Part shown: positions 1 through 64,000 of the stretch, one piece after another
How positions within the stretch are numbered: the stretch's first letter is position 1
Layout: each line of letters begins with the position of its first letter
NCBI GenBank assembly: GCA_964479165.1
Contig: CAYZJO010000001.1
Location: forward strand, 829,218 to 893,217
Direction: 5' to 3'
DNA: 64,000 nucleotides
Origin: an uncultured Dehalococcoidaceae bacterium
GTDB taxonomy: Bacteria; Chloroflexota; Dehalococcoidia; UBA2979
The notes under the pieces: model-generated
The model's input: the letters and a program-made list of their open reading frames with translations, nothing else
Told to the model about the DNA's origin: nothing
Database searches by the model: none
Position numbers and translations under genes: made by a program

Positions 1-1252
1 GCGCGGCGCACTCGATCAGCTCGTCACGTGTCGTGGCGAAGAGCCGGCCGTGTGGCCTCAGGCCGAGCGCGTGGCCCGAGCGGCCGACGCGCTGTAGGAA
101 CGTCGCGATGCTGCCCGGCGAGCCGACCTGGCAGACGAGGTCGATGCTGCCGATGTCGATGCCCAGCTCGAGGGACGCCGTCGCCACGAGTGCGCGCAGC
201 TCGCCTTCCTTCAACTTCCGCTCGACGCGCAGACGGCGGTCGCGGGAGAGGCTGCCGTGGTGGCTCGCGACAGCCTCGGGACCGAGGCGCTGCGCGAGGT
301 GGTGCTGGATGCGCTCCGCCGTGCGGCGCGTGTTCACGAAGATCAGTGTCGTGCGGTGCGCGGTGACCAACTCGCCGAGGCGGTCGTACAGCTCGCCCCA
401 CTGCTCCGAGGACATCACCGCCTCGAGGTCCGTCGGCGGCACCTCGACCGCGAGTTCGAGGTCGCGCTGGTGGCCCAGGTCGACGATGGTGCAGTCGGGG
501 CGACCGTCCTCGCCGCTCTCTCGCGCGCCGACGAGGTAGCGCGCGATCTCCTCGATGGGCCGCACGGTCGCGGACAGGCCGATGCGCGTCGGTCGCGTCC
601 CGAGTCCACCGCGCTCGACATCGGTCACGACGTGGTCGAGGCGTGCGAGCGAGACCGCGAGGTGCGAACCGCGCCGGTCCCGCGCGAGGGCGTGCACCTC
701 GTCGACGATGACGGTGCGGACGTGTCGCAGCGTCTCGCGGCCGCGCTCGGCGGTCAGCAGCAGGTACAGCGACTCAGGCGTCGTGATCAGGATGTGCGGG
801 GGACGGCGCACCATCGAGGCGCGTTCGGAGGAGGGCGTGTCGCCGGTACGCACCGCCGTCGTGATCGCGGGGAGGTCGTAGCCGAGCTCCTCGGCAACAG
901 CGCGGATCTCCTCGAGCGGCGTCTCGAGGTTGCGCTGGATGTCGTTGCCGAGCGCTTTGAGCGGCGAGATGTAGAGGATGGCCGTCGCCGCCTCGAGTTC
1001 CCCGCGCTCGCCTCGATGCACGAGGTCGTCGATGCCGGCGAGGAAGGCGGTCAGCGTCTTGCCTGAGCCGGTCGGCGCGGAGATGAGGACGTTGCTGCCC
1101 GAGCGGATCTGCGGCCAGCCCTCGCGCTGGGCGTCGGTGGGCGCGCCGAAGCGCCGCTCGAACCAGGTCCGAACGGCCGGATGGAAGTTGCTCAGTGCGT
1201 CGTTGGCGTCGCTCACCCCGCCGCCCTCGTCGCCGACCTCATCCCCGAACAT
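1..1252 (-). CDS. lhr: Lhr-like DEAD/DEAH-box ATP-dependent helicase (N-terminal about 417 aa; gene continues beyond the window start)
   Basis: My reverse-complement translation from ATG at 1252 gives MFGDEVGD...[44 protein letters not shown] (Walker A) and later a DEVH-type motif, matching Lhr N-terminal architecture. The listed + ORF 257..1066 is its antisense shadow. Confidence 0.85.
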
Positions 1253-1372
1253 GCGTGCGAAGCACGAGTGTACGCCTCAGCCGAAGGCCTCTCAACCGGG
1301 TTTAGGGAGCTCCCCGAGTGCCGGCGACACGTCGAATCCCTAGCGTCGGAGAGGTTGGGCCGAGGAGTGCGC

Positions 1373-3058
1373 ATGGTCGCCGAACCCCGCTGGATCGACG
1401 AGTCCGAAGCCGAGCCCGCTGCCGCTCCTCGTTCGCGCCTCGATGTCGGGTCCCTCGCGGCTGTCGGGAGCGCGGTGGTCGCTGGTGCGCTCGTGCGCGT
1501 CCTCCCGGCGACCGGCGGTTTCCCCGTGAATGACGGCGGCATGTTCGCGGTCATGATCGAGGACCTGAAAGCGGCGGGCTTCGCACTCCCCGCGTACACG
1601 ACCTACAACGGTGCGGACATCCCCTTCGCCTACCCGCCCCTCGGCTTCTATCTCGGTGCGCTCGTCTCGATGTTGCCCGGCTTCGATGTGTTTCGCGCGC
1701 TCGTGTGGCTGCCGGTGCTTGTGTCGATCGCCACTCTGGCCGTGTTCTATCCGCTTGCACGCCGCTTCCTCGGCGGTCACGAGGCGGCGGTGCTGGCGAC
1801 GTTCGCGTTCGCCTTCATCCCGAGGGCGTACAACTGGGAGATCATGGGCGGCGGCCTGACACGTTCGCTCGGGATGTTCTTCGCCGTCCTGGCGCTCGCG
1901 TTCCTCTACGACGTCTACGTCCGCGGCTCGCGTCGCGCGATCGTGCCGGCCGCCTTGCTTGCCTCACTCGCGATCCTGAGTCACCTCGAGATGGGGTGGT
2001 TCACCGTGTACAGCGCAGCGCTCCTGCTGGCCTTCCACCGTGATGACTTCCGAGGCAAGGTCGCGGCAACGGCGGTCATCGGGGTCGTGGTAACGGCGAT
2101 TACCGCGCCGTGGTGGCTGGCGTTGTTCGCGATGCACGGTGTCGAGCCGTTCGAGGCGGCGCTGAAGACCGGCGACTGGTCGCCGCTTACCGTCTTCCGC
2201 CTACTGATTTTCGACTTCGGTGAGGCACCGCTGCTCGACTTCATCCCCGTGCTCGCAGTGCTCGGACTCTTCACCTGCGCCGCGCGGCGGTGGTGGCTCT
2301 TGCCCGCGTGGGTCGTGGCGATTTTCGTGCTCGATCCGCGCAAGGCGCCGACGCTCGCGAGTGTGCCGGTCGCGCTGCTCGCGGCGCTCGCGCTCGACGG
2401 GATCGTGCTGCCCGCGCTGCGAACGAGCGTCGCGAGGGTGGAGGCGGTGACGGAGGCTGGGCGGCGCCGCGCCGAGCGGGTGGCCGGCGCCTTCCTCGTG
2501 ATGGTGCTTGCGTACTCGATGTTCTCCGCTACGGCTGCGGCAACGACGCGCGAGGTCCTCGCGTGGTCCGCGACGACCCAACTGTCAGTCGAGGAGCGGG
2601 CCGCGATGGAGTGGGTGGCGACCGAGACTCCGGAGGACAGCCGCTTCGTCGTCCTCAGCGATGCCCTGCGCTGGGCAGAGGATCGCAGCGCCGAGTGGTT
2701 CCCCGCCATCGCGCAGCGCACGAGCGTGGCGACGCCGCAGGGGTACGAGTGGCTCTCTGTACCGTTCCCCGAAGTTGAGGAGCGTTACGAAGACCTCGCG
2801 CGCTGCGGCCGGCAAGCGGCCGGCTGTCTCGCGGAGTGGAGCGCTGCGTACGACGCTCCCTTCACGCACGTCTACGTAGCCGGTCCGAGTCTCCGAGGCC
2901 TGACAGACAACTCGACTTCGATCGAACAGCGCCTGTCCTCCTGCTGCGATGTCCTGGAGGCCTCGCTTGCACGGTCGCCCGACTATCGGCTGCTGCACGA
3001 TGCGGGCGACGTGCGGGTGTACGAGTACCGCGGATCTGCGCGGACGTCCTCGAGGTAG
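1373..3058 (+). CDS. polytopic membrane protein, possible GT-C-fold glycosyltransferase (PMT/ArnT-like topology)
   Basis: Start taken at in-frame ATG 1373 (MVAEPRW), because the track start at 1181 would overlap the helicase start. There are about 10-12 hydrophobic segments in the first 400 aa, followed by a roughly 200-aa soluble C-terminal domain. Codon usage is the high-GC type. Confidence 0.55.
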   Translation: MVAEPRWIDESEAEPAAAPRSRLDVGSLAAVGSAVVAGALVRVLPATGGFPVNDGGMFAVMIEDLKAAGFALPAYTTYNGADIPFAYPPLGFYLGALVSMLPGFDVFRALVWLPVLVSIATLAVFYPLARRFLGGHEAAVLATFAFAFIPRAYNWEIMGGGLTRSLGMFFAVLALAFLYDVYVRGSRRAIVPAALLASLAILSHLEMGWFTVYSAALLLAFHRDDFRGKVAATAVIGVVVTAITAPWWLALFAMHGVEPFEAALKTGDWSPLTVFRLLIFDFGEAPLLDFIPVLAVLGLFTCAARRWWLLPAWVVAIFVLDPRKAPTLASVPVALLAALALDGIVLPALRTSVARVEAVTEAGRRRAERVAGAFLVMVLAYSMFSATAAATTREVLAWSATTQLSVEERAAMEWVATETPEDSRFVVLSDALRWAEDRSAEWFPAIAQRTSVATPQGYEWLSVPFPEVEERYEDLARCGRQAAGCLAEWSAAYDAPFTHVYVAGPSLRGLTDNSTSIEQRLSSCCDVLEASLARSPDYRLLHDAGDVRVYEYRGSARTSSR

Positions 3059-3068
3059 CGGGGACGCG

Positions 3069-3398
3069 TCAGGCGGTCCGGCGCGAAGCCCGTGCGAGCT
3101 CGTCGAGTTCAACGATGCCGCCGAGCAGGTCCGCCACGGTCCAGCCCTGATTTACGGGGTGACGCAACTCTCGCTCGAGGTCGAGGTGGTACGCGTTGCG
3201 CCGGCCGATCCTCGTGGCCACGAGATATCCCCCAACGCGCAGGTCGCGGAGGATGCGTGCGGCCGCGCGTTCGCTGATTCCGGCGGCGTCCGCCACTTCG
3301 CGAATCGTCGAGTCCGGGTTTCGAGCCACGTGAATGAGCGCGGCGCCGTGGTTCGTTAGGAACGTCCAGCGGCTTCCATCCGTCGTTGATTCAGTCAT
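3069..3398 (-). CDS. winged-helix HTH transcriptional regulator (ArsR/MarR-like)
   Basis: Internal start MTESTTDGSRWTFLTNHGAALIHVARNPDSTIREVADAAGISERAAARILRDLRVGGYLVATRIGRRNAYHLD shows a helix-turn-helix plus wing pattern. It is divergent from the antiporter gene. Confidence 0.6.
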   Translation of the reverse strand: MTESTTDGSRWTFLTNHGAALIHVARNPDSTIREVADAAGISERAAARILRDLRVGGYLVATRIGRRNAYHLDLERELRHPVNQGWTVADLLGGIVELDELARASRRTA

Positions 3399-3539
3399 TA
3401 CCGTCCTCTCTGGGTGGTGGTGCCTGCACCTTACACAGAGGCGCAAGACCGTTGCCTCACCGGACATGATGCTCGTGGCACCTGAGCGCCCCCCGTGGTT
3501 GAATCGGCGAACGCCCCGTGTCACCGCTGAGAGGACCGC

Positions 3540-4631
3540 ATGGACGCGCTGACGACCGTACTGTTCGTGGTCGGGTTGGTCCTGCTCGTCGTCGGCGCGG
3601 AGTCACTGGTGCGGGGGGCGTCGCGCCTGGCCGCGACCATTGGCGTTTCGCCATTGGTCATCGGACTGACGGTCGTCGCCTTCGGTACAAGCGCGCCCGA
3701 GCTTGCCGTGAGCGTCTCGTCGTCGTTCTCCGGGAACGCAGACGTGGCGGTCGGGAACGTCGTCGGCAGCAACATCTTCAATGTGCTGTTCATCCTTGGC
3801 CTGGCCGCGATCGTGGCGCCGCTCGTCGTCTCGCAGCAGCTGGTCCGCCTCGACGTGCCGCTGATGATCGGGGTCTCGATCCTGCTGCTGTTGATGTCGC
3901 TGGACGACAACATCGGACGGATCGATGGGGCGATCCTGTTCGCCGGCATCCTTGCCTACACGTGGTTCGCCATCCAATCGAGCCGGCGGGAGAGCAAGCA
4001 AGTCGCCGAGGAGTACGAGGAGGAGTTCGGCGAGACCGACCGGTCCGGCGGTCGGGTGGTCTTCGACCTGTTGCGGGTCGCCGTTGGGCTCGTCCTGCTC
4101 GTTCTCGGTGCGCGCTGGTTCGTGGACGGCGCCGTTGAGATCGCGGAGGCGCTGGGCGTCTCCGACCTGGTCATCGGACTCACTATCGTCGCGGCCGGCA
4201 CATCGATGCCTGAACTGGCGACGTCGGTGGTCGCGAGCATCCGGGGCGAGCGCGACATCGCAGTCGGGAATGTGGTGGGAAGCAATATCTTCAACATCCT
4301 CGCTGTGCTCGGACTTTCCGGCCTCGTGGCTCCGGATGGAGTCGCAGTTGCCGAGAGCGCCCAGCGTGTCGACATCCCGGTGATGGTGGCGGTGGCCGTG
4401 GCGTGCCTGCCCATCTTCTTCACGGGCTACATCATCACGAGGTGGAACGGACTGCTGTTCTTGGCAATGTACGCCGGTTACGTGGCCTACCTCCTATTCG
4501 ATGCGACCGAGAGTGCGATGCTCGGGCCGTTCTCGGTCACGATGCTCGGCTTCGTGCTACCGATTACCGGCCTCACGCTCGTGCTTCTCGCGCTCCGCTA
4601 CCTGCGGCAGGAGCGGACGGCGCGCACCTGA
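3540..4631 (+). CDS. yrbG: Ca2+/Na+ antiporter, CaCA family (YrbG-like)
   Basis: Two alpha-repeat motifs (GTSAPEL...GNVVGSNIFNVL and GTSMPELATS...GNVVGSNIFNIL). About 10 TM segments with an acidic central loop. Confidence 0.9.
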   Translation: MDALTTVLFVVGLVLLVVGAESLVRGASRLAATIGVSPLVIGLTVVAFGTSAPELAVSVSSSFSGNADVAVGNVVGSNIFNVLFILGLAAIVAPLVVSQQLVRLDVPLMIGVSILLLLMSLDDNIGRIDGAILFAGILAYTWFAIQSSRRESKQVAEEYEEEFGETDRSGGRVVFDLLRVAVGLVLLVLGARWFVDGAVEIAEALGVSDLVIGLTIVAAGTSMPELATSVVASIRGERDIAVGNVVGSNIFNILAVLGLSGLVAPDGVAVAESAQRVDIPVMVAVAVACLPIFFTGYIITRWNGLLFLAMYAGYVAYLLFDATESAMLGPFSVTMLGFVLPITGLTLVLLALRYLRQERTART

Positions 4632-4654
4632 GGATCGGCTACCGGGGCGGCGCT

Positions 4655-4678
4655 GCATTGTCAGCGCGCGTACAATGC
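4655..4678. promoter_or_regulatory. candidate operator: inverted repeat GCATTGT-N10-ACAATGC with a GCGCGC core, overlapping a TACAAT -10-like hexamer
   Basis: Perfect 7-bp arms seen directly in the sequence, about 80 nt upstream of the GTG start at 4759. Confidence 0.3.
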
Positions 4679-4758
4679 CACAGGTAATACAAGCAGCCGC
4701 TCTCCTGCCGCGCTCCCGCTCGACGAGTGAGCGGCGTTGCACGAAGAGGAGGCGCCGA

Positions 4759-5448
4759 GTGCCTCGATACCTCGTTGTTGCGCACCAGACGGCCACCGGC
4801 AAGTCGCTGTTGGATCGACTGCGCGAACTTGCTGCGAAGGACCGCAGCGCCGAGTTCTCGCTCCTGGTCCCGGCGACCCCGGTGAACCACCTGTTGACCT
4901 GGGAGAAGGGCGAGTCGCGAGCGATCGCAGAGGAACGCGGCGAGGAGGCTCGCCGGATGCTCGGCGACGCCGGCCTGCGGGTGCGCGCCGTCCGCGTCGG
5001 TGACGCCTCGCCGATCCTCGCCATCGAGGATGAGCTGCGCCAGCACCCCGAGGACCACGACGTGATCGTCCTCTCGACGCTCGCGCAGGGGCGTTCGAGG
5101 TGGCTCGCTCAGGACGTCCACCAGCAGGCGCTCAAGCGCTTCGACCTGCCCGTCCTCAAGATCGTCGAGGGGGAGCCGTCGCCCTTCGACGACTTCGATC
5201 CCACGACGGCGAAACGTCGGGAGCGCTCGATGGCGCCTGACAGCGAGCGCGGCGCGGTCGCGCGATTGCTCGGGCGCGTCGGCGTGCGGCACATCGTCGC
5301 GGTAATGGCGCTGTATCTCCTGGGGGCGCTGGTGCTCGCGGTCGTCTACGACCAGAAGTTCCTGTTCAACGATGCGCTCGCGCTCGCCATCTTCGGGACG
5401 CTGATCCTCGGACTGCTGGCGATCGAGCGATGGGCGCCGTCTGCGTGA
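4759..5448 (+). CDS. hypothetical protein with a USP-like alpha/beta nucleotide-binding-type domain and a C-terminal TM helix
   Basis: GTG start 7 nt after GAGGAGG; the longer track ORF from 4501 would overlap the antiporter. RYLVVAHQTATGKSLLDRLRELAA...VIVLSTL alternating beta-alpha pattern; C-terminal hydrophobic stretch VAVMALYLLGALVLAVV. Confidence 0.5.
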   Translation: MPRYLVVAHQTATGKSLLDRLRELAAKDRSAEFSLLVPATPVNHLLTWEKGESRAIAEERGEEARRMLGDAGLRVRAVRVGDASPILAIEDELRQHPEDHDVIVLSTLAQGRSRWLAQDVHQQALKRFDLPVLKIVEGEPSPFDDFDPTTAKRRERSMAPDSERGAVARLLGRVGVRHIVAVMALYLLGALVLAVVYDQKFLFNDALALAIFGTLILGLLAIERWAPSA

Positions 5449-5543
5449 CCCGGGCCCCGACGAGGCCGCGCCGCGGTGTAGAATCTCCCGCGCACGAGTA
5501 CGCGCGTGGTCCCGTCGCGAGGGCGGCGGAGGAAGGACGTTAG

Positions 5544-6749
5544 ATGGTCGACTTCGCCGACTCCCCCGAACAGGCGGCGTTCCGCGCCGAGGTCCGTGAG
5601 TTCATCAAGGACCGACTCCCCGCGGAGCTGATCTACAAGCCGGAGGAAGTTCGGTCCTTCGACGAGGAGGACCCGGAGGAGAAGCGCGCTGCCATGAAGC
5701 AGTGGCGCGAGGCCCTCGTCGAGAAGGGCTGGATCGCGCCGATGTGGCCGAAGGACCTCGGCGGTGCGGCGCTCTCCACCATGGAGCAGTTCATCCTCAA
5801 CGAGGAGTTCACCGAGGCCCGCGCCCCGATGATGCGCGTCCCCGACGTGGGCAGCACGATCATGGTGCACGGCTCTGAGGAGCAGAAGAAGGAGTACCTC
5901 CCGAAGATGGTCACCGGCGAGTCCCGCTGGTGCCAGGGCTACTCCGAGCCGGGCTCGGGCTCCGACCTCGCCTCGCTCCAGACCCGCGCGGTCCGCGACG
6001 GTGACGACTTCGTCATCAACGGGCAGAAGATCTGGACCTCCGGCGCCCACCTCGCGAACATGATGTTCGCCCTCGTGCGCACCGACCCGGACGCCCCGAA
6101 GCACCGCGGCATCACCTACCTCCTGCTGCCGATGACGTCGCCGGGCATCAGCGTCCGCCCGTTGAAGCAGATGTCCGAGGCCTCCGGCTTCAACGAGGTC
6201 TTCTTCGAGGACGTGCGCGTTCCCGTCCGCAACGCGATCGGTGAGATCAACCGCGGCTGGTACGTCGGCGCGACCCACCTCGACTTCGAGCGCTCGTCCA
6301 TCGGCCAGTCGGTCGGCCAGAAGCAGACGCTCGACGCCCTGAAGAACTTCCTGGTCGACGAGGAGAAGGCGGGCAGCGGTCGCTCGACGATCAGCCGCAA
6401 TGCCGGCGCGCGCGCCGAGCTGGCGGACCGTTACACCGAGGCCGAGGTCGCGAAGAACATGTCGTACCGCGTCGTCTCGATGCAGGCGGCCGGGCAGATC
6501 CCGAACTACGAGGCCTCGATGGCCAAGATGTTCAACACGGAGCTGTCCCAGCGCATCGCTCGCACCGCGACGAAGACGCTCGGCCTCTACGGCGGCCTCT
6601 TCGACGAGAACGACACGACCTACACGCCGATGAAGCGCCGCTGGTCGCGCATGTACCTCTCGACGGTGTCGGCGACGATCGCCGGTGGCACCTCGGAGAT
6701 CCAGCGCAACGTCATCGCTACGCGCGGCCTGGGCCTGCCTCGCGGGTAG
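5544..6749 (+). CDS. acyl-CoA dehydrogenase family protein
   Basis: GGAGGAAGG RBS. Conserved ACAD blocks (GYSEPGSGSDLASLQTRA, DDFVINGQKIWTSGAH, GGTSEIQRNVIA). The antisense ORF 5346..6278 is rejected. Confidence 0.9.
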   Translation: MVDFADSPEQAAFRAEVREFIKDRLPAELIYKPEEVRSFDEEDPEEKRAAMKQWREALVEKGWIAPMWPKDLGGAALSTMEQFILNEEFTEARAPMMRVPDVGSTIMVHGSEEQKKEYLPKMVTGESRWCQGYSEPGSGSDLASLQTRAVRDGDDFVINGQKIWTSGAHLANMMFALVRTDPDAPKHRGITYLLLPMTSPGISVRPLKQMSEASGFNEVFFEDVRVPVRNAIGEINRGWYVGATHLDFERSSIGQSVGQKQTLDALKNFLVDEEKAGSGRSTISRNAGARAELADRYTEAEVAKNMSYRVVSMQAAGQIPNYEASMAKMFNTELSQRIARTATKTLGLYGGLFDENDTTYTPMKRRWSRMYLSTVSATIAGGTSEIQRNVIATRGLGLPRG

Positions 6750-6773
6750 CTGTCGACGCTCGGAGTGAGGACG

Positions 6774-6803
6774 GAGGCCCGGCGCGAGCCGGGCCTCTTC
6801 TTC
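6774..6803 (+). terminator. rho-independent terminator after the acyl-CoA dehydrogenase
   Basis: GAGGCCCGGC-gcga-GCCGGGCCTC is a perfect 10-bp stem, followed by TTCTTC. Confidence 0.7.
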
Positions 6804-6873
6804 AGAAGCCTTACGTTAGGTCAGTTGGACCCTCGCTGCGCTTGGGGTGGCGGTACGAACGATCACGCTTGAC

Positions 6874-6901
6874 TTGCAGGCGTGGGCGAGCCTGCTAGAG
6901 T
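6874..6901 (+). promoter_or_regulatory. candidate sigma70-like promoter for the low-GC island (TTGCAG-N16-TGcTAGAGT)
   Basis: Hexamers read directly; an extended -10 TG is present. It lies about 75 nt upstream of the 6976 start. Confidence 0.25.
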
Positions 6902-6975
6902 GCGCGCCACACGACTTGGAATGCGACACGGCTGTATTCGGCTACTTGCTCGATTAGCTGAACTCGGAGGCAGGG

Positions 6976-8130
6976 ATGCACCGACTAGGCCGTCCTCGAT
7001 TCGTCCTTTTCGCTGGGCTTATCTCTTCCGCGCTTCTCACGCTGATGTGGATCGGTCTGAACGAAACCCGCGCATCATCTGCGTTTCTAGAGAACGTCCT
7101 TATCTCGCAGACCGTCGAGATTCACCGGCCTCCACCTGACTTTCCGGAGCCAGCGGACCCTTACCACCTTGATCGTGAGGCTTTTCCCACAGCCGTTCGG
7201 GAGCACGACACGATCGAGGTGGGAAGAGGTGGGCTAGCGGTAAGGGTCCACGTTCGGGAACTCGACCTTCAAGGCAGGCTGCTGCAAGAGGGTCTGTACG
7301 ACGATGTCCTCGGGGTCGTGCGGAATCGCAACTACATTACGGCGATCGAGCTAGTCGACGACACGGAACCGCTTTCAGTCCTCGTCGAGGACGAGGAGTT
7401 GCTTAACCGTGATTTCGTTGAGTTGGGCCAACGAACTGTCGCTGGCCTGGCCGGCCGCGAGTTCGTCCGTGATCTTGGTTCGTCGTCTGGGGTGGTGCTC
7501 GAGAACAGGGTCGTCGTTTCCGCCGAGGGCCTCCTACTTCTCGATGAAACTGTGGAGATACGCGAAGGCGCCGAGGCGCTGATCGAGCGGAGGGAGGTCA
7601 CGAGTCTCGAGATTCGCGACTTGGACGACGCCGATGGCACTTTCTTGCTGTCTGGGCCGCCGTTGACTGTTGTTCATGATCTCCGCACGCACGGTCCCAC
7701 TGCGGCCACGGAGGTCGCAACTGTTGCGGCGCTGCCTTCCGGCCTCCTACAGATCGACGCGGCCACCCAGTCTCACAGCGCGGGCGCGTTGAGCGAGGCG
7801 GATTTGCCGTCCGCGAGCGGTGTCGGACTTGCTGCGCTGCTGAACGGTGCCTACTCCTCGCTGGTGCAGCTCAATACTGGACATGCTCTGGTCATGCAGA
7901 GTCGGTCTCCGTCGTTCGACGAGCAAGTACGCCGGTCGATAGCCGACTGGGTGAACTCACGCGTCGAGACCGTGACTCTCGCGGATGGTCGAGAACTGGA
8001 CGCTTGGATAGCGGACGGGCTGGATGGCAGTTCGCTAGCCTTCCTCCGGGTCGGCGACTTGCTTGCCGTCGTCAGGTCTTACGATGCAGATATCCACGCC
8101 GTCCTCGAGTCGGCTCTTATTGCGCGGTAG
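6976..8130 (+). CDS. hypothetical protein, N-terminal signal anchor plus acidic extracytoplasmic domain (island gene A)
   Basis: GGAGG RBS. MHRLGRPRFVLFAGLISSALLTLMWIG hydrophobic anchor. The rest is D/E-rich with no motif I recognise. Lower-GC codon usage. Confidence 0.55.
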   Translation: MHRLGRPRFVLFAGLISSALLTLMWIGLNETRASSAFLENVLISQTVEIHRPPPDFPEPADPYHLDREAFPTAVREHDTIEVGRGGLAVRVHVRELDLQGRLLQEGLYDDVLGVVRNRNYITAIELVDDTEPLSVLVEDEELLNRDFVELGQRTVAGLAGREFVRDLGSSSGVVLENRVVVSAEGLLLLDETVEIREGAEALIERREVTSLEIRDLDDADGTFLLSGPPLTVVHDLRTHGPTAATEVATVAALPSGLLQIDAATQSHSAGALSEADLPSASGVGLAALLNGAYSSLVQLNTGHALVMQSRSPSFDEQVRRSIADWVNSRVETVTLADGRELDAWIADGLDGSSLAFLRVGDLLAVVRSYDADIHAVLESALIAR

Positions 8131-8157
8131 TCGCTCCCGAATCACCAAGGAGTCGTC

Positions 8158-8628
8158 ATGATTCAACGGTGGTCCACTTCCCTTCTTGTTGTGATCGTCG
8201 CAGCCTTCGCTCTGAGTACGGCGAATCCGGCTGGAGCTTGGATTCAAACTTGGACTCATACAGGCACCTGGGGCATAGGTACGCTCCAGTGGACGCACGG
8301 CTGGGACTGGTATTCGACCTGCTGCACCAAGGGCGGTGGTCGTTCTCACGGCACTCCATCCGGGTCGGCTACGTTCGACCAGATCTCCGTTACCAGCATC
8401 CAGAGCTGGACGAGTACCAACGGGGGAGCCTCGTGGACTCTCCGGGCTTCACACGGTGGGGCGACGTGGTTCAACTCCAACGACACAGGCTTGTACTGGA
8501 CGGGCGGCCATGGGCTCCCACCAATGGCACCCTCCCCTAAATACCGAGTCAATGCGACTCACACGTGGAAAGACCCATCGACGGTTTCATTCACGTCGTA
8601 TCACTATGAGGGTGAAGTCCCGCCATAA
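8158..8628 (+). CDS. small secreted W/T/G/H-rich protein (island gene B), possibly bacteriocin-like or lectin-like
   Basis: AAGGAG RBS 7 nt upstream. Signal peptide MIQRWSTSLLVVIVAAFALSTANPAGA. The mature ~130-aa product has many Trp and a CC pair. Confidence 0.6.
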   Translation: MIQRWSTSLLVVIVAAFALSTANPAGAWIQTWTHTGTWGIGTLQWTHGWDWYSTCCTKGGGRSHGTPSGSATFDQISVTSIQSWTSTNGGASWTLRASHGGATWFNSNDTGLYWTGGHGLPPMAPSPKYRVNATHTWKDPSTVSFTSYHYEGEVPP

Positions 8629-8684
8629 CTCGCAAAGTCGCCGCCAATCTCGCTGCGTATCTTCGAAATGCACTGACTGCGCTA

Positions 8685-9500
8685 TTGGTGGTGGTCATAG
8701 CATCTGCGTGTTCTGCTCGGGGCGACGAACTAGACGTAGCGTCGGTGCAGGAAGTCCTCGATGCCGACGTTCTTGCAGTGGTTGGACACAGCGGCGAGGT
8801 TCGGTACGCGTTGTTCCTGGGCACTGTCGGCGGATCCGGCCCCGCCGACGTTGTGGCTTTCGATGCGCGCGACCCGTCCTCGCAGTGCTTGCTGCAGTGG
8901 GAGACCGAGGTCCCCTTCGAAGGAAGGAGCGCGTACTTCCGCGATCCGTGTCTGGGTTCCGTCTATGCCTCGGATGGAGCCCGATTGTTTGGCCCCTCTG
9001 CTAGCGATCTGAAGGAGGTCGCCACGTCGATCTCTGATGGGCGCGTACGAGTTCTAGAAGGCGATTTGCCCCCCACCCCACCGGACGCCATGTCGCATAC
9101 GCCATCCGTTGCCGTTACTCTGCTCATGGAAGCAAGGCGTGCTCAGATCACCGAGATCGTCTTCGATCTTCTCAGCGACGACCTCCTAGAGCATGCAATC
9201 GCTGGGTCGTCGGACGCGCGGCTTTTTCCCCGGAGCCGCTACTGCTGGTTCGACTATCAACTCGATGTGCTCGAGTCCCGGGACGACGCAATGTCGTTCG
9301 TGGTCCGCGTCTATCAGCACCATCTCGAAGGGGATATCGTTGGCGGCGTCCCGACGTCTTGGATCGAGGAAATCGACGTCGAGAAAGCCTCTGATTCCTG
9401 GGTCGTCACGGGGCTCCGTGTTCAATCTACTCCACGCCCCGAGACGGACGTGCGACACGGTCCTTCGCTCTCCGCGTGCGTCGCGCTCGTAGGAGAATAG
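8685..9500 (+). CDS. hypothetical protein (island gene C)
   Basis: First possible start is TTG; an upstream in-frame stop lies at 8613. N-terminus VVVIASAC is a weak lipobox. No recognised domain. Confidence 0.45.
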   Translation: MVVVIASACSARGDELDVASVQEVLDADVLAVVGHSGEVRYALFLGTVGGSGPADVVAFDARDPSSQCLLQWETEVPFEGRSAYFRDPCLGSVYASDGARLFGPSASDLKEVATSISDGRVRVLEGDLPPTPPDAMSHTPSVAVTLLMEARRAQITEIVFDLLSDDLLEHAIAGSSDARLFPRSRYCWFDYQLDVLESRDDAMSFVVRVYQHHLEGDIVGGVPTSWIEEIDVEKASDSWVVTGLRVQSTPRPETDVRHGPSLSACVALVGE

Positions 9501-9556
9501 GCGCTCTCGCGAGACAGCTATTCGATCTCCGATGCGCTGAACCGTCTCAGTGCCCC

Positions 9557-10246
9557 TCACTCGTAGAGCCTCAGGTGGCTCCCCCGCGTCACCCCGAGCT
9601 GCTCCGCGAGCCACTCCACCACCAGCGCACGCACCTCCTCCCGCACCTGGCGCAGGCTGTGGGTGGCGCCCTCGAGGAGCTCGAGGCGGCGCGGGTCGCC
9701 GGCGCGTTCGTAGAGGAGGCGTGAGCAATCGGCGGGGAGGCGCTGGTCCGCGAGTCCGTGGATGAACAGCGTCGGGATGGGCGCGAGCAGCCCGACGCGC
9801 TGCGCCCCCGCGGTCTGCGTCGCGAGCGTGGCGACGGCCGCCACGCGTGGCGCGCGGCCCTTCGTCTGCACAGCTGCCTCGATCATGACCGCGCCGCCGA
9901 AGGAGTGGCCGAGGAGTCCGACGCGCTGCACGCCCTCGGATGCGAGGTACTCGAGGCCCGCGCGGACGTCGTGGACGCCGGCCTCGACGATGCCGGGAAA
10001 CCGGTGGTCGCGGAAGTCGAGGCGCAGCGTGCCGATGCCGATGCCGGCGAGGTCTTCGGCAAGGTCGGGGTACAGCGCAGACGGACCGTCGAGCCCGCCG
10101 TCACCGCCTCCGACCATGATCACGGCGGCGCTGCCAGCGGCTGACTTCGAGGGCATGTGGAGCGCGCACGAGATCGGCCCGCGCTCTGACGGTACTTCGA
10201 TGAGGCGTCCCGAGTTTCCTGCCGCGGGGGTCAGCGACTCGTTCAT
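9557..10246 (-). CDS. alpha/beta hydrolase (dienelactone-hydrolase-like)
   Basis: Internal ATG (MNESLTP) forms an ATGA overlap with the stop of the upstream MpaB-like gene. Nucleophile elbow GHSFGG. Confidence 0.75.
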   Translation of the reverse strand: MNESLTPAAGNSGRLIEVPSERGPISCALHMPSKSAAGSAAVIMVGGGDGGLDGPSALYPDLAEDLAGIGIGTLRLDFRDHRFPGIVEAGVHDVRAGLEYLASEGVQRVGLLGHSFGGAVMIEAAVQTKGRAPRVAAVATLATQTAGAQRVGLLAPIPTLFIHGLADQRLPADCSRLLYERAGDPRRLELLEGATHSLRQVREEVRALVVEWLAEQLGVTRGSHLRLYE

Positions 10247-11040
10247 CGGTTGGGGGAGATTATCACTTGCGAAATCGGCGCGACTACCTCGCCGTGTGGC
10301 CTCGGAGGCATGACCAGCGCCGGTGGGCGCCGCAGCGGGACCGGCAGTCGCGGCACCGCCGCGCGCGAGGCCGCCTCGAGTGCCGCCAGCATGCGCGCGT
10401 CGATGGCGGTCCACCGGAGGCCGTACGCCTCGCGGAGACGAGGCGGCAGCAGTCCGGCGGTGAACCAGGCTGCGCTCTGCAGCCCCGGGCCGAGCCAGAG
10501 GTCCGGGGCGAAGACGGCGCGAGCGAGCCGCCTCGAGACCGCACCCACCTCGAGGGTCGCGACCATGCCCGCGACATAAGCATCGAAGGCGTCGAGGTCG
10601 GGCGGGAGTGCGGAGGCGGGCAGCCCGATTAGCTCCACCATGTCCGCGATCTCGAGGTAGTAGCGCTCGGCCTCGGCATGTGAGAGGGGGCGCACGAAGC
10701 GTCGATACGCCTGCAGCGAACTGTCGACGAGCGTGGCGTGCACCCAGAGCAGCAGGGCAGGGTCGTTCGCCGTGTAGCCGGGGCCGGAGACGTAGTCGTG
10801 AGCATGTCGGATGCCGGCCGCCGCACTACGTGCCTGCCGCTCGTCGCCGAAGACGATGGCGTACGTCGGGCGCAGCGTGCGCAGCAGCCGCCCGAGGCGG
10901 TCACCCTCGAAGCCGCTGTGCTGGTCGACGCCGGCGGCCACGAGGGGATGCGCCAGCTGCATCAGCAGCGCGCGCCCGCCTCCGAGCAACAGCGCGGACT
11001 CGCCGTTGATGCGGCGCACTATCGAGTCGTCGCGGAACAT
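10243..11040 (-). CDS. oxygenase MpaB family / DUF2236 protein
   Basis: Start at MFRDDSIVRRINGESALLLGGGRALLMQLAHP, typical of the MpaB/DUF2236 N-terminus. The longer track ORF to 11130 has no support. Confidence 0.65.
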   Translation of the reverse strand: MFRDDSIVRRINGESALLLGGGRALLMQLAHPLVAAGVDQHSGFEGDRLGRLLRTLRPTYAIVFGDERQARSAAAGIRHAHDYVSGPGYTANDPALLLWVHATLVDSSLQAYRRFVRPLSHAEAERYYLEIADMVELIGLPASALPPDLDAFDAYVAGMVATLEVGAVSRRLARAVFAPDLWLGPGLQSAAWFTAGLLPPRLREAYGLRWTAIDARMLAALEAASRAAVPRLPVPLRRPPALVMPPRPHGEVVAPISQVIISPNR

Positions 11041-11259
11041 CGAGGACGATCGTAGCGGGACCCTCACCCTGGCCCTCTCCCCCGAGGGGAGGGGACCGGA
11101 CCCGGAGTGGGGACGTGCCGACGGACACACGTGGTTCTGCTCCCGGGGCGGCGGCTGCTGGCCTTCGAGCCTTGCGTCGCTGGCGGATAATCGGCTGGCG
11201 GCGGCATCACGGACGCAGTGTCCACCGCAGTCCGCCGCGCCTCAGGGAGGGGTGACGCG

Positions 11260-12138
11260 ATGCCGACTGCGCCAATCAACGGCACGGACATCTACTACGA
11301 GACGCACGGCAGCGGGTTCCCGCTGGTCTTCGTGCACGGCGGCTTCGGAGGGCTGGGCACGGGGCAGGGCGGCAACGTCCCGGCTTGGGTCGACAAGTTC
11401 GCCCAGCACTTCCAGGTGATCCTCTACGACCGCCGCTCGTCCGGCCGCTCGGGCTTCCCCGAGACGCAGCACACGATGGTGCAGTTCGCCGACGACATCC
11501 GCGAGCTGCTGCGACACCTCGGGCACGACAAGGCGCACGTCTGGGGGACGAGCGCCGGCGGCCAGATCACGATCGCGTTCGGCCTGAAGCACCCCGACGC
11601 GGCCGCGAGTCTCGTCGTCGTCGACTCGGCGCCGTGGCTCTCGCGGGATCCGGACCTCCTCGGCAAGCTCAAGGAGCGCATCGGCATCATGGAGTCGCAG
11701 GGCGTCGAGGCGGCCTACGAGGCACGGCGCGAGGGTGGCACGGTTGGCCTCAACCTCTTCGCCGCGGCGCGCCCGGCGCAGTCCGAGGAAGAGGAGAAGC
11801 AGCGCGCCGAGCGTCGCGCGGCGATCCAGGCGCAGTTGGCACAGGTCCCGCGCGAGGAGCGCATCGCGAAGTACGGCAGCGAGCTGCGCACGTACTCCGC
11901 CTATGCCGACTGGGACGCCACCGACTGGTTCAAGAACCTCGCGATGCCGGTCCTCGTGGTCTACGGCACGGGCGACACCGTCTTCCCGAACGCCGGTTGG
12001 GATGAACTCGTCGAGGGCATGTCCAACGTGACGTACCGTGCCATCGAGGGCGCCGAGCACGGCGTCACCGGTGAGCACCCCGAGGTCCTCGACGAGATCC
12101 TCGAGTTCGCGCGGGAGCACACGCCCGTCACGGCGTAG
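11260..12138 (+). CDS. alpha/beta hydrolase fold protein
   Basis: GGGAGGGG RBS. HGGFGG oxyanion region and GTSAGG nucleophile elbow. Confidence 0.8.
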   Translation: MPTAPINGTDIYYETHGSGFPLVFVHGGFGGLGTGQGGNVPAWVDKFAQHFQVILYDRRSSGRSGFPETQHTMVQFADDIRELLRHLGHDKAHVWGTSAGGQITIAFGLKHPDAAASLVVVDSAPWLSRDPDLLGKLKERIGIMESQGVEAAYEARREGGTVGLNLFAAARPAQSEEEEKQRAERRAAIQAQLAQVPREERIAKYGSELRTYSAYADWDATDWFKNLAMPVLVVYGTGDTVFPNAGWDELVEGMSNVTYRAIEGAEHGVTGEHPEVLDEILEFAREHTPVTA

Positions 12139-12164
12139 GGGCTGCACCGCGACTTGAATGCGAG

Positions 12165-13466
12165 TCAACGCCGGGCCGGCGGCTCGAGGCGGGTGTCACC
12201 ACTCGTCGCGACCGCCGGCTCAGTCGTTCCCGGGGCGAGCCGCCCAGCCGCGAGCCCGGCGAGCGCTGTGGTGATCGGAACCGCCGCCACGATGCCGATG
12301 CTCCCGACGAGCGTCCGGACAACCTCCGTCGCGATCACGTCTCGGTTGACCAGCGTCCCGAGTGGCTCGGCGCCCGACGCGAGGATGATGAGCAGCGGCA
12401 ACGACGCGCCGGCGTAGGCCAGGACGAGCGTGTTCACCGTCGAGGCGATGTGATCACGGCCGACGCGCATGCCTCGGTGGTACAGCTCGCGCGTGCCGAG
12501 CAGCGGGTTCGCGCGCCGCAATTCGAAGACGGACGAGGCCTGCGCCATCGTGACGTCGTCGAGCACCCCCAGCGCGCCGATGATGATGCCGCCCAGCAGC
12601 AGCCCGCGGGCATCGATCGTCCCGGTCGACAGGATCTGGAGCGTGGCCGCCTCGTCGGTCGCGATACCCGTCAGTTTGGCGAAGCCGATGCCGAACCCCG
12701 CGAGCAGCGCCGTCAACAGCAGTGCGGCGGTCGTCCCGGCGAGAGCCACGACCGTCTTCCATCCGACACCGTGTGCGATGAAGAGCGTTGTCGACATGAT
12801 CACCATCGAACCCGTGATCGCGATCATCAATGGGTCGAATCCGGCGAGGATCGCGGGCACGATGTACCGCACGATGACGAGGAATGACGCGCCCAGTCCG
12901 ACGAGCGACGCCAGTCCGTGCCAGCGGCCGATCGCGAGCACCGCACCAGCGAACGCGAGCGTGAGCACCCAGAGCGGGAAGCGCCGCACGTGGTCGGAGA
13001 TGAAGTAACGCGGCCCCTCCGGCGTCTCCGAGATCGAGAGCAGCACCAGGTCGCCGGGTTGCGGGTCGATCCCGACGAGGTCGTCGAGGCGGCGCGTCAC
13101 GTCGATCACCGTGCGCTCCCCACCGTCGAGGGCGACCTCGATGCGCTCGTTCACGACCGTTCGGCCTGCAGACTCGAAGCGCTCGACCTCCTCGATCGAG
13201 ATCACGGTGGCCTCGGTGGTGGGCAGCACCTCGAAGCCGGCGTCCGGCAGGTCGAAGGCGCCGGTTGCCGGGAGGACGACCGTCACCACGAGAAGTAGCG
13301 CGGCGATCGCGGCGTAGGCGGCCGCCCGTGCGAGGCCGCGTGAGCTCGCGATCGCTGTCAGGGGGGATGTCACTCGTGGCAGTCTCGCGGGTGGCGCGGT
13401 CCCGCGCCAGTTCGCCTGAAGCCGCCTCCGCGTTAGGATGAGGCGCAGCGGGGGCGGCTCATGCAA
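12165..13466 (-). CDS. YibE/F family membrane protein
   Basis: Periplasmic N-domain followed by about 8 TM helices with the characteristic GxxxG-rich C-terminal half. Start is uncertain; a GTG at about 13373 is possible. Confidence 0.75.
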   Translation of the reverse strand: MHEPPPLRLILTRRRLQANWRGTAPPARLPRVTSPLTAIASSRGLARAAAYAAIAALLLVVTVVLPATGAFDLPDAGFEVLPTTEATVISIEEVERFESAGRTVVNERIEVALDGGERTVIDVTRRLDDLVGIDPQPGDLVLLSISETPEGPRYFISDHVRRFPLWVLTLAFAGAVLAIGRWHGLASLVGLGASFLVIVRYIVPAILAGFDPLMIAITGSMVIMSTTLFIAHGVGWKTVVALAGTTAALLLTALLAGFGIGFAKLTGIATDEAATLQILSTGTIDARGLLLGGIIIGALGVLDDVTMAQASSVFELRRANPLLGTRELYHRGMRVGRDHIASTVNTLVLAYAGASLPLLIILASGAEPLGTLVNRDVIATEVVRTLVGSIGIVAAVPITTALAGLAAGRLAPGTTEPAVATSGDTRLEPPARR

Positions 13467-14510
13467 CTCAGCATCCTCGATCAGTCACCGATCCGCGCGG
13501 GGGGCACGGCGCGCGAGGCCGTCCTCGCGACGATCGAACTCGCAAAGGCGGCGGATCGCCTCGGGTATACGCGCTACTGGCTCGCGGAGCACCACAACAG
13601 CAGCACCCTCGCGAGCGCCAGCCCCGAGATCCTGATCGCACAGATCGCTGCAGTCACCTCGCGCATCCGCGTCGGGTCCGGCGGGGTGATGCTCACGCAC
13701 TACGCCGCGCTGAAAGTCGCCGAGACCTTCCGCATGCTCGAGACGCTGCACCCGGGACGCATCGACCTCGGGCTCGGACGCGCTCCGGGCAGCGACGGCC
13801 TGACGGCTGCCGCGCTGCGCAACGGCCCCGGCGCTCTGCCGCTTGAGGCGTACCCGCAGCAGGTCGCGGACACTGTTGGCTACCTCGTGGGCGACCTGCC
13901 CGAGGGGCACCCGTTCTCGGCGGTGCGCGCGTCGCCTCGAGGACCCGGCGTGCCGGAGACGTGGCTCCTGGGCTCATCGTGGGACAGCGCTCACTTTGCT
14001 GCGGAGCTGGGCCTCGCGTTCTCGTTCGCGCAGTTCATCAGCCCGGACGGCGGGCCACGGGTGGTGGCGGACTACCGTAAGCGCTTCAAGCCTTCGCCGT
14101 GGCTCAGCGAGCCGCGCGTCACCGTCGGGGTGTCCGCGCTCGTCGCGGAAACCGACGAGGAGGCGCACCGCATCGGCATGAGCCGCCATCTGATGCGATT
14201 GCGGCGTCAGCAGGGCCGGTCCAGTCCCGGCGTACCCACCATCGAGGACGCGCTCAATACCGCGTACTCCGAGCCCGAGCTCGACTACATCAGGTACCAG
14301 CAGAGCCTCTCGCTGGAGGGGAGCCCCGAACGCGTCCGCGAGGGCCTGCTTGCGATCGCCGCGGAGTACGAGACCGACGAGTTGATCGTCGTGACCATCA
14401 CTCACGACTACGCGGACCGCCTCAGGTCTTACGAACTGCTCGCGCAAGCGTTCGACCTGCCGGTCGACGCGGAGAGCGCCGAGATCGCGGGGCAACCCGC
14501 CGCTCCTTAG
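13461..14510 (+). CDS. LLM-class flavin-dependent oxidoreductase (luciferase-like monooxygenase family)
   Basis: MQLSILDQSP...YTRYWLAEHHNS N-terminal signature of F420/FMN-dependent LLM enzymes. Confidence 0.85.
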   Translation: MQLSILDQSPIRAGGTAREAVLATIELAKAADRLGYTRYWLAEHHNSSTLASASPEILIAQIAAVTSRIRVGSGGVMLTHYAALKVAETFRMLETLHPGRIDLGLGRAPGSDGLTAAALRNGPGALPLEAYPQQVADTVGYLVGDLPEGHPFSAVRASPRGPGVPETWLLGSSWDSAHFAAELGLAFSFAQFISPDGGPRVVADYRKRFKPSPWLSEPRVTVGVSALVAETDEEAHRIGMSRHLMRLRRQQGRSSPGVPTIEDALNTAYSEPELDYIRYQQSLSLEGSPERVREGLLAIAAEYETDELIVVTITHDYADRLRSYELLAQAFDLPVDAESAEIAGQPAAP

Positions 14511-14629
14511 GATGACCTTCGGAAGCCCGTTGCATCCGCAACGTTAGGGCAATCCCCGATACGCGATCAGGTCGATCCGGGCCACGCTGTTCCCCTCAGT
14601 GAGATGATCTCAGTAAGAGGAGCAGCGTC

Positions 14630-14815
14630 ATGGCTGCCCAACGACTCTACGAACCGCCCCAGCGTCCGCGCCCGACCGTAGCCGAACGTTTGTCGGGGCA
14701 ACTTATCGTCCTGGAGCCGCGGGGACGCCTTCTTCGAGGCACGGCGATCGCCGTCGTCCTGTCCGTAGCGGGGTTCTGGACGCCGCTCGCGCTCCTCGCG
14801 GCGCGCCTCAGCTAG
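14630..14815 (+). CDS. small hypothetical protein (61 aa) with a C-terminal hydrophobic segment
   Basis: Strong RBS AAGAGGAG 8 nt upstream of ATG. Convergent with otsA, overlapping its 3' end by 4 nt. Confidence 0.3.
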   Translation: MAAQRLYEPPQRPRPTVAERLSGQLIVLEPRGRLLRGTAIAVVLSVAGFWTPLALLAARLS

Positions 14816-16143
14816 CCGCTCGTTCGCTCCGCCGCGGCTGACGCGAGCGCTTCGAGGTAGCGTCGCCGCCACTCGTGCACCGTGTTCGCCTCGACCCCTG
14901 AACTCAGCGCCGCCCAGCGCTGCCGGCGCTCCTCAAGCGGCATCGCGAGCGCCTGCTCCATCGCTGCCTCGAGTACCTCGACGTCACCAGCAGGGACGAT
15001 CAGCGCCTCACGCATCCGCTCGGCAGCGCCACAACCATCGGAGAGGATGAGCACGCCGGGCCGCTCAGGGCGCTGGAGAGCGACGTACTCCTTCGCGACG
15101 AGGTTCATCCCGTCCGAGAACGAGGTCACGAGGCAGACCTCCGCGTCGCGGAGGCCGGCGGCGACGGTCTCCAGTGGCAGCGTGGTCAGCTCGAAGCGCA
15201 CCGGCTCGCCGTCGTGCGACTCATTTGCGTGGTCGACGAGGCGCTCGATGGCAGCGCGCTCGGCGGCATACTCCGCGATGCCGGTCCGCGACGGGGCCGC
15301 CCACTGGACGAGGACTGCCCCAACGCGTGCGTCTGCCGAGCGCGTCAGCAACCGCTCGAACGCCTCGACCCGCTGGCCGATGCCCTTGCTGTAATCCAGG
15401 CGGTCCGCACCGAGGAGCACCTGCCTCCCGCGCCGGTACTCCTCGAATGGATCGCCCGGGTGACGCGCCGCCGAGGCACGTACGCGCTCGGGGTCGATGC
15501 CGATGGGGTGCGCCTCGATCCGTGCGCCGGGCGCGAGGCGTCGAAGGGTCGCGGCGTCGCGCTCGGTTTGGACTCCCACGAGGTTGTATGCGGCGAGGGA
15601 CTCCGCGATGGCCTCGGCGCCGGGGACGAGACGCCAGCCCTCCTCGTTTACCGGGATGTGGTGGAAGTAGCCGAGCGCGCCCTCCCATCCCAGGCGCCGC
15701 AACTCCGAGCCGAGTGGGAGCAGGTGGTAGTCGTGCACCCAGATGACGTCGCCGTCTTCGCAGAGCTCCGCCACCTCGCGCGCATAACGCCGATTCACCT
15801 CGAGCCAGGTGTCGTGGTAGCCGGGCTCGATGTCCGCGCGGTCGAGGAAGCCGTGCAGCAGTGGCCAGAGGACGCTGTTGCTGAAGCCCTCGTAGAAGCC
15901 GCGGATCTCCTCGGGGGAGAGGTCGATCGTCGCGTACTCGACGTTGTGCTCGGTGCGCCGGACCGGAGTGGACTGGGCAGTGCCTTCGCGGCCGCTCCAG
16001 CCAAACCAGAGCCCGCCCGCCTGCTCGAGCGCCGGAAGCACGGCGGCAACCAGGCCACCGGCCGGCGGGGGCGTGTTGGGATCGGGCGGTGGAGGCACCC
16101 GGTTCGAGATGACGACGAGACGACGGCTCGCCGCGTCAGTCAC
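14812..16143 (-). CDS. otsA: alpha,alpha-trehalose-phosphate synthase (GT20)
   Basis: GTG start (VTDAASRRLVVISNRVPP) forms a GTGACTGA overlap with the otsB stop. GT20 blocks VLWPLLHGF and DYHLLPL. The track ORF extension to 16581 lies inside otsB and is rejected. Confidence 0.9.
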   Translation of the reverse strand: MTDAASRRLVVISNRVPPPPDPNTPPPAGGLVAAVLPALEQAGGLWFGWSGREGTAQSTPVRRTEHNVEYATIDLSPEEIRGFYEGFSNSVLWPLLHGFLDRADIEPGYHDTWLEVNRRYAREVAELCEDGDVIWVHDYHLLPLGSELRRLGWEGALGYFHHIPVNEEGWRLVPGAEAIAESLAAYNLVGVQTERDAATLRRLAPGARIEAHPIGIDPERVRASAARHPGDPFEEYRRGRQVLLGADRLDYSKGIGQRVEAFERLLTRSADARVGAVLVQWAAPSRTGIAEYAAERAAIERLVDHANESHDGEPVRFELTTLPLETVAAGLRDAEVCLVTSFSDGMNLVAKEYVALQRPERPGVLILSDGCGAAERMREALIVPAGDVEVLEAAMEQALAMPLEERRQRWAALSSGVEANTVHEWRRRYLEALASAAAERTSG

Positions 16144-16945
16144 TGCGTGACTCCGCCGCCTGGAGCCACTCCTGCAGGAACACGAGTACCTCGGGGTAGT
16201 TGAGCCGCGCCAGCGCGGCGGTGGAGCGGTCGTGCTCCGAGACGAGGATCGGCAGCCCGCGCCCGCCGGCGGCAAGGAGCGCGAGGAAGGCGTCCTCGTC
16301 CGTCTCGTCGTCGCCGAGGTAGGCGACCGGAGCGTTCGGCATGGAGTCGAGGAGCTCGCGCATGGCGTCGCCCTTGTTCCGTCCGGGGTGGCGCAGCTCG
16401 AGGCCGCCGTCGAACGGACGCAGGTCGAGGCCGACTTCTTCAGCCAGATCGCGCCAGCGCCTGCCCACGCGCGACTCGAGACGTTCCTGCTCGGCGTCGC
16501 TGAGCCCGCGCCAATGGAGGGCGAGGGCAGCCGACTTCCGCTCGAGGTGTTCGCCCAGGCCCTCCTCGAGCAGCCGTGCATACTCCTCGGCCACGCACGT
16601 GAGGACGGACTGCGGGATGACCCAGTCGTCCCGGGTCCCGTCCTCCAGACGGTGCTCCCAGCCGTGCACGCCGTACATCTCCGGCAGGGGCTCGATCTCC
16701 ACCATGGTCTCGAGGTCGGCGATCGGGCGGCCCGAGACGACGACGAGGCGGGTGGCTCGGGTTCGTCTCAGTTGGCCCAGCACCGGCAGCAGTTGCGGGG
16801 ATATGCGCGCTTCCATCCGTTCCGCGCGGAATGGCGCGAGCGTGCCATCGAAGTCGAGCGCGAGGAGGCTCGGTCCCGAGGCGACGCGTGGCAGGAACTC
16901 CGCGATCGCTCGCCGGCGTTCCTGCTCCGTGGCTCGCTGGTGCAT
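16136..16945 (-). CDS. otsB: trehalose-phosphate phosphatase (HAD family)
   Basis: LALDFDGTLAP HAD motif I and GDDETDEDAF motif IV. Confidence 0.85.
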   Translation of the reverse strand: MHQRATEQERRRAIAEFLPRVASGPSLLALDFDGTLAPFRAERMEARISPQLLPVLGQLRRTRATRLVVVSGRPIADLETMVEIEPLPEMYGVHGWEHRLEDGTRDDWVIPQSVLTCVAEEYARLLEEGLGEHLERKSAALALHWRGLSDAEQERLESRVGRRWRDLAEEVGLDLRPFDGGLELRHPGRNKGDAMRELLDSMPNAPVAYLGDDETDEDAFLALLAAGGRGLPILVSEHDRSTAALARLNYPEVLVFLQEWLQAAESRSD

Positions 16946-16954
16946 CGTGACCCG

Positions 16955-18268
16955 CTAGATCGACAAGGGGTCGTTGACACGTGGCGAGCGCACGGTCGAC
17001 CCGACCGGCAGGCTCGTCTTGTTGCGCAGTTCCTCCGCGACCATCGGCCCGATGACGGTGTTGCGCAGGATCTCGAACCTAGGCGGGATCTGCGCGCGCT
17101 TGCCGATGACGTTCACTCCGCTCCAGATCAGGTCGGGCCGCTCGAGGTTCGGCGTGAAGTCGTCGCCTGTGCCGACGCGGGCGCCCCAGCCGATGGTCAC
17201 CTGCTTGTCGATGATCGATCGCTCGACGATCGCGCCCGACTCCACTCGCACCTCGTTCAGCAGCACGGAGTCGCGCACCACGGCTCCGGCCTCGACGACG
17301 ACGCCCGGCGAAAGCACCGAGTGCTCAACTGTGCCGTGGATGACGCTGCCGCTGCCGACCATCGCCTGGCGCACCTCGGCGGACGGGCCGAAGCGGGCGG
17401 ACGGCAGCTTGTGTCCCCTCGTGAGGATGCGCCGCCCGGGCTGGTTGAAATCGAGCGGGGGCGGGTCGTCGAGGAGTTCCATGCTGGAGGCCCAGTACGC
17501 CTCAACCGTTCCGATGTCGCGCCAGTAGCCCTCGAAGGGGAATCCGTACACCCGCGCGTCCTCAGTGATCGCGCGCTGGAGCACGTCGTGGCCGAAGTCG
17601 TGGCCGCTGCGTTCGTCCTCGGCGTCCGCGATCAGGATGTCGACGAGGAAGCCCGCCTTGAAGGCGTAGAAGCCCATCGAGGCACGCGTGCTCGTCGGAT
17701 GTTCGGGCTTCTCGACGAAGGCGCGGACGCGGTCGTCCGCGTCCAACGTGACGAGTCCGAAGCGCGAGGCGTCCTCGAGCGGCACGTCCGTCACGCCCAG
17801 CGTGACATCGGCGTCGCGCTCCCGGTGGAAGTCGAGCATCGGACGGTAGTCGGTGGCGTAGACGTGATCACCCGCGAGTACGAGGACGGTGTCCGCGTTG
17901 TAGTCCCGCAGCGCGAACAGGTTCTGGTAGACCGCGTCCGCGGTCCCGGTGTACCAGTCCCACTCGGTGCCGCGCCGCTGGTACGGCTGGAGGATCGAGA
18001 CGCCATCGGGTGCATCGCGATCGAGGCCCCACGGCCCGCCGCCCGCGATGTGCTCGTTGAGCGAGCGGGGGAGGTACTGCGTGAGCACGCCCACTCGTGT
18101 GATGCCAGAGTTGGCGCAGTTGCTCAGGACGAAGTCGATGATGCGGTACGAGCCGCCGAACGGCACCGCGGGCTTAGCCCGCTGTTCGGAGAGGACACTG
18201 AGGCGGTCGCCCATGCCGCCGGCCATGATGAAGGCAATCACGCGGGAGGGCATACGCGATGTCGCCAC
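16955..18268 (-). CDS. glgC: glucose-1-phosphate adenylyltransferase
   Basis: IMAGGMGDRLSVLSEQRAKPAVPFGGSYRIIDFVLSNCANSGI canonical GlgC N-terminus, plus the left-handed beta-helix C-terminus. Confidence 0.9.
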   Translation of the reverse strand: MATSRMPSRVIAFIMAGGMGDRLSVLSEQRAKPAVPFGGSYRIIDFVLSNCANSGITRVGVLTQYLPRSLNEHIAGGGPWGLDRDAPDGVSILQPYQRRGTEWDWYTGTADAVYQNLFALRDYNADTVLVLAGDHVYATDYRPMLDFHRERDADVTLGVTDVPLEDASRFGLVTLDADDRVRAFVEKPEHPTSTRASMGFYAFKAGFLVDILIADAEDERSGHDFGHDVLQRAITEDARVYGFPFEGYWRDIGTVEAYWASSMELLDDPPPLDFNQPGRRILTRGHKLPSARFGPSAEVRQAMVGSGSVIHGTVEHSVLSPGVVVEAGAVVRDSVLLNEVRVESGAIVERSIIDKQVTIGWGARVGTGDDFTPNLERPDLIWSGVNVIGKRAQIPPRFEILRNTVIGPMVAEELRNKTSLPVGSTVRSPRVNDPLSI

Positions 18269-18447
18269 GGGTGGCCCCCTCGTCGCCGGACTCGCTACGT
18301 CGCGTTCACTCGCGACTCACATTAGCAATCGCCGTCAAAGCACGCGCGAGATTGCGCGTGAGGTGCGCGGCCTACGCCGCCGCCGTGACCGGTCGAGGAC
18401 ACCGCCGCTAACCTGTGACAGAGCAATGAGGAGCGGATGGAGCGAGC

Positions 18448-19365
18448 GTGACGAATGCGACCGGGCGCGGCGCCGCCGTCGTGGACCTCGGAGGGACGCG
18501 GCTGCGAGTCGCCGTCTTCGCCGACGACGGGACCGCGCGCGCGCGTCACGTCGAACTCACACCCGATGGCGATCCTACGGCGTTGGTGCGGGCCATTCGC
18601 CAGACCATCGAGGCGGCGGACGTGACGGTCGAGGGCGCGGTCGTCGGCGTTCCGGGCCCTGTGTCCTACATCGACGGTCGCCCCTACCGGCTGCCGAACC
18701 TACCGGCGTGGGAGGGACACTTGTCAGCGCAGGGTCTCGCGACGCTCCTCGGGCTGCCCGTCGTCCTGGCCAACGATGTCGACCTCGGCGCGCTCGGCGA
18801 GCACCACTTCGGTGCCGGGCGCGGCGTCGAGGACCTCGTCTACGTCACATCCGGAACAGGCGTGGGGGGCGGCGTTGTCCTCGGCGGACGGTTGGTCCAC
18901 GGGCGACGCTCGATCGCCGAGATCGGGTGGACCACGATCGATCTCAACGGCCCGGAGGGAGAGCGTCGTGTCGAGGAACTCGGGTCGGGTTCGGCGCTCG
19001 AGCGATTCGGCGGCGACGATGGCGTCAATCTCACGGGGCGCGCCCGTGCCGGGGATCCCGAGGCGCTCGCGGCGTTCGAGCGAGTCGCGAAGTCCCTGGC
19101 CGTGGGCGTGATGAATCTCGTCTTCTGCTTTATGCCGCAGCGGGTCGTGATCGGTGGCGGTGTCGCCCAGGCTGGTGAGCTGCTGCTCGGGCCGATCCGC
19201 GACTACCTCGCGCGCGAGGGGCCGGTCATGTCGTCGATCCCCGAGGTGGTGGCTTCCGAGGGAGGCGACGACTCGGGGCTGCTCGGCGGGCTCGCGCTCT
19301 GGCTGGACCTCGCCTCGGACGGTGCATCGCTCGGACGCACGTCGCTCCCGATCGCCCGGCCATGA
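18448..19365 (+). CDS. ROK-family glucokinase
   Basis: GTG start. AVVDLGGTRLRVA ATPase motif. ROK signature region with conserved His/Gly. Confidence 0.8.
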   Translation: MTNATGRGAAVVDLGGTRLRVAVFADDGTARARHVELTPDGDPTALVRAIRQTIEAADVTVEGAVVGVPGPVSYIDGRPYRLPNLPAWEGHLSAQGLATLLGLPVVLANDVDLGALGEHHFGAGRGVEDLVYVTSGTGVGGGVVLGGRLVHGRRSIAEIGWTTIDLNGPEGERRVEELGSGSALERFGGDDGVNLTGRARAGDPEALAAFERVAKSLAVGVMNLVFCFMPQRVVIGGGVAQAGELLLGPIRDYLAREGPVMSSIPEVVASEGGDDSGLLGGLALWLDLASDGASLGRTSLPIARP

Positions 19366-20303
19366 CGGTGCAGCCGCAACGGAGCTCGCTGCTCATCGTC
19401 CGCAACCCGCGCGCGAGGCGGTCGCTGGACGAGTGGGAGCTGCGAGTCGCCGCCGCGCCCCTGCGCGACAGCGGTTGGACGGTGGACATCGAGACGACAT
19501 CAGCGCCCGGCGACGCGACACGGATCGCGGGCGAGGCCGCGAGCGCGGGGATCGGTGTCGTGGTCGCGTGCGGCGGTGATGGTACCGTTCGGGAGGTCGC
19601 GAACGGCCTCGCCGGGAGCGACGCCGCGCTCGGGGTCATCCCCGCCGGTACGGCGAACGTCTGGGCCCGCGAGGCCCGCCTGCCGAGCCACCCGGAAGTC
19701 GCCCTCAGGCTGCTCACCCGCCTCCGTGCCGTGCGCATCGACACTGGCATCGTGAACGGCCAGCACTTCCTGCTGATGTGCAGCGTGGGGTTCGACGCCG
19801 CCACGGTGCGCGCCCTCGACGCCTCCCGATCGAAGCGCGTGTTCGGCAGGTACGCGTTTGCGCTGAAGGGCGCGTTCGAGGCAGTCACCACCGATGCGAT
19901 CGCGGCACAGATCACCGTCGGTGACCGTACGCTCGAGCGCGACCTACTCATGGCGGTCGCCGGTAACACGAGGTTGTACGGCGGCGTGCTCCACCTGACG
20001 CGCCACGCGCGCGCGGACGACGGGTTGCTCGACCTCGCCCTCTTCTCCGGCGGCGCTATCCGCCGGCGACTGGCCCTGACTGCTCGGGCGCTCCGAGGGC
20101 AACTGGAGCGCGACGCGACTCACGGCGCCGCGGGCCTCGATTACCTCCGGGCTGCGGCCATCCGCATTGAGACGGCTCGCGCGATGCCAGTGCAGGCAGA
20201 CGGCGACTACGTCGGTGAGACGCCGATCGATCTCGGGCTGGCGCGTGGTTCGCTGCTCGCACTGATCGCGCCCCAACCGAACCCTCTGCTGGGCGAAGCC
20301 TGA
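19362..20303 (+). CDS. diacylglycerol-kinase-family lipid kinase (YegS/BmrU-like)
   Basis: ATGA overlap with glk. GGDGT motif (VVACGGDGTVREVANGL). Confidence 0.85.
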   Translation: MTVQPQRSSLLIVRNPRARRSLDEWELRVAAAPLRDSGWTVDIETTSAPGDATRIAGEAASAGIGVVVACGGDGTVREVANGLAGSDAALGVIPAGTANVWAREARLPSHPEVALRLLTRLRAVRIDTGIVNGQHFLLMCSVGFDAATVRALDASRSKRVFGRYAFALKGAFEAVTTDAIAAQITVGDRTLERDLLMAVAGNTRLYGGVLHLTRHARADDGLLDLALFSGGAIRRRLALTARALRGQLERDATHGAAGLDYLRAAAIRIETARAMPVQADGDYVGETPIDLGLARGSLLALIAPQPNPLLGEA

Positions 20304-20313
20304 CCGGGCGAGG

Positions 20314-20964
20314 CTATCCGCGGTTGCCCGCGGCAGCGCGGTCGACCACCAGCACGACGCGACCAGCCCGCACGAGCGTCGCGGGGATCGACTCGTCGCC
20401 GTCCAACAACTGCCTGACGGCTTCGCGCTTGTCCTCGCCGGTGACGAGGAAGAGGGCGACACGCGCCGCCGTGAGCACGGGCAGCGTGAGGGTGAGACGC
20501 GGATGGTCGGGCCGCTCGACGCGCAGCACGAGCCGCTCGCGCTCCTCGAGGGCTGGGTCACCCGGGAAGAGGGAGGCTGTGTGCCCGTCGCCGCCCATGC
20601 CGAGGAGCGCCAAGTCGAGGACGGGCGTCGCTCCGAGGCGCTCACGCACTATGGACTCGTAGGCCTCGGCGTTGCAGTCCTCGCCGCGCATGCGGTGGAC
20701 GCGAGCGGGCACGCGCGACAGTAGCGACTCGTGAGCCAGGCGGTAGTTCGAGTCCACATGGTCGGGCGGCACGCAGCGCTCGTCCGCGAAGAACACATCG
20801 ATGTCACTCCAGTTGAAGTCGACCGTCGCCATTTGGGCGTGGAGGTCCTGCGGGGTGCGCCCGCCGGAAAGCGCGAGCGTGCGGGGGCGGAGCGCACGCA
20901 CCACCTCGAGCGCGAGGGCGGTCGCCTCCTCGGGGTTGGCTCCCACACGCAGTTCGATCGCCAC
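20314..20964 (-). CDS. pgl: 6-phosphogluconolactonase
   Basis: GTG start. LSGGRTP and GMGGDGHTASLFPG motifs. Confidence 0.85.
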   Translation of the reverse strand: MAIELRVGANPEEATALALEVVRALRPRTLALSGGRTPQDLHAQMATVDFNWSDIDVFFADERCVPPDHVDSNYRLAHESLLSRVPARVHRMRGEDCNAEAYESIVRERLGATPVLDLALLGMGGDGHTASLFPGDPALEERERLVLRVERPDHPRLTLTLPVLTAARVALFLVTGEDKREAVRQLLDGDESIPATLVRAGRVVLVVDRAAAGNRG

Positions 20965-20978
20965 TGGTCAGTCCGTCT

Positions 20979-22454
20979 CTAGTCGATCCTCCAGCGATGC
21001 GGCGCGATGAGCTCGTCCGCGGCCGGGGGACCCCAGGTGCCGGCGGCGTAGGGCACCACCGGCGGCATGTCGTGGAGCACCGGCTCGAGCACCTCCCAGG
21101 AACGGTCGACGATGTCGGACCTCAGGAAGAGCATGGCATCTCCGTCCATCGCGTCGTAGAGGAGGCGTTCGTACGCCTCGGCGGGCTCGGTCATGAACGA
21201 CTCGCTATAGCGGAAGTTCATGCGGACCGGTTGCAGCGTGATCTCGGGACCAGGCGCCTTTGCCATGAAGGTGAACGAGATACCGTCGTCCGGCTGAATG
21301 CGGATGGTGAGGCGATTCGGCCGCACCTCCTCCGGAGCGATGCCGACAGCCTCGAAGAGCCGCACGGGCACGTCGCGGAAGACCACCTGCACTTCGGTAA
21401 CGCGCCGGCGCAGCCGCTTGCCCGTCCGGAGGAAGAACGGGACGCCGGCCCAGCGCCAGTTGTCGATCTCGGCGCGCAGGGCCACGTACGTCTCGGTTTG
21501 TGACCCGGGCGTCACCCCTTCTTCCTCACGGTAGCCCGGCACGGGAACGCCGAGGAGACTGCCGCCCTCGTACTGCCCGCGCACCACGTCGGCGGGCTTT
21601 ACTGGCTGCATCGACATCAGGACCTTGATCGTCTCGTCGCGGATTCCGTTCATGTCGAATGCAGCCGGCGGCTCCATCGTCAGGAGGGATAGCACCTGCA
21701 TCGCGTGGTTCTGGATGATGTCGCGGAGCGCCCCTACCTCTTCGTAGAAGGCCCCACGACCCTCGACGCCCAGCGACTCGGCAACCGTGATCTGCACGTG
21801 GTCGATGGCGTCGCGGTTCCACACCCGCTCCCAGAGGGCGTTTCCGAACCGGAACACGAGGATGTTCTGGACGGTTTCCTTCCCCATGTAGTGGTCGATG
21901 CGGAAGATCTGCGACTCGCGGAAATCGCGGTGGAGCGTCTCATCGAGCTCGCGCGCCGACTTCAGGTCGAAGCCGAACGGCTTCTCGACGACGAGGCGGG
22001 TGCCCTGTGCGAGTCCCGTCGAAGCGATCTCCTCGACCGTTGGGGGGACCGCCGAAGGGGGTGTGGCGAGGAACACGATGCGCTGCGGGAGCGTGGCCTT
22101 GCGTGCCACTGCCGCGAAGCCGCCTTCCGACCTCGAGATGTAGGTCAGCCGGTGCTGGAGGTCGGCCCAGGCTTCGTCGTACAGCGGCCGCCGAGCAAAC
22201 GTGGCGATCGACTCGATGGCGAGCGAGCGAAAGGTCTCGTCGTCACCCTCGCTGCGCGCGTAGCCGATGATCTGTCCGCGGTTTGGGAGGAGGCCGTCGA
22301 GGTACAGATCGTAGATCGCGGGGATCAGCTTGCGACGCGCGAGATCGCCCGTCGCCCCGACGAGCACGATGTCCTGATCAGGTGGGGGCTGGAGCGTGTA
22401 GGCAGCACGTCCGCCGCCGCCCTCATTGTTGCCTGCCACCGGAGGTCCGGTCAT
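20979..22454 (-). CDS. zwf: glucose-6-phosphate 1-dehydrogenase
   Basis: GATGDLARRKL NADP-binding motif, RIDHYMGKE active-site motif, EKPFG. Confidence 0.92.
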   Translation of the reverse strand: MTGPPVAGNNEGGGGRAAYTLQPPPDQDIVLVGATGDLARRKLIPAIYDLYLDGLLPNRGQIIGYARSEGDDETFRSLAIESIATFARRPLYDEAWADLQHRLTYISRSEGGFAAVARKATLPQRIVFLATPPSAVPPTVEEIASTGLAQGTRLVVEKPFGFDLKSARELDETLHRDFRESQIFRIDHYMGKETVQNILVFRFGNALWERVWNRDAIDHVQITVAESLGVEGRGAFYEEVGALRDIIQNHAMQVLSLLTMEPPAAFDMNGIRDETIKVLMSMQPVKPADVVRGQYEGGSLLGVPVPGYREEEGVTPGSQTETYVALRAEIDNWRWAGVPFFLRTGKRLRRRVTEVQVVFRDVPVRLFEAVGIAPEEVRPNRLTIRIQPDDGISFTFMAKAPGPEITLQPVRMNFRYSESFMTEPAEAYERLLYDAMDGDAMLFLRSDIVDRSWEVLEPVLHDMPPVVPYAAGTWGPPAADELIAPHRWRID

Positions 22455-23323
22455 CAGCTCTCCCGGACGGCATGGCCGCCAAACTCGTTGCGCAGCGCCG
22501 CGATCAGACGCAGGCCGAAGGCGTTCGGGTCGCGCGACGCGAAGCGGGCGAAGACGGACTGGGCGATGACGCCGGCGGGTACCCCGCGGTCGATCGCCTC
22601 CTGCACGGTCCAGCGTCCCTCACCGGAGTCGTCGACGTAGGCGCGCAAGCCCTCGAGCCGCGGGTCCCGCTCGAACGCCCGCTCGGCCAATTCGAGCAAC
22701 CACGAGCGCACGACGCTGCCGTGGTTCCAGAGGCTCGCGATCTGGAGCATGTCGGCCTCGAAGTCCGCGTGCGCGAGGAGATCGAAGCCCTCGGCGTAGG
22801 CCTGGAGCAGGCCGTACTCGATGCCGTTGTGCACCATCTTCGTGTAGTGCCCTGCGCCCACCGGACCGACGTGTGCGTAGCCGCCTTCCTCGACCAGCGA
22901 GTGGAAGATCGGCTCGACGTGCGCCACCGTCTCACGCTCGCCGCCTACCATCAGGCAGAAGCCGGCCTCGAGACCCCAGATCCCACCCGACACGCCCGCG
23001 TCGATGAAGCGGACGCCTTTCGTCGCGAGTTCCTCGGCCTGGCGGATGGAGTCGCGAAAGAAGCTGTTGCCGCCTTCGATGACGATGTCGCCGGCCTCGA
23101 GGAGTGCCTCAAGCGTGTCGATCGTCTGCTGCGTCGGGTCGCCGGCCGGGACCATCACCCAGACGATTCGCGGCTTCTCGAGTCGACCCACGAGAGCCTC
23201 CAGGGAGGGGACATCCGTCAGCGATGGATCGCGGTCGTAGCCGACGACCTCGTGCCCGTCGCGACGCAGGCGCTCTGCGAGCCCGCCGCCCATCCTCCCG
23301 AGGCCGATCATCCCGATCTGCAT
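22454..23323 (-). CDS. gnd: 6-phosphogluconate dehydrogenase, decarboxylating (short YqeC/Gnd-like type)
   Basis: Start MQIGMIGLGRMGGG (Rossmann). The upstream track extension has no RBS. Its stop overlaps the zwf start by 1 nt. Confidence 0.85.
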   Translation of the reverse strand: MQIGMIGLGRMGGGLAERLRRDGHEVVGYDRDPSLTDVPSLEALVGRLEKPRIVWVMVPAGDPTQQTIDTLEALLEAGDIVIEGGNSFFRDSIRQAEELATKGVRFIDAGVSGGIWGLEAGFCLMVGGERETVAHVEPIFHSLVEEGGYAHVGPVGAGHYTKMVHNGIEYGLLQAYAEGFDLLAHADFEADMLQIASLWNHGSVVRSWLLELAERAFERDPRLEGLRAYVDDSGEGRWTVQEAIDRGVPAGVIAQSVFARFASRDPNAFGLRLIAALRNEFGGHAVRES

Positions 23324-23361
23324 CGCGCGACTCCCGCTTCGGCCCGTCCTCGATGTCCCGG

Positions 23362-24948
23362 TCACCACACGCTCAGGCGGTCAAGTTCGTCAGGCGTCAC
23401 GCGCGCCGCACGACGCCCTCGGGCAAGCAGTGCCGCGAGGTCGCCGTCCGCCTGAGCGCGCTTCAGCTGCCCGAACGTGAACGACTGGCCGGGGATCGGC
23501 AGGTCCTCGCCGTCCTCGCCGAGCACTTGTATGAAGACCCCGGAGTCCGGACCGCCCTTGTGCAGTTGTCCGGTGGAATGCAGGAAGCGCGGGCCGTAGC
23601 CCGAGGTGGTCGCGACGCGGAGGCGATCCCTCAGGCGGAGTCGAGCGGCCAGCAGGCGCTCGTCGAGCTCCGGCGTGCGCTGCATGTAGGCCAGGAGCGC
23701 AACGTAGTCGCCCGGCCCTGCTCCCTCGAGCACGGCGTCGAGCGTCGAGGGCGCCAGCGGCTGCCCATGGTCGCTCTCGCCCCGAAGGAAGCGGTTTGCC
23801 GCGTCCTTCGCCTCCTGCACGTTCGGCTGGTCGAATGGGTTGATTCCGAGGACGTAGCCCGCGACGGCCGTGGCGAACTCCCAGCGGAAGAACTCCGTTC
23901 CAAGGGCGTGCGGGTTGTCCTCCATCGCCAGCCGCACGACGGGATGACCAGCGGCCGCAAGTGCGTCGAGCTCCTCGTGCTCTCCGAGGGCCACGAACAG
24001 GCGGTGCTCGGAGTAGACGCCGGGTGTGCCCAGCGGCTCGCCCTCCACCGGGAGGATGCCGAGGTCCTCCTTGCCGGTGGACTCGGCGACCAGCTGTTCA
24101 ATCCAGTAGCCGAGGCTGCGCGTGCCCGGAGGCAGCACCAGCGTGAGCTGGTAGCGACCCGCGAGCGCGGCCTCCCCCAGGACGGCGCCCAGCCACGCTC
24201 CCGGGTTGTCCTCGAGCGGGGCCTCCGGCAGGCACGCCGCGCGCATCTCGCGCGCGTAGCCCAGCAGTCGTTCGAGGTCCGTCCCGAGCAGCGCTGCCTC
24301 CACGAGTCCGAAGTACGAGAGCACGGCGTACCGTCCGCCGATGTTCGGATCGTTGAGGAAGACGCGACGGAAGTGGCGTTCCTCGCCCAGCTTCGCGAGC
24401 GAGGAGCCGGGGTCGGTGATCGCGATGAAGTGTCTACCCTCCGGGACCTGATCCCAGAAGAACGCGAGGTGCGACAGCGTTTCGACGGTCGTCCCGGACT
24501 TACTCGCGACGATGAACACGGTTCGGTCCGTGTTGATGTAGTCGCTCACCGCACGCACGGCAGCGGGGTCGGTCGAGTCAAGCACGTGCAACTCGAGGCC
24601 GTCTGCCCGTGTGCCAAGGACGTCCCGCAGCACCTCCGGACCGAGGCTCGATCCGCCCATCCCGAGCAGGACAGCGGTGGTGAAGCCGTCTCCGATAAGC
24701 TCGTTGGTCATGGACCGCAGCATGTCGACGCGGTGCGTCATCTCCTCGGTCACGTCGAGCCAGCCGAGGCGGTTCGCCAGTTCGGTCGGGTCGGGCTTCC
24801 ACACGGTGTGGTCGCGCGCCCAGATGCGCCGGACGATGTCGTCGCGGCGCATCGCCTCCAGGCGGCCGGCCACCGCCCGCGCAAGATCGCCAAGCGAGGC
24901 GCTCGCCGCGAACTGAGGCGAGACGTCGCCGTCGAGCGCCCGCGTCAC
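23362..24948 (-). CDS. pgi: glucose-6-phosphate isomerase (the type usually found fused or adjacent to transaldolase)
   Basis: GTG start forming a GTGA overlap with the tal stop. SIS-domain blocks (VLLGMGGSSLGPEV, IVASKSGTTVET). The upstream 106-codon extension overlaps tal and is rejected. Confidence 0.85.
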   Translation of the reverse strand: MTRALDGDVSPQFAASASLGDLARAVAGRLEAMRRDDIVRRIWARDHTVWKPDPTELANRLGWLDVTEEMTHRVDMLRSMTNELIGDGFTTAVLLGMGGSSLGPEVLRDVLGTRADGLELHVLDSTDPAAVRAVSDYINTDRTVFIVASKSGTTVETLSHLAFFWDQVPEGRHFIAITDPGSSLAKLGEERHFRRVFLNDPNIGGRYAVLSYFGLVEAALLGTDLERLLGYAREMRAACLPEAPLEDNPGAWLGAVLGEAALAGRYQLTLVLPPGTRSLGYWIEQLVAESTGKEDLGILPVEGEPLGTPGVYSEHRLFVALGEHEELDALAAAGHPVVRLAMEDNPHALGTEFFRWEFATAVAGYVLGINPFDQPNVQEAKDAANRFLRGESDHGQPLAPSTLDAVLEGAGPGDYVALLAYMQRTPELDERLLAARLRLRDRLRVATTSGYGPRFLHSTGQLHKGGPDSGVFIQVLGEDGEDLPIPGQSFTFGQLKRAQADGDLAALLARGRRAARVTPDELDRLSVW

Positions 24949-26045
24949 CCGCGCGCCCCCACGGTGCGCAGCGACTCGCGGAGGTTCGTGAGCAGCCCAT
25001 CGAAGTCCTTCTCGAAGGCCGCGAGCCCGTCGGTAAGCAACTGGTTCGTGACGGCGTCGAGGTCGATGCCGGCCGCCTCCAGCTCGGCAATGCGCTGCGG
25101 CGCCGCCTCGAGGGTTTCGCGGGAAACGGGAGTCGGGTCCCCATGGTCCGCGAAGGCGACCAGCGTCGCTTCTGGGATCGTGTTCACGGTCTGCGGGAGG
25201 ATCAGCTGCTCGACGTACATCACGTCGCGGTACTCGGGGTTCTTCGTGCTTGTGGAGCCCCACAGCGGGCGCTGGACGCGCGCGCCGAGGGCCGCGAGGT
25301 TCTCCCAGCGCTCGCCCGAAAAGATCTGTTCGAAGCGCCGGTAGGCCTCGAGCGCGTTGGCGACCGCCGCGGTGCCTCGCAGCGGCGAGCCATCGGGCAG
25401 TTGCGGATCGACGGCCGTGTCGACACGGGAGACGAAGAACGAGGCCACGCTCGTCACGGCGTCGACCGGGGCCCCGCGCTCAAGGCGCCGGTTGAGTCCG
25501 GTAATGTACGCTTCCGCGAAGCGCTCGTAGACATCGACGGAGAAGAGCAACGTGACGTTCACGTTGACGCCGGCGTCGGTCAGTAGCGCCAGCGCCTCTA
25601 CGCCCGCGTCCGTGCCGGGCACCTTGATCATCACGTTCGGCCGGTCGACCAGATCGGAGAGCCGCTCCGCTTCGGCGACGGCCCGCTCGACGTCATGTTC
25701 GACTCCCGGCGGAAGCTCGAGGGAGACGAAGCCGTCCATCCCGTTCGTCCGTTCCCAGATGGGGCGGAAGGTGTCCGCAGCCGCCGCGATGTCGTCGACG
25801 GCGAGCGAGACGAACGCCTCGTACGGGTCGGTCACACCCTGCGCGGCGAGCGCCCCGAGGTCTGCGTCGTAGTCTTCGGACCCGGTGATCGCCTTCGCAA
25901 AGATCGAGGGGTTCGAGGTAAGCCCGGTGATCCACCCGTCCCGCACGAGTTCCTCGAGTCTCCCCGAGTTGAGAATGTGCCGATCGATGAAGTCCAGCCA
26001 TGGGCTCTGACCCGCCTCGATGAGGCGTGCAATGCGTTCCGGCAC
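24945..26045 (-). CDS. tal: transaldolase
   Basis: GTG start 6 nt after GGAGG (VPERIARLIEAGQSPWLDFI). Conserved Lys region VMIKVPGT. Confidence 0.85.
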   Translation of the reverse strand: MPERIARLIEAGQSPWLDFIDRHILNSGRLEELVRDGWITGLTSNPSIFAKAITGSEDYDADLGALAAQGVTDPYEAFVSLAVDDIAAAADTFRPIWERTNGMDGFVSLELPPGVEHDVERAVAEAERLSDLVDRPNVMIKVPGTDAGVEALALLTDAGVNVNVTLLFSVDVYERFAEAYITGLNRRLERGAPVDAVTSVASFFVSRVDTAVDPQLPDGSPLRGTAAVANALEAYRRFEQIFSGERWENLAALGARVQRPLWGSTSTKNPEYRDVMYVEQLILPQTVNTIPEATLVAFADHGDPTPVSRETLEAAPQRIAELEAAGIDLDAVTNQLLTDGLAAFEKDFDGLLTNLRESLRTVGARG

Positions 26046-26157
26046 GAGGGGCCTCCATCCAGTACGGCGCCCAGCGCGAACTATCGACTCGCATCGCCGG
26101 ACGCCCTGTGCTCTTCCATCGTAGACCGCCGGGCGACTTCGGCACTGCGGAGGATCC

Positions 26158-26982
26158 ATGACATCGCGGTATCATCGGCCCATGCCCCGATTTCCCCGGA
26201 TCCTGCGACAGTCGTGGCGACGTGGTGGGAAGCTCGTACGCTTGCTGCAGGTGCCGAAGTACCGCAACGCGCTGATTCGCCACCGGGTCGCGGCTGCGGT
26301 CGAACTCGCGAACGTGCCGCTTCCCGCCGCTGCCACGGTGCTCGACGTTGGGGGCAACCGGGGGCAGTTCGCGCTCGTCGCGCTCGAGCGGTTCCCCTCG
26401 GCGAGCGTGCACAGTTTCGAACCGTTGCCGCGTGCGTTCTCCCGACTGGAAGCAATCGCTGCCGCCGAGCCTCGACTCCGCGTACACCGCTTCGCGGTGG
26501 GCACGGCGTCCGCGACGGCCACCTTCCACGTCTCCGGCCGTGCCGACTCGTCCTCGCTGCTGCCGATCACGGAGCGGCAGATCGCCTTCGCGCCCGGCTC
26601 GAGCGAACGAGGCCGCATCGAGGTGGAGGTGCGCAGGCTCGATGAGATGGCGGGCACGGCGCTGCTCCGGCCGCTGGTCGTGAAGATCGACGTCCAGGGC
26701 GGCGAACTCGAGGTCCTCAAGGGCGCGACTCGGACGCTCGAGAGCACGGACGTGTTGCTCATCGAGTGCTCGTTCGTCGAACTGTACGACGGGCAGGCGC
26801 TCGCCCACGAGGTGATCGCGTACCTTGCAGACCGCGGCTTTCACCTCGCGGGTGCGCACGACCCGGAGTACGGCCCCGACGGTCGATGCATCCAGGCCGA
26901 CCTGCTCTTCGAGCGCAGCGCATCTGCCGAGGAAGGCGTTATCGTGCCGCACGACGAGGCAGGTGTCGCCACGCCACCATGA
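26158..26982 (+). CDS. FkbM-family SAM-dependent methyltransferase
   Basis: VLDVGGNRGQF...VKIDVQGGELEVL pattern typical of FkbM methyltransferases. An alternative ATG lies at 26182. Confidence 0.75.
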   Translation: MTSRYHRPMPRFPRILRQSWRRGGKLVRLLQVPKYRNALIRHRVAAAVELANVPLPAAATVLDVGGNRGQFALVALERFPSASVHSFEPLPRAFSRLEAIAAAEPRLRVHRFAVGTASATATFHVSGRADSSSLLPITERQIAFAPGSSERGRIEVEVRRLDEMAGTALLRPLVVKIDVQGGELEVLKGATRTLESTDVLLIECSFVELYDGQALAHEVIAYLADRGFHLAGAHDPEYGPDGRCIQADLLFERSASAEEGVIVPHDEAGVATPP

Positions 26983-28255
26983 CAAGGGCTGCCGGAACCC
27001 AGACGTAGCGGTCCCACAGCGGGTTCTGGAGCAGCGCCACCACGAAGTAACCGAGCCACCCGCAGGCGAGCCCCACCGCTAGCGCTAGGAACGGATCGGC
27101 GTGCCGCCTCGCGAGCGCGCGAGCATCGAGGTACCGCCGCACCGCCGTCCATCCGAGGAGCAAGACCCCAGCGAGGCCGATCACTCCCGCCCCCGCCCAG
27201 ACCTGGAGGTAGACGTTGTGCGCCTCGAGCGCAGATTCGAAGCCCGCGCCGAGCAGGGGTGACACGTCGAGGCTGTCGAGGGTCGCGTTCAGTAGGAGCC
27301 ACCGCTCCGCGTCCGACGCGGCCGAACCGAGCCCGTCGACGCCGACCAGCCGGCTCGCGGCGTTCGACGTGCCGAAGCCAAGGCCAGTCGTCGCCTCGAG
27401 CACAGCGACCGCGACCGCCACTCCGAGCGCGGGGATGAGGACGCGAGGGTACGCAACCGCGAACGTGCCCAAGACCGCGACGGTGCCGATGAAGCCGGCG
27501 CGCGACCCGCTCGAGACCACGCCCGTGACGAGGAGGAGTGCAACCGCGAAGGCGAGGGCGCGGACTCCTGCGTGACTTCGACCGGCTGCCAGGCCGAGCG
27601 CTGGTCCGAGCGCCATCGTTGCCGCGAGAGCGAGATGATTACTGTGCGTCGCGAGGCCCGACACGCGGCCGCCTGCGTCGTCGCTGATCAGCAGACCCCA
27701 CGTGACCGAGACGCTGGCCGACGCGATCCAGGCCCACGCTAGCAAGTGCACCTCGCGCCGCTCGGGCGACCAGAGCATCGGCGCCAGCACGACGCCCCCT
27801 GCCGCCACGGCGAGCCTCGCGACGTTGAGCGCGGAAGCCGCCGGGTCCGACGACGCCAGTGATGCAAGCAGTCCCCCGAGCACGACGAGGCCGACGGCCA
27901 GCAGCAGCGGTCGAGCCGATTCGAGCGAGGTACCGGGTCGCGGGCCGGAGACCAGGAGGAGGCACGTCGCGACCACGAGGAGCGCGTCGGAGAGCGTGAC
28001 CGAGGGCGCGAGCCGCACGTTGTTCAGCGCTGCGGTCGCGATGCCGGCGAGCAGCAGTGCGACGCCAGTGCCGCTCACGCCAACGCGCAGCATGACGCCC
28101 ACACCGGCGATCGCCACGAGTGCCGCGACCGTGGGGCGCAAGTCGTCCCGCTGGGCCAGCAGCGCGATGCCGGCGCCCGCGAGCCCGGCTGCCGGCACGG
28201 CGAGGACGAACGCTCCGCCAATCGGGCCCCCGAGGCGCAGCGAACGCAGTGCCAT
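26939..28255 (-). CDS. O-antigen ligase/polymerase family membrane protein (Wzy_C-type)
   Basis: Start at MALRSLRLG, 1-nt overlap with the upstream gene stop. About 10-12 TM helices with a large periplasmic loop containing the H/R-rich motif region. Confidence 0.7.
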   Translation of the reverse strand: MALRSLRLGGPIGGAFVLAVPAAGLAGAGIALLAQRDDLRPTVAALVAIAGVGVMLRVGVSGTGVALLLAGIATAALNNVRLAPSVTLSDALLVVATCLLLVSGPRPGTSLESARPLLLAVGLVVLGGLLASLASSDPAASALNVARLAVAAGGVVLAPMLWSPERREVHLLAWAWIASASVSVTWGLLISDDAGGRVSGLATHSNHLALAATMALGPALGLAAGRSHAGVRALAFAVALLLVTGVVSSGSRAGFIGTVAVLGTFAVAYPRVLIPALGVAVAVAVLEATTGLGFGTSNAASRLVGVDGLGSAASDAERWLLLNATLDSLDVSPLLGAGFESALEAHNVYLQVWAGAGVIGLAGVLLLGWTAVRRYLDARALARRHADPFLALAVGLACGWLGYFVVALLQNPLWDRYVWVPAALVMVAWRHLPRRAAR

Positions 28256-29532
28256 CACCCGACCGCCTCCACCGGCTCTCGATCCGACGCCGCACCGCTG
28301 CCAGCCCAGACCCAAATGCACGCGACAAGCGAGCCGACGGACGCTGCCAGCATCGCGATGGCGACGCCCATGACCTCGAAGCGCGGCACCAGCACGACGA
28401 TCCCGAGTGCGAAGGTGAGCCAGCCAACGAGTTCGGCGAGCGTTCCGGCGCGGGGTCGACCTGCTCCGCGAGCAGCGTCGGTTAGGGTTCTGCGGAGCGC
28501 GAGCGCCGCACCCGCGGGGAGCAAGACCCGCGCGAGGGGTACTGCCCCCTCGAAGTCGGCGCCGAACAGCCACGGCAACAGCCACCCCACCACCAACTCG
28601 AGGGCCAACACGAGGGCGCAGAGGATCGCCGCGGCGAGCAGGACGAACCGTTGCACCTCGCGCCGAGCATGTCGCGGATCCGTGCGACCCGCGACGCGCG
28701 GGTAGGCGACGACGCCCAGGCTCTGCCCCACGAACCGCGGCAGATTGGTGAACGCAACCGCGACCACGTACAGCCCGAGCGCAGCAGGCGAAACCAGGAA
28801 GCCGACCGCGGCCTGATCAAGCCGCAACGCCTCGAGGGGGACAAACCAACCGAGGAGAGAGCGACGCCCGAAGCGCCGCATGGATTGGAGGTCCGGGGGT
28901 GGGGCGTCGCTCGTACGCCGCGTCCCCCGGAGCGCGAGCCTGAGGGTCCCGGCTGCCGCGAGCCCGTAGGACGCGGCGTAGGCGACGGCGGCCGCCTCGA
29001 TGCTGCGGGGCCCCGCGAACCAGATCCCGACAGCGGCGATTGCGTAGAGGGTCGGTGGTAATGCTCGGAGGAAGTTGAACGCGCCGAGGCGTAATCGTCC
29101 CTGTAACGCCGCCAGGCCGAACTGCAGCGCGATGAACGCAGGCGTCCAAGCCAGCGTTGCGAGTGCCGCGTGTACCGAAGCGCCCTCGAACGCACGGACG
29201 AAGACCGCGATCACGAGTGCGTGGGCCGTGGTGAACGCGGCAGCCTGTGCGCAGGCGGTCCTCGAGATCGTTGTGAGAACGGAGCGCGGGTCGCGTCCGT
29301 GGTGCGCGATCTCGTAGGTGACGGCGAGAGGCAGTCCGAGCGTCCCCGCGAGCCCGAACGCGGCCGCGATCAGCGCGAGAAGGGCGAGCTCACCTCGCTC
29401 CTCCGGACCCAGCATCCGCGCGACGAGCACGCCGCTCACCACGAGCATGGCCTGCGTCCAGCCGCTCGAGGCGAACGAGCCGGCGACCGCGCGGCCCGCG
29501 TGAGAGGTGCTTTCGCCCTCACGCGCGTTCAC
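28255..29532 (-). CDS. oligosaccharide flippase family polysaccharide biosynthesis protein (Wzx-like)
   Basis: About 12 predicted TM helices; a Gly/Ala/Leu-rich MOP-superfamily-like profile. Confidence 0.7.
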   Translation of the reverse strand: MNAREGESTSHAGRAVAGSFASSGWTQAMLVVSGVLVARMLGPEERGELALLALIAAAFGLAGTLGLPLAVTYEIAHHGRDPRSVLTTISRTACAQAAAFTTAHALVIAVFVRAFEGASVHAALATLAWTPAFIALQFGLAALQGRLRLGAFNFLRALPPTLYAIAAVGIWFAGPRSIEAAAVAYAASYGLAAAGTLRLALRGTRRTSDAPPPDLQSMRRFGRRSLLGWFVPLEALRLDQAAVGFLVSPAALGLYVVAVAFTNLPRFVGQSLGVVAYPRVAGRTDPRHARREVQRFVLLAAAILCALVLALELVVGWLLPWLFGADFEGAVPLARVLLPAGAALALRRTLTDAARGAGRPRAGTLAELVGWLTFALGIVVLVPRFEVMGVAIAMLAASVGSLVACIWVWAGSGAASDREPVEAVG

Positions 29533-29533
29533 G

Positions 29534-30142
29534 TCAGGCCTCGGGCACGACGGCGAGCGAGACGGTATGGGTCCGGCCCTGCTTCACCTTCTCGTAGTTG
29601 CCGAAGACCTCGGTGAACGCGCGATCCACGAAGCGACGCAGAGCGGAGATCGTCACGACGTAGAACCGTCCACCCGGCCGCAGATGGGTGCGCGCGTCCT
29701 CGAAGAGCAGGTACAGCGCCTCGTTGCCCGCCTTCGCCGGCAGGTTCGAGGCGACGAGGTCGAAGGTCCGGTCCCCGACCTGTTCGAACCCGTTGGAGAG
29801 CATCGCCTCGGCGTTGCGGATGCCGTTCACCTCGGCGTTCTTGTTCGCGTACTCAACTGCCAGGAAGTCACGGTCCACGAGCAGCGTCCGCCCCCGCGGA
29901 GCGAATCGCGCAAGCGTCAGGCCGATCGCGCCATACCCGCACCCGAGGTCGAGGCAGTCGTCGGAGTCCTCGACCTCGATGTGGTCGACCAGCAGCCGCG
30001 TCCCGGCGTCGATCTCCCGTGGGGAGAAGAGCCCCCAGCGCGTGTGAAAGGTCAGGTCGTGCCCGCCGAGGTGAGCGGAGAACACGAGGTCACGACGGAG
30101 CTGTTCCACGTCCATCGCGGCATCGTCGCGACGCGCACGCAT
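29534..30142 (-). CDS. class I SAM-dependent methyltransferase (small RsmC-like domain)
   Basis: LDLGCGYGAIG motif I; DLVASNLP acidic motif. Confidence 0.8.
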   Translation of the reverse strand: MRARRDDAAMDVEQLRRDLVFSAHLGGHDLTFHTRWGLFSPREIDAGTRLLVDHIEVEDSDDCLDLGCGYGAIGLTLARFAPRGRTLLVDRDFLAVEYANKNAEVNGIRNAEAMLSNGFEQVGDRTFDLVASNLPAKAGNEALYLLFEDARTHLRPGGRFYVVTISALRRFVDRAFTEVFGNYEKVKQGRTHTVSLAVVPEA

Positions 30143-30222
30143 CTACGTCAACGTTCGCCGGCCGCCATCGTGTGCGACGATCGGCGCCGGCGCCGAGGCT
30201 GGCCGCCGCGAAGGAGAGCGTG

Positions 30223-30993
30223 ATGCCCGACCCACTGATCGAGGCTGGCAAGCCGGACTACGCCGCGCTCGAGTTCCCCGACCCACCGGCGGACCGCCCT
30301 TACGTCTTCGTCAATATGGTGACGTCGGTCGACGGTAAGGTGGTGATCGAGGGGACCGAGCAGGGGCTGGGAACGAGGGTCGACCAGCAGTTGATGCGCG
30401 AGCTGCGTTTCCACGCCGACGTGGTGATGAACGGCGCGGGCACCCTCCGTGCCTCCGGCACGTCCTCACGGGTGGGCCGCGAGGACCTCGAGGAGCGGCG
30501 AGAGCGCGAAGGGCGGTCCCGGCACCCGATCGCGGCGGTCCTCAGCGAGAGCGGCGACCTGCCGCTCGACCGCGCGTTCTTCACAGCGCGGGACTTCGAC
30601 GCGGTGGTGTTCGTCACGGAGTCGACGCCACCGGAGCGCCGCGCAGCGATCGAGGCGACCGGGCGTCGCGTGGTCGTGCTGCCCGACGCCGGGACGCCGC
30701 TCGCGATGCTTCGCTTCATGCGCCACGAGCTCGGGGCACGGCGCCTGCTTGTCGAGGGCGGGCCGACACTGAACGGCGCACTGTTCGCCGCCGGACTGAT
30801 CGATGAGTACTTCACGACGGTCGGCCCCGTGATCGTTGGAGGGAACGGGCGTCTCACCCCGGTCCGAGGGGACGAGCCCCCGACGCTGGAAGGTGCATCC
30901 CGGCTCGCGCTTGCGTCCGCGCACGTCAACCCCGAAACCAGCGAGCTGTACCTCCGTTATCGGGTAACCGGCCGCGGCGCCGTGGAGCGGTAG
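30223..30993 (+). CDS. dihydrofolate-reductase-family protein (RibD C-terminal reductase domain)
   Basis: AAGGAGAG RBS. VFVNMVTSVDGKV...LRFHADVVMNGAGT matches the RibD_C fold signature. Confidence 0.8.
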   Translation: MPDPLIEAGKPDYAALEFPDPPADRPYVFVNMVTSVDGKVVIEGTEQGLGTRVDQQLMRELRFHADVVMNGAGTLRASGTSSRVGREDLEERREREGRSRHPIAAVLSESGDLPLDRAFFTARDFDAVVFVTESTPPERRAAIEATGRRVVVLPDAGTPLAMLRFMRHELGARRLLVEGGPTLNGALFAAGLIDEYFTTVGPVIVGGNGRLTPVRGDEPPTLEGASRLALASAHVNPETSELYLRYRVTGRGAVER

Positions 30994-31596
30994 TTGACTG
31001 ACATCGACTTCGACGCCGCCTACCGGGAGGCCACGCCTCCTTGGGACATCGGTCGGCCGCAGCCTGCAATCGCCGCTCTCATCGAGACGGGAGCGCTCAC
31101 GGGCCACGTTCTGGATGTCGGTTGCGGAACCGGCGAGCACGCGCTGCTCGCGGCCGCACGCGGGCTGCAGGTGACCGCGATCGACGGCTCAGCGACGGCT
31201 ATCGCGGCCGCTCGAGAGAAGGCGCGCACGCGCGGCCTCGACGTGCGGTTCGAAGTCGCCGACGCGCTGCACCTTACCGCGCCGGGCGCGCCGTTCGACT
31301 CGGTGATCGACAGCGGGCTCTTCCACGTCTTCGATGAAGGCGATCGAACGCGTTACGTCGCAAGTCTCGCCGCCGCGATGCGGCCGGGTGGTCGCCTCTT
31401 CCTGCTCTGCTTCAGCGACCGTGTCCCCCCGATGTCAGCAGGCCCGCGCCGCATCAGTGAGGCGGAGCTCCGCGAGGCGTTCGCCGATGGCTGGGCGATC
31501 GAGGAGATCAGCGCCGCAAAGTTCGAGGTGACGGGGCTCTCCGCTTCCGAGTTCGACGCATGGCTAGCCACGATCCTCCGCGGCAGATCGGCCTGA
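30994..31596 (+). CDS. class I SAM-dependent methyltransferase
   Basis: TTG start abutting the upstream stop. VLDVGCGTGEHA motif I. Confidence 0.75.
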   Translation: MTDIDFDAAYREATPPWDIGRPQPAIAALIETGALTGHVLDVGCGTGEHALLAAARGLQVTAIDGSATAIAAAREKARTRGLDVRFEVADALHLTAPGAPFDSVIDSGLFHVFDEGDRTRYVASLAAAMRPGGRLFLLCFSDRVPPMSAGPRRISEAELREAFADGWAIEEISAAKFEVTGLSASEFDAWLATILRGRSA

Positions 31597-31686
31597 CGCC
31601 GCGCGGCCGCGCTCGGCTAGAATCGCGACTCACGTACGTCGCAGGAAAGAAAGTACAGCGCCGGAGGCGGCCGAGAGGGGACTGAG

Positions 31687-32625
31687 ATGGAGTACCGCAA
31701 CCTGGGCCGCTCCGGCCTCCAGGTGTCCGTGGTGGGCCTGGGCACGAACAACTTCGGGCGGCGGCTCGACGCCGATGCCACCCGCGCCGTCCTCGAGAAG
31801 GCCATCGATAGCGGGATCAACCTCCTCGACACCGCCGACATCTACGGTCCACGCGGGCTGTCCGAGGAGTACATCGGCCGTGCCATCGCGGGCCGCAGGC
31901 ATGAGGTGGTGCTCGCGACGAAGTTCGCGGGGGCGATGGGCGAGGGGCCGATGACGAGCGGCGCCTCGAGGGCGTACATCATGCGCGCCGTCGAAGACAG
32001 CCTGCGACGCCTCGGGACCGACTACATCGATTTGTACCAGGTGCACTTCCCGGACCCGAAGACGCCCATCGAGGAGACACTGCGCGCCCTCGACGACCTC
32101 GTGAGCGCGGGCAAAGTGCGCTACATCGGCAACTCGAACTTCGCGGGCTGGCAGATCGCATCGGCGCACTACGTCGCGCAGCGGGACCGCCTGGCGCCCT
32201 TCGTTAGCGCACAGAACGAGTACAACCTGCTGAACCGCCGTGCCGAGGCGGAGGTCATCCCAGCGGCCACCGCGTTCGGCCTCGGAATCATCCCGTTTCT
32301 GCCGCTCGCGAGCGGGCTGCTCACGGGCAAGTACCGCCGCGACACCCGCCCCGAGGGCGCGCGCCTCTCCGCGGAGTCACCGCAGTCTCAGCGCCTGTTG
32401 ACGGACCGCAACTTCGAGGTGGTCGAGCGCCTCGAGCAGTTTGCGCAGCAACAAGGCCACACACTCCTCGAACTTGCGTTTTCGTGGCTAGCCTCGCAGC
32501 CGATCGTCGCCTCGGTCATCGCCGGCGCGACGCGGCCCGAGCAGGTCGAGGCCAACGCGACGGCGGCGTCGTGGCGCCTGAGCGCAGACGAGTTCGCTGA
32601 GGTGGATCGCATCACGCGCGGCTAG
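31687..32625 (+). CDS. aldo/keto reductase
   Basis: MEYRNLGRSGLQVSVVGLGTNNFG...DTADIYG canonical AKR N-terminus; IPFLPLASGLLTGKY. Confidence 0.9.
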   Translation: MEYRNLGRSGLQVSVVGLGTNNFGRRLDADATRAVLEKAIDSGINLLDTADIYGPRGLSEEYIGRAIAGRRHEVVLATKFAGAMGEGPMTSGASRAYIMRAVEDSLRRLGTDYIDLYQVHFPDPKTPIEETLRALDDLVSAGKVRYIGNSNFAGWQIASAHYVAQRDRLAPFVSAQNEYNLLNRRAEAEVIPAATAFGLGIIPFLPLASGLLTGKYRRDTRPEGARLSAESPQSQRLLTDRNFEVVERLEQFAQQQGHTLLELAFSWLASQPIVASVIAGATRPEQVEANATAASWRLSADEFAEVDRITRG

Positions 32626-32651
32626 TGCCGGCTACCCCACGAGAGCGAGGA

Positions 32652-32674
32652 GGGGCTGCGCGTGTTTCAGCCCC
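32652..32674. terminator. bidirectional hairpin between the convergent AKR and carbonic anhydrase genes
   Basis: GGGGCTG-N9-CAGCCCC stem with a TGTTT tract in the loop. Confidence 0.45.
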
Positions 32675-32695
32675 TGCCGGCGGCCGTCGACCTGC

Positions 32696-33229
32696 CTAAT
32701 CGCAGACGAGACGCACGCGTCCCGTGCGGACGTCGTAGATGAAGCCGGCGACGTGGATCCCCGGGAAGAACGGGGAGGCGCGGAGCTTCTCTACATCGTC
32801 GCGGACGCAGCGCTCCAGATCGTCGATCGGCAGGAAGTCGATATTCGAGGCGTCGTGACCGGTCTCGGCCTCGAGGCGCTGCTGCATGTCCGAGTTGTTG
32901 ACGCGGAGCAACCCGCAATCGGTGTGCTGGATGACGAAGAACTCGCGCGTGTTCAGCAGGCGCGAGGACAGGATCAGCGAGCGGACGGCATCATCGGTGG
33001 CGCGTCCGCCCGCGTTGCGGATGACGTGTGCGTCGCCGATACCGAGCCCGAGGAATCGCGGCGCGAGGACGCGGGCGTCCATGCACGTGAGGATCGCGAG
33101 GTGCTTGATCGGTTCCGAGGAGCGTCCGCCCTCCTCGAAGTGCTCCGCAAACACCGCGTTCCGGTCCAGCAGCTCCTCGACGAGGCTTGTCGTTACTCCC
33201 ACCACGGGCTCCCCACTACGGGTATGCAT
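32696..33229 (-). CDS. beta-class carbonic anhydrase
   Basis: CMDAR and HTDCG zinc-ligand motifs. Confidence 0.9.
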   Translation of the reverse strand: MHTRSGEPVVGVTTSLVEELLDRNAVFAEHFEEGGRSSEPIKHLAILTCMDARVLAPRFLGLGIGDAHVIRNAGGRATDDAVRSLILSSRLLNTREFFVIQHTDCGLLRVNNSDMQQRLEAETGHDASNIDFLPIDDLERCVRDDVEKLRASPFFPGIHVAGFIYDVRTGRVRLVCD

Positions 33230-33427
33230 GAATTCTTCTTCATCCGACTGTCCGGCGGACTATCGCGCATCGGGTACGCATCCGTCCACCGTAAGCGTCA
33301 ATGACCATCAAGAGCGTAGGGCTCGATGCCACGTCGAACACCTCGACCGAGGAGAGTCAGACTCCTCAACGTGGAGGCCGGTCGGGCCGAGTGGAAGTCG
33401 CTGCCGCGCTCGCTCATCCGAAAACGG

Positions 33428-35380
33428 CTAGGCGTTCGGCGGCACAGGCCGGCTCGCCAGCGGAGTGCCACCCATCGAGTCGTCCAAGCCGAGGACGAGG
33501 ACGCTGAGTGGAGGCAGCGTCAGCTCCAGCGAGTGCTCGCGCCCGTGCGCCTCGATCCGTTCGCTCGCCACCGACCGAGGTGCGGGGTAGCCGCTGCCGC
33601 CGTACAGGGTGTCGTCGCTGTTCAGCAACACCTGCCACGGACCATCGCACGGCGCGCCGATGCGGTACTCCTCGCGCGGGACGGGGGTGAAGTTGCAGAC
33701 GAAGAGCAGCCGTTCGTCTCGCTCTCGGTCGTAGCGCGCCCACGACATCACGACGTTCGCGGCATCGGAGGCGTCGACCCACTCGAACCCCTCCGGCCCG
33801 AAGTCCACCTCGTAGAGCGCCGGGTGCGAGCGGTATAGGGCGTTCAGGTCTCGGACCCACTGCTGCAGTCCTCGATGCGGGGCGTACTCGAGCAGGTGCC
33901 ACTCGATGCTGTTCGCGTACGACCACTCCGCCCACTGCCCGAACTCGGAGCCCATGAACAGCAGCTTCTTGCCGGGGTGGCCATACATGTAGCCGTACAG
34001 CGCGCGGAGGTTGGCGAACTTCTGCCAGTCGTCGCCGGGCATCTTCCCGATCATCGAGCCCTTGCCGTGCACGACCTCGTCGTGGGAGTAGGGCAGGATG
34101 AAGTTCTCGTGGAAGGCGTAGAGCAGACCGAACGTCATGTCGTTCATGTCGTAGCCCCGGTAGATCGGGTCCTTCGACATGAAGCGCAACGTGTCGTGCA
34201 TCCAGCCCATGTTCCACTTGTAGCCGAACCCGAGGCCGCCGTACTCGGTCGGCCGCGACACCATTGGCCAGGAAGTGGACTCCTCGGCGATGGTCATCAC
34301 GTCGGGATGCTCGCGGTAGACGGTCTCGTTCATCCGGCGCAGAAACCCGATGGCCTCGAGGTTCTCGCGGCCGCCCATCTGGTTCGGAATCCACTCCCCC
34401 GGCTCCCGCGAGTAATCGAGGTAGAGCATCGAAGCAACCGCGTCCACGCGCAGGCCGTCGACGTGGTACTCCTCGAGCCAGAAGAGTGCGCTGGCGAGGA
34501 GGAAGTTCGCCACCTCGCGACGCCCGTAGTTGAAGACGTAGGTGCCCCAGTCCGGGTGCTCGCCGAGCCTGGGGTCGGCATGTTCGTAGAGGTGCGTCCC
34601 GTCGAAGATGCCGAGGCCGTGGCCGTCCTTCGGGAAGTGCGCAGGCACCCAGTCGAGGATCACGCCGATCCCCTCACGGTGCAGCGTGTCGACGAGGTAC
34701 TTGAACCCCTGGGGCGTCCCGTAGCGGCTGGTCGGCGCGAACAGGCTCAGCGCCTGGTAGCCCCACGACTCGTCGAGGGGGTACTCGGTCACGGGTAGGA
34801 ACTCGACGTGGGTGTAGCCGAGGTCCTTCACGTACGCGGCAAGCCGTGGAGCGAGCTCGCGGTAGGTCAACCAGCGGTTGCCGTCCTCCGGGACTCGCAT
34901 CCAGGAGCCGAGGTGCACCTCGTAGATCGCGATGGGGGCGTCGTGGGCGTTGCGCTCGCGCCGCGTCGCCATCCACGTCTCGTCGCCCCACTCATGCCCG
35001 CCGAGATCCCAGACGACGGAGGCGCTATGCGGGCGCTGCTCCGCGAAGAACGCGTAGGGGTCCGCCTTCTCCGCCCGGGTCACCCCGTCCCGGTGGAGGA
35101 CCGAATACTTGTACCGCTCACCGGGACCGACTCCGGGAACGAAGCCCTCCCAGATACCGGCCTCCGGCCGGAGCCGCAGCCGGTTCTCGCGGTGGTCCCA
35201 CCGGTTGAAGTCACCGATGACCGAGACCTCCCGGGCGTTGGGCGCCCACACGGCGAACGCCGTGCCACGGACGCCGTTCACCTCCATGCGATGGGCCCCC
35301 AGGCGCTCGAACGCACGGAGGTGCCGTCCCTCGGCGAGGAGGTGCAGGTCGTAGTCGCTCAGGATGTCCTGTGGGGCCAC
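33428..35380 (-). CDS. glgB: 1,4-alpha-glucan branching enzyme
   Basis: GH13 catalytic blocks ([21 protein letters not shown]). About 650 aa. Confidence 0.95.
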
Positions 35381-35384
35381 AGTT

Positions 35385-38300
35385 CTACTCTAGACCGCTG
35401 AGCAACGCGGCCACGCCCTGTAGAGGTACCGCTACCCAATCGGGCCGGTGAGCGATCTCGTACTCGAGTTCGTGCAGCGCCTTGTCGAGGAGGTGCAGGT
35501 TCAACGTTCGCTGCTGCTCGTCCGGGTCTGTTGGCAGGATGCCGTCCTCCTGCATCCCCTCGAAGTACGCCCCGAGGAACGCCGTACTGGCGCGCGCGCT
35601 CCACCGCATCACCCACGGATGCAGCCGAGCCGTCACGGCCTCGGTGTCCGGCATACGCGCCGCGTACTCGCGCAGCGCGAACAACGCGGCGTACTCGAAC
35701 GAGCGCAGCATCCCGGCGACGTCCGTGAGCGGCGACTGCTTCGAGCGGCGGGCATCGAGGGGCAGGCCGACCTCTCCCTCGAAATCGGTGATGTAGAAGT
35801 CCTGACGCACCCAGAGGACCTGCCCGAGATGGTAATCGCCGTGGACGCGGATCTTGCGTCCCTCTGGCGTCCTCGGTACGAGGCGGGCGAGTCGCCGGCG
35901 GATGTTGCGAGCCCCGTCGAGTACCGCCTGGGCACTGCGAGCGACATCGGGGTCCATGTCGGGGAGCAATCGTTCGAGGGCGGCACGGGTCGCCTGAAGG
36001 CGTTGTTCGATCCGTTGCAGGACGGTGTCGATGTCCGCTCGGGTGAGCGGCTCCGGCGTGAACGCGGCGTCTGCGCCGGGCTCCGCGAGCACGCGATGCA
36101 GCTCGGCCGTCCGCGTCCCAAGCACCTGCGCGGCGTCGATGTACATCGACTCGATCATGGGCGCGTCGCCGCTCGCGAGCTCCCACGGGTCCGGCTGCAG
36201 TGTGCCGGTCGATGGAGGAGGCAGCTCACCCCAGGCCGCGGCATGCTCGAGGTAGCGCTGCAACTCCGCGAGGCTGAACCGCCAGCCGTCGGACTGGCTC
36301 CACACGTACTCGTGCAGCGTGACTACCGCCGTCGCCGCGGAACCGTCGCGTGGTGCGTACTCCATCGAGCCGGCGAGGCGCGGCGCGCGCGCGAAGCGTC
36401 GCCGCGTCAGATGGCGGCCCACCTCGATCTCCGGGTTGATCCCCGGCTCGGTCCGGCGGATCACCTTGAGCATCAGCTGGCTGCCCAGGCGCACCGAGGT
36501 GTTGCTCTGCTCGGCGCTCAGCCGTTCGACGGCGGGGCGGTCGTCGAGGGAGTCGTTCAACTCGCGGAAGGCCCCGGTGGGCTGTGCGCGAAGGGTCCCG
36601 CGGATCCCGCGTACCGAACGGCCGTTCCCGATGCTGTCGATCACTGCGAGGGTTGGACCCTCGGCGTGCGTCGCGTCGTAGAGGACCCCCCGGCCCGGAG
36701 CGCCCTCGACGTACGCAACGACCGCCGCGGGCGTGTCGTCCGCGAGGCGCCTGCCCGCACGTCCCGTCGCGATCGCGAGGGGCAGGTTGTAGGTCTCTGT
36801 CACGGTGGGACGGCCGGTGTACGTGACCTCGATGAGTGTCAGCCATGCCGGCGAGACTCCATCGACGAGACGCACTGCGTCGACGAGGCGGACGTTGCGA
36901 ATGCGCCGGTCCTTCCCCGCGAACCAGCGTTGCGCGGGTAGGAAGCGCGGCAGCATCTCGCTCTCGAGCTGCGTCAGCGCGTCGCCTTCGAACAGCGTCT
37001 GCCAGCCCGCAGCGACCGAGATGTGTGCGGCCGCCTCGCGGCCTTCCTCCTCGGGCGGGGAGGTCACCGCGACGACGGGCTCGGGCTGCCGCTCGAGGTC
37101 GAACCAGAAGAACGTGTGCGGCCCGAGCGAGATGAAGTACGGCGCATCAGTGATCCGAGGGAACGGCTGCCGCCCGACGAGCTCGACGGGGGTGAGTCCG
37201 GCGAACTCGCTCAGATCCAGCTCGACCGGCTGGACGAAACGCGACAGGTTTGCGATGACCAGCACGACCTCGTCGCGGTACCGGCGTACGTACGCGAGGA
37301 CGGCGCGGTTCTCCGGGTGCAGCATCTCCATGCTGCCGCGCCCGAACACCTTCCGTTCGCGGCGCAGCGCGATCATCCGGCGCATCCAGTTGAGGAGGCT
37401 CGATGGGCTCCGCTCTTGCGCCTCGACGTTCACCGCCTGGTACCCGTAGAGCGGGTCCATGATCACCGGCAGATAGAGCCGCGCGGGATCGGCGGTCGAG
37501 AAGCCGGCGTTGCGATCGCCGGTCCACTGCATCGGCGTGCGCACGCCGTCTCGATCACCGAGGAAGACGTTGTCTCCCATCCCGATCTCGTCGCCGTAGT
37601 AGAGGATCGGAGTCCCCGGGAACGAGAAGAGCAGGCTGTTCAGCAGCTCGATCGCGCGCCGGCTGTTGCCGAGCAGTGGCGCGAGCCGTCGCCGGATGCC
37701 GACATTCACGCGCATCCGCGCGTCCGTGGCGTAGACCGTGTACATGTAGTCGCGCTCTTCGTCGGTCACCATTTCGAGCGTCAGCTCGTCGTGGTTCCGG
37801 AGGAACAGCGCCCACTGGCACTCCTCGGGGATGTCCGGTGTCAGCCGGAGGATGTCGACGACCGGCAGCCGGTCCTCCTGCCGCAGCCCCATGAACATCC
37901 GAGGCATGAGGGGGAAGTGGAACGCCATGTGGCATTCGTCGCCGTCGCCGAAGTAGGCGCGGACGTCCGTGGGCCACTGGTTCGCCTCGGCGAGCAGCAT
38001 CCGGTCTTCGAAGTGCTCGTCGACGAACGCCCGCAACTCCTTCAGGAAGGCGTGCGTCTCGGGCAGGTTCTCGTTGTTCGTTCCCTCGCGCTCGTAGAGG
38101 TAGGGCACCGCGTCGAGGCGCAGCCCGTCGACCCCGCGGTCGAGCCAGAACTTGACGAAGTCCTTCACCGCGCGGCGTACCCGGGGGCTGTCGAAGTTCA
38201 GGTCCGGTTGGTGGGAGAAGAAGCGATGCCAGTAGTACTGGCCCGCCACCGGGTCCCACGTCCAGTTCGAGACCTCCGTGTCCGTGAAGATGATGCGGGT

Positions 38301-38729
38301 GTCCGCGTACTTCGTGTCCGTGTCGCTCCACACGTACATCTCGCGTGCCGCGGAGCCTCGAGGCGCGCGCCGAGCACGCTGGAACCACGGGTGCTGGTCC
38401 GAAGTGTGGTTGATGACCAACTCAATGATGATGCGGATGCCGCGAGCGTGTGCCTCGTCGACGAATCGCCGGAAGTCCCGCATCGTCCCGAAGTCGGGAT
38501 GGATCGACGTGTAGTCGGAGATGTCGTAGCCGCCGTCCTTCATCGGAGAAGGGAAGAACGGCAGCACCCAGAGGCAGTTGATCCCGAGCTGCGCGAGGTA
38601 GTCGAGCTTCGCGGTCAGTCCGCGGAAGTCACCGATGCCGTCGCCGTTGCTGTCGTAGAACGAGCGGACGTACACCTCATAGATGATGGCGTCCTTGTAC
38701 CAGAGGGGATCGCGCTCGAGAGGGCTCAC
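35385..38729 (-). CDS. treS: trehalose synthase fused to maltokinase (TreS-Pep2/Mak fusion)
   Basis: GTG start with a GTGA overlap on the glgE stop. N-terminal GH13 TreS blocks ([21 protein letters not shown]). C-terminal ~450 aa has the maltokinase/aminoglycoside-phosphotransferase-like fold ([10 protein letters not shown]). Confidence 0.9.
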
Positions 38730-40792
38730 GCGTAACCCTCGACCCGGCGCTCGTCCGCCGAGTGACCCTCGATCACGATGACGTGGGCCGGGACAGTCGA
38801 GGCATCCGCGGGATCGATGCGCACGAAGTTCCAACTGCCGCGCCACAGGTGCCGCTGCCCGTTGAGCACGTCGTGCACCACGTACGGCTCCTGCTCGTTG
38901 AGGCCCAGCTCGCCCATCGGAAGTCCCACCCAGCCCGATTGCGGATAGCGCACGTCGAGGTTTACCACGACCAGCACGTGCCCGCCGCCCGCAGGGTCGC
39001 TCTTCATGTACGCGAAGAGCTCCTCGTTCTCAAGCGGGAGGAACCAGAGGTCGTGGTTGTACTGGAGCGCGGGCAGTTCTCGGCGCAGTCGGTTGAGGGT
39101 CGAGATCGCCGGCTTGATGTTTCCAGGAGCCTCCCAATTGCGCACCTTGACCTGGTACTTGTCGGAGTCGACGTACTCCTCGGTCCCGGGATGCGCCTCG
39201 TGCTCGATCAGTTCATAGCCGCTGTAGATGCCGTAGGCGGGACCGAGCGTCGCCGCCAGCACGAGGCGCACGAGGAAGGCGGGGCGCCCACCCACCTGCA
39301 GGTACTCGTGCAGGATGTCCGGGGTGTTCGCAAAGAGATTCGCCCGCATGTAGTCGCTGACCGGCGGTTGTGACAGTTCGGTGAAGTACTCGGTCAACTC
39401 CTGCTTCGTGTTGCGCCACGTGAAGTAGGAATAGGACTGGTTGAACCCCATCTTCGCGAGCGTCGCCATCCGCTTCGGCCGCGTGAAGGCCTCGGCGAGG
39501 AAGATCGCGTCGGGACGCTCTCGCGTGATCTCGTCGATGACCCATTCCCAGAACGGGAACGGCTTCGTGTGGGGGTTGTCCACCCGGAAGATGCGTACGC
39601 CGTGATCGAGCCAAAACGTGAACACGTCGCGGAGTGCAGCCCACAGGTTCTCCCAGTCCGCACACTCGAAATCGAGCGGGTAGACGTCCTGGTACTGCTT
39701 CGGGGGGTTCTCCGCATACTTGATCGTCCCGTCGGGCCGGTGGCGGAACCAGTCCGGATGCTCGCGCACCCAGGGGTGGTCGGGCGAGCACTGGAACGCG
39801 ATGTCGAGCGCCACGTCGAGGCCGTGCTTCGCCGCCTCCGCCACGAACCAGTCGAAGTCTGCGATGGTCCCGAGGTCCGGATGGACGGCCGTGTGGCCTC
39901 CCTCTTCCGAGCCGATCGCCCACGGCGAGCCCGGGTCCTCGGGGCCGGCGTGGAGGGCGTTGTTCGGGCCCTTGCGGGCCGTGTGGCCGATGGGGTGGAC
40001 CGGCGGCAGGTAGAGGACGTCGAACCCCATCGCCGCGATGTCCGTAAGCCGTGCGGCTGCCTCGCGCAACGTCGCACCGCGCTGGGGGTCTGTTCCCGCG
40101 GAACGGGGGAACATCTCGTACCACGCACTGAATCGCGCTTTTGTCTCGTCGACCGTGAGTCGAAGCTCGCGGTGGTAACGCGAGGCTCCCAGCCGATCCG
40201 CGGAACGCGAGAGCAGTTCGCCGAACGACTCCTCGAGTGCGAAGGCGGCGCGCTCGTCCACGGGGATCTCGGCGTCCTGGATCCGGTCGGCCGCGCGCGC
40301 GAGCGCGTCTCCGTCCTCTGCGCTCGAGGGGCGCGTGCGCGTACGTAGCAGCTCGGCGCCCTCCAACAGTTCGGAGGAGACATCCCAACCTGCAGCGACG
40401 CGCTTCTCGAGGTCCTCGCGCCACGTCCCGAGCCGGTCGACCCAGGCCTCGACCGTGTACTCGTACCGGCCCGGCTCGCCGGTCAGGAACGACCCGACGT
40501 ACTCGTCGTTCTCGGTCGGCTCCATTGGCGACTCAACCCATTCGCCGGGCTCGCCAACCGGTGGGGCGGTGCGGTGCAGCAGGACGGCGCTGACCAGGTC
40601 GTGGCTGTCGCAGACGAGGTGTGCGGTGACTGTGATGCGTTCGCCCTCGGCCCGCTTGGCCGGATAGCGACCGCCGTCGACCTCGGGCAGGAGCTGAGCC
40701 ACCACCACCCGAGGTGGCGGCGGGCTCTTCGCCTTGCGTCGTCTGCCTGTGGATGCAGCACGCGCGGCTCGTCGCTCTCTGGGCGCAGTCAT
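38726..40792 (-). CDS. glgE: alpha-1,4-glucan:maltose-1-phosphate maltosyltransferase
   Basis: GAGGAGG RBS. Conserved GlgE blocks ([21 protein letters not shown]). Confidence 0.95.
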
Positions 40793-40818
40793 GCCTCCTC
40801 GCCTCGCTCTCCAGCCGA

Positions 40819-42933
<2,115 letters not shown>

Positions 42934-43042
42934 ACCCCCGCGTCGTGTGAGGATGGTCGACTCCCTTCGCGCGAGACGTTCTACTGCTCACGATAGCGGC
43001 GAGGGGAATGCGCAAGAAAGAGGACGAACGCCGCGCTACATC

Positions 43043-43336
43043 TCAGCGCCGTCGCGTTCCCGTACGGTCCCGCGATCCACCGAAGAGGGCGCGCGGGCCG
43101 CGCAGCGGGCTTGCTGCCTCCTCGTCCTCGTCGCCGAGGCCGCTGAGCGATTCGACGATCAGCGTCAGCACGATCTGGATGACCAGCGGCCCCGCGACCA
43201 CGAGGACGGCGCCCACGAGGACTTCCCAGTACCAGGCGTAGTCCACGCGCATCGCGAGCACGGTGTAGAGCACGCCGCTTCCGAAGGGCAGCGCGTTCTG
43301 GATGTAGTACGCCAGGAAGCGACGCATGGGAGACAT
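43043..43336 (-). CDS. small hypothetical membrane protein (2 TM)
   Basis: Two hydrophobic helices (VLYTVLAM..., LVGAVLVVAGPLVIQIVLTLIV) and an acidic tail. Sits in a 500-bp gap. Confidence 0.35.
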   Translation of the reverse strand: MSPMRRFLAYYIQNALPFGSGVLYTVLAMRVDYAWYWEVLVGAVLVVAGPLVIQIVLTLIVESLSGLGDEDEEAASPLRGPRALFGGSRDRTGTRRR

Positions 43337-43433
43337 CGGCGTACCCCTGGGAACGCCCGCCGCCGTCTACGTTACACGCGCGCGGCGCCGCTGGGCCAGA
43401 CGGTACGCCGGCGCCCCCGATGCCTCGGCCCCA

Positions 43434-44372
43434 TCACTGGCCGGTCTGACGACGGAACCACTCCACGGTTTCGGCCAGGCCGTCCGCCAACGCGACCCGT
43501 GGTTCCCAGCCCCAGACACGCTTCGCCCTTGTCGAGTCGAGCGCGATCTGGGGGATGTCACCCGGACGCTCGGCAGCGTAGACGGGAGGCCGTTCGTAGC
43601 CCGCTGCCACGGCCGTGAGGTCGAAGATCTGCTGCGTACTCGTGCCGACTCCCGTGCCGACGAGGCACGTGTCGGGCTGCTGCGAGGCGGCGAGCGTGGC
43701 GGCTTCCACCACGTCTGCGACATAGACATAATCGCGCAATTGCGAGCCGTCTCCGAAGATCGTCACCGGATCACCCTTGAGCATCCGTCCCGCAAAGATG
43801 GCGATGACACCCGCCTCGCCGTGCGGGTCCTGTGCCGGTCCGTACACGTTTCCGGGACGCACCACGGAGACCTCGAGGTCCGTGGGCGCGGCGATCAGCG
43901 CGAGGTAGCGCTCCGCTGCGAGCTTCGAGGCGCCATACACCGATAGGGGCTCCGGCACTCGCGATTCGTCGACGGGGATGACCTCCGGGGCTCCGTACAG
44001 CGCGCCGCCGGTCGAGAAGAACACGAAGCGCCGCGTGCCCGCCTCGATCGCGGCCCGCGCGAGATGCACGGTCCCGGTGATGTTCGCCTCAATATCGAGA
44101 ACGGGGTCGCGCATCGAGACGGAGACCGAGGCCTGCGCCGCGAGGTGATAGACCACATCCGGCCTGACCTCGGCGATCACGCGCGAGACGGACGCCGCAT
44201 CGCGGATGTCGACCTCGTAGTGGCGGATCGCGCCACGCAGCGCGCGACGCGGCGGCACGATGTCGAGCCCCGCGACCTCGACGCCCTGCTCCGCGAGGCG
44301 CTCGGCGAGGTGTCCCCCGATGAACCCCGAGGCGCCGGTCACGAGTGCCGTTCCGTGCGCGGCAGATGTCAT
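43434..44372 (-). CDS. NAD-dependent epimerase/dehydratase (SDR, UDP-hexose 4-epimerase-like)
   Basis: TGASGFIGGHL Rossmann motif; YGASK catalytic YxxxK. Confidence 0.85.
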   Translation of the reverse strand: MTSAAHGTALVTGASGFIGGHLAERLAEQGVEVAGLDIVPPRRALRGAIRHYEVDIRDAASVSRVIAEVRPDVVYHLAAQASVSVSMRDPVLDIEANITGTVHLARAAIEAGTRRFVFFSTGGALYGAPEVIPVDESRVPEPLSVYGASKLAAERYLALIAAPTDLEVSVVRPGNVYGPAQDPHGEAGVIAIFAGRMLKGDPVTIFGDGSQLRDYVYVADVVEAATLAASQQPDTCLVGTGVGTSTQQIFDLTAVAAGYERPPVYAAERPGDIPQIALDSTRAKRVWGWEPRVALADGLAETVEWFRRQTGQ

Positions 44373-44513
44373 ATGACAGACTCCGTCCTGACTATCCGTG
44401 CTTCCATCGACCTCTCGTCGACCTCGCGCTCAGAAATGAACCGTGGCAGCAAGGACGGTCGACACAGCGGACGACTCGAACCAGGGCCCGCGCCACCGGT
44501 GCGGCGGTAAAGA

Positions 44514-45077
44514 TCAGCCCTGGTACGAGAAGTAGTGTGGCAGGTCCGCGAGGAGCGGCTGGCGCGTGTCCTTCTCGGACAGCACCGCCTCCGAATCGCT
44601 TACGGGCCATTCGATCCCCAGCGCCGGGTCGTTCCAGCGGACGCCGAAGTCGTGGTCCGGTGCGTAGTAGCTCGTCGTCTTGTAGAAGACCTCGGTGTCC
44701 GGAACGGTAGTGCAGAGGCCGTGGGCGAAACCGGCTGGGATCAGGAGTTGCGTCCAGTCCTCGGCGCGGAGCGTCACCTTGACGTGCTTCCCGAATGTCG
44801 GCGACCCGTGTCTCAGGTCGAGCGCCACATCGACGATCTCGCCCTTCAGCACGCGGACCAGCTTCGCGCCCTCGTGCGGCGGCGACTGGAAGTGCAGGCC
44901 GCGGATCGTGCCTCGTTCCGTCGACAGGAGGTGGTTGTCCTGGACGAAATCGAGTTCGACACCGGCCTCGGCGAGCGCGCGGCGATTGTAGACCTCTGAG
45001 AAGAAGCCTCGATGGTCACCGAACTTCTTCGGGGTGATGAGCTTGACTTCGGGGATCTCGAGATCGACGACCTGCAC
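44514..45077 (-). CDS. rmlC: dTDP-4-dehydrorhamnose 3,5-epimerase
   Basis: FGDHRGFFSE...RGLHFQ cupin motifs of RmlC. Confidence 0.9.
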   Translation of the reverse strand: MQVVDLEIPEVKLITPKKFGDHRGFFSEVYNRRALAEAGVELDFVQDNHLLSTERGTIRGLHFQSPPHEGAKLVRVLKGEIVDVALDLRHGSPTFGKHVKVTLRAEDWTQLLIPAGFAHGLCTTVPDTEVFYKTTSYYAPDHDFGVRWNDPALGIEWPVSDSEAVLSEKDTRQPLLADLPHYFSYQG

Positions 45078-45198
45078 GCGCTTTCGCTTTCGGTCTATGC
45101 AACGGCGTCCGTTGCGGCCTGCTTACCCGAACGACGCTACGGGGCGTCGCGTTGCGGCGCGGTAAGAGGAATAGCGTGACGAGGCAGAGGGCCTACGG

Positions 45199-46647
45199 TC
45201 AGCCGCCGAGCCCGCGCTCCTCATCCGGCCGGGCTCGAATCGGCGTTCGCGTGTCCGCGCGTGCCTGGAGCGACGGCGGAGGCGTGGGCGCGGCGTCGCT
45301 GCGGACGCCGTAGCCGTAGCCGCTGTGCCGGCCGTCACCGGTGGCGCGGTTGAGTACCACGCCCACGATCGGCTTCCCGGACGTCGCCAGCTGCTCGATC
45401 GTCGCCCGCAGGTCACCCGTCCGAGTCTTGCCGGGCCGAACGACGACCACGAGCGCGTCCACCATCGGGGCGAGCGCCGAGGAGTCCGTGATGCCGAGGG
45501 TCGGAGGCGTGTCGAGCAGGACGAGGTCGAACTGGTCGCGCAGCTCGCTCAGCACCTCGCGCATCCGGCCCGAGCCGAGCAGTTCCGAGGGGTTCGCAGG
45601 AATCGGTCCCGAGGGGATCAGCGATACGTTTGGGTGAGCGGTGCGCTGCACCGCGCGAGCGAGCGAGGCCTCGGGAGCCAGCAGGAGGCTGGTCAGCCCC
45701 TCGCTGTTGTCGATCGAGAAGACACGGTGCAGCGTCGGCCGGCGCAGATCGGCGTCGATCAGGACGACGCGGTACCCCGCAAGTCCGAAGACGACGGCCA
45801 GGTTCGAAGCCGTGGTGCTCTTGCCCTCGTTGCGCTGCGTGCTCGTGAAGAGCACGAGGCGCAGCCCGTCGTCACCCTGCGTGTGCCGCGCGAGCATGTT
45901 GGCGAGGTTCGTGCGCGCGGCGCGGTACGACTCGGCCACGGCCGATTGAGGTCTGATCGCGGCCTGCAGCTGGTCGCCGGGCGCGTGCACCCCTCCGAAG
46001 CTCTCGACCCGGCCGATCGTCGGCAGTCCGGTCAGCTCCAGGATGTCCTGCGGCGCCTTCACCGTATCGTCGAGGTACTCGAACACCACCACCAGCACGG
46101 CGCACGCGATCAGCGCCAGTGCGCCACCGAGCATCGCGTTCAGCGACTTGTTGGGAGAGATCGGCGCTCCAGGCGTGGTTGCCGGTTCGAGGATGTTGAC
46201 GACGCCGGCGCTGGCGGTCAGCAGCGCCTCGTCTGAGCTGATGAACGCCTCGGAGACCGTGTTGGCCATGTCGCGCGCGAGCACCGGGTCGTGTGCCAGC
46301 GCCGTCACCTCGAGCAACGAGGTGGCGGGAGGGTTGGCGATGCGCAGGCTGCCGCGCAGTTCGCCGACCGAGACGTCGAGTCCGCCCTGCTGGATCGCCC
46401 GCTCGAGGACGGGCCGGACCGTGATCATGCGGCTGAACGTGTTCGCGAGCAGCGCACTCGTCTCCAGGTCGTTGCGCACGACCACGCCCGGTGTCTGCTG
46501 CTGCACGACGAGTAGCGTGCTGGTAGCCGAGTAGGTCGGCGTGATCTGCGAGGAGGCGAGATAGGCGACCGCGGCGCCGATCACGGTGCTGGCGATGAAG
46601 AGCCACCACCAACGTCGAAGGATGCGGAGGTACTGCGTGACGTCCAT
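45199..46647 (-). CDS. polysaccharide co-polymerase / BY-kinase (Wzc/CapAB-like chain-length determinant with tyrosine autokinase domain)
   Basis: N-terminal Wzz-like region with 2 TM. Walker A (SQRNEGKST), Walker B (VVLIDADLRRP) and a C-terminal tyrosine cluster (HSGYGYG). Confidence 0.85.
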   Translation of the reverse strand: MDVTQYLRILRRWWWLFIASTVIGAAVAYLASSQITPTYSATSTLLVVQQQTPGVVVRNDLETSALLANTFSRMITVRPVLERAIQQGGLDVSVGELRGSLRIANPPATSLLEVTALAHDPVLARDMANTVSEAFISSDEALLTASAGVVNILEPATTPGAPISPNKSLNAMLGGALALIACAVLVVVFEYLDDTVKAPQDILELTGLPTIGRVESFGGVHAPGDQLQAAIRPQSAVAESYRAARTNLANMLARHTQGDDGLRLVLFTSTQRNEGKSTTASNLAVVFGLAGYRVVLIDADLRRPTLHRVFSIDNSEGLTSLLLAPEASLARAVQRTAHPNVSLIPSGPIPANPSELLGSGRMREVLSELRDQFDLVLLDTPPTLGITDSSALAPMVDALVVVVRPGKTRTGDLRATIEQLATSGKPIVGVVLNRATGDGRHSGYGYGVRSDAAPTPPPSLQARADTRTPIRARPDEERGLGG

Positions 46648-46762
46648 GTGTGGGGGTGGCCCTCAGTGCCCGCGGGTGGGCGCGGTTTCCACGCGTAGCG
46701 ACTAGTGGATCGAGAGTAAGGCGGTGGACCCGCCACTGCTACTGGCGAATCTGCCGTTGGGG

Positions 46763-47710
46763 TCAGGCCATCCAGTCTCCTGCCGCGACACCGGTCGCTC
46801 GCCGCGTCTGCAGGAAATCGGCTGGTCCGTCGTAACCTGCGCGGCTCCTCGCGAGCAGGTCGAGCAGGTAGCGCCCGTACGCTGAATTGGCGATGCGCGT
46901 CGCCTGCCGCTCGAGTTCGCTGTCGTCGAGGTAGCCGAGCCGCCAGGCGATCTCCTCGGGGCAGGCCACCTTCATCCCCTGCTGCAACTCGACGTTCTGG
47001 ATGAAGTTCGCGGCCTGCAGCAGCGAGTCCGGCGTACCGGCGTCGATCCAGGCCGTCCCACGCCCGAGCTGTTCGACGCGCAGGTCGCCTCGCTCGAGGT
47101 ATGCCCGGTTCACGTCGGTGATCTCGAGTTCGCCTCGCGGCGATGGCCGCAGCGACTTCGTGATGTCGACCACGGTGTTGTCGTAGAAGTAGAGGCCGAC
47201 CACGGCGAAGTTCGAGCGCGGCTCGCGTGGCTTCTCCTCGATGTCCACCACCGAGCCGTCACGCGCGAGGGTGACGATGCCGAAGCGCTCCGGGTCCTGG
47301 ACGTGGTGCGCGAAGATGAGGGCCCCGTCCGTCAGCTCGGCGGCGCGCTGGAGCCGCTCGCTCAGCCCGTAGGCGAAGAAGATGTTGTCGCCGAGGATGA
47401 GACAGACGGGCTCACCGTCGATGAACTCTTCTCCGATGAGGAACGCCTGCGGGAGCCCACCGGGGTCCGGCTGCGTCGCGTACTCAAGGTGGAGCCCCCA
47501 CTGCGAGCCGTCTCCGAGCAGGCGGCGGAAGGGCAGGTTGTCCTCGGGCGTGGTGATCACGAGGATGTCGCGGATCCCCGCCAGCATCACCGTGGTGAGC
47601 GGGTAGTAGACGAGGGGCTTGTCGTAGACGGGCAGCAGTTGCTTGCTGACCGGCCGGGTCATCGGATGCAGCCGCGTGCCGGTGCCGCCCGCGAGCAGGA
47701 TCGCTTTCAT
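46763..47710 (-). CDS. rmlA: glucose-1-phosphate thymidylyltransferase
   Basis: [18 protein letters not shown]...[10 protein letters not shown] canonical RmlA N-terminus. Confidence 0.9.
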
Positions 47711-47782
47711 ATCAGCCTGTCGCCTCAGCCTCGCTCATGATCAACGCTCGGGGCGTGGACGGCGTTGAGCGCCGCCCGCCGG

Positions 47783-48811
47783 TTACTCGACCGCCAGGAT
47801 GCCGCCGTACATCTCGATGGCCTTGATCCGCTCGTGCCAGGCGAGCAGGTTCTTGTACCAGTCGATCGTGATGGTGTCGGTGGTCTTATCGACGAGGCCG
47901 GCATCGAGCGCCTCGCAGATCTCGCGCACGCCGTCCTCGGCCGTGCGCTGCGCGCAGTACCCCAGCGACTCGATCTTGTCGAAGGCCACGCGGTACGAGC
48001 GGTGGTCCGGGTCGCCGTACCACTCGATGGAGACGTCGCGCGGGACGGTTGCGGCCACGATCTCGGCGAGCGGGCCGAGGCGGTAGTTGTTGGTCTCGGA
48101 GCCCACGTTGAAGATCTCGCCGTTGACGCGCTCCTCGGGAGCGGTCAGCAGGAAGATCATCGCCGCGGAGGTGTCCTTCACGTGCACCATCGGCCGCCAC
48201 TGCGTGCCGTCGCGCATCAACGGCAGCACGCCAGTGGCCCAGGCGCCGTAGGTCATCCCGTTGATCGCGAGGTCGAAGCGCATGCGCTTCGAGTAGCCGT
48301 AGACGGTGGCCTGCCGGATGACGGTGACGCAGAAGTCATCGTCCGCCAGCGGGAGTACGTCCTGCTCGGCGCGCTCGTTCGCCTTCGCGTAGGTGGTCAG
48401 CGGGTTCGTCTCGCTCGTCTCGTCCACGATGACCGACGGGTCCTGGAAGCCGTAGATGCTGCAGGACGAGGGGAGGATGTAGCGGTTGACCCCTGCCGCC
48501 TTCGCGAGCTGCGCCGTCCGGGCGCGCGCCAGGTGGTTGATCTGCCAGGTGAACTCCGGGTTCAGCTCACCGCTGGCGTCGTTGGACAGCGCGGCGAGGT
48601 CGATCACGGCGTCCACGTCGGTGAGCAGGTCCGGTGTGATGCGGCGCGTGTCCTCGCGGACGACCTGGAGGCGCTCGTCGTCCTGAGGGAGTCGGTCGTC
48701 TCCGAAGAAGAACCGGTCCACGGCGCGGACGTGGTAGCCGGCATCGAGCAGCATCGGGACGAGCGTGCTCCCGATGTAACCGCCTGCACCGGTCACGAAG
48801 ATGCGCTTCAT
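47783..48811 (-). CDS. NAD-dependent epimerase/dehydratase family protein (SDR)
   Basis: VTGAGGYIGS Rossmann motif. Central SSCSIYG; the Tyr/Lys region is atypical (TYAKAN). Confidence 0.8.
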   Translation of the reverse strand: MKRIFVTGAGGYIGSTLVPMLLDAGYHVRAVDRFFFGDDRLPQDDERLQVVREDTRRITPDLLTDVDAVIDLAALSNDASGELNPEFTWQINHLARARTAQLAKAAGVNRYILPSSCSIYGFQDPSVIVDETSETNPLTTYAKANERAEQDVLPLADDDFCVTVIRQATVYGYSKRMRFDLAINGMTYGAWATGVLPLMRDGTQWRPMVHVKDTSAAMIFLLTAPEERVNGEIFNVGSETNNYRLGPLAEIVAATVPRDVSIEWYGDPDHRSYRVAFDKIESLGYCAQRTAEDGVREICEALDAGLVDKTTDTITIDWYKNLLAWHERIKAIEMYGGILAVE

Positions 48812-49153
48812 GTTGCGGGGACCTTCCTCGGTGTTCGCGTCCGTGCACCCTCGAGGACATCGGAGGGGCGGCCGTTGGGGTGATGAAAGAATGCCGCGAG
48901 CGCCGTAAACGCATCATACGGACTCCGTAGAGAAGGATTCCGCGGATTCCCCGTGCGATGCGAACGAAACGCGTGAGAAAGGCGTTAAGAATCCGACTGA
49001 AACTTGCTTACCCAGTTGTCGGGTATCGGGGCCGATGGCATCCTCTCTGCGTCGCGCCCCACGACGCCAGGCTCCTGGGCGGTGTGGAACGACTCCGGGC
49101 GGGACTGTTTCACTACTTCATCCAAGACTCCTACGGAACGCTAACGGCGGATC
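48812..49153. promoter_or_regulatory. AT-richer divergent intergenic region, presumably carrying promoters for both flanking polysaccharide operons
   Basis: A 340-bp non-coding gap of visibly lower GC between divergently oriented genes. Confidence 0.3.
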
Positions 49154-49909
49154 GTGGACGTTGGATGCATGCAGTCCACAGACTCTGAGCTGACCAGAAG
49201 GGCGACGATGGCGACGCATTCCGAGGCGGTGACGGAGACGCAGGCGAGCGCGCCCACGCTGCTCGTCTCGCACGCCCGGACGCCCCACTTCGGCTACCAC
49301 TTCGGAAAGCGCGCGCTCGACATCGCCGCGGCGGCGGTGCTGCTGATCGTGATTTCGCCGGTGTTCCTGGGAATCGCGCTCCTCGTGAAGCTGACGTCAC
49401 CGGGGCCCGTGTTCTTCCGCCAAGAGCGCTACGGTCTCGGCGGGAAACCCTTCAGAATGCTGAAGTTCCGCACCATGGTCGCAAACGCGGAGCAGCAGGC
49501 GGAGGTGATGCGGCTGCGAGCGTTGAACGGCGAGATCGCCGCCGTCGATGCGCCCGCCTTCAAGTCCGCCGACGATCCTCGAGTGACGCCGCTCGGGCGC
49601 TGGCTCCGGCGCTTCAGCCTCGACGAGATCCCGCAGTTCGTGAACGTCCTCAAGGGGGAGATGACCCTGGTGGGGCCGCGGCCCCTGGTCGCCGCCGAGG
49701 CGCTCATCGTTCCCGCGGAGGCTCGCGTGCGACACTCGGTGAAGCCCGGCCTGACCTGCATCTGGCAGACCTCCGGGCGGAGTCGCGTCTCCTACCAGGA
49801 GCGGATGAAGATGGATGTCGAGTACGTGCAGCGGCGCTCGCTCTGGCTCGACATCGTGCTCCTCCTGAAGACGCCGCTCGCGGCCATCCGGGGCGACGGA
49901 GCGTTCTAA
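49154..49909 (+). CDS. small monotopic polyprenyl-phosphate glycosyl-1-phosphate transferase (bacterial sugar transferase; PglC/WecP-like initiating enzyme)
   Basis: Single N-terminal TM; KRALDIAAAAVLLIV...PVFFRQERYG...MLKFRTM...DEIPQ conserved sugar-transferase blocks. An alternative start is at 49208. Confidence 0.85.
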   Translation: MDVGCMQSTDSELTRRATMATHSEAVTETQASAPTLLVSHARTPHFGYHFGKRALDIAAAAVLLIVISPVFLGIALLVKLTSPGPVFFRQERYGLGGKPFRMLKFRTMVANAEQQAEVMRLRALNGEIAAVDAPAFKSADDPRVTPLGRWLRRFSLDEIPQFVNVLKGEMTLVGPRPLVAAEALIVPAEARVRHSVKPGLTCIWQTSGRSRVSYQERMKMDVEYVQRRSLWLDIVLLLKTPLAAIRGDGAF

Positions 49910-50000
49910 GGCTTGTGGGTTCGTGCCTCGAGCGGGACCTCGTCGGTCCTGCGGGCAACTGTCATCCTTGAGGCGCGGCAGGCACGGCAGGGTGTGAGTC

Positions 50001-51896
50001 ATGTGCGGGATCGTTGGCCTGGTCGGGGAATCCTCGCACTCCCTCGATCTCGACGCCGTCGTGCGGGCGATGAACCAGACCCTCACGCACCGCGGTCCCG
50101 ACGAGGAAGGCCTCGCCGTCTTCCCGACGGCCGCGGTCGCCATGAGGCGCCTCAGTATCGTGGACCTGTCCGGCGGCCAGCAGCCGATGTGGGACGAGAG
50201 CCGCGAGCTCTGCATTGTGTTCAACGGCGAAATCTACGACCACACTGCCCTGCGCGAGGAGCTCGTGGCGCTGGGCCACCGCTTCTTGAGCGACCACAGC
50301 GACACCGAGGTGCTGATCCACGGCTACGAGGAGTGGGGTTCCGCCCTGTTCCCCCGGCTGAATGGCATGTTCGCGATCGCGATCTGGGACCTGAGGCGGA
50401 ACGAGCTCGTCGTCGCGCGCGACCGTTTCGGCAAGAAGCCGCTCTACATCGCAAAGGTCGGCGGTGGCTACGCGATCGCCTCCGAGCTGAAGGCGTTCTT
50501 CGCGCACCCGGGCTTCGAGGCGGAGCTGGACCCGGTCGCGCTCGACCAGTACCTCGCGTTCGACTACGTCGTCACGCCCCGGACGATGCTACGCGACGTC
50601 CAGCAGCTGCCGGCGGGGCATTGGGGCACGATCACACCTGACGGCGTGCGCACTCACCGCTACTGGACGCTGACGTTCGGCCGGACCGGCGCGAGCGAGG
50701 ACGAACTCCTCGAGGAACTCGACCGGCGGCTCGATGCGGCCGTTCAGCGCCGGATGGTGGCGGATGTGCCGCTCGGCGTCTTTCTCAGCGGCGGCCTCGA
50801 CTCGACCACCGTGACGCACTACATGCGCCGCCATTCGCACGACGTCCACTCGTTCTCCATCGCCTACGACGACCCGCGCATCGACGAGTCCCAGTACGCG
50901 GCGCTCGCATCACAGCACCTCGGAACCACGCACCACGTCGAGACGGTAACGTTCGATCAGATCGAGGGCGTGGTGGAGCGGATGCCCTCGCTGCTCGACA
51001 CGCCGATGGGTGACCCGTCCTTTATCCCCACGTACTTGCTGAGCGAGTTCACCCGGCGACACGTCACGGTCGCCCTCGGTGGCGATGCGAGCGACGAGTT
51101 CCTCATGGGGTACAACCTCTATCGCTCCCTGCGGAAGCTGTGGACGGCGGACTACGCGCCAACCTTGGCCCGCCCGGGAATCGCGCGGCTCGCCGCGCAG
51201 ATCAATGGCCGCGGAGGCCCGTTCTCCGGGGGCGCGCGTCTGCTCGCTCGGGAACTCGTCCACTCGCCGGAACGTCGCGTCCTCCGGATGCTCGGGGCAT
51301 TCGAGGGGGACGGTCGCGATGCGCTTGCCCCCGCGGTTCGCGCCGCGCTGCCTGCCTCACCGTTCGACACCGGCGTCGAGGCGCACGTGGGCACGTTCGA
51401 GGGCCCACGCACCGGAGCCAACCGGACGATCGCTGCGTACGTGCAGGGCTACCTGATCGAGGACATGCTCGTGAAGGTGGACCGCGCAAGCATGGCGGCG
51501 TCGCTCGAGGTGCGCACGCCCTTCCTCGATCCCGACGTCGTCGAGCTGATGTGCCGGCTGCCGGTCTCGATGAAGCTGCGCGGCCCTGGCGGCAAGTACC
51601 TCCTGCGGCGGCTGATGCGAGGCCGTATCCCCGATGCCGTCATCGACCGCGAGAAGCAGGGTTTCAGCGCGCCACTCGGGGAGTGGCTGCGCGGCCCGCT
51701 GGCTCACCTCGTGCGTGACGCGCTCGCGCCGAGCCGGCTCTCGGCGGCCGGGCTGCTTGACTCCACCCATGTTGCCCGACTCACGGAGGAGCACCTCTCC
51801 GGCGAGCGCGATCACGCCCGGCGGTTGTGGCTGCTCCTCCAGTTCGAGCTGTGGCGCGAGCGGTGGCTCGCTGCGCGAACGGCGGCAGCGGCGTGA
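50001..51896 (+). CDS. asnB: asparagine synthase (glutamine-hydrolysing)
   Basis: N-terminal MCGI nucleophile; SGGLDSTTV PP-loop. Confidence 0.9.
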   Translation: MCGIVGLVGESSHSLDLDAVVRAMNQTLTHRGPDEEGLAVFPTAAVAMRRLSIVDLSGGQQPMWDESRELCIVFNGEIYDHTALREELVALGHRFLSDHSDTEVLIHGYEEWGSALFPRLNGMFAIAIWDLRRNELVVARDRFGKKPLYIAKVGGGYAIASELKAFFAHPGFEAELDPVALDQYLAFDYVVTPRTMLRDVQQLPAGHWGTITPDGVRTHRYWTLTFGRTGASEDELLEELDRRLDAAVQRRMVADVPLGVFLSGGLDSTTVTHYMRRHSHDVHSFSIAYDDPRIDESQYAALASQHLGTTHHVETVTFDQIEGVVERMPSLLDTPMGDPSFIPTYLLSEFTRRHVTVALGGDASDEFLMGYNLYRSLRKLWTADYAPTLARPGIARLAAQINGRGGPFSGGARLLARELVHSPERRVLRMLGAFEGDGRDALAPAVRAALPASPFDTGVEAHVGTFEGPRTGANRTIAAYVQGYLIEDMLVKVDRASMAASLEVRTPFLDPDVVELMCRLPVSMKLRGPGGKYLLRRLMRGRIPDAVIDREKQGFSAPLGEWLRGPLAHLVRDALAPSRLSAAGLLDSTHVARLTEEHLSGERDHARRLWLLLQFELWRERWLAARTAAAA

Positions 51897-51910
51897 CGGC
51901 CAGCGAGGGC

Positions 51911-53071
51911 ATGCGCATCCTGCACGTGATTACGCGCTACCTCGGAGGCGGCTCCGAGCGCTCCCTGCTCGCCCAGATGCAGTTTGAGCGGTCCCAGGGC
52001 GATGAAGTCCACCTCGTAGTAGGCCGTGACAGCGAGGTGACCGGGGACGCGCGGGAGTTCTTGGTCGAGACCGTGCCGACGCTGATCCGCGGCGTCGACC
52101 CCATCGCCGATGTGCGCGCCTACCGTGCCCTTCGAGGCCTCATCGCCCGCAACGGCTACGACGTGGTGTTCACGCACCAGTCGAAGGCGGGCGTGTTGGG
52201 TCGACTCGCGGCGCGCGATCGCGCCCGGGGTGTCGCCCACATCGTCGCGATGTCCGCCTTTGGGCCGGGCTACCCGCGACCCGCCTCGATGGTCTTCGAG
52301 CAGGCGGAGCGGCTCTGTGCTCGTTTCACCGACTTCATCGTCCCCGTGGGACAGGAGCTCCGCCGCGACTATCTCGCAGCCGGAGTCGGCTCGGACACGC
52401 AGTATCGGGTCGTACGCTCGCCCATCAAGGTGGACGCCTTCCTCGCGACGCGGATGCTCGACGCGGCGCAACGCGGGGCGTTGAGGACGCAGTTCGCAGT
52501 ACCGAATGGCGCGCGGGTCCTGGTCTCGGTCGGCGCGCTGGAACGCCGCAAGCGGCACGCGCTGCTCATCCGCTCGCTGACGCCGCTGCTCGCCTCGGGC
52601 GCGGCCGTGCTGCTGCTCGCCGGCGACGGTCCCGAACGCGACCGGCTCGAGCGGCTCGTGGCGGAACTCGGGATCGCCCGCCGAGTGCGCTTCCTCGGAC
52701 ACATCCCGAACGTCGATGAGTTGCTGGCGGTCGCCGACCTGTTGGTGCACGCCTCCACCGCGGAGGGCGTGCCGCAGGTTGTCGTCCAGGCGCTCGCCGC
52801 CGCCGTGCCCGTCGTGGCAACGGAGGTGACCGGTCTCCGAGAGGTCGATGGGGCGCCCGTCACGGTCGTTCCCGTGAACGGCGGCGGTCTGCTCGAGGCG
52901 GCCCAGCGCGCCCTCGAGGTCCGCCACGTTCCGCTCCCAGTGGAGTCGTTCGATCAGTGGACGCCTGCCTCGGTGCTGCGCCAGCACGAGGCGTTGCGCG
53001 AGGAACTTCGCGCGCGCGTCCGGGAACGCGCAGGCCGCGTGCCGGTCGGCTCCGGGAGCGTGAGCCGATGA
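51911..53071 (+). CDS. glycosyltransferase family 4
   Basis: In-frame ATG just after the asnB stop. C-terminal GT4 EX7E-like region (STAEGVPQVVVQALAAAVPVVAT). Confidence 0.8.
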   Translation: MRILHVITRYLGGGSERSLLAQMQFERSQGDEVHLVVGRDSEVTGDAREFLVETVPTLIRGVDPIADVRAYRALRGLIARNGYDVVFTHQSKAGVLGRLAARDRARGVAHIVAMSAFGPGYPRPASMVFEQAERLCARFTDFIVPVGQELRRDYLAAGVGSDTQYRVVRSPIKVDAFLATRMLDAAQRGALRTQFAVPNGARVLVSVGALERRKRHALLIRSLTPLLASGAAVLLLAGDGPERDRLERLVAELGIARRVRFLGHIPNVDELLAVADLLVHASTAEGVPQVVVQALAAAVPVVATEVTGLREVDGAPVTVVPVNGGGLLEAAQRALEVRHVPLPVESFDQWTPASVLRQHEALREELRARVRERAGRVPVGSGSVSR

Positions 53072-54312
53072 ACGCGGCACCCGTCGCCGGGTCCCAGGGG
53101 GAGCTGCACGCCCCCGCGCCGAGCCCGTTTTCGCCGACCCTCCCCCGCCGGGTCGTGTTCGTCTCGACGGCACTCACGTACGGAGGAGCCGAGCAGCAAG
53201 TCGCCTACCTCGCGACGGGCATGCGTCGCCGGGGCTGGGACGTCGCCGTCGTCAGCATGACGAAGCCCGAAGCGCACGTGGACGACTTGCGGGCAGCCGG
53301 TGTCACGGTCGTGTCGTTCGGTATGCGGCCAGGAGTGCCGGACCCCCGCGCCGTCATTGGCCTGCGAACCCTCTATCGCTCGTGGCGCCCCTCGATCGTC
53401 CACGCTCACATGGTTCACGCGAACCTGCTTGCTCGCGTTGCCCGGGTCCGGACGGACGTGCCCGTGCTGATCTCGACTGCGCACAACATCAAGGAAGGGC
53501 CCCGCTGGCGCGAGATCGCGTACCGCATGACGGATCGCTTTGCGGACCTGACCACCAACGTCAGCCGCGCTGCCGTCCGTCGCTACGTCGATGTCGGCGT
53601 CGCACCCGCCTCGAAGATGCGTTACCAGCCGAATGGGATCGACCTCGAGCGGTTCCAGCCGCGGCCGGAGGATCGCGAGCGCATTCGCCGCGAGCTCGGG
53701 CTCGGCGAGCGGCCCGTCCTTCTCAACGTCGGCCGGTTCGAGCGGGCGAAGGATCATTCGACGCTCCTGCGCGCGTTTCATTCGCTGCGCCGCACGATTC
53801 CCGAGGCCGTGCTGCTACTCGTGGGCAAGGGCGACCTCCTGCCCGACGTCCAGCGGCAGGCCGAGGCGCTTCGTATGGGTGAGTCCGTCCGCTTCCTCGG
53901 GACGCGCGGCGACGTGCCCACGCTGATGAACGCCGCGGACGTGTACGTGATGTCGTCCTCGTGGGAGGGTTTGCCGCTCGTCCTGCTCGAGGCGTCCGCA
54001 TCCGGCCTCCCGATCATCGCAACCGACGTTGGCGGGAACGCCGAGATCGTGACGCACGAGGTCAGCGGCCTGATCGTCCCGCCGGCGAATGCGCCCGCGC
54101 TGGCGCAGGCCGTCGAGACAGTCCTCAGGCAGACGCCAGCCGAGCGCAGCGCGATGGGCCGCGCCGGCCGCGCGCGCATCGAGGCGGAGTACGACATCGA
54201 GCGAGTGCTGGACGCCTGGGAGTCGCTCTACGCGGAGCTGGCGGAACGTAGCCCGCGCGCACGGCGTGCAACGGGGATGGCGAGTGGTTTGTCGCGAAGG
54301 CGGGACGCATGA
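53068..54312 (+). CDS. glycosyltransferase family 4
   Basis: ATGA overlap with the upstream GT. LTYGGAEQQV N-terminal motif; SSSWEGLPLVLLEASASGLPIIATDVGG. Confidence 0.85.
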   Translation: MNAAPVAGSQGELHAPAPSPFSPTLPRRVVFVSTALTYGGAEQQVAYLATGMRRRGWDVAVVSMTKPEAHVDDLRAAGVTVVSFGMRPGVPDPRAVIGLRTLYRSWRPSIVHAHMVHANLLARVARVRTDVPVLISTAHNIKEGPRWREIAYRMTDRFADLTTNVSRAAVRRYVDVGVAPASKMRYQPNGIDLERFQPRPEDRERIRRELGLGERPVLLNVGRFERAKDHSTLLRAFHSLRRTIPEAVLLLVGKGDLLPDVQRQAEALRMGESVRFLGTRGDVPTLMNAADVYVMSSSWEGLPLVLLEASASGLPIIATDVGGNAEIVTHEVSGLIVPPANAPALAQAVETVLRQTPAERSAMGRAGRARIEAEYDIERVLDAWESLYAELAERSPRARRATGMASGLSRRRDA

Positions 54313-55361
54313 GTCAGTCAGCCACCTGGATCGAGGGCGCCCATCGCGCCGAGATCCTCACAGACTCGGAGATGTGGCAATCGGCTGCCTGGGCCGAGGC
54401 CGTGGACACGGTTCGCAACCTGCAGCAGAAGCGGTCGTGGCAGAACCGCGGAGTCTTTCTCGCCGCGCGCCTGTTCGCCCGGAGGCTGCTCGCGAAGCCG
54501 CCATACCGGGCCGTGCTCACGACCGGCAACCGCACGACGCTCTACTACGGGCTGCTCTGCAAGCTCTTCTTCGTACGCACGGAGCAAGTGGTCGCCCAGC
54601 TGTACCTCGATAGGCGGCCGGGCATCCTGAACGCGCTGCACGACGGCCTGCTGCGCTGGATTCTGCGCAGCGCCCATGGGGTCATCATCACCAGCCGTGG
54701 CGAGGCTCCGGTGGTCGAGAGTCGCTACGGAGTGAGCCAGAGTCGCGTTCGGTTTGTCGCCTATCACACCACGCTGATCGAGCCGGAGAACCTCGGCACC
54801 AACGGTGCGTACGTCTTCGCCGGTGGGCGCAACTACCGCGACTATGAGTCGCTTGTCGCGGCCGTCTCGAATCTCGATGTACCGACCGTGATCGTTTGCG
54901 GCGCAGACCAGCTGCAGGGTGTCACGCTGCCGCCCAACGTCACCGTGCACCGCGAAATCCCGTGGGAGCGCTACATCGAGCTGCTCCGCGGCGCCAGCTT
55001 CGTCGTCGTGCCGCTATCGAGCGCATACGTGCCGGCGGGCCAGGTGGCCATCCTCGAGGCGATGGGCTACGGGAAACCCGTGATCACGAACCGCGTCGTC
55101 GGCACCGTGGACTACGTGCACGACGGCGAGGACGGCCTGCTCTACGAGATGGGCGACATCGCAGGGTTGGCGCACTCCATCTCGAGGCTGGCCGAGGACC
55201 AGGAACTGCGGGCTCGACTCGGCAAGTCCGCGTTCGACGCCGTGGTGAACGAGTTCACCTTCGAGCGCCACGTGGCGGCGAAGCTCGCCGCGATCCGCGA
55301 CCTCGCAGGGATGGCGGAGGGAGGGCCGACCAATAGCAACAACCCGGTTACGTTGCGTTAA
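54309..55361 (+). CDS. glycosyltransferase (GT1/GT4-like C-terminal domain)
   Basis: ATGA overlap. C-terminal AILEAMGYGKPVITNRVVGTVDYVHDGEDGLL GT-B donor-binding pattern. Confidence 0.7.
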   Translation: MSQSATWIEGAHRAEILTDSEMWQSAAWAEAVDTVRNLQQKRSWQNRGVFLAARLFARRLLAKPPYRAVLTTGNRTTLYYGLLCKLFFVRTEQVVAQLYLDRRPGILNALHDGLLRWILRSAHGVIITSRGEAPVVESRYGVSQSRVRFVAYHTTLIEPENLGTNGAYVFAGGRNYRDYESLVAAVSNLDVPTVIVCGADQLQGVTLPPNVTVHREIPWERYIELLRGASFVVVPLSSAYVPAGQVAILEAMGYGKPVITNRVVGTVDYVHDGEDGLLYEMGDIAGLAHSISRLAEDQELRARLGKSAFDAVVNEFTFERHVAAKLAAIRDLAGMAEGGPTNSNNPVTLR

Positions 55362-55468
55362 CGCCCGGCCTCGTACACTCGCCTCCCCGGATGGCTTCCG
55401 GCGGCCGGAGGCGGTCAAACCCCATCCATGAGTATTCGCTCGGGCCGGTTCATCCGGCCTGAAACCAG

Positions 55469-56275
55469 TTGCAGTCGACGGAGGACACGGCTTTGGCCAA
55501 GGTGAAGAAGAAGGTCGGCATCATCGGGCTTGGAGCCGTGGGCAAGGGCGTTCACACCCTGTTCCCGGACGCGGCCGTCTACGATGAGCCGCTCGGTGTC
55601 GGCACGCGCGAGGCGATCAACGAGTGCGACTTCGCGTTCATCGCCGTCCCGACTCCGCAAGGTGAGGATGGCTCCTGCGACACCTCGATCATCGAGGACG
55701 TCATTTCCTGGTGCGAGGCTGGGGTCATCATCATCCGCTCGACCGTGTCGGTCGGGTCGACGGACCGCCTGCGGCAGGAGACCGGCAAGCGCATCGTCTT
55801 CCAGCCGGAGTACGGACCCGGCGAGACTCCGGACCACCCTTTCCAGGACGTCCGCGACATCCGCTGGATCATCCTCGGGGGACGCCGCGAGGACACCGTG
55901 CCGGTGGCTGACCTCTACAAGCACGCCTTCAACTCGAACATCGCGCTGCACCAGACGGACGCGCGCACGGCAGAGCTTACGAAGTACATGGAGAACTGCT
56001 TCCTCGCGCTGAAGGTCACCTTCTGCAACGAGTTCTACGGGATGGCCGAGGTCCTGGGCGTCGACTACAACGAGCTCCGAGAGCTTTGGCTGCTGGATCC
56101 GCGCATGAGCCGCAGCCACACCTGGGTGCTCCCGGACGAGCGCGGCTTCGGAGGGAAGTGCCTGCCGAAGGACGTCTCCGCGATGGTCCGGACGGCCGAG
56201 CAGGCCGGCTACGACGCCTCGCTGCTGCGCGCCACCCTCGAGACCAACAAGGTCATGCGGGCACTCAACGACTAG
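55469..56275 (+). CDS. UDP-glucose/GDP-mannose dehydrogenase family protein, short form (268 aa; lacks most of the C-terminal UDP-sugar-binding domain)
   Basis: Rossmann GIIGLGAVG; catalytic Cys motif GGKCLPKD near the C-terminus. TTG/GTG start after GGAGG; an alternative TTG start is at 55493. Confidence 0.65.
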   Translation: MQSTEDTALAKVKKKVGIIGLGAVGKGVHTLFPDAAVYDEPLGVGTREAINECDFAFIAVPTPQGEDGSCDTSIIEDVISWCEAGVIIIRSTVSVGSTDRLRQETGKRIVFQPEYGPGETPDHPFQDVRDIRWIILGGRREDTVPVADLYKHAFNSNIALHQTDARTAELTKYMENCFLALKVTFCNEFYGMAEVLGVDYNELRELWLLDPRMSRSHTWVLPDERGFGGKCLPKDVSAMVRTAEQAGYDASLLRATLETNKVMRALND

Positions 56276-56290
56276 CGGCGAGCCGCAGGC

Positions 56291-56320
56291 GATGCGAAGA
56301 CGAGGGGGCGCCAGCCCCCT
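56291..56320. terminator. bidirectional rho-independent terminator between convergent genes
   Basis: CGAGGGGGC-gcca-GCCCCCTCG is a perfect 9-bp stem, followed by TTTCACGTCCGTTCGTT. Confidence 0.65.
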
Positions 56321-56337
56321 CGTTTCACGTCCGTTCG

Positions 56338-57483
56338 TTAGCGATGGGTGGTGAGGATCGCGCGGTACTCTTGCTCGATACGCGACACGACTGACGCGAT
56401 CGAGAAGCGCTCGTCGATGGTGCGTGCAGCGGACTCGCCGAGCCGTCTGCGCAGCGCCAGGTCCGTGCAGAGCCGCCACACCGCCTCGCCGAGTTCGGCA
56501 GGCGCGGCGGGAGGTACGAGCAGACCGCTCGTGCCGTCGCTGACCACATCCTCCGCAGCGCCGACTCTCGTTGCGACAGGGGCGACTCCGGCCGTCATCG
56601 CCTCGAGCAGCACGTTCGACATCCCCTCGGAGTGTGAAGGGAGAACGAAGACGTCGGCCGCCTGGAGGTACGGACGCACGTCTGAGGCCCAGTCGCGTAT
56701 CAGGATCGAATCGCGTGCCAGCGGCCGTTCGAGTTGTTCCTCTGGCGGGTGGTCCTGCCGGTACCCCACCAGGACGAGCCTCGAATCCGGCGGAGGGTTC
56801 TCATCCCAGGCCGCGATCAGATCTTGGACGCCCTTGTAGCGTGAGAAGCGACCGAGGTAGACCGCGAGCGTCCCGTCGGCCGGAAGGCCGAGGCTCGTCC
56901 GCGCTTCCTCCTTCGAGCGCGGGTTCGCTCGCAGACCGTCGACGTCGACGCCGTTCGGGATGCGCGCGATCCGCTCGCTCCGAACACCCACCGAGCGCAG
57001 TTCGCCGGCGATCTCCTCAGAGAGCGCCTGGACACGCGCCGCTCGTCGGAGACCGAAGTAGCGCGTGAACCGCGCGAAGCGACGCAGTCGCGCCACCTCA
57101 CCGCTCTCGCCCCCGGCCGCGATCTTCACGTAGACGGGCCGTCGGAGCAGCAGCCCGAGCCCGACGATGGGTTCCACGTACACGCCAGCCAGATGTACGT
57201 GCACGAGGTCGAACGAGCGCAGGCGAGTGAGGAGGTAGCCGGCGAGGCTGGCGAGGAACGTCACGGTCCGGAACGGGTGCCGGTCGATGATGGGGAGCCG
57301 GCGCACGAAGACGCCGTTCACCGTTCCGCTGCTGCTCCCGCCGGCGCGAGGACAGATCACGGTCACTCGGTGGCCCCGACGCGCCAGCTCCTCGGCCTGC
57401 AGGCGTGCCTGGTGTTCGGCGCCGCCTGCGGGCACGGGGTAGTACTGCCAAGTGACGAAGAGCACCCGCAGCGGCGTGACCAC
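56338..57483 (-). CDS. glycosyltransferase family 4
   Basis: VLFVTWQYYPVPAGGAEHQARLQAEELARRGHRVTV; FVLPSHSEGMSNVLLEAM. Paralogous to 60081..61202. Confidence 0.85.
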   Translation of the reverse strand: MVTPLRVLFVTWQYYPVPAGGAEHQARLQAEELARRGHRVTVICPRAGGSSSGTVNGVFVRRLPIIDRHPFRTVTFLASLAGYLLTRLRSFDLVHVHLAGVYVEPIVGLGLLLRRPVYVKIAAGGESGEVARLRRFARFTRYFGLRRAARVQALSEEIAGELRSVGVRSERIARIPNGVDVDGLRANPRSKEEARTSLGLPADGTLAVYLGRFSRYKGVQDLIAAWDENPPPDSRLVLVGYRQDHPPEEQLERPLARDSILIRDWASDVRPYLQAADVFVLPSHSEGMSNVLLEAMTAGVAPVATRVGAAEDVVSDGTSGLLVPPAAPAELGEAVWRLCTDLALRRRLGESAARTIDERFSIASVVSRIEQEYRAILTTHR

Positions 57484-57500
57484 CTCAGGAGCCCATTACG

Positions 57501-58478
57501 CTAGACGGGCAGGATGCTGAAGACGGCGTTCTGGTTAACGGACTCCAGGTCCCACTCCGCGAGAAGCGCCATTCGGGTGACGTCATAGGCCGCGACCCTG
57601 GTCGGCAGCTCGGCGTGAGCGCCCACGCGCTGGAAGCGGTGCCGCACCCACGACACGTTCCGCCTGATGTTGGTCTGTCGGAGGCGCGTGAAGCCGACGT
57701 AGGCAACGCCGTCCACGAACGTCAGCCCGCGGCACCAGCCCAGCGGTTGACCCCGGGTGTCGATAGCGTTCAGGTCGATCCGCTCGTTGACCTCACCGGT
57801 CGAGGGGTTCGCGCGGACCAGCCAGCCGTTGACGGTGGTGAACCACACCTCACCCTCGTGGACCACGCCGTCGTGCGGCATGCCCACCTCGATCGGGATG
57901 CGCAGTTCGGGGCGGTCGAGGCAGATGGCGTCACGCTGCTCGAAACGAGTGGCCCAAATGCCCTCGTCCGTGTGGAAGACGTAGTTCGGATGCGCAGCGT
58001 GCGGCTTCGTCGTGGGAATGAGCCGGTAATCGGTCTCTGGGCCGAAGCGGTCCCAGACGTCACCCTCGAGGACGTAGCGATACTCCGGCGGCTCGCCTTC
58101 CTCCGACATCACGATCACGCAGTCGAGGCCGGTCGAGACGACGTGCACGCGCCCATTGATCCGTGCTGCGTGGTGAACGTCGTTGAAGGACGGCTCCGAG
58201 TAGCGATGCCGCAGTTCGAGTGTGTTGGGATCGAGGCTCAGCACCTCGGTCTGCGTGGTCAGCAGCAGTTCATCCGGCGTGATCGACGCACATTTGAAGA
58301 CGTGACTCGGGTCCTCCGGAGGGCACAGCTCGGGCGGCGTCTGGTGGCGAAGGCGGAGGGTGACGGCGCCGGTGGCCGTATCGAGTTCGGCGAGCTGAGC
58401 CTCCTCGTAGAGGTTCCACTCGCGTCGACCGAGCGTGCTCAGGCGCTGACGCCCTCCGGGGATCATGAATTTGGGCAT
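57501..58478 (-). CDS. conserved hypothetical protein (possible beta-propeller fold) embedded in the polysaccharide locus
   Basis: No recognised catalytic motif; repeated beta-strand-like pattern. Compositionally native. Confidence 0.55.
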   Translation of the reverse strand: MPKFMIPGGRQRLSTLGRREWNLYEEAQLAELDTATGAVTLRLRHQTPPELCPPEDPSHVFKCASITPDELLLTTQTEVLSLDPNTLELRHRYSEPSFNDVHHAARINGRVHVVSTGLDCVIVMSEEGEPPEYRYVLEGDVWDRFGPETDYRLIPTTKPHAAHPNYVFHTDEGIWATRFEQRDAICLDRPELRIPIEVGMPHDGVVHEGEVWFTTVNGWLVRANPSTGEVNERIDLNAIDTRGQPLGWCRGLTFVDGVAYVGFTRLRQTNIRRNVSWVRHRFQRVGAHAELPTRVAAYDVTRMALLAEWDLESVNQNAVFSILPV

Positions 58479-58660
58479 GGCATGTTCTGTCGTTGCTAAG
58501 CCTGATTCGTAACGGAGTTCGTGTCAGAGTAACGATCACGTTCAGCCTACGCTCGCGAGCATCAATGATCAGTAACGGCGAGGAACGGGCGCGAATGGCG
58601 TCTATCGCACAGGGACCAGGGAAGCCATCCTGTGGTCGCTGCACGAAAGAGGGAACGAAC

Positions 58661-60040
58661 GTGCATTCGACTGTCGGGCGTTTGACTGCGCCCGTGTACT
58701 ACCGCTGGTTTCACCATCGCCGCGAGCCGCGACGCGATCGCATCCGTCGTGCCCTGCTGCAATCGCAGTTCTGGGGGTACGACGATCTGCGCGGGCTGCA
58801 GGAGCGCAAGCTGCGGCGGCTCTTCGCACAGGCATCGAGAACGAGCAGCTGGTATCGAGAGCGGCTGGGGGACCTGCCGGCTCCCGACCGCGTCCAGCTC
58901 GACGACCTCGCCCGCCTGCCCATCCTCGAGAAGGCCGACCTGCAGCAGCACCTTGATGAGATCACCGGCGATGGACGCCTGATCCCGGGCGTGTTCGAGG
59001 AGTTCAGCGGCGGGTCCACCGGTGCTCCGGTGCGGTTGTTCCACACGAGCGAGCACTTCGCCTACGCCAACGCCGAGATCGAACGTGACTTCTCGATGTG
59101 CAACGGCTACACGATCGGGGAGCCGCGAGCCTTCGTCTGGGGGGCCCCTCGCGACGAGCGGAGCCTCGCCCGCTGGAAGGATGCCGTGCAGAACCGCCTA
59201 TGGCTCGGCGGCCTCGCCGTCGAGGGCGCGGACGTCCATGCGTACATCGCCCGGCTGCGCTCGTTCGGGCCGAGGCTGCTCGTGGGCTACGTGTCGATCC
59301 TCCTCGAGTTGGCTCGTGAGATGGACCGGCCACTCGAGGGGCTCCGAGCCGTGCAGTCCTCCGCGGAGACGCTGACCGACGAGTACCGCAAGGTGATCGG
59401 TGAGGCCTTCGGGGCTCCCGTGTACAACCGCTACGGTGCACGCGAGGTCGGCAACCTGGCGCACGAGTGCGACGAGCACTCCGGGCTCCACCTGCTGATG
59501 GAGAACAACATCGTCGAGATCGTGGATGCAGACGGCCGCCCGCTGACCGAACCGGGTGACGAGGGCGATGTTGTGGTCACGAACCTGAATAACTTCGCGA
59601 CGCCGCTGATTCGCTACCGCCTCGGCGATGTGGCACGGGTGGGCGAGCGCGAATGCCGCTGCGGGCGGGGTTCGCCGTTGCTCGCGTCAATCCTTGGCCG
59701 CACGTCGGGGATGATCGTGACCCCCTCGGGACGGCGCCTCCACGGCGAGTTCTTCACCCACCTTTTCTACGGCCTCCCTGTGCGCCAGTTCCGCGTCGAG
59801 CAGGTCACCGAGACCGAGCTCGCAATCGACGTGGTGCCGGACGCGGGATACGGCGAGGATGTCCGCGACCGGGTCACGCGCTCCATCTACGATGAGGGCG
59901 ACTCGCGGTTCGTTGTGGATTGGCGGGAGGTGGACGAACTGACTCCGAGTGCCTCCGGGAAGTTCCACTTCACCACCAGCCGCCTGAGCAGCGCTCCGGA
60001 TGCGGCCGTGGCGACCTCCGTTGGCCACGACGGCTCGTAG
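58661..60040 (+). CDS. phenylacetate-CoA ligase family adenylate-forming enzyme (PaaK/CapK/F390-synthetase-like)
   Basis: GTG start 6 nt after AAGAGGGA. FSGGSTGAPV adenylation motif; YRLGD...GRTSGMI C-terminal region. Confidence 0.75.
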   Translation: MHSTVGRLTAPVYYRWFHHRREPRRDRIRRALLQSQFWGYDDLRGLQERKLRRLFAQASRTSSWYRERLGDLPAPDRVQLDDLARLPILEKADLQQHLDEITGDGRLIPGVFEEFSGGSTGAPVRLFHTSEHFAYANAEIERDFSMCNGYTIGEPRAFVWGAPRDERSLARWKDAVQNRLWLGGLAVEGADVHAYIARLRSFGPRLLVGYVSILLELAREMDRPLEGLRAVQSSAETLTDEYRKVIGEAFGAPVYNRYGAREVGNLAHECDEHSGLHLLMENNIVEIVDADGRPLTEPGDEGDVVVTNLNNFATPLIRYRLGDVARVGERECRCGRGSPLLASILGRTSGMIVTPSGRRLHGEFFTHLFYGLPVRQFRVEQVTETELAIDVVPDAGYGEDVRDRVTRSIYDEGDSRFVVDWREVDELTPSASGKFHFTTSRLSSAPDAAVATSVGHDGS

Positions 60041-60080
60041 CCAGGCGGGGTCCGTGGAAGATCGTCGTACCGGGGCCGGT

Positions 60081-61202
60081 GTGCGCGTCCTGTTCTGCAC
60101 GCTCAACTACGCGCCGGGGGCGGTGGGCGGCGCCGAGCACCAGGCTCGCCTGCAGGCCGAGGAGCTGGTCCGGCGCGGTTATCGCGTCACGGTCGTCTGT
60201 CCTCGTGAACCGGGTACCCACTCGGGGACGTTGAACGGCGTCGAAGTGCGACGCCTTCCGGTGCGGTGGGTTGGCAAGTTCCGTCGCCCCTCGCACGCGG
60301 GGCTACTCTTCGCGTTCCTGGTGCGCAACCTCCACCGTTTCGACCTGGTGCACATCCACATGGCGGGACTCCAGACGGAGGTCGTCGCCCCGCTCGCTGC
60401 CCTGTTCCGCAAGCCCGTCTACGTGAAGATGGCGGCCGGCGGTCGAGGTGGCGACCTGTCGAACTTCGCTGGCATCCCGCGCCGGCTGCAGGGCGCCGGG
60501 CTGCGACGTGCCTCCCGCGTCCAGGCGATCTCCGACGAGATCCGCGGGGAGATCCTCGGGCTCGGGCTCCCGCCCGACCGCGTTGTATCGATTCCGAACG
60601 GGATCGACACCACGCGCTTCTCACCCGCCACGCCCGAGGACAAAGCCGCGGCGCGGTCGCGCCTCGGCATCCCCGTCGACGAGACAGTGGTGCTGTTCGT
60701 TGGGCGCTTCCATCCGGTGAAGGGCATCGCTGAGCTGCTCACGGTCTGGGACGACCCGGAGCTCGCCCCCGATGCGCGGCTGCTGCTCGTGGGCGGCACC
60801 GAGTGGAGCATGCTCGCCGACACCGTCAAGTCGACCGAGCGCATCGACGCCCGCGAGTGGACGCCCGCGATCGAGGACTGCTACCGCGCCGCGGATGTCT
60901 TCGTGCTGCCATCCCACACTGAAGGCATGTCGAACGCACTGCTCGAGTCGATGGCCTGCGGTGTGCCCGCGGTCGCGACTCGCGTTGGGGCCGCCGAGGC
61001 CATGGTCACGGACGGCGAGAGCGCGCTGCTGATCGACCCGCGCGACGTGCCCGCGCTATCGAAGGCACTGCGGACGCTCGTGGGCGACGCGGAGCTGCGG
61101 CAACGCATCGGCGATGCTGCCCACGAGCGCGCCCAGGCCTACTCGATCGGCTCCGTGATCGACCGGATCACAGCCCAGTATGACGAGTTGCTCGCGCGCT
61201 GA
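60081..61202 (+). CDS. glycosyltransferase family 4
   Basis: GTG start (VRVLFCTLNYAPGAVGGAEHQARLQAEELVRRGYRVTV); FVLPSHTEGMSNALLESM. About 50% identical by eye to 56338..57483. Confidence 0.8.
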   Translation: MRVLFCTLNYAPGAVGGAEHQARLQAEELVRRGYRVTVVCPREPGTHSGTLNGVEVRRLPVRWVGKFRRPSHAGLLFAFLVRNLHRFDLVHIHMAGLQTEVVAPLAALFRKPVYVKMAAGGRGGDLSNFAGIPRRLQGAGLRRASRVQAISDEIRGEILGLGLPPDRVVSIPNGIDTTRFSPATPEDKAAARSRLGIPVDETVVLFVGRFHPVKGIAELLTVWDDPELAPDARLLLVGGTEWSMLADTVKSTERIDAREWTPAIEDCYRAADVFVLPSHTEGMSNALLESMACGVPAVATRVGAAEAMVTDGESALLIDPRDVPALSKALRTLVGDAELRQRIGDAAHERAQAYSIGSVIDRITAQYDELLAR

Positions 61203-61209
61203 AAGCCGC

Positions 61210-62769
61210 CTATGGGCGCGCGACCTGCTGCTCTGTCCGGGGCCCCGCCGCGGCTGTCACGATGTCCATGACGTCCTCCACGGGGTCGAGCTCGTAGTCG
61301 TAAATCTCGTCCGCAGTGAACGCTCGTGACGGGTTCGACTCGCTGATACCCGCGCCGTTCAGCAGCAGGGGGTTCGTCACGCGGAGGAAGTTCCCGTCAT
61401 CGAAGAGTCGGGCGCCGTCGCCGAAGTTGTTCGGTGGTGCGAAGGACGCATCGAAGACATCGTTCTCGGAGACCACATTCGCGGCCTCCTGGCTGTTTTC
61501 CTGCCGAGCCTGGATGCCCCACAGCCGCCACTGGATGACGTTGTTGAACGTGTGCACCGTTGCGCCGGTCACCAGCGGGTGGCGTTGACGGGTGCCGGCG
61601 TACCAGTTGTGGTGCAATGTCACCTGGATGAGGTGATTGGTCTCGTTGCCGCGATCATCGCCGATCAGGATGACCAGCTCGTTCGTGTTCTGCGGGCCAC
61701 CCCGCTCGAAGCGCGTCCAGGAGATCGTGCCGACCGCTCCATGGCGGCGGGCATACGAGATGTCGATGTACTCGTCGGTCGCATCGGCCATCGCGAGGTG
61801 GTGGAACCAGAATCCGGTCGCCCCATCCGACACGCGGAGGAGGTCCGTCTGCCTTCCGCCGCTGTGCGCCATCCGAATGTCGTTGATGATGACGTTGGAA
61901 TGGCGAACACCCTCGATCCTCAACCCGGCCCCGGTGATGTTGACGAGGCGGCCGCGCCCGTCGATCGTCGTGTTACCTGCGACATCGACGTTGGCCTCGA
62001 GGTCGATGTCGACATCATGGTCGAAGACGATCCAGTAGCCGCCGGCCTCGGCGGCTTCGCGCAACGAGCCGTCACCATCGTCGTTGTCGTTTTCGACGAC
62101 GTAGAGGCAGCCGTCCGCTCCGCCGGTGACGTGGGCGCCGAAACCGACACGCTCGTCCAGCAGGCCGAGCAACGTGTCGGGGACTGGCTCACTCCAGTCC
62201 GGGCAGACTCCCACCCCCTGCAACTCGATGGTGGCCGGGCTGGCTTCTCCGCTGTGTTCGATCGTCAGCGTCAGGTCGTGTTCGCCTAGCGTGGTCGGGC
62301 GAAACGTCAGGCGGAGGTCGCATTCCTCGCCCCGTTCGACCACTTCCTCGCAGCTGGAGCGCACCTCGAACGCGTTCTCGTCCCGCGATGACTCGACCTC
62401 GAAACCCAGGAACTCGATGTCGCTGTCGAGGGCCTCGAGCTGGACTTCGATGACCTCCCGGCAGAAGCCGAGGCACTGCTCCCCGAAGTCGTGGTCCTCG
62501 AGGTCGAGGGAGAGCTGTCCTCTCGTCGCTTCGGGCGGAGTGGTGGGGGTGCGGGTGGCGCGTGAGGGAACGCTCGTGATCTCAACGCCCTCGCCGGGCC
62601 GCTCATCGTCCCCTCCCTGGCACGAGACAAGCGCAAACGCGAGAACGAGGAATAACGCAGCACCGATGAACCGACGCGGAGACAAATCGGCCTCCGAAAA
62701 GCGCTGATCGCGTGACCGCAGGGCCAAGGACCTCAAGTGGCCGAATCGTAGCACCCGAAACCGGCGCAC
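61210..62769 (-). CDS. PL1-family pectate-lyase-like polysaccharide lyase, probable lipoprotein
   Basis: Lipobox LVSC after a hydrophobic segment. Parallel beta-helix blocks (WIVFDHD, NTTIDGRG, HSNVIINDIRM, WFHHLAMADATDEYIDIS, HHNWY...RQRHP). Confidence 0.8.
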   Translation of the reverse strand: MRRFRVLRFGHLRSLALRSRDQRFSEADLSPRRFIGAALFLVLAFALVSCQGGDDERPGEGVEITSVPSRATRTPTTPPEATRGQLSLDLEDHDFGEQCLGFCREVIEVQLEALDSDIEFLGFEVESSRDENAFEVRSSCEEVVERGEECDLRLTFRPTTLGEHDLTLTIEHSGEASPATIELQGVGVCPDWSEPVPDTLLGLLDERVGFGAHVTGGADGCLYVVENDNDDGDGSLREAAEAGGYWIVFDHDVDIDLEANVDVAGNTTIDGRGRLVNITGAGLRIEGVRHSNVIINDIRMAHSGGRQTDLLRVSDGATGFWFHHLAMADATDEYIDISYARRHGAVGTISWTRFERGGPQNTNELVILIGDDRGNETNHLIQVTLHHNWYAGTRQRHPLVTGATVHTFNNVIQWRLWGIQARQENSQEAANVVSENDVFDASFAPPNNFGDGARLFDDGNFLRVTNPLLLNGAGISESNPSRAFTADEIYDYELDPVEDVMDIVTAAAGPRTEQQVARP

Positions 62770-62789
62770 TTGCTATCGAAGTGTAAGAA

Positions 62790-62820
62790 GGGAGGCCGAG
62801 ACGGTGAGTCTCGGCCTCCC
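62790..62820 (-). terminator. rho-independent terminator between the two pectate lyase genes
   Basis: GGGAGGCCGAGAC-ggtga-GTCTCGGCCTCCC is a perfect 13-bp stem, followed on the minus strand by a U-rich TTCTTACACTT tract. Confidence 0.65.
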
Positions 62821-62849
62821 TGCTGGGGGAGTGGGGTGAGGTGCGAGCG

Positions 62850-64000
62850 CTAGCGGGTGGCGCCGGCGCTCGCGGTGACGGATGCGATCACCGAGGAAGC
62901 GGGATCGAGGGAGTAGGAGTAGCGGGAGGCTGGGTCGAAGGCCTGATCCGGGTTCGAGGTCTGGATGTCGGCGTTGTTGAGCAGGATGGGGTTGGTGACG
63001 CGGACGAAGTTGCCGGAGTCCTCGACCTTGACGGCGTCGTCCTTGTTGTTGGTGGGTGCGTAGGCGGCATCGAAGACGTCGTTTTCGGAGACGACGTTGG
63101 CGCCCTGGACGCTGTCGAGCTTGCGGACGTGGATGCCCCAGAGGCGCCACTGGACGTAGTTGTTGTAGGAGTGGGCGACGGCGCCGGTGATGAGGGGGTG
63201 TCGCTGCCTGGTCTTGTTGTACCAGTTGTGGTGGAGGGTGACGTGGATCAGGTGGTTGGTGGCTGCGCCGGTCTGGTCGCCCATGATGATGGCGTACTCG
63301 TTGGTGTTGGTGGTGCCGGGGTCGAAGCGAGACCAGGAGATGGTGCCGTAGAGTCCGGCCGAGCCCGACTTGGTGATGTCGATGTACTCGTCAGTGGAGT
63401 TGGAGAGGGTGAGGTGGTGGAACCAGAAGTGGGAGGCGCCTGAGCGGACCATGATGAGGTCGCCGCCCGAGCGGGAGTCGCGGACGGTGAGGTTGTGGAG
63501 GATGAGGTTGCGCTTGCTGCTGCCGTAGAGCTGGAGGGTCCCGCCGGAGATGGTGACGTTGCGACCGCGGCCATCGATGGTGGTGTTGGATGCGATGTCG
63601 ATGGTGGAGTTGAGGCGGACGTGGAAGTCGTCGGCGAAGACGATCCAGCGGTTGCCCTTGGTCGCGCCGTCGCGGAGTGAGCCGGGCCCTGAGTCGTTGT
63701 CATTGGTGACGACGTAGAGGCATCCCTCGGCGCCGCCGGTGACGTCGCGGCCGAAGCCTTCCCGCTCAGCGAGGATGGAGAGGTTCACGGCTGGGATCGA
63801 CGGGCAGCCGGGGTTCGGAGCCGGGGTCGGAGTCGCCGTCGGAGTCGCCGTCGGGGTGGCCGTCGGGGTGGCCGTGGGAGTGACCGTGGGAGTGGCCGTG
63901 GGAGTGGCGGTCGGGCTCGGTGCCGGGGGCGAGATGCTTGCGCCCGGGTTCGAGGGGATCGACGGCACACTGATACCGCTGCCGGAAGTGGTCACGATCA
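62850..64000 (-). CDS. PL1-family pectate-lyase-like polysaccharide lyase with an N-terminal (PTAT)n linker; the 5' end probably lies beyond the window
   Basis: Same beta-helix blocks as its neighbour (WIVFADD, NTTIDGRG, WFHHLTLSNSTDEYIDIT, HHNWY...RQRHP), preceded by PTATPTATPTVTPTATPTATPTATPTATPTPAP. Confidence 0.8.
   Translation of the reverse strand, partial: IVTTSGSGISVPSIPSNPGASISPPAPSPTATPTATPTVTPTATPTATPTATPTATPTPAPNPGCPSIPAVNLSILAEREGFGRDVTGGAEGCLYVVTNDNDSGPGSLRDGATKGNRWIVFADDFHVRLNSTIDIASNTTIDGRGRNVTISGGTLQLYGSSKRNLILHNLTVRDSRSGGDLIMVRSGASHFWFHHLTLSNSTDEYIDITKSGSAGLYGTISWSRFDPGTTNTNEYAIIMGDQTGAATNHLIHVTLHHNWYNKTRQRHPLITGAVAHSYNNYVQWRLWGIHVRKLDSVQGANVVSENDVFDAAYAPTNNKDDAVKVEDSGNFVRVTNPILLNNADIQTSNPDQAFDPASRYSYSLDPASSVIASVTASAGATR
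63826..63921. repeat. 12-nt tandem repeat array of about 8 units (GTCGGAGTCGCC and variants), encoding the (PTAT)n linker
   Basis: Directly visible head-to-tail repeats. Confidence 0.7.

Follow-up and report, generated by a model that had tools for sequence, protein, structure and literature searches.

To our knowledge, every characterised member of the LolA/RseB fold class has acyl chains or some other amphipathic ligand bound in the hydrophobic cavity of its half-barrel. The N-terminal domains of MucB and RseB are lipid-binding half-barrels resembling LolA, LolB and LppX, and the two proteins bind an anti-sigma factor through its extracytoplasmic part and let go of it upon lipid binding (PMC7400510). 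The Rieske fold is found outside the cytoplasm in PetC3, a Rieske lipoprotein that sits on the inner membrane and faces the periplasm (PMC12341915).

Here we describe a small island in a high-GC Chloroflexota (Dehalococcoidia-like) bacterium, two of whose predicted products bear some likeness to these proteins. It lies in what we call the window, the whole stretch of 64,000 nucleotides that was analysed, and holds three ORFs, non-overlapping and, as an initial annotation made from the same DNA had proposed, on one strand:

6769..6797, + strand: terminator-like hairpin 3' of the acyl-CoA dehydrogenase (ACAD) gene, at the left island junction (RNA fold; blastn)
6798..9530, + strand: low-GC island of 2.7 kb holding genes A, B and C (composition; absent from the syntenic interval of relatives L011, L012, L013 and L014)
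6976..8130, + strand: gene A, 384 aa (ORF; RBS)
8158..8628, + strand: gene B, 156 aa (ORF; RBS; homologs directly 3' of the A homologs in loci L091 and L092)
8625..9500, + strand: gene C, 291 aa when translated from ATA 8625 (frame translation; frame open 8616-9500)

Our preferred reading, to which we give slightly less than an even chance, is that the island is a horizontally acquired operon whose products work at the outer face of the cytoplasmic membrane, most likely as a membrane-tethered lipid- or partner-binding complex.

The island stands out first by its composition. Positions 6798-9530 have the lowest GC of all 2.7-kb windows (0.604, against a mean of 0.679 for the whole window; z = -4.0), and GC3 reaches only 0.68, 0.64 and 0.66 in A, B and C, compared with 0.85-0.96 in six flanking genes, which bears out the foreign composition that the initial annotation had read by eye. 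The hairpin that it placed after the ACAD gene also proved real, with a folding energy (dG) of -34.7 kcal/mol (z -3.4). The left junction falls at the end of this hairpin: the closest relative, L011, aligns over window positions 5543-6797 and the alignment ends there (blastn), after which L011 carries a different gene that is present in L012 too. L013 and L014 retain the ACAD and hydrolase genes, with other normal-GC genes between them. The block is thus missing from the same site in all four relatives. The initial annotation had proposed to check there for directly adjacent ACAD and hydrolase genes, an arrangement that L013 and L014 do not show. An exact 'empty site' was not found among these four relatives, whose interval holds other genes, so the event replaced the content of a variable locus and was not a simple insertion. 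Taken together, the drop in GC and GC3, the junction at 6797/6798 and the presence of other genes at the site in relatives support a foreign origin of the island DNA.

Two of the usual marks of a genomic island are present: the composition deviates, and relatives lack the block at the syntenic site. The others are lacking: neither an integrase, a transposase or an IS, nor a tRNA gene that could serve as target, nor meaningful direct or inverted repeats flanking the island were found, in agreement with the initial annotation. Searches for Rfam RNAs and a promoter scan returned no matches, and the sole match of a terminator scan was an intragenic chance site. Small genomic islands and variable loci without mobility genes resemble this island in their deviant composition, in a sharp junction, here beside a terminator, and in their absence from the syntenic site of relatives, where the cargo differs. 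Unlike them, it shares the same two-gene core with three other loci, in four unrelated contexts without a common edge sequence.

This core came to light through an exhaustive HMMER search, made with A alone, in which 1.84 billion representative proteins (representing ~15 billion) yielded four relatives of A; B and C were covered by less sensitive searches. Word-indexed homolog searches with A, B and C had returned self matches only, a misleading result in the case of A and B, which share ~32% identity with their relatives, and the description of these genes as ORFans holds for that type of search and gives way to a tiny family of A in the exhaustive one. The genomic context of A could be read in three of the relatives (L091, L092 and L093), and in all three the next gene, on the same strand, encodes a secreted protein of 146-154 aa. 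This protein is homologous to B in L091 (E 3e-11) and L092 (E 3e-13), and the two are homologous to each other (E 1e-17), while the one in L093 is B-like by position only (E about 1). L091 carries in addition a third, TM-anchored protein that matches the Rieske-like segment of C. The check on co-occurrence proposed in the initial annotation therefore gave A-B in L091, L092 and, by position, L093, and A-B-C in L091. Of the three-gene module that it envisaged, the A-B pair stands as the conserved part, and a C-like gene accompanies the pair in just 2 of the 4 loci. Judged from these comparisons, the conserved mobile core consists of A and B and does not include C.

In each of the four loci (the window, L091, L092 and L093), both GC and GC3 of A-B are below those of the flanks, which identifies the pair as a rare, repeatedly transferred module. 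The L091 block also lacks the extreme strand skew of its host. No conserved upstream DNA or common island-edge motifs were found among the four loci, and scans of metagenome contigs with the A and B families retrieved no relatives.

GGAGG lies 5 nt ahead of the ATG of gene A (8 nt when counted from the motif start to the ATG; read from the sequence). The product begins with an 8-residue cytoplasmic tail, MHRLGRPR, and a single hydrophobic/TM segment (~residues 9-28, KD 2.1), followed by an acidic ectodomain with no Lys, no Cys and a net charge of -29. Conserved motifs of the family are P[DE]PxDPYH and GxL[LI]QEGL. In a structural model of low to moderate confidence (mean pLDDT 51, pTM 0.31), the ectodomain would contain an ~11-stranded antiparallel beta domain (41-196), which a disordered linker (198-292) joins to a bb-a-bbbb-a domain at the C-terminus (292-384). 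Foldseek matched this pLDDT-51 model to RseB over both domains (E 1e-4, prob 1.0), followed by MucB, LolB, LprG, LolA3, VioE and EPDR1. By sequence, A and its three full-length relatives have no Pfam or NCBIfam match at E <= 1 (LolA, MucB_RseB, LolA_like and DUF4367 included), a single-sequence PDB search with A gave no meaningful match and the A-family profile gave none against PDB sequences.

With modest confidence, the model points to an RseB/MucB-like ectodomain, that is, a LolA-type open beta half-barrel joined to a small alpha/beta domain. A would differ from RseB, MucB and the LolA/LolB/LppX/LprG class in its N-terminal TM anchor, as they are soluble or lipidated, in the ~95-residue linker predicted to be disordered between its two domains, and in its host, a member of the Chloroflexota without LPS pathway context. 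The likeness comes from the pLDDT-51 model and has no counterpart in a sequence-level Pfam match.

Gene B follows with AAGGAG 5 nt ahead of its ATG (read from the sequence). Its signal peptide is of the classical Sec type and ends in LLVVIVAAFALSTANPAGA before W; the n-h-c arrangement with small residues at -3/-1 expected of an SPase I signal is present (MIQRWSTSLLVVIVAAFALSTANPAGA before W), as read from the sequence, and cleavage is predicted between ANPAGA and W. Equivalent N-termini are seen in the L091 and L092 homologs of B. Mature B would be a protein of ~130 aa and ~13 kDa in which Thr, Gly, Ser and Trp are abundant (12 Trp). It contains an Asp-box-like hairpin motif, S-T-N-G-G-A-S-W, along with G[FW]D[WF] and PKY[RK] motifs. 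A likeness of the B-family profile to the Asp-box-like hairpin of sialidases in PDB (E 0.45-2) was judged not significant.

The good RBSs ascribed to all three genes are there for A and B, and C has no RBS-preceded canonical start. An in-frame lipoprotein-type signal peptide, (I)TRKVAANLAAYLRNALTALLVVVIASA followed by C, fits the SPase II rule of an n-region with positive charge, then a hydrophobic h-region and a lipobox [LVI][ASTVI][GAS]C, but is preceded only by ATA 8625, which overlaps the TAA stop of B as ATAA; translation from any of the canonical TTG/GTG starts (8685, 8688, 8691 and 8745) would leave the signal peptide truncated, and gene callers disagree, giving versions of 251, 269, 270 and 271 aa. 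C is probably a lipoprotein, and it may be poorly translated or decaying, given the missing canonical start codon. Envelope targeting, noted early on for the anchor of A and the signal peptide of B, is confirmed for these two and, with the lipoprotein-type signal of C, probably extends to all three products. We also considered a fusion of B and C by frameshifting: it is ruled out by TGA 8613-8615 in the frame of C, no slippery heptamer lies between that TGA and the B stop, and the lipoprotein signal peptide would end up inside the protein.

After the signal peptide, the predicted protein has a PetC3-like Rieske-fold domain (~residues 40-145), followed by ~140 aa that form an additional domain at the C-terminus. 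Against NCBIfam PetC it scores E 6e-4, below the family cutoff, and no sequence match to Pfam Rieske_2 was found. A single-sequence PDB search gave 8hn2 (E 0.026), and a two-sequence profile gave PetC3 (5cxm, E 8.6e-5) as its best PDB match, with 8hn2 at E 3.3e-3; Rieske proteins make up eight of the ten matches listed, including the top six, and the aligned part is the C-terminal half of the domain. A single-sequence AF2 model reached a pLDDT of 36, and the fold comparison is not based on it. On these profile matches, the N-terminal domain of C is homologous to the Rieske fold. The initial annotation had seen no recognisable domain in any of the three products, which holds for Pfam, NCBIfam, PHROGs and PADLOC and not for profile and fold comparisons, where the A model resembles RseB and C resembles Rieske proteins.

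In alignments to 8hn2, 5cxm and 1rfs, C has D, S, D and L at the four [2Fe-2S] ligand positions: Rieske box I, CxHxGC, reads D-P-S-S-Q-C and box II, CPCH, reads D-P-C-L, so that both disulfide cysteines are retained. Box II of the third L091 protein reads S-P-G-S. Since all four Fe-S ligands are replaced in C, no cluster and no redox function are possible. The cyanobacterial PetC3-type lipoproteins (5cxm, 8hn2) are the best sequence matches of this domain and share with C a small Rieske-fold domain placed on the outer face of the cytoplasmic membrane by a lipoprotein-type signal, which in C is predicted. C departs from them in its extra C-terminal domain, in having no Tat-type twin-arginine motif and in its non-canonical or lost translation start. 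A precedent for a fold kept as a structural or binding module after loss of the Fe-S ligands is provided by the cluster-less Rieske-like domains of the NirD type. NirD is a cytoplasmic partner of nitrite reductase, whereas C carries an extracytoplasmic signal and is linked to the A-B pair.

We infer ligand binding by A, physical interaction among A, B and C, and a physiological role along the following lines. A, tethered at the membrane surface, would bind a lipidic or amphipathic molecule, or B itself, in its cavity. B would be the extracytoplasmic partner or cargo of A. C would be a membrane-attached accessory derived from a PetC3-type Rieske lipoprotein and would serve as a structural or binding subunit, not in electron transfer. 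Ligand occupancy could then control the association of A with B, and with C where it is present, by analogy to the lipid control of RseB-RseA and MucB-MucA.

A possible though rather doubtful alternative is that the locus encodes a toxin or bacteriocin with its immunity function, B being an exported antibacterial protein and the tethered A (and C) protecting the producer or helping B to mature. The island is small, very rare, patchy and repeatedly transferred, as competition loci typically are; B, a small secreted protein, evolves fast, and in L093 a non-homologous secreted protein takes its place; and its partners are membrane-tethered or lipoproteins, like many immunity proteins. However, B has no toxin, lytic or pore-forming signature and no match in Pfam, NCBIfam or PDB (sequence and profile), a dedicated exporter and a processing protease are both absent, and A, B and C have no matches in PADLOC or PHROGs. 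A, moreover, far exceeds typical immunity proteins in size, and no other component is as conserved, a pattern that would be unusual for an immunity gene tracking its toxin. The initial annotation had offered a bacteriocin with immunity partners or a surface adhesion module as examples; we found no positive evidence for either; B shows no lectin or adhesin signature any more than one of a toxin.

It is unlikely that the island is cargo derived from a phage or plasmid (a moron), such as a module for surface modification or superinfection exclusion that remained after a mobile element was lost. A compact low-GC island that lacks housekeeping functions and is inserted in four contexts would suit such an origin. 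Against this, tblastn of A had zero matches among 50,697 phage and 72,556 plasmid records, scans of IMG/VR with the A and B families gave no match, PHROGs was negative as above, and a viral structure library yielded no credible match; phage genes, att repeats and tRNA genes are absent nearby.

We also think it quite improbable that the island is non-functional acquired DNA, made of decaying remnants or chance ORFs that have no current role. The signal peptide of C is not preceded by a canonical start codon, which was either lost or never present, and A is frameshifted in one assembly (P0005), as might be seen in such DNA. In A and B, on the other hand, the ORFs have stayed intact, and the signal sequences and conserved motifs have been preserved among relatives with only 30-34% identity. 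Both genes have good RBS-ATG arrangements, and the 384-codon ORF of A is very unlikely to arise by chance in 60%-GC DNA; the locus is also identical in >10 independent sequencing runs. The organism occurs in runs SRR12234142, SRR16642463-67, SRR23375768-71, SRR23814899 and SRR34423825, and one further fragment, P0009, shows 86% identity to A.

Least probable of all, and very unlikely, is envelope-stress sensing of the RseB/MucB type, with A binding an anti-sigma factor on its extracytoplasmic part and releasing it once lipids bind: RseB and MucB, over both domains, are indeed the best Foldseek matches of the A model, but A has no Pfam MucB_RseB match, its cytoplasmic tail of only 8 residues excludes it as an anti-sigma factor in its own right, neither a sigma nor an anti-sigma gene adjoins it in any of the four loci (window, L091, L092 and L093), and a horizontally mobile sensor that moves without its regulator is implausible.

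Returning to a membrane-tethered binding complex as the preferred reading, it would make A, B and C an uncurated trio of protein families, with no entry in Pfam, NCBIfam, PHROGs or PADLOC and about four instances in the collections searched. Two well-known envelope folds would be newly combined: a LolA/RseB-type scaffold for lipid binding, which Chloroflexota would use in membrane-anchored form, and a PetC3-type Rieske lipoprotein that gave up its iron-sulfur cluster. More speculatively, and at rather long odds, A-B might be an undescribed, self-contained mobile envelope cassette in which a LolA/RseB-like anchored receptor and a secreted Trp-rich partner form a pair, to which a cluster-less Rieske lipoprotein is sometimes added. 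Such a cassette would spread among high-GC Chloroflexota by means of no recognisable mobility gene and confer a new envelope trait, for example a secreted antagonist with a tethered antidote, or a device for handling lipids or lipoproteins in a monoderm envelope. The locus would also be a clean example of a tiny cassette that stands out by composition in four different genomic contexts where no transfer machinery is visible, and its small, extracytoplasmic products would be a tractable target for direct tests of binding to one another and to lipids. We regard its significance as moderate, not high: rare families of this kind are common in metagenomes, and the organisms are uncultured or poorly studied.

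As a last observation on the sequence itself, all ten Logan contigs are 100% identical to the window except for one SNP, and represent clonal population data.

Between the acyl-CoA dehydrogenase (ACAD) gene and the minus-strand alpha/beta hydrolase gene, GC content falls from about 0.67-0.70 to 0.58-0.63 across roughly 6800-9500 and rises to 0.70-0.75 beyond (400-bp windows). The block 6804-9530 (GC 0.604 versus 0.679 for the window) is the minimum among all 2.7-kb windows (z = -4.0), and the deficit lies mainly at third codon positions, where GC3 is 0.68, 0.64 and 0.66 for genes A, B and C versus 0.85-0.96 for six flanking genes. These values bear out the low-GC break proposed in the initial annotation, and its structural readings also hold: three ORFs on one strand tile the block, GGAGG and AAGGAG ribosome-binding sites precede A and B, A has a signal anchor (a short basic tail, then a single N-terminal hydrophobic segment), B begins with a cleavable signal peptide of the classical type, and tRNA genes and meaningful flanking repeats are absent. 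Nor does the island contain any Rfam RNA.

6976-8130, plus strand: A, 384-aa anchored protein, GGAGG upstream
8158-8628, plus strand: B, 156-aa secreted protein, AAGGAG upstream
8616-9500, plus strand: C, open frame of a probable lipoprotein

The composition of A is unusual: none of its 384 residues is lysine or cysteine, and its net charge is -29. Five shorter patches of GC 0.61-0.63 occur in the window (33801-34400, 38201-39800, 41801-42300, 48701-49400 and 58101-58900), none matching the lowness or length of the island.

The best matches of the ACAD gene are Dehalococcoidia and Chloroflexota MAGs (81% for the closest relative, L011). L011 aligns from 5543 through ACAD and its strong downstream terminator hairpin (dG -34.7 kcal/mol, z -3.4) to 6797, then diverges into a high-GC plus-strand ORF that also follows ACAD in the relative L012 (71% amino-acid identity) and is absent from the window. 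Two further relatives, L013 and L014, retain both ACAD and the minus-strand hydrolase and carry between them, at normal GC, genes for a DUF3052-like protein, a small conserved protein, a methyltransferase and a nucleotidyltransferase, none with a homolog anywhere in the window. This alignment and the differing interval genes place the left junction at 6797/6798, in a variable locus where A-B-C is lineage-specific. The proposed search for an empty site thus found A-B-C absent from the relatives and the interval occupied by other genes; the island is a replacement at a variable locus, not an insertion where nothing stood before. Across all ten independent contigs from SRA data that carry the locus, a single SNP is the only departure from the window sequence; the population carrying it is clonal.

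These ten Logan (SRA-derived) contigs start at 6191, 6243 or 6245, inside ACAD, or at 6781, which suggests an assembly-graph branch point, probably from k-mers common to ACAD paralogs near the FNEVFFED motif. A second difference from L011, at 1187-5542 between aligned stretches 1-1186 and 5543-6797, spans 4.4 kb in the window versus ~1 kb in L011. In the window this stretch is somewhat reduced in GC, its AT skew is strongly negative between 1400 and 2600, and it holds:

1181-3058: PTPS_related membrane protein
3540-4631: Na+/Ca2+ exchanger-like gene
4690-5448: hypothetical gene

Word-indexed searches with A, B and C returned self matches only, and an exhaustive HMMER search of 1.84 billion representatives with A found four relatives:

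P0010, 385 aa: 33% identity to A, E 8e-31
P0011, 380 aa: 34% identity to A, E 2e-27
P0012, 438 aa: E 5e-5 versus A
P0009, 110-aa fragment: 86% identical to A

A hydrophobic segment at the N-terminus and the motifs P[DE]PxDPYH and GxL[LI]QEGL are common to all full-length members. The gene context of a homolog of A was read at three other loci. In L091, a contig of 47 kb, the gene after A' encodes a 154-aa secreted protein and the next one a 194-aa TM-anchored protein. In L093, a gene for a 151-aa secreted protein and then a lipoprotein gene come after A''. In L092, a B-like gene comes after A'; its only break is one frameshift within an A-run (GCAAAAGGG, L092:1520-1545), which probably reflects misassembly of a contig with low coverage. 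Both the L091 and the L092 protein are homologs of B (E 3e-11 and 3e-13, respectively; 1e-17 against each other) and share with it the motifs G[FW]D[WF], S-[CT]-N-[NG]-G-A-[TS]-W and PKY[RK]. The second protein of L093 resembles B in position, size and secretion only. The third protein of L091 matches C (FRDPCLGSVYASDGARLFGP versus FRSPGSSALFDGSGTWVFGP, E 1e-3). The genes first described as ORFans thus have relatives, and the A-B neighbourhood recurs in L091 and L092, and by position in L093, with a C-like third gene only in L091. B has two cysteines side by side (55-56); in its homologs two conserved cysteines stand apart from each other, at different positions.

Composition of the module and its flanks at the three other loci
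L091: module GC 0.53-0.58 (GC3 0.55-0.63); flanks GC3 0.79-0.90
L092: A' GC 0.61, B' 0.53; flanks GC 0.68
L093: A'' GC 0.56, B'' 0.44 (GC3 0.60, 0.37); flanks GC 0.66-0.68 (GC3 0.81-0.86)

The L091 module is also free of its host's extreme strand-specific skew. The third gene of L093, the lipoprotein gene, is host-like in composition and therefore lies outside the island; the mobile core is thus A-B, accompanied at two of the four loci by a Rieske-like C. The module has been acquired horizontally more than once, and the four loci have no edge motif in common.

Host DNA surrounding the A'B'C' block at L091:1-18696 (ENA ERZ26222911, contig ctg1005599) has an extraordinarily strong overall GC skew of -0.3 to -0.4, reaching a magnitude of 0.63-0.82 at third codon positions. 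It tracks the DNA strand rather than gene orientation (plus-strand genes C3-rich, minus-strand genes G3-rich) and looks biological rather than a sequencing error, because the ORFs are intact. In L093, A''-B'' is flanked by two host-composition lipoprotein genes (L093:67-1161 and 3497-4102), one encoding a META-domain protein and the other a protein whose linker is long, acidic and of low complexity. The pair thus sits in a further neighbourhood of envelope proteins.

The annotation of gene C needs revision. A complete lipoprotein signal peptide (TRKVAANLAAYLRNALTALLVVVIASA, then cysteine) lies in its frame upstream of the canonical starts, the first of which (TTG 8685, GTG 8688/8691, GTG 8745) all fall within or past it; gene callers give lengths of 251, 269, 270 and 271 aa. 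The frame is open from 8616, and the only start-like codon before the signal peptide is ATA 8625, which overlaps the TAA stop of B as ATAA (8625-8628). We infer a likeness to the typical ATGA stop/start overlap with a G-to-A change, and the ATA could reflect non-canonical initiation or a start codon recently lost. One such change in ATGA would retain the stop of B (TGA to TAA) yet abolish the ATG of C.

The N-terminal domain of C matches small Rieske proteins (NCBIfam PetC, E 6e-4; PDB 8hn2, E 0.026), and the matches become stronger with a two-member C profile (5cxm PetC3, E 8.6e-5; 8hn2, 3.3e-3), nearly all other matches listed being Rieske proteins. Asp, Ser, Asp and Leu occupy the four cluster-ligand positions, and in the alignments C retains the two disulfide cysteines, which the L091 protein has lost as well. 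[quoted passage not shown] Given the Rieske matches, the replaced ligands and the lipoprotein nature of PetC3 itself, C derives from a PetC3-like lipoprotein, lacks the cluster and carries an additional C-terminal domain. The initial view that the island has no recognisable domain is overstated. B has no family or PDB match, an Asp-box-like hairpin being its sole and weak resemblance.

For A, an AF2 model on a five-sequence alignment is of modest confidence (pLDDT 51, pTM 0.31) and has a clear predicted architecture: it starts with a TM helix, continues with an antiparallel beta domain of ~11 strands (residues 41-196) and a disordered ~95-residue linker, and ends in a bb-a-bbbb-a domain at the C-terminus (pLDDT about 60-77). 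A Foldseek search of the PDB puts eight RseB chains at the top (E 1e-4 to 9e-4, prob 1.0), with alignments spanning both domains, followed by MucB, LolB, VioE, ependymin-related proteins, LprG and LolA3, all of the LolA-like fold class; in this class acyl chains or lipid A are ligands of the half-barrel (PMC7400510). A LolA/RseB-like fold is the best-supported assignment for A but unproven, since no sequence profile supports it.

The reading with the most support is an extracytoplasmic assembly of A, B and C that is tethered to the membrane. In the scheme we infer for ligand binding, physical interaction and physiological role, A would offer a LolA/RseB-type cavity to a lipidic or amphipathic ligand, and/or bind B; B would be an obligate secreted partner or cargo, and C a redox-dead scaffold subunit. 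The initial interpretation as a foreign envelope module holds for transfer and envelope targeting; its toxin proposal, a secreted toxin with tethered immunity, is a rival compatible with the ecology of the locus, though no domain speaks for it. A stress sensor like RseB would suit the two-domain alignment of the A model, but the absence of sigma and anti-sigma genes at all four loci contradicts it. Phage or plasmid cargo left no trace, and no transfer vehicle was found: there were no matches in phage records, plasmid records or IMG/VR, none to the module in PHROGs or PADLOC, and none in a viral structure library. Conservation at 30% identity contradicts a reading as decaying DNA. The locus is a genuine envelope module, very rare and horizontally transferred, and an uncurated new combination of divergent versions of known folds; that it is a new mobile cassette for antagonism or lipid handling we consider unlikely.

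A 409-aa variant of A (P0005), from one 1.6-kb Logan contig, starts in another frame and joins the A frame between IICV and LENVL. The junction (window ~7075-7085, A codons ~34-37) fits a 1-nt deletion in a TTT run, through a sequencing error or else in a rare frameshift allele.

What the first reader, a model, noticed from the sequence alone, without database searches (positions are those of the whole stretch)
8158..8628. Small secreted Trp/Thr/Gly/His-rich protein with a CC pair
The 156-aa product has a textbook Sec signal peptide (cleavage after ANPAGA). Its mature ~130-aa domain is dominated by W, T, G, S and H (WIQTWTHTGTWGIGTLQWTHGWDWYSTCC...). The composition recalls small beta-sandwich secreted bacteriocins of Gram-positive and actinobacterial lineages (lactococcin-972-like) or carbohydrate-binding modules. 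Placement between a membrane-anchored protein and another extracytoplasmic protein fits a toxin plus accessory arrangement.
Basis: inference. Interest (0 to 1): 0.55.

Follow-up and report, generated by a model that had tools for sequence, protein, structure and literature searches.

The report
Orphan secreted beta-sandwich protein in three-gene cassette
The ORF is a real gene for a small exported all-beta protein from a very rare, undescribed family that always sits between the same two exported partner genes on a horizontally acquired island; it is not a lactococcin-972-type bacteriocin, and its function remains inferred only.

Summary
The ORF at 8158-8628 (+) exists as described. It has a strong ribosome-binding site, a Sec-type signal peptide and a W/T/S-rich mature part of about 129 aa.

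It has no match in Pfam, NCBIfam, PHROGs, PADLOC or PDB sequences. Only five relatives (28-36% identity) turned up among billions of public proteins. They share a conserved cleavage site, an Asp-box hairpin motif (S-x-[DN]-x-G-x-[TS]-W) and PKY[KR]-x4-H-x-W-x-D.

The CC pair and the His content are peculiar to this copy. The relatives instead carry a conserved Cys pair that this copy has lost.

In all four genomes with context, the gene lies in the same cassette:
- A: an exported or anchored protein of 290-385 aa.
- B: this gene.
- C: an anchored Rieske-fold protein that has lost its four Fe-S ligands.

The flanking genes differ in all three genomes where flanks are held. Cassette G+C is lower than the flanks in each (shown as GC3 in two), so it looks like a mobile accessory module. 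Inactivated copies exist.

The AF2 model (pLDDT 69) is an 8-stranded all-beta domain with only generic Ig-like matches.

Lcn972 and CBM membership were tested and not met. My best guess is a non-enzymatic binding or adaptor subunit of a cell-envelope complex with A and C. A toxin role is not excluded.

The parts
6750..9556 (.). Compositionally atypical island holding the three-gene cassette, between an acyl-CoA dehydrogenase gene (ends 6749) and a convergent alpha/beta-hydrolase gene (ends 9557)
   Evidence: G+C is 58-63% against 67-74% in the flanks. GC3 is 0.64-0.68 for the three genes against 0.86-0.95 for four flanking genes. The cassette is also G+C-poorer than its flanks in L011, by GC3, and in L096, by overall G+C. 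No tRNA, integrase or convincing flanking repeats were found.
6976..8130 (+). Gene A: 384-aa protein with an N-terminal hydrophobic signal or anchor (residues ~9-28). No known domain. Conserved partner of the target gene.
   Evidence: 32% identical over 333 aa to the gene upstream of the B homologue in L011. More distant homologues occupy the same position in L012 and L096. No Pfam, NCBIfam or PDB match.
7082..7084 (+). TTT run (codon 37 of gene A) that is TT in four otherwise identical public assemblies. That allele gives a frameshift and an immediate TAG.
   Evidence: The 303-aa and 409-aa gene calls P0008 and P0009 are products of that allele.
8148..8153 (+). Shine-Dalgarno sequence AAGGAG of the target gene
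   Evidence: Read directly from the sequence.
8158..8628 (+). Gene B (the finding): 156-aa precursor of a small exported all-beta protein
   Evidence: Homologues P0002, P0004, P0005 and P0006, plus a copy in L096. AF2 model with pLDDT 68.8 and eight beta-strands.
8158..8238 (+). Signal peptide, residues 1-27 (MIQR / hydrophobic core / ANPAGA)
   Evidence: Read from the sequence. The A|[W/F] junction is conserved in the family alignment.
8320..8325 (+). Cys55-Cys56 pair. It is lineage-specific and not conserved in any relative.
   Evidence: Alignment A2.
8413..8436 (+). Asp-box-like hairpin motif S86-T-N-G-G-A-S-W93 (family consensus S-x-[DN]-x-G-x-[TSN]-W)
   Evidence: Alignment A2. This is the only stretch that aligns to PDB sequences, namely sialidase BNR repeats, and that match is not significant. 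It fits the published consensus (PMC2716378). In the model it lies between strands 73-86 and 94-99.
8518..8574 (+). Most conserved block of the family: P121-x5-P127-K-Y-[KR]-x4-H135-x-W137-x-D139
   Evidence: These are invariant columns in A2. A DNA pattern built on this block retrieved a sixth family member from metagenomes.
8625..9500 (+). Gene C: extracytoplasmic protein with a lipoprotein-like signal, a Rieske-fold domain lacking the four Fe-S ligands, and a copy-specific C-terminal extension. The start is uncertain: ATA 8625, CTG 8673, TTG 8685 or GTG 8745.
   Evidence: Profile A5 hits small Rieske proteins at E=1e-6 to 1e-5, with weak PetC hits in NCBIfam. Homologues sit in the same position in L011, L012 and L096.
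8877..9053 (+). Rieske-like core of gene C (SQC...FRDPCLGSVYASDGARLFGPSASDL...RVRV)
   Evidence: The ligand Cys and His positions are replaced. The two cysteines that form the Rieske disulfide are kept.

Best explanation
Gene B encodes a Sec-exported, non-enzymatic all-beta domain of about 129 aa, probably an Ig-like sandwich with a single Asp-box hairpin. It belongs to a very rare, undescribed family.

It is one part of a conserved, tightly linked three-gene module A-B-C whose products all face the outside of the cytoplasmic membrane. A is exported or anchored, with no recognisable domain. C is an anchored or lipid-modified Rieske-fold protein without an iron-sulfur cluster.

The most likely working model has three steps:
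1. B is exported and its signal peptide is removed after A27.
2. B folds. In most relatives a disulfide stabilises the fold.
3. B acts as the soluble binding or adaptor subunit of a cell-envelope complex held at the membrane by A and/or C. Its aromatic-rich, Ser/Thr/Gly-rich surface would contact a ligand, most plausibly a glycan or wall polymer.

The module is accessory, spreads horizontally, and is easily lost or inactivated.

**Shown:** the gene, the family, the cassette and the island.
**Inferred from sequence:** export of all three products, and loss of the Fe-S cluster in C.
**Inferred:** the physical complex, the nature of the ligand, and the absence of enzymatic or toxic activity.
For: **Real gene and family**
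- Five relatives at 28-36% identity share length, signal peptide and motifs.

**Export**
- All members carry an N-terminal signal with an AXA-type site.
- Five of six have a conserved Cys pair (TSC...PxC), typical of extracytoplasmic proteins.

**Fold**
- With the five-sequence alignment, AF2 gives pLDDT 68.8 and pTM 0.57, with eight strands.
- Foldseek returns only Ig-like or arrestin-like sandwiches at TM 0.3-0.4 and no enzyme fold.
- The Asp-box consensus is met. In Ig-like sandwiches this motif is reported to be surface-exposed and often to support domain-domain contacts (PMC2716378).

**Module**
- The order A-B-C holds in the window, L011, L012 and L096.
- The genes are 27 nt apart here. 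In L011 the A and B gene calls share base 8696.
- A, B and C diverge to similar degrees, about 21-36% identity.

**Extracytoplasmic partners**
- A and C have N-terminal signals or anchors in every genome.
- C keeps the two Rieske disulfide cysteines but not the four cluster ligands.

**Accessory and mobile**
- Cassette G+C is below the flanks in all three genomes with flanks, and the flanking genes differ in each.
- Inactivated alleles exist.
Against: - No experiment and no informative homologue bears on function.
- The structural model is of medium confidence. Only two of five AF2 models agree, and the best TM-scores are 0.3-0.4, so even the fold class is tentative.
- No interaction between A, B and C was tested.
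- The family is too small for coevolution analysis.
- This copy has lost the conserved disulfide pair, its partner C lacks a canonical start codon, and A is broken in some clones. The module may therefore be decaying here and not working at all.
- Island location, patchy distribution and frequent inactivation fit a conflict (toxin or defence) system at least as well as a structural envelope complex.
Confidence: 0.4

Rival explanations
1. B is a Sec-dependent secreted antimicrobial or antagonistic protein. The membrane-tethered C and/or A would act as immunity or accessory proteins.
For: - B is small and exported, and sits on a horizontally acquired low-GC island with a very patchy distribution.
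- The co-conserved partners face the same compartment, as tethered immunity proteins of envelope-acting toxins do. That comparison rests on general knowledge.
- Inactivated alleles occur, as is common for conflict systems.
Against: - No similarity to Lcn972 or to any bacteriocin or toxin profile.
- No hit in PADLOC.
- The family is neutral to acidic, pI 5.3-7.3, unlike most membrane- or lipid II-targeting peptides.
- No ABC transporter or small multi-pass immunity gene lies near the cassette or in the window.
- All three genes diverge at similar rates. There is no sign of a hypervariable toxin.
- In this strain the putative immunity partners are the impaired ones (A frameshift allele, C without a canonical start) while B is intact. 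That would be hazardous for a self-targeting toxin.
Confidence: 0.15
2. The cassette is a metal-handling or redox-related envelope module. B would bind a metal through the invariant His, Asp, Tyr and Lys residues (and the CC pair in this copy), next to a Rieske-derived partner.
For: - C derives from b6f/bc-type Rieske proteins.
- B has invariant D74, K128, Y129, H135 and D139.
- Small exported beta-sandwiches such as CopC, PCuAC and YcnI are metal chaperones. That comparison comes from memory.
Against: - C has lost all four cluster ligands, so it cannot carry a Rieske centre.
- B has no profile match to any copper- or metal-binding family in Pfam, NCBIfam or PDB at E<=10.
- Only one His is conserved. 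The His richness and the CC pair are copy-specific.
- No transporter, cytochrome or oxidoreductase gene is conserved next to the cassette.
Confidence: 0.1
3. In this genome the cassette is a decaying remnant with no current function. B is still an open frame but is no longer useful.
For: - This B copy alone has lost both conserved cysteines.
- C has no canonical start codon upstream of its signal sequence.
- A carries a null allele in 4 of 10 public assemblies of the same strain.
- The L096 lineage has frameshifts in both A and B.
Against: - B keeps an intact 156-codon frame, a consensus Shine-Dalgarno sequence, a complete signal peptide and every other invariant family residue.
- A and C keep full-length open frames in the window.
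- ATA overlapping the B stop codon could still support coupled initiation of C. This is inference.
Confidence: 0.2
4. The ORF is a chance open frame in G+C-rich DNA and not a gene.
For: Many overlapping ORFs of similar length occur by chance in this region. GC3 is only 0.64.
Against: Diverged homologues share a conserved signal peptide, motifs and length, and sit in the same gene order in four genomes of very different G+C content. A consensus RBS is present.
Confidence: 0.01

Closest known systems
   Same: Sec-dependent export of a small all-beta protein. No leader-peptide processing machinery is needed.
   Different: - No sequence or profile similarity.
- The mature part is about 129 aa, against about 66 aa for Lcn972 (size from memory).
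- It is neutral to acidic, where Lcn972 is cationic (the Lcn972 property is from memory).
- No linked ABC-transporter or immunity genes.
- The partner genes A and C differ from anything in the Lcn972 operon.
Single Asp-box (BNR-motif) hairpins in Ig-like or jelly-roll beta-sandwich domains (Quistgaard & Thirup 2009, PMC2716378)
   Same: The family motif S-x-[DN]-x-G-x-[TSN]-W fits the published consensus x-x-(S/t)-x-(D/n)-x-G-x-(T/s)-(W/f/y). It lies in a predicted hairpin of an all-beta domain. In such sandwiches the motif is structural and often supports domain-domain contacts.
   Different: The Asp-box is a structural micro-motif shared by unrelated folds. It is not a family and implies no function. 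This is not a multi-repeat beta-propeller or sialidase: it has one copy in 129 aa.
Small secreted Ig-like beta-sandwich proteins of unknown role, such as M. tuberculosis MPT63 (recalled from memory)
   Same: About 130-aa mature size, Sec signal, and a beta-sandwich with arrestin- or adaptin-like structural neighbours. The top Foldseek hits here are also arrestin-like.
   Different: No sequence match to any PDB chain at E<=10 apart from the Asp-box stretch. MPT63 is not among the 50 best Foldseek hits. The resemblance is only one of general class.
Rieske [2Fe-2S] proteins of the b6f / small soluble PetC-like type (PDB 8hn2, 5cxm, 9rk3). This is for partner gene C.
   Same: The C-family profile aligns to the cluster-binding subdomain at E=1e-6 to 1e-5. 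The alignment covers the G-S-x-[YF]-x-x-x-G-x-x-x-x-G-P block and the two disulfide cysteines.
   Different: All four cluster ligands (Cys and His of box I, Cys and His of box II) are replaced. C is therefore a cluster-less Rieske fold. Such folds are known elsewhere, for example NirD (from memory), but not in this context.

Membership tests
Lactococcin 972 family (PF09683) | Significant match to the family profile or sequence | tested here: not met
   None of the five family members hits any Pfam model at E<=10 that is relevant.
Lactococcin 972 family (PF09683) | Short (~66 aa) cationic mature peptide | tested here: not met
   The mature part is about 129 aa. pI is 7.25 here and 5.3-6.9 in the relatives. 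The Lcn972 values are from memory.
Lactococcin 972 family (PF09683) | Adjacent ABC-transporter or membrane immunity genes | tested here: not met
   Neighbours within about 7 kb upstream and 10 kb downstream carry no ABC domain. No ORF in the 64 kb combines Walker A with LSGGQ. The rest of the genome was not available.
Lactococcin 972 family (PF09683) | Antimicrobial activity through lipid II binding | not testable with these tools
   Needs purified protein and overlay or binding assays.
Carbohydrate-binding modules / lectins (Pfam and CAZy families) | Match to a CBM or lectin profile | tested here: not met
   No Pfam or NCBIfam hit at E<=10 for any member.
Carbohydrate-binding modules / lectins (Pfam and CAZy families) | Beta-sandwich fold | tested here: inconclusive
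   The AF2 model is all-beta with eight strands and pLDDT 68.8, but only two of five models agree. Foldseek matches are Ig-like sandwiches at TM 0.3-0.4.
Carbohydrate-binding modules / lectins (Pfam and CAZy families) | Binding of a glycan by a surface lined with aromatic residues | not testable with these tools
   Aromatic-plus-His content is 17-26% across the family. That is only suggestive.
Asp-box (BNR) motif | Consensus x-x-(S/t)-x-(D/n)-x-G-x-(T/s)-(W/f/y) in a beta-hairpin | tested here: met
   The window has S86-T-N-G-G-A-S-W93. The relatives have S-C-[ND]-[NK]-G-x-[TN]-W. The motif aligns to sialidase BNR repeats. The consensus is taken from PMC2716378. In the model the motif lies between strands 73-86 and 94-99.
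Asp-box beta-propellers (sialidase-like) | Several Asp-box repeats forming propeller blades | tested here: not met
   One motif in a 129-aa domain. The PDB profile hits have E about 1 and cover the motif only.
Rieske [2Fe-2S] proteins (partner gene C) | Rieske-fold cluster-binding subdomain | tested here: met
   Profile A5 against PDB gives 8hn2 at E=9.7e-7, 9rk3 at 3.2e-6 and 5cxm at 4.7e-6. NCBIfam PetC models hit at E=6e-4, far below their cut-offs.
Rieske [2Fe-2S] proteins (partner gene C) | C-x-H ... C-x-x-H cluster ligands | tested here: not met
   In the window copy, box I reads D-P-S-S-Q-C and box II reads D-P-C-L-G-S. Both His and both ligand Cys are replaced in all four C proteins.

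The most novel reading that the evidence does not exclude
A-B-C is a previously undescribed, horizontally mobile cell-envelope module of uncultured or little-studied high-G+C soil-type bacteria. The nearest G6PD relatives are Ca. Dormibacterota MAGs. It could be a new Sec-dependent antagonistic protein with membrane-tethered immunity. It could also be a new surface-recognition complex in which a cluster-less Rieske-fold lipoprotein has been recruited as a docking platform for a secreted Asp-box beta-sandwich.
Probability: 0.2. Interest if true: 0.6.

Novelty: categorically new. Interest (0 to 1): 0.35.

Why it matters
B and A have no detectable relative in any described family, and C is only a remote, ligand-less derivative of the Rieske fold. 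The three genes travel together between distant genomes. This is therefore a clean example of an unannotated functional module of the bacterial cell envelope.

If it proves to be an antagonistic or surface-recognition system, it would add a new kind of Sec-dependent extracellular effector. It would also add a new use of the Rieske fold.

The novelty is so far only negative, meaning no match to anything known. No mechanism is demonstrated, the family is tiny, and this copy may be decaying. The practical importance is modest until an experiment gives a phenotype.

Tried and rejected
**Profile and sequence searches of B**
- Pfam, NCBIfam, PHROGs and PADLOC gave nothing relevant.
- PDB sequence search with the protein and with the family profile matched only the Asp-box stretch of sialidases, at E about 1.
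- A word-indexed search of 5.8e9 proteins found only the query itself. A full HMMER scan of 1.84e9 representatives found three true relatives. It also found P0003, a 375-aa low-complexity repeat protein, which I rejected as a compositional false positive. A profile search added P0006.

**Structure**
- The single-sequence AF2 run was useless, with pLDDT 35.
- Foldseek against PDB and BFVD gave only generic sandwiches.

**Collection scans**
- Protein-pattern scans of genome, metagenome and viral collections returned 600 chance stretches and no relative. The pattern was very degenerate and the count appears to be a cap, so I do not treat these as evidence of absence.
- A more specific DNA pattern found one more lineage in metagenomes and none in viral contigs.

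**Other checks**
- tblastn of B and A against PLSDB plasmids gave no match.
- A, B and C are not related to one another, and the window holds no paralogue.
- Avidin/streptavidin, which has a similar W/T/G/S composition and eight strands, was considered and dropped. There is no Pfam hit and no avidin among the Foldseek hits.
- An LPMO- or CopC-type N-terminal His was considered and dropped, because the mature N-terminus is W or F in most members.
- An 8-stranded outer-membrane barrel was considered and dropped. The protein has too few aliphatic residues, most relatives have a conserved disulfide, and there is no C-terminal aromatic signature.
- Rfam, repeat, promoter and terminator scans of 6500-9900 found nothing that marks the island borders.
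- A literature search for the SRA run numbers found nothing, and a search for cluster-less extracytoplasmic Rieske proteins found nothing useful.
- The organism could not be identified.

Full report
**1. The observation**

- A consensus Shine-Dalgarno sequence, AAGGAG, lies at 8148-8153.
- The N-terminus has one basic residue, a hydrophobic core of about 15 residues and the site A-G-A|W.
- In the family alignment the junction Ala|Trp/Phe is shared by four of six members. Cleavage after A27 is therefore the best reading, and it gives a 129-aa mature protein.

I compared composition with ten Pfam-supported genes of the same window.
- Trp is 8.5% against 2.2%, Thr 16% against 5.4% and Ser 11.5% against 5.0%. 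All three are clearly enriched.
- Gly is only mildly raised.
- His is not significantly raised (P=0.07).

An ORF of this length is not evidence by itself in this G+C-rich DNA, where many overlapping ORFs occur. The comparative data below are what establish the gene.

**2. A tiny family**

No Pfam, NCBIfam, PHROG, PADLOC or PDB-sequence match exists for the protein.
- A word-indexed search of 5.8 billion proteins found only the query itself, present on 21 contigs.
- A full HMMER scan of 1.84 billion cluster representatives found three true relatives: P0002, P0004 and P0005. They are 146-155 aa long and 31-32% identical to the query. The scan also returned one low-complexity false positive, P0003.
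- A profile search added P0006.
- A DNA pattern built on the most conserved block found a sixth lineage in three metagenome contigs, L093, L096 and L100.

All members have a signal peptide and a mature part of 119-130 aa. The five aligned proteins share these invariant positions: G48, G59, G65, S70, D74, I76, S86, G90, W93, G100, T115, P121, P127-K-Y129, H135, W137 and D139. L096 was matched only by profile.

The block S-x-[DN]-x-G-x-[TSN]-W is an Asp-box.
- It is the only part that aligns to PDB sequences, namely sialidase BNR repeats at E about 1.
- It fits the published consensus.
- According to that analysis, the motif is a structural hairpin found in several folds. In Ig-like sandwiches it is surface-exposed and often supports domain contacts (PMC2716378).

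Five of six members have a Cys pair (T-S-C and P-x-C). The window copy has Thr87 and Met123 at those positions. It instead carries the adjacent C55-C56, which no relative has. High aromatic and S/T/G/N content is family-wide.

**3. Fold**

- The single-sequence AF2 run failed, with pLDDT 35.
- With the five-sequence alignment the model reaches pLDDT 68.8 and pTM 0.57. Blocks of the core reach 80-88, and there are eight beta-strands in a mostly hairpin-connected order. Only two of the five models agree.
- Foldseek against PDB and BFVD gives only generic Ig-like or arrestin-like sandwiches (arrestin, Vps26, LEA14, ApaG, Spo0M, TRAP-beta, YajI) at TM 0.3-0.4.

My reading is an all-beta domain, probably an Ig-like sandwich, with no indication of an enzyme fold.

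**4. The cassette**

In every genome where context is available, the gene is the middle one of three co-oriented genes.

| Locus | A | B | C |
|---|---|---|---|
| Window | 6976-8130 | 8158-8628 | ~8625-9500 |
| L011 | 7539-8696 | 8696-9160 | 9186-9770 |
| L012 | 50-931 | 1028-1468 | 1515-2006 |
| L096 | ~1908-3001 | 3047-3480 | 3574-4182 |

- A proteins are homologous: 32% identity over 333 aa between the window and L011, and weaker to L012 and L096. All begin with a hydrophobic signal or anchor. They match nothing known.
- C proteins are homologous: 44% identity over the core between the window and L012. They begin with a lipoprotein-type signal or a membrane anchor.
- The C profile hits small b6f-type Rieske proteins at E=1e-6 to 1e-5 (weak PetC hits). 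The alignment shows that both ligand Cys and both ligand His are replaced, while the two cysteines that form the Rieske disulfide are kept in three of four. C is therefore a cluster-less Rieske fold.
- A, B and C are unrelated to each other.

**5. Mobile and dispensable**

- The cassette is a compositional island. GC3 is 0.64-0.68 against 0.86-0.95 in the window and 0.54-0.64 against 0.75-0.89 in L011. Overall G+C is 63% against 68% in L096.
- The flanking genes differ in each genome.
- No plasmid, phage or defence-system link was found.
- Ten public assemblies carry DNA identical to the window. Four of them have TT in place of TTT at 7082-7084, which stops gene A after codon 37.
- In L096, both A and B are frameshifted.
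- In the window, the signal sequence of C (TRKVAANLAAYLRNALTALLVVVIASAC) lies upstream of the first ATG, GTG or TTG. The only in-frame candidates are ATA at 8625, which overlaps the B stop codon as ATAA, and CTG at 8673. A single A-to-G change at 8627 would recreate the classic ATGA overlap.

**6. Interpretation**

*Shown:*
- a real gene;
- a new, very rare family;
- a conserved three-gene module;
- a compositional island.

*Inferred from sequence:*
- export of all three products;
- loss of the Fe-S cluster in C.

*Inferred:*
- A, B and C form an extracytoplasmic complex;
- B is its soluble, non-enzymatic binding subunit, possibly for a glycan or wall polymer.

I give this model about 0.4.

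The rivals are:
- a secreted antagonistic protein with tethered immunity or accessory partners, 0.15;
- a metal or redox role, 0.1;
- a decaying, non-functional remnant in this genome, 0.2, which is compatible with any ancestral function;
- a chance ORF, about 0.01.

**7.

- Lcn972 membership was tested and not met. There is no profile hit and hhalign gives 0.2%. The size and charge are wrong, and no ABC or immunity genes are present.
- CBM or lectin membership by profile was not met. A binding function remains plausible but untested.
- The description of the neighbourhood was correct, and it turned out to be the most informative feature.

**8. Limits**

- The organism is unidentified.

**9. 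Verdict**

This is a genuine, previously undescribed protein family and gene cassette with no assignable function. It is new in the narrow sense that nothing described resembles it. It carries no demonstrated mechanism and may be degenerating in this genome. Interest is moderate to low (0.35).

Noticed in passing
window 8625-8711: The lipoprotein-like signal sequence of gene C lies upstream of its first canonical start (TTG 8685). Gene callers start it at 8685, 8688, 8691 or 8745. The only in-frame candidates that include the signal are ATA 8625-8627, which overlaps the stop TAA of gene B as ATAA, and CTG 8673. One A-to-G change at 8627 would give the classic ATGA stop/start overlap. C may therefore have a mutated or non-canonical start.
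   Followed up: partly
window 7082-7084: Four of ten otherwise 100% identical public assemblies (L002, L007, L008, L009) have TT where the window has TTT. This truncates gene A after codon 37. Gene callers then report a 303-aa or a 409-aa product without the signal sequence.
   Followed up: yes
L096 1908-3480 (also L093, L100): The cassette found in JGI metagenome contigs Ga0310120/21/23 has frameshifts in both gene A and gene B. These are identical in three contigs. Either the cassette is a pseudogene in that lineage or there is a shared assembly error. A LuxR/GerE-type regulator is divergently encoded upstream (1284-1682, minus strand).
   Followed up: partly
window 6191-6689: All ten Logan contigs that carry the cassette begin inside the acyl-CoA dehydrogenase gene, at window 6191, 6243-6245 or 6687-6689. 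This suggests a repeat or a strain-variable junction just upstream of the island.
   Followed up: no
window 14800-18300 and 33400-43000: Large trehalose and alpha-glucan gene sets are present. They include OtsA, OtsB and a sugar-nucleotide transferase, then GlgB-like, a TreS-maltokinase fusion (1152 aa), GlgE and a debranching enzyme. G6PD and PGI lie at 20979-25263.
   Followed up: partly
The window's own species was not recovered from that collection.
   Followed up: partly
window 9072-9497 (gene C residues ~130-271): The window's C protein has a C-terminal extension of about 140 aa that the C proteins of L011, L012 and L096 lack. It has no convincing family match (DUF2259 at E=0.2).
   Followed up: no
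window 4501-5448 (+): A 315-aa ORF upstream of the acyl-CoA dehydrogenase gene has no Pfam match. Its start overlaps the end of the Na/Ca-exchanger-family gene (3540-4631), so the real start is probably further downstream.
   Followed up: no
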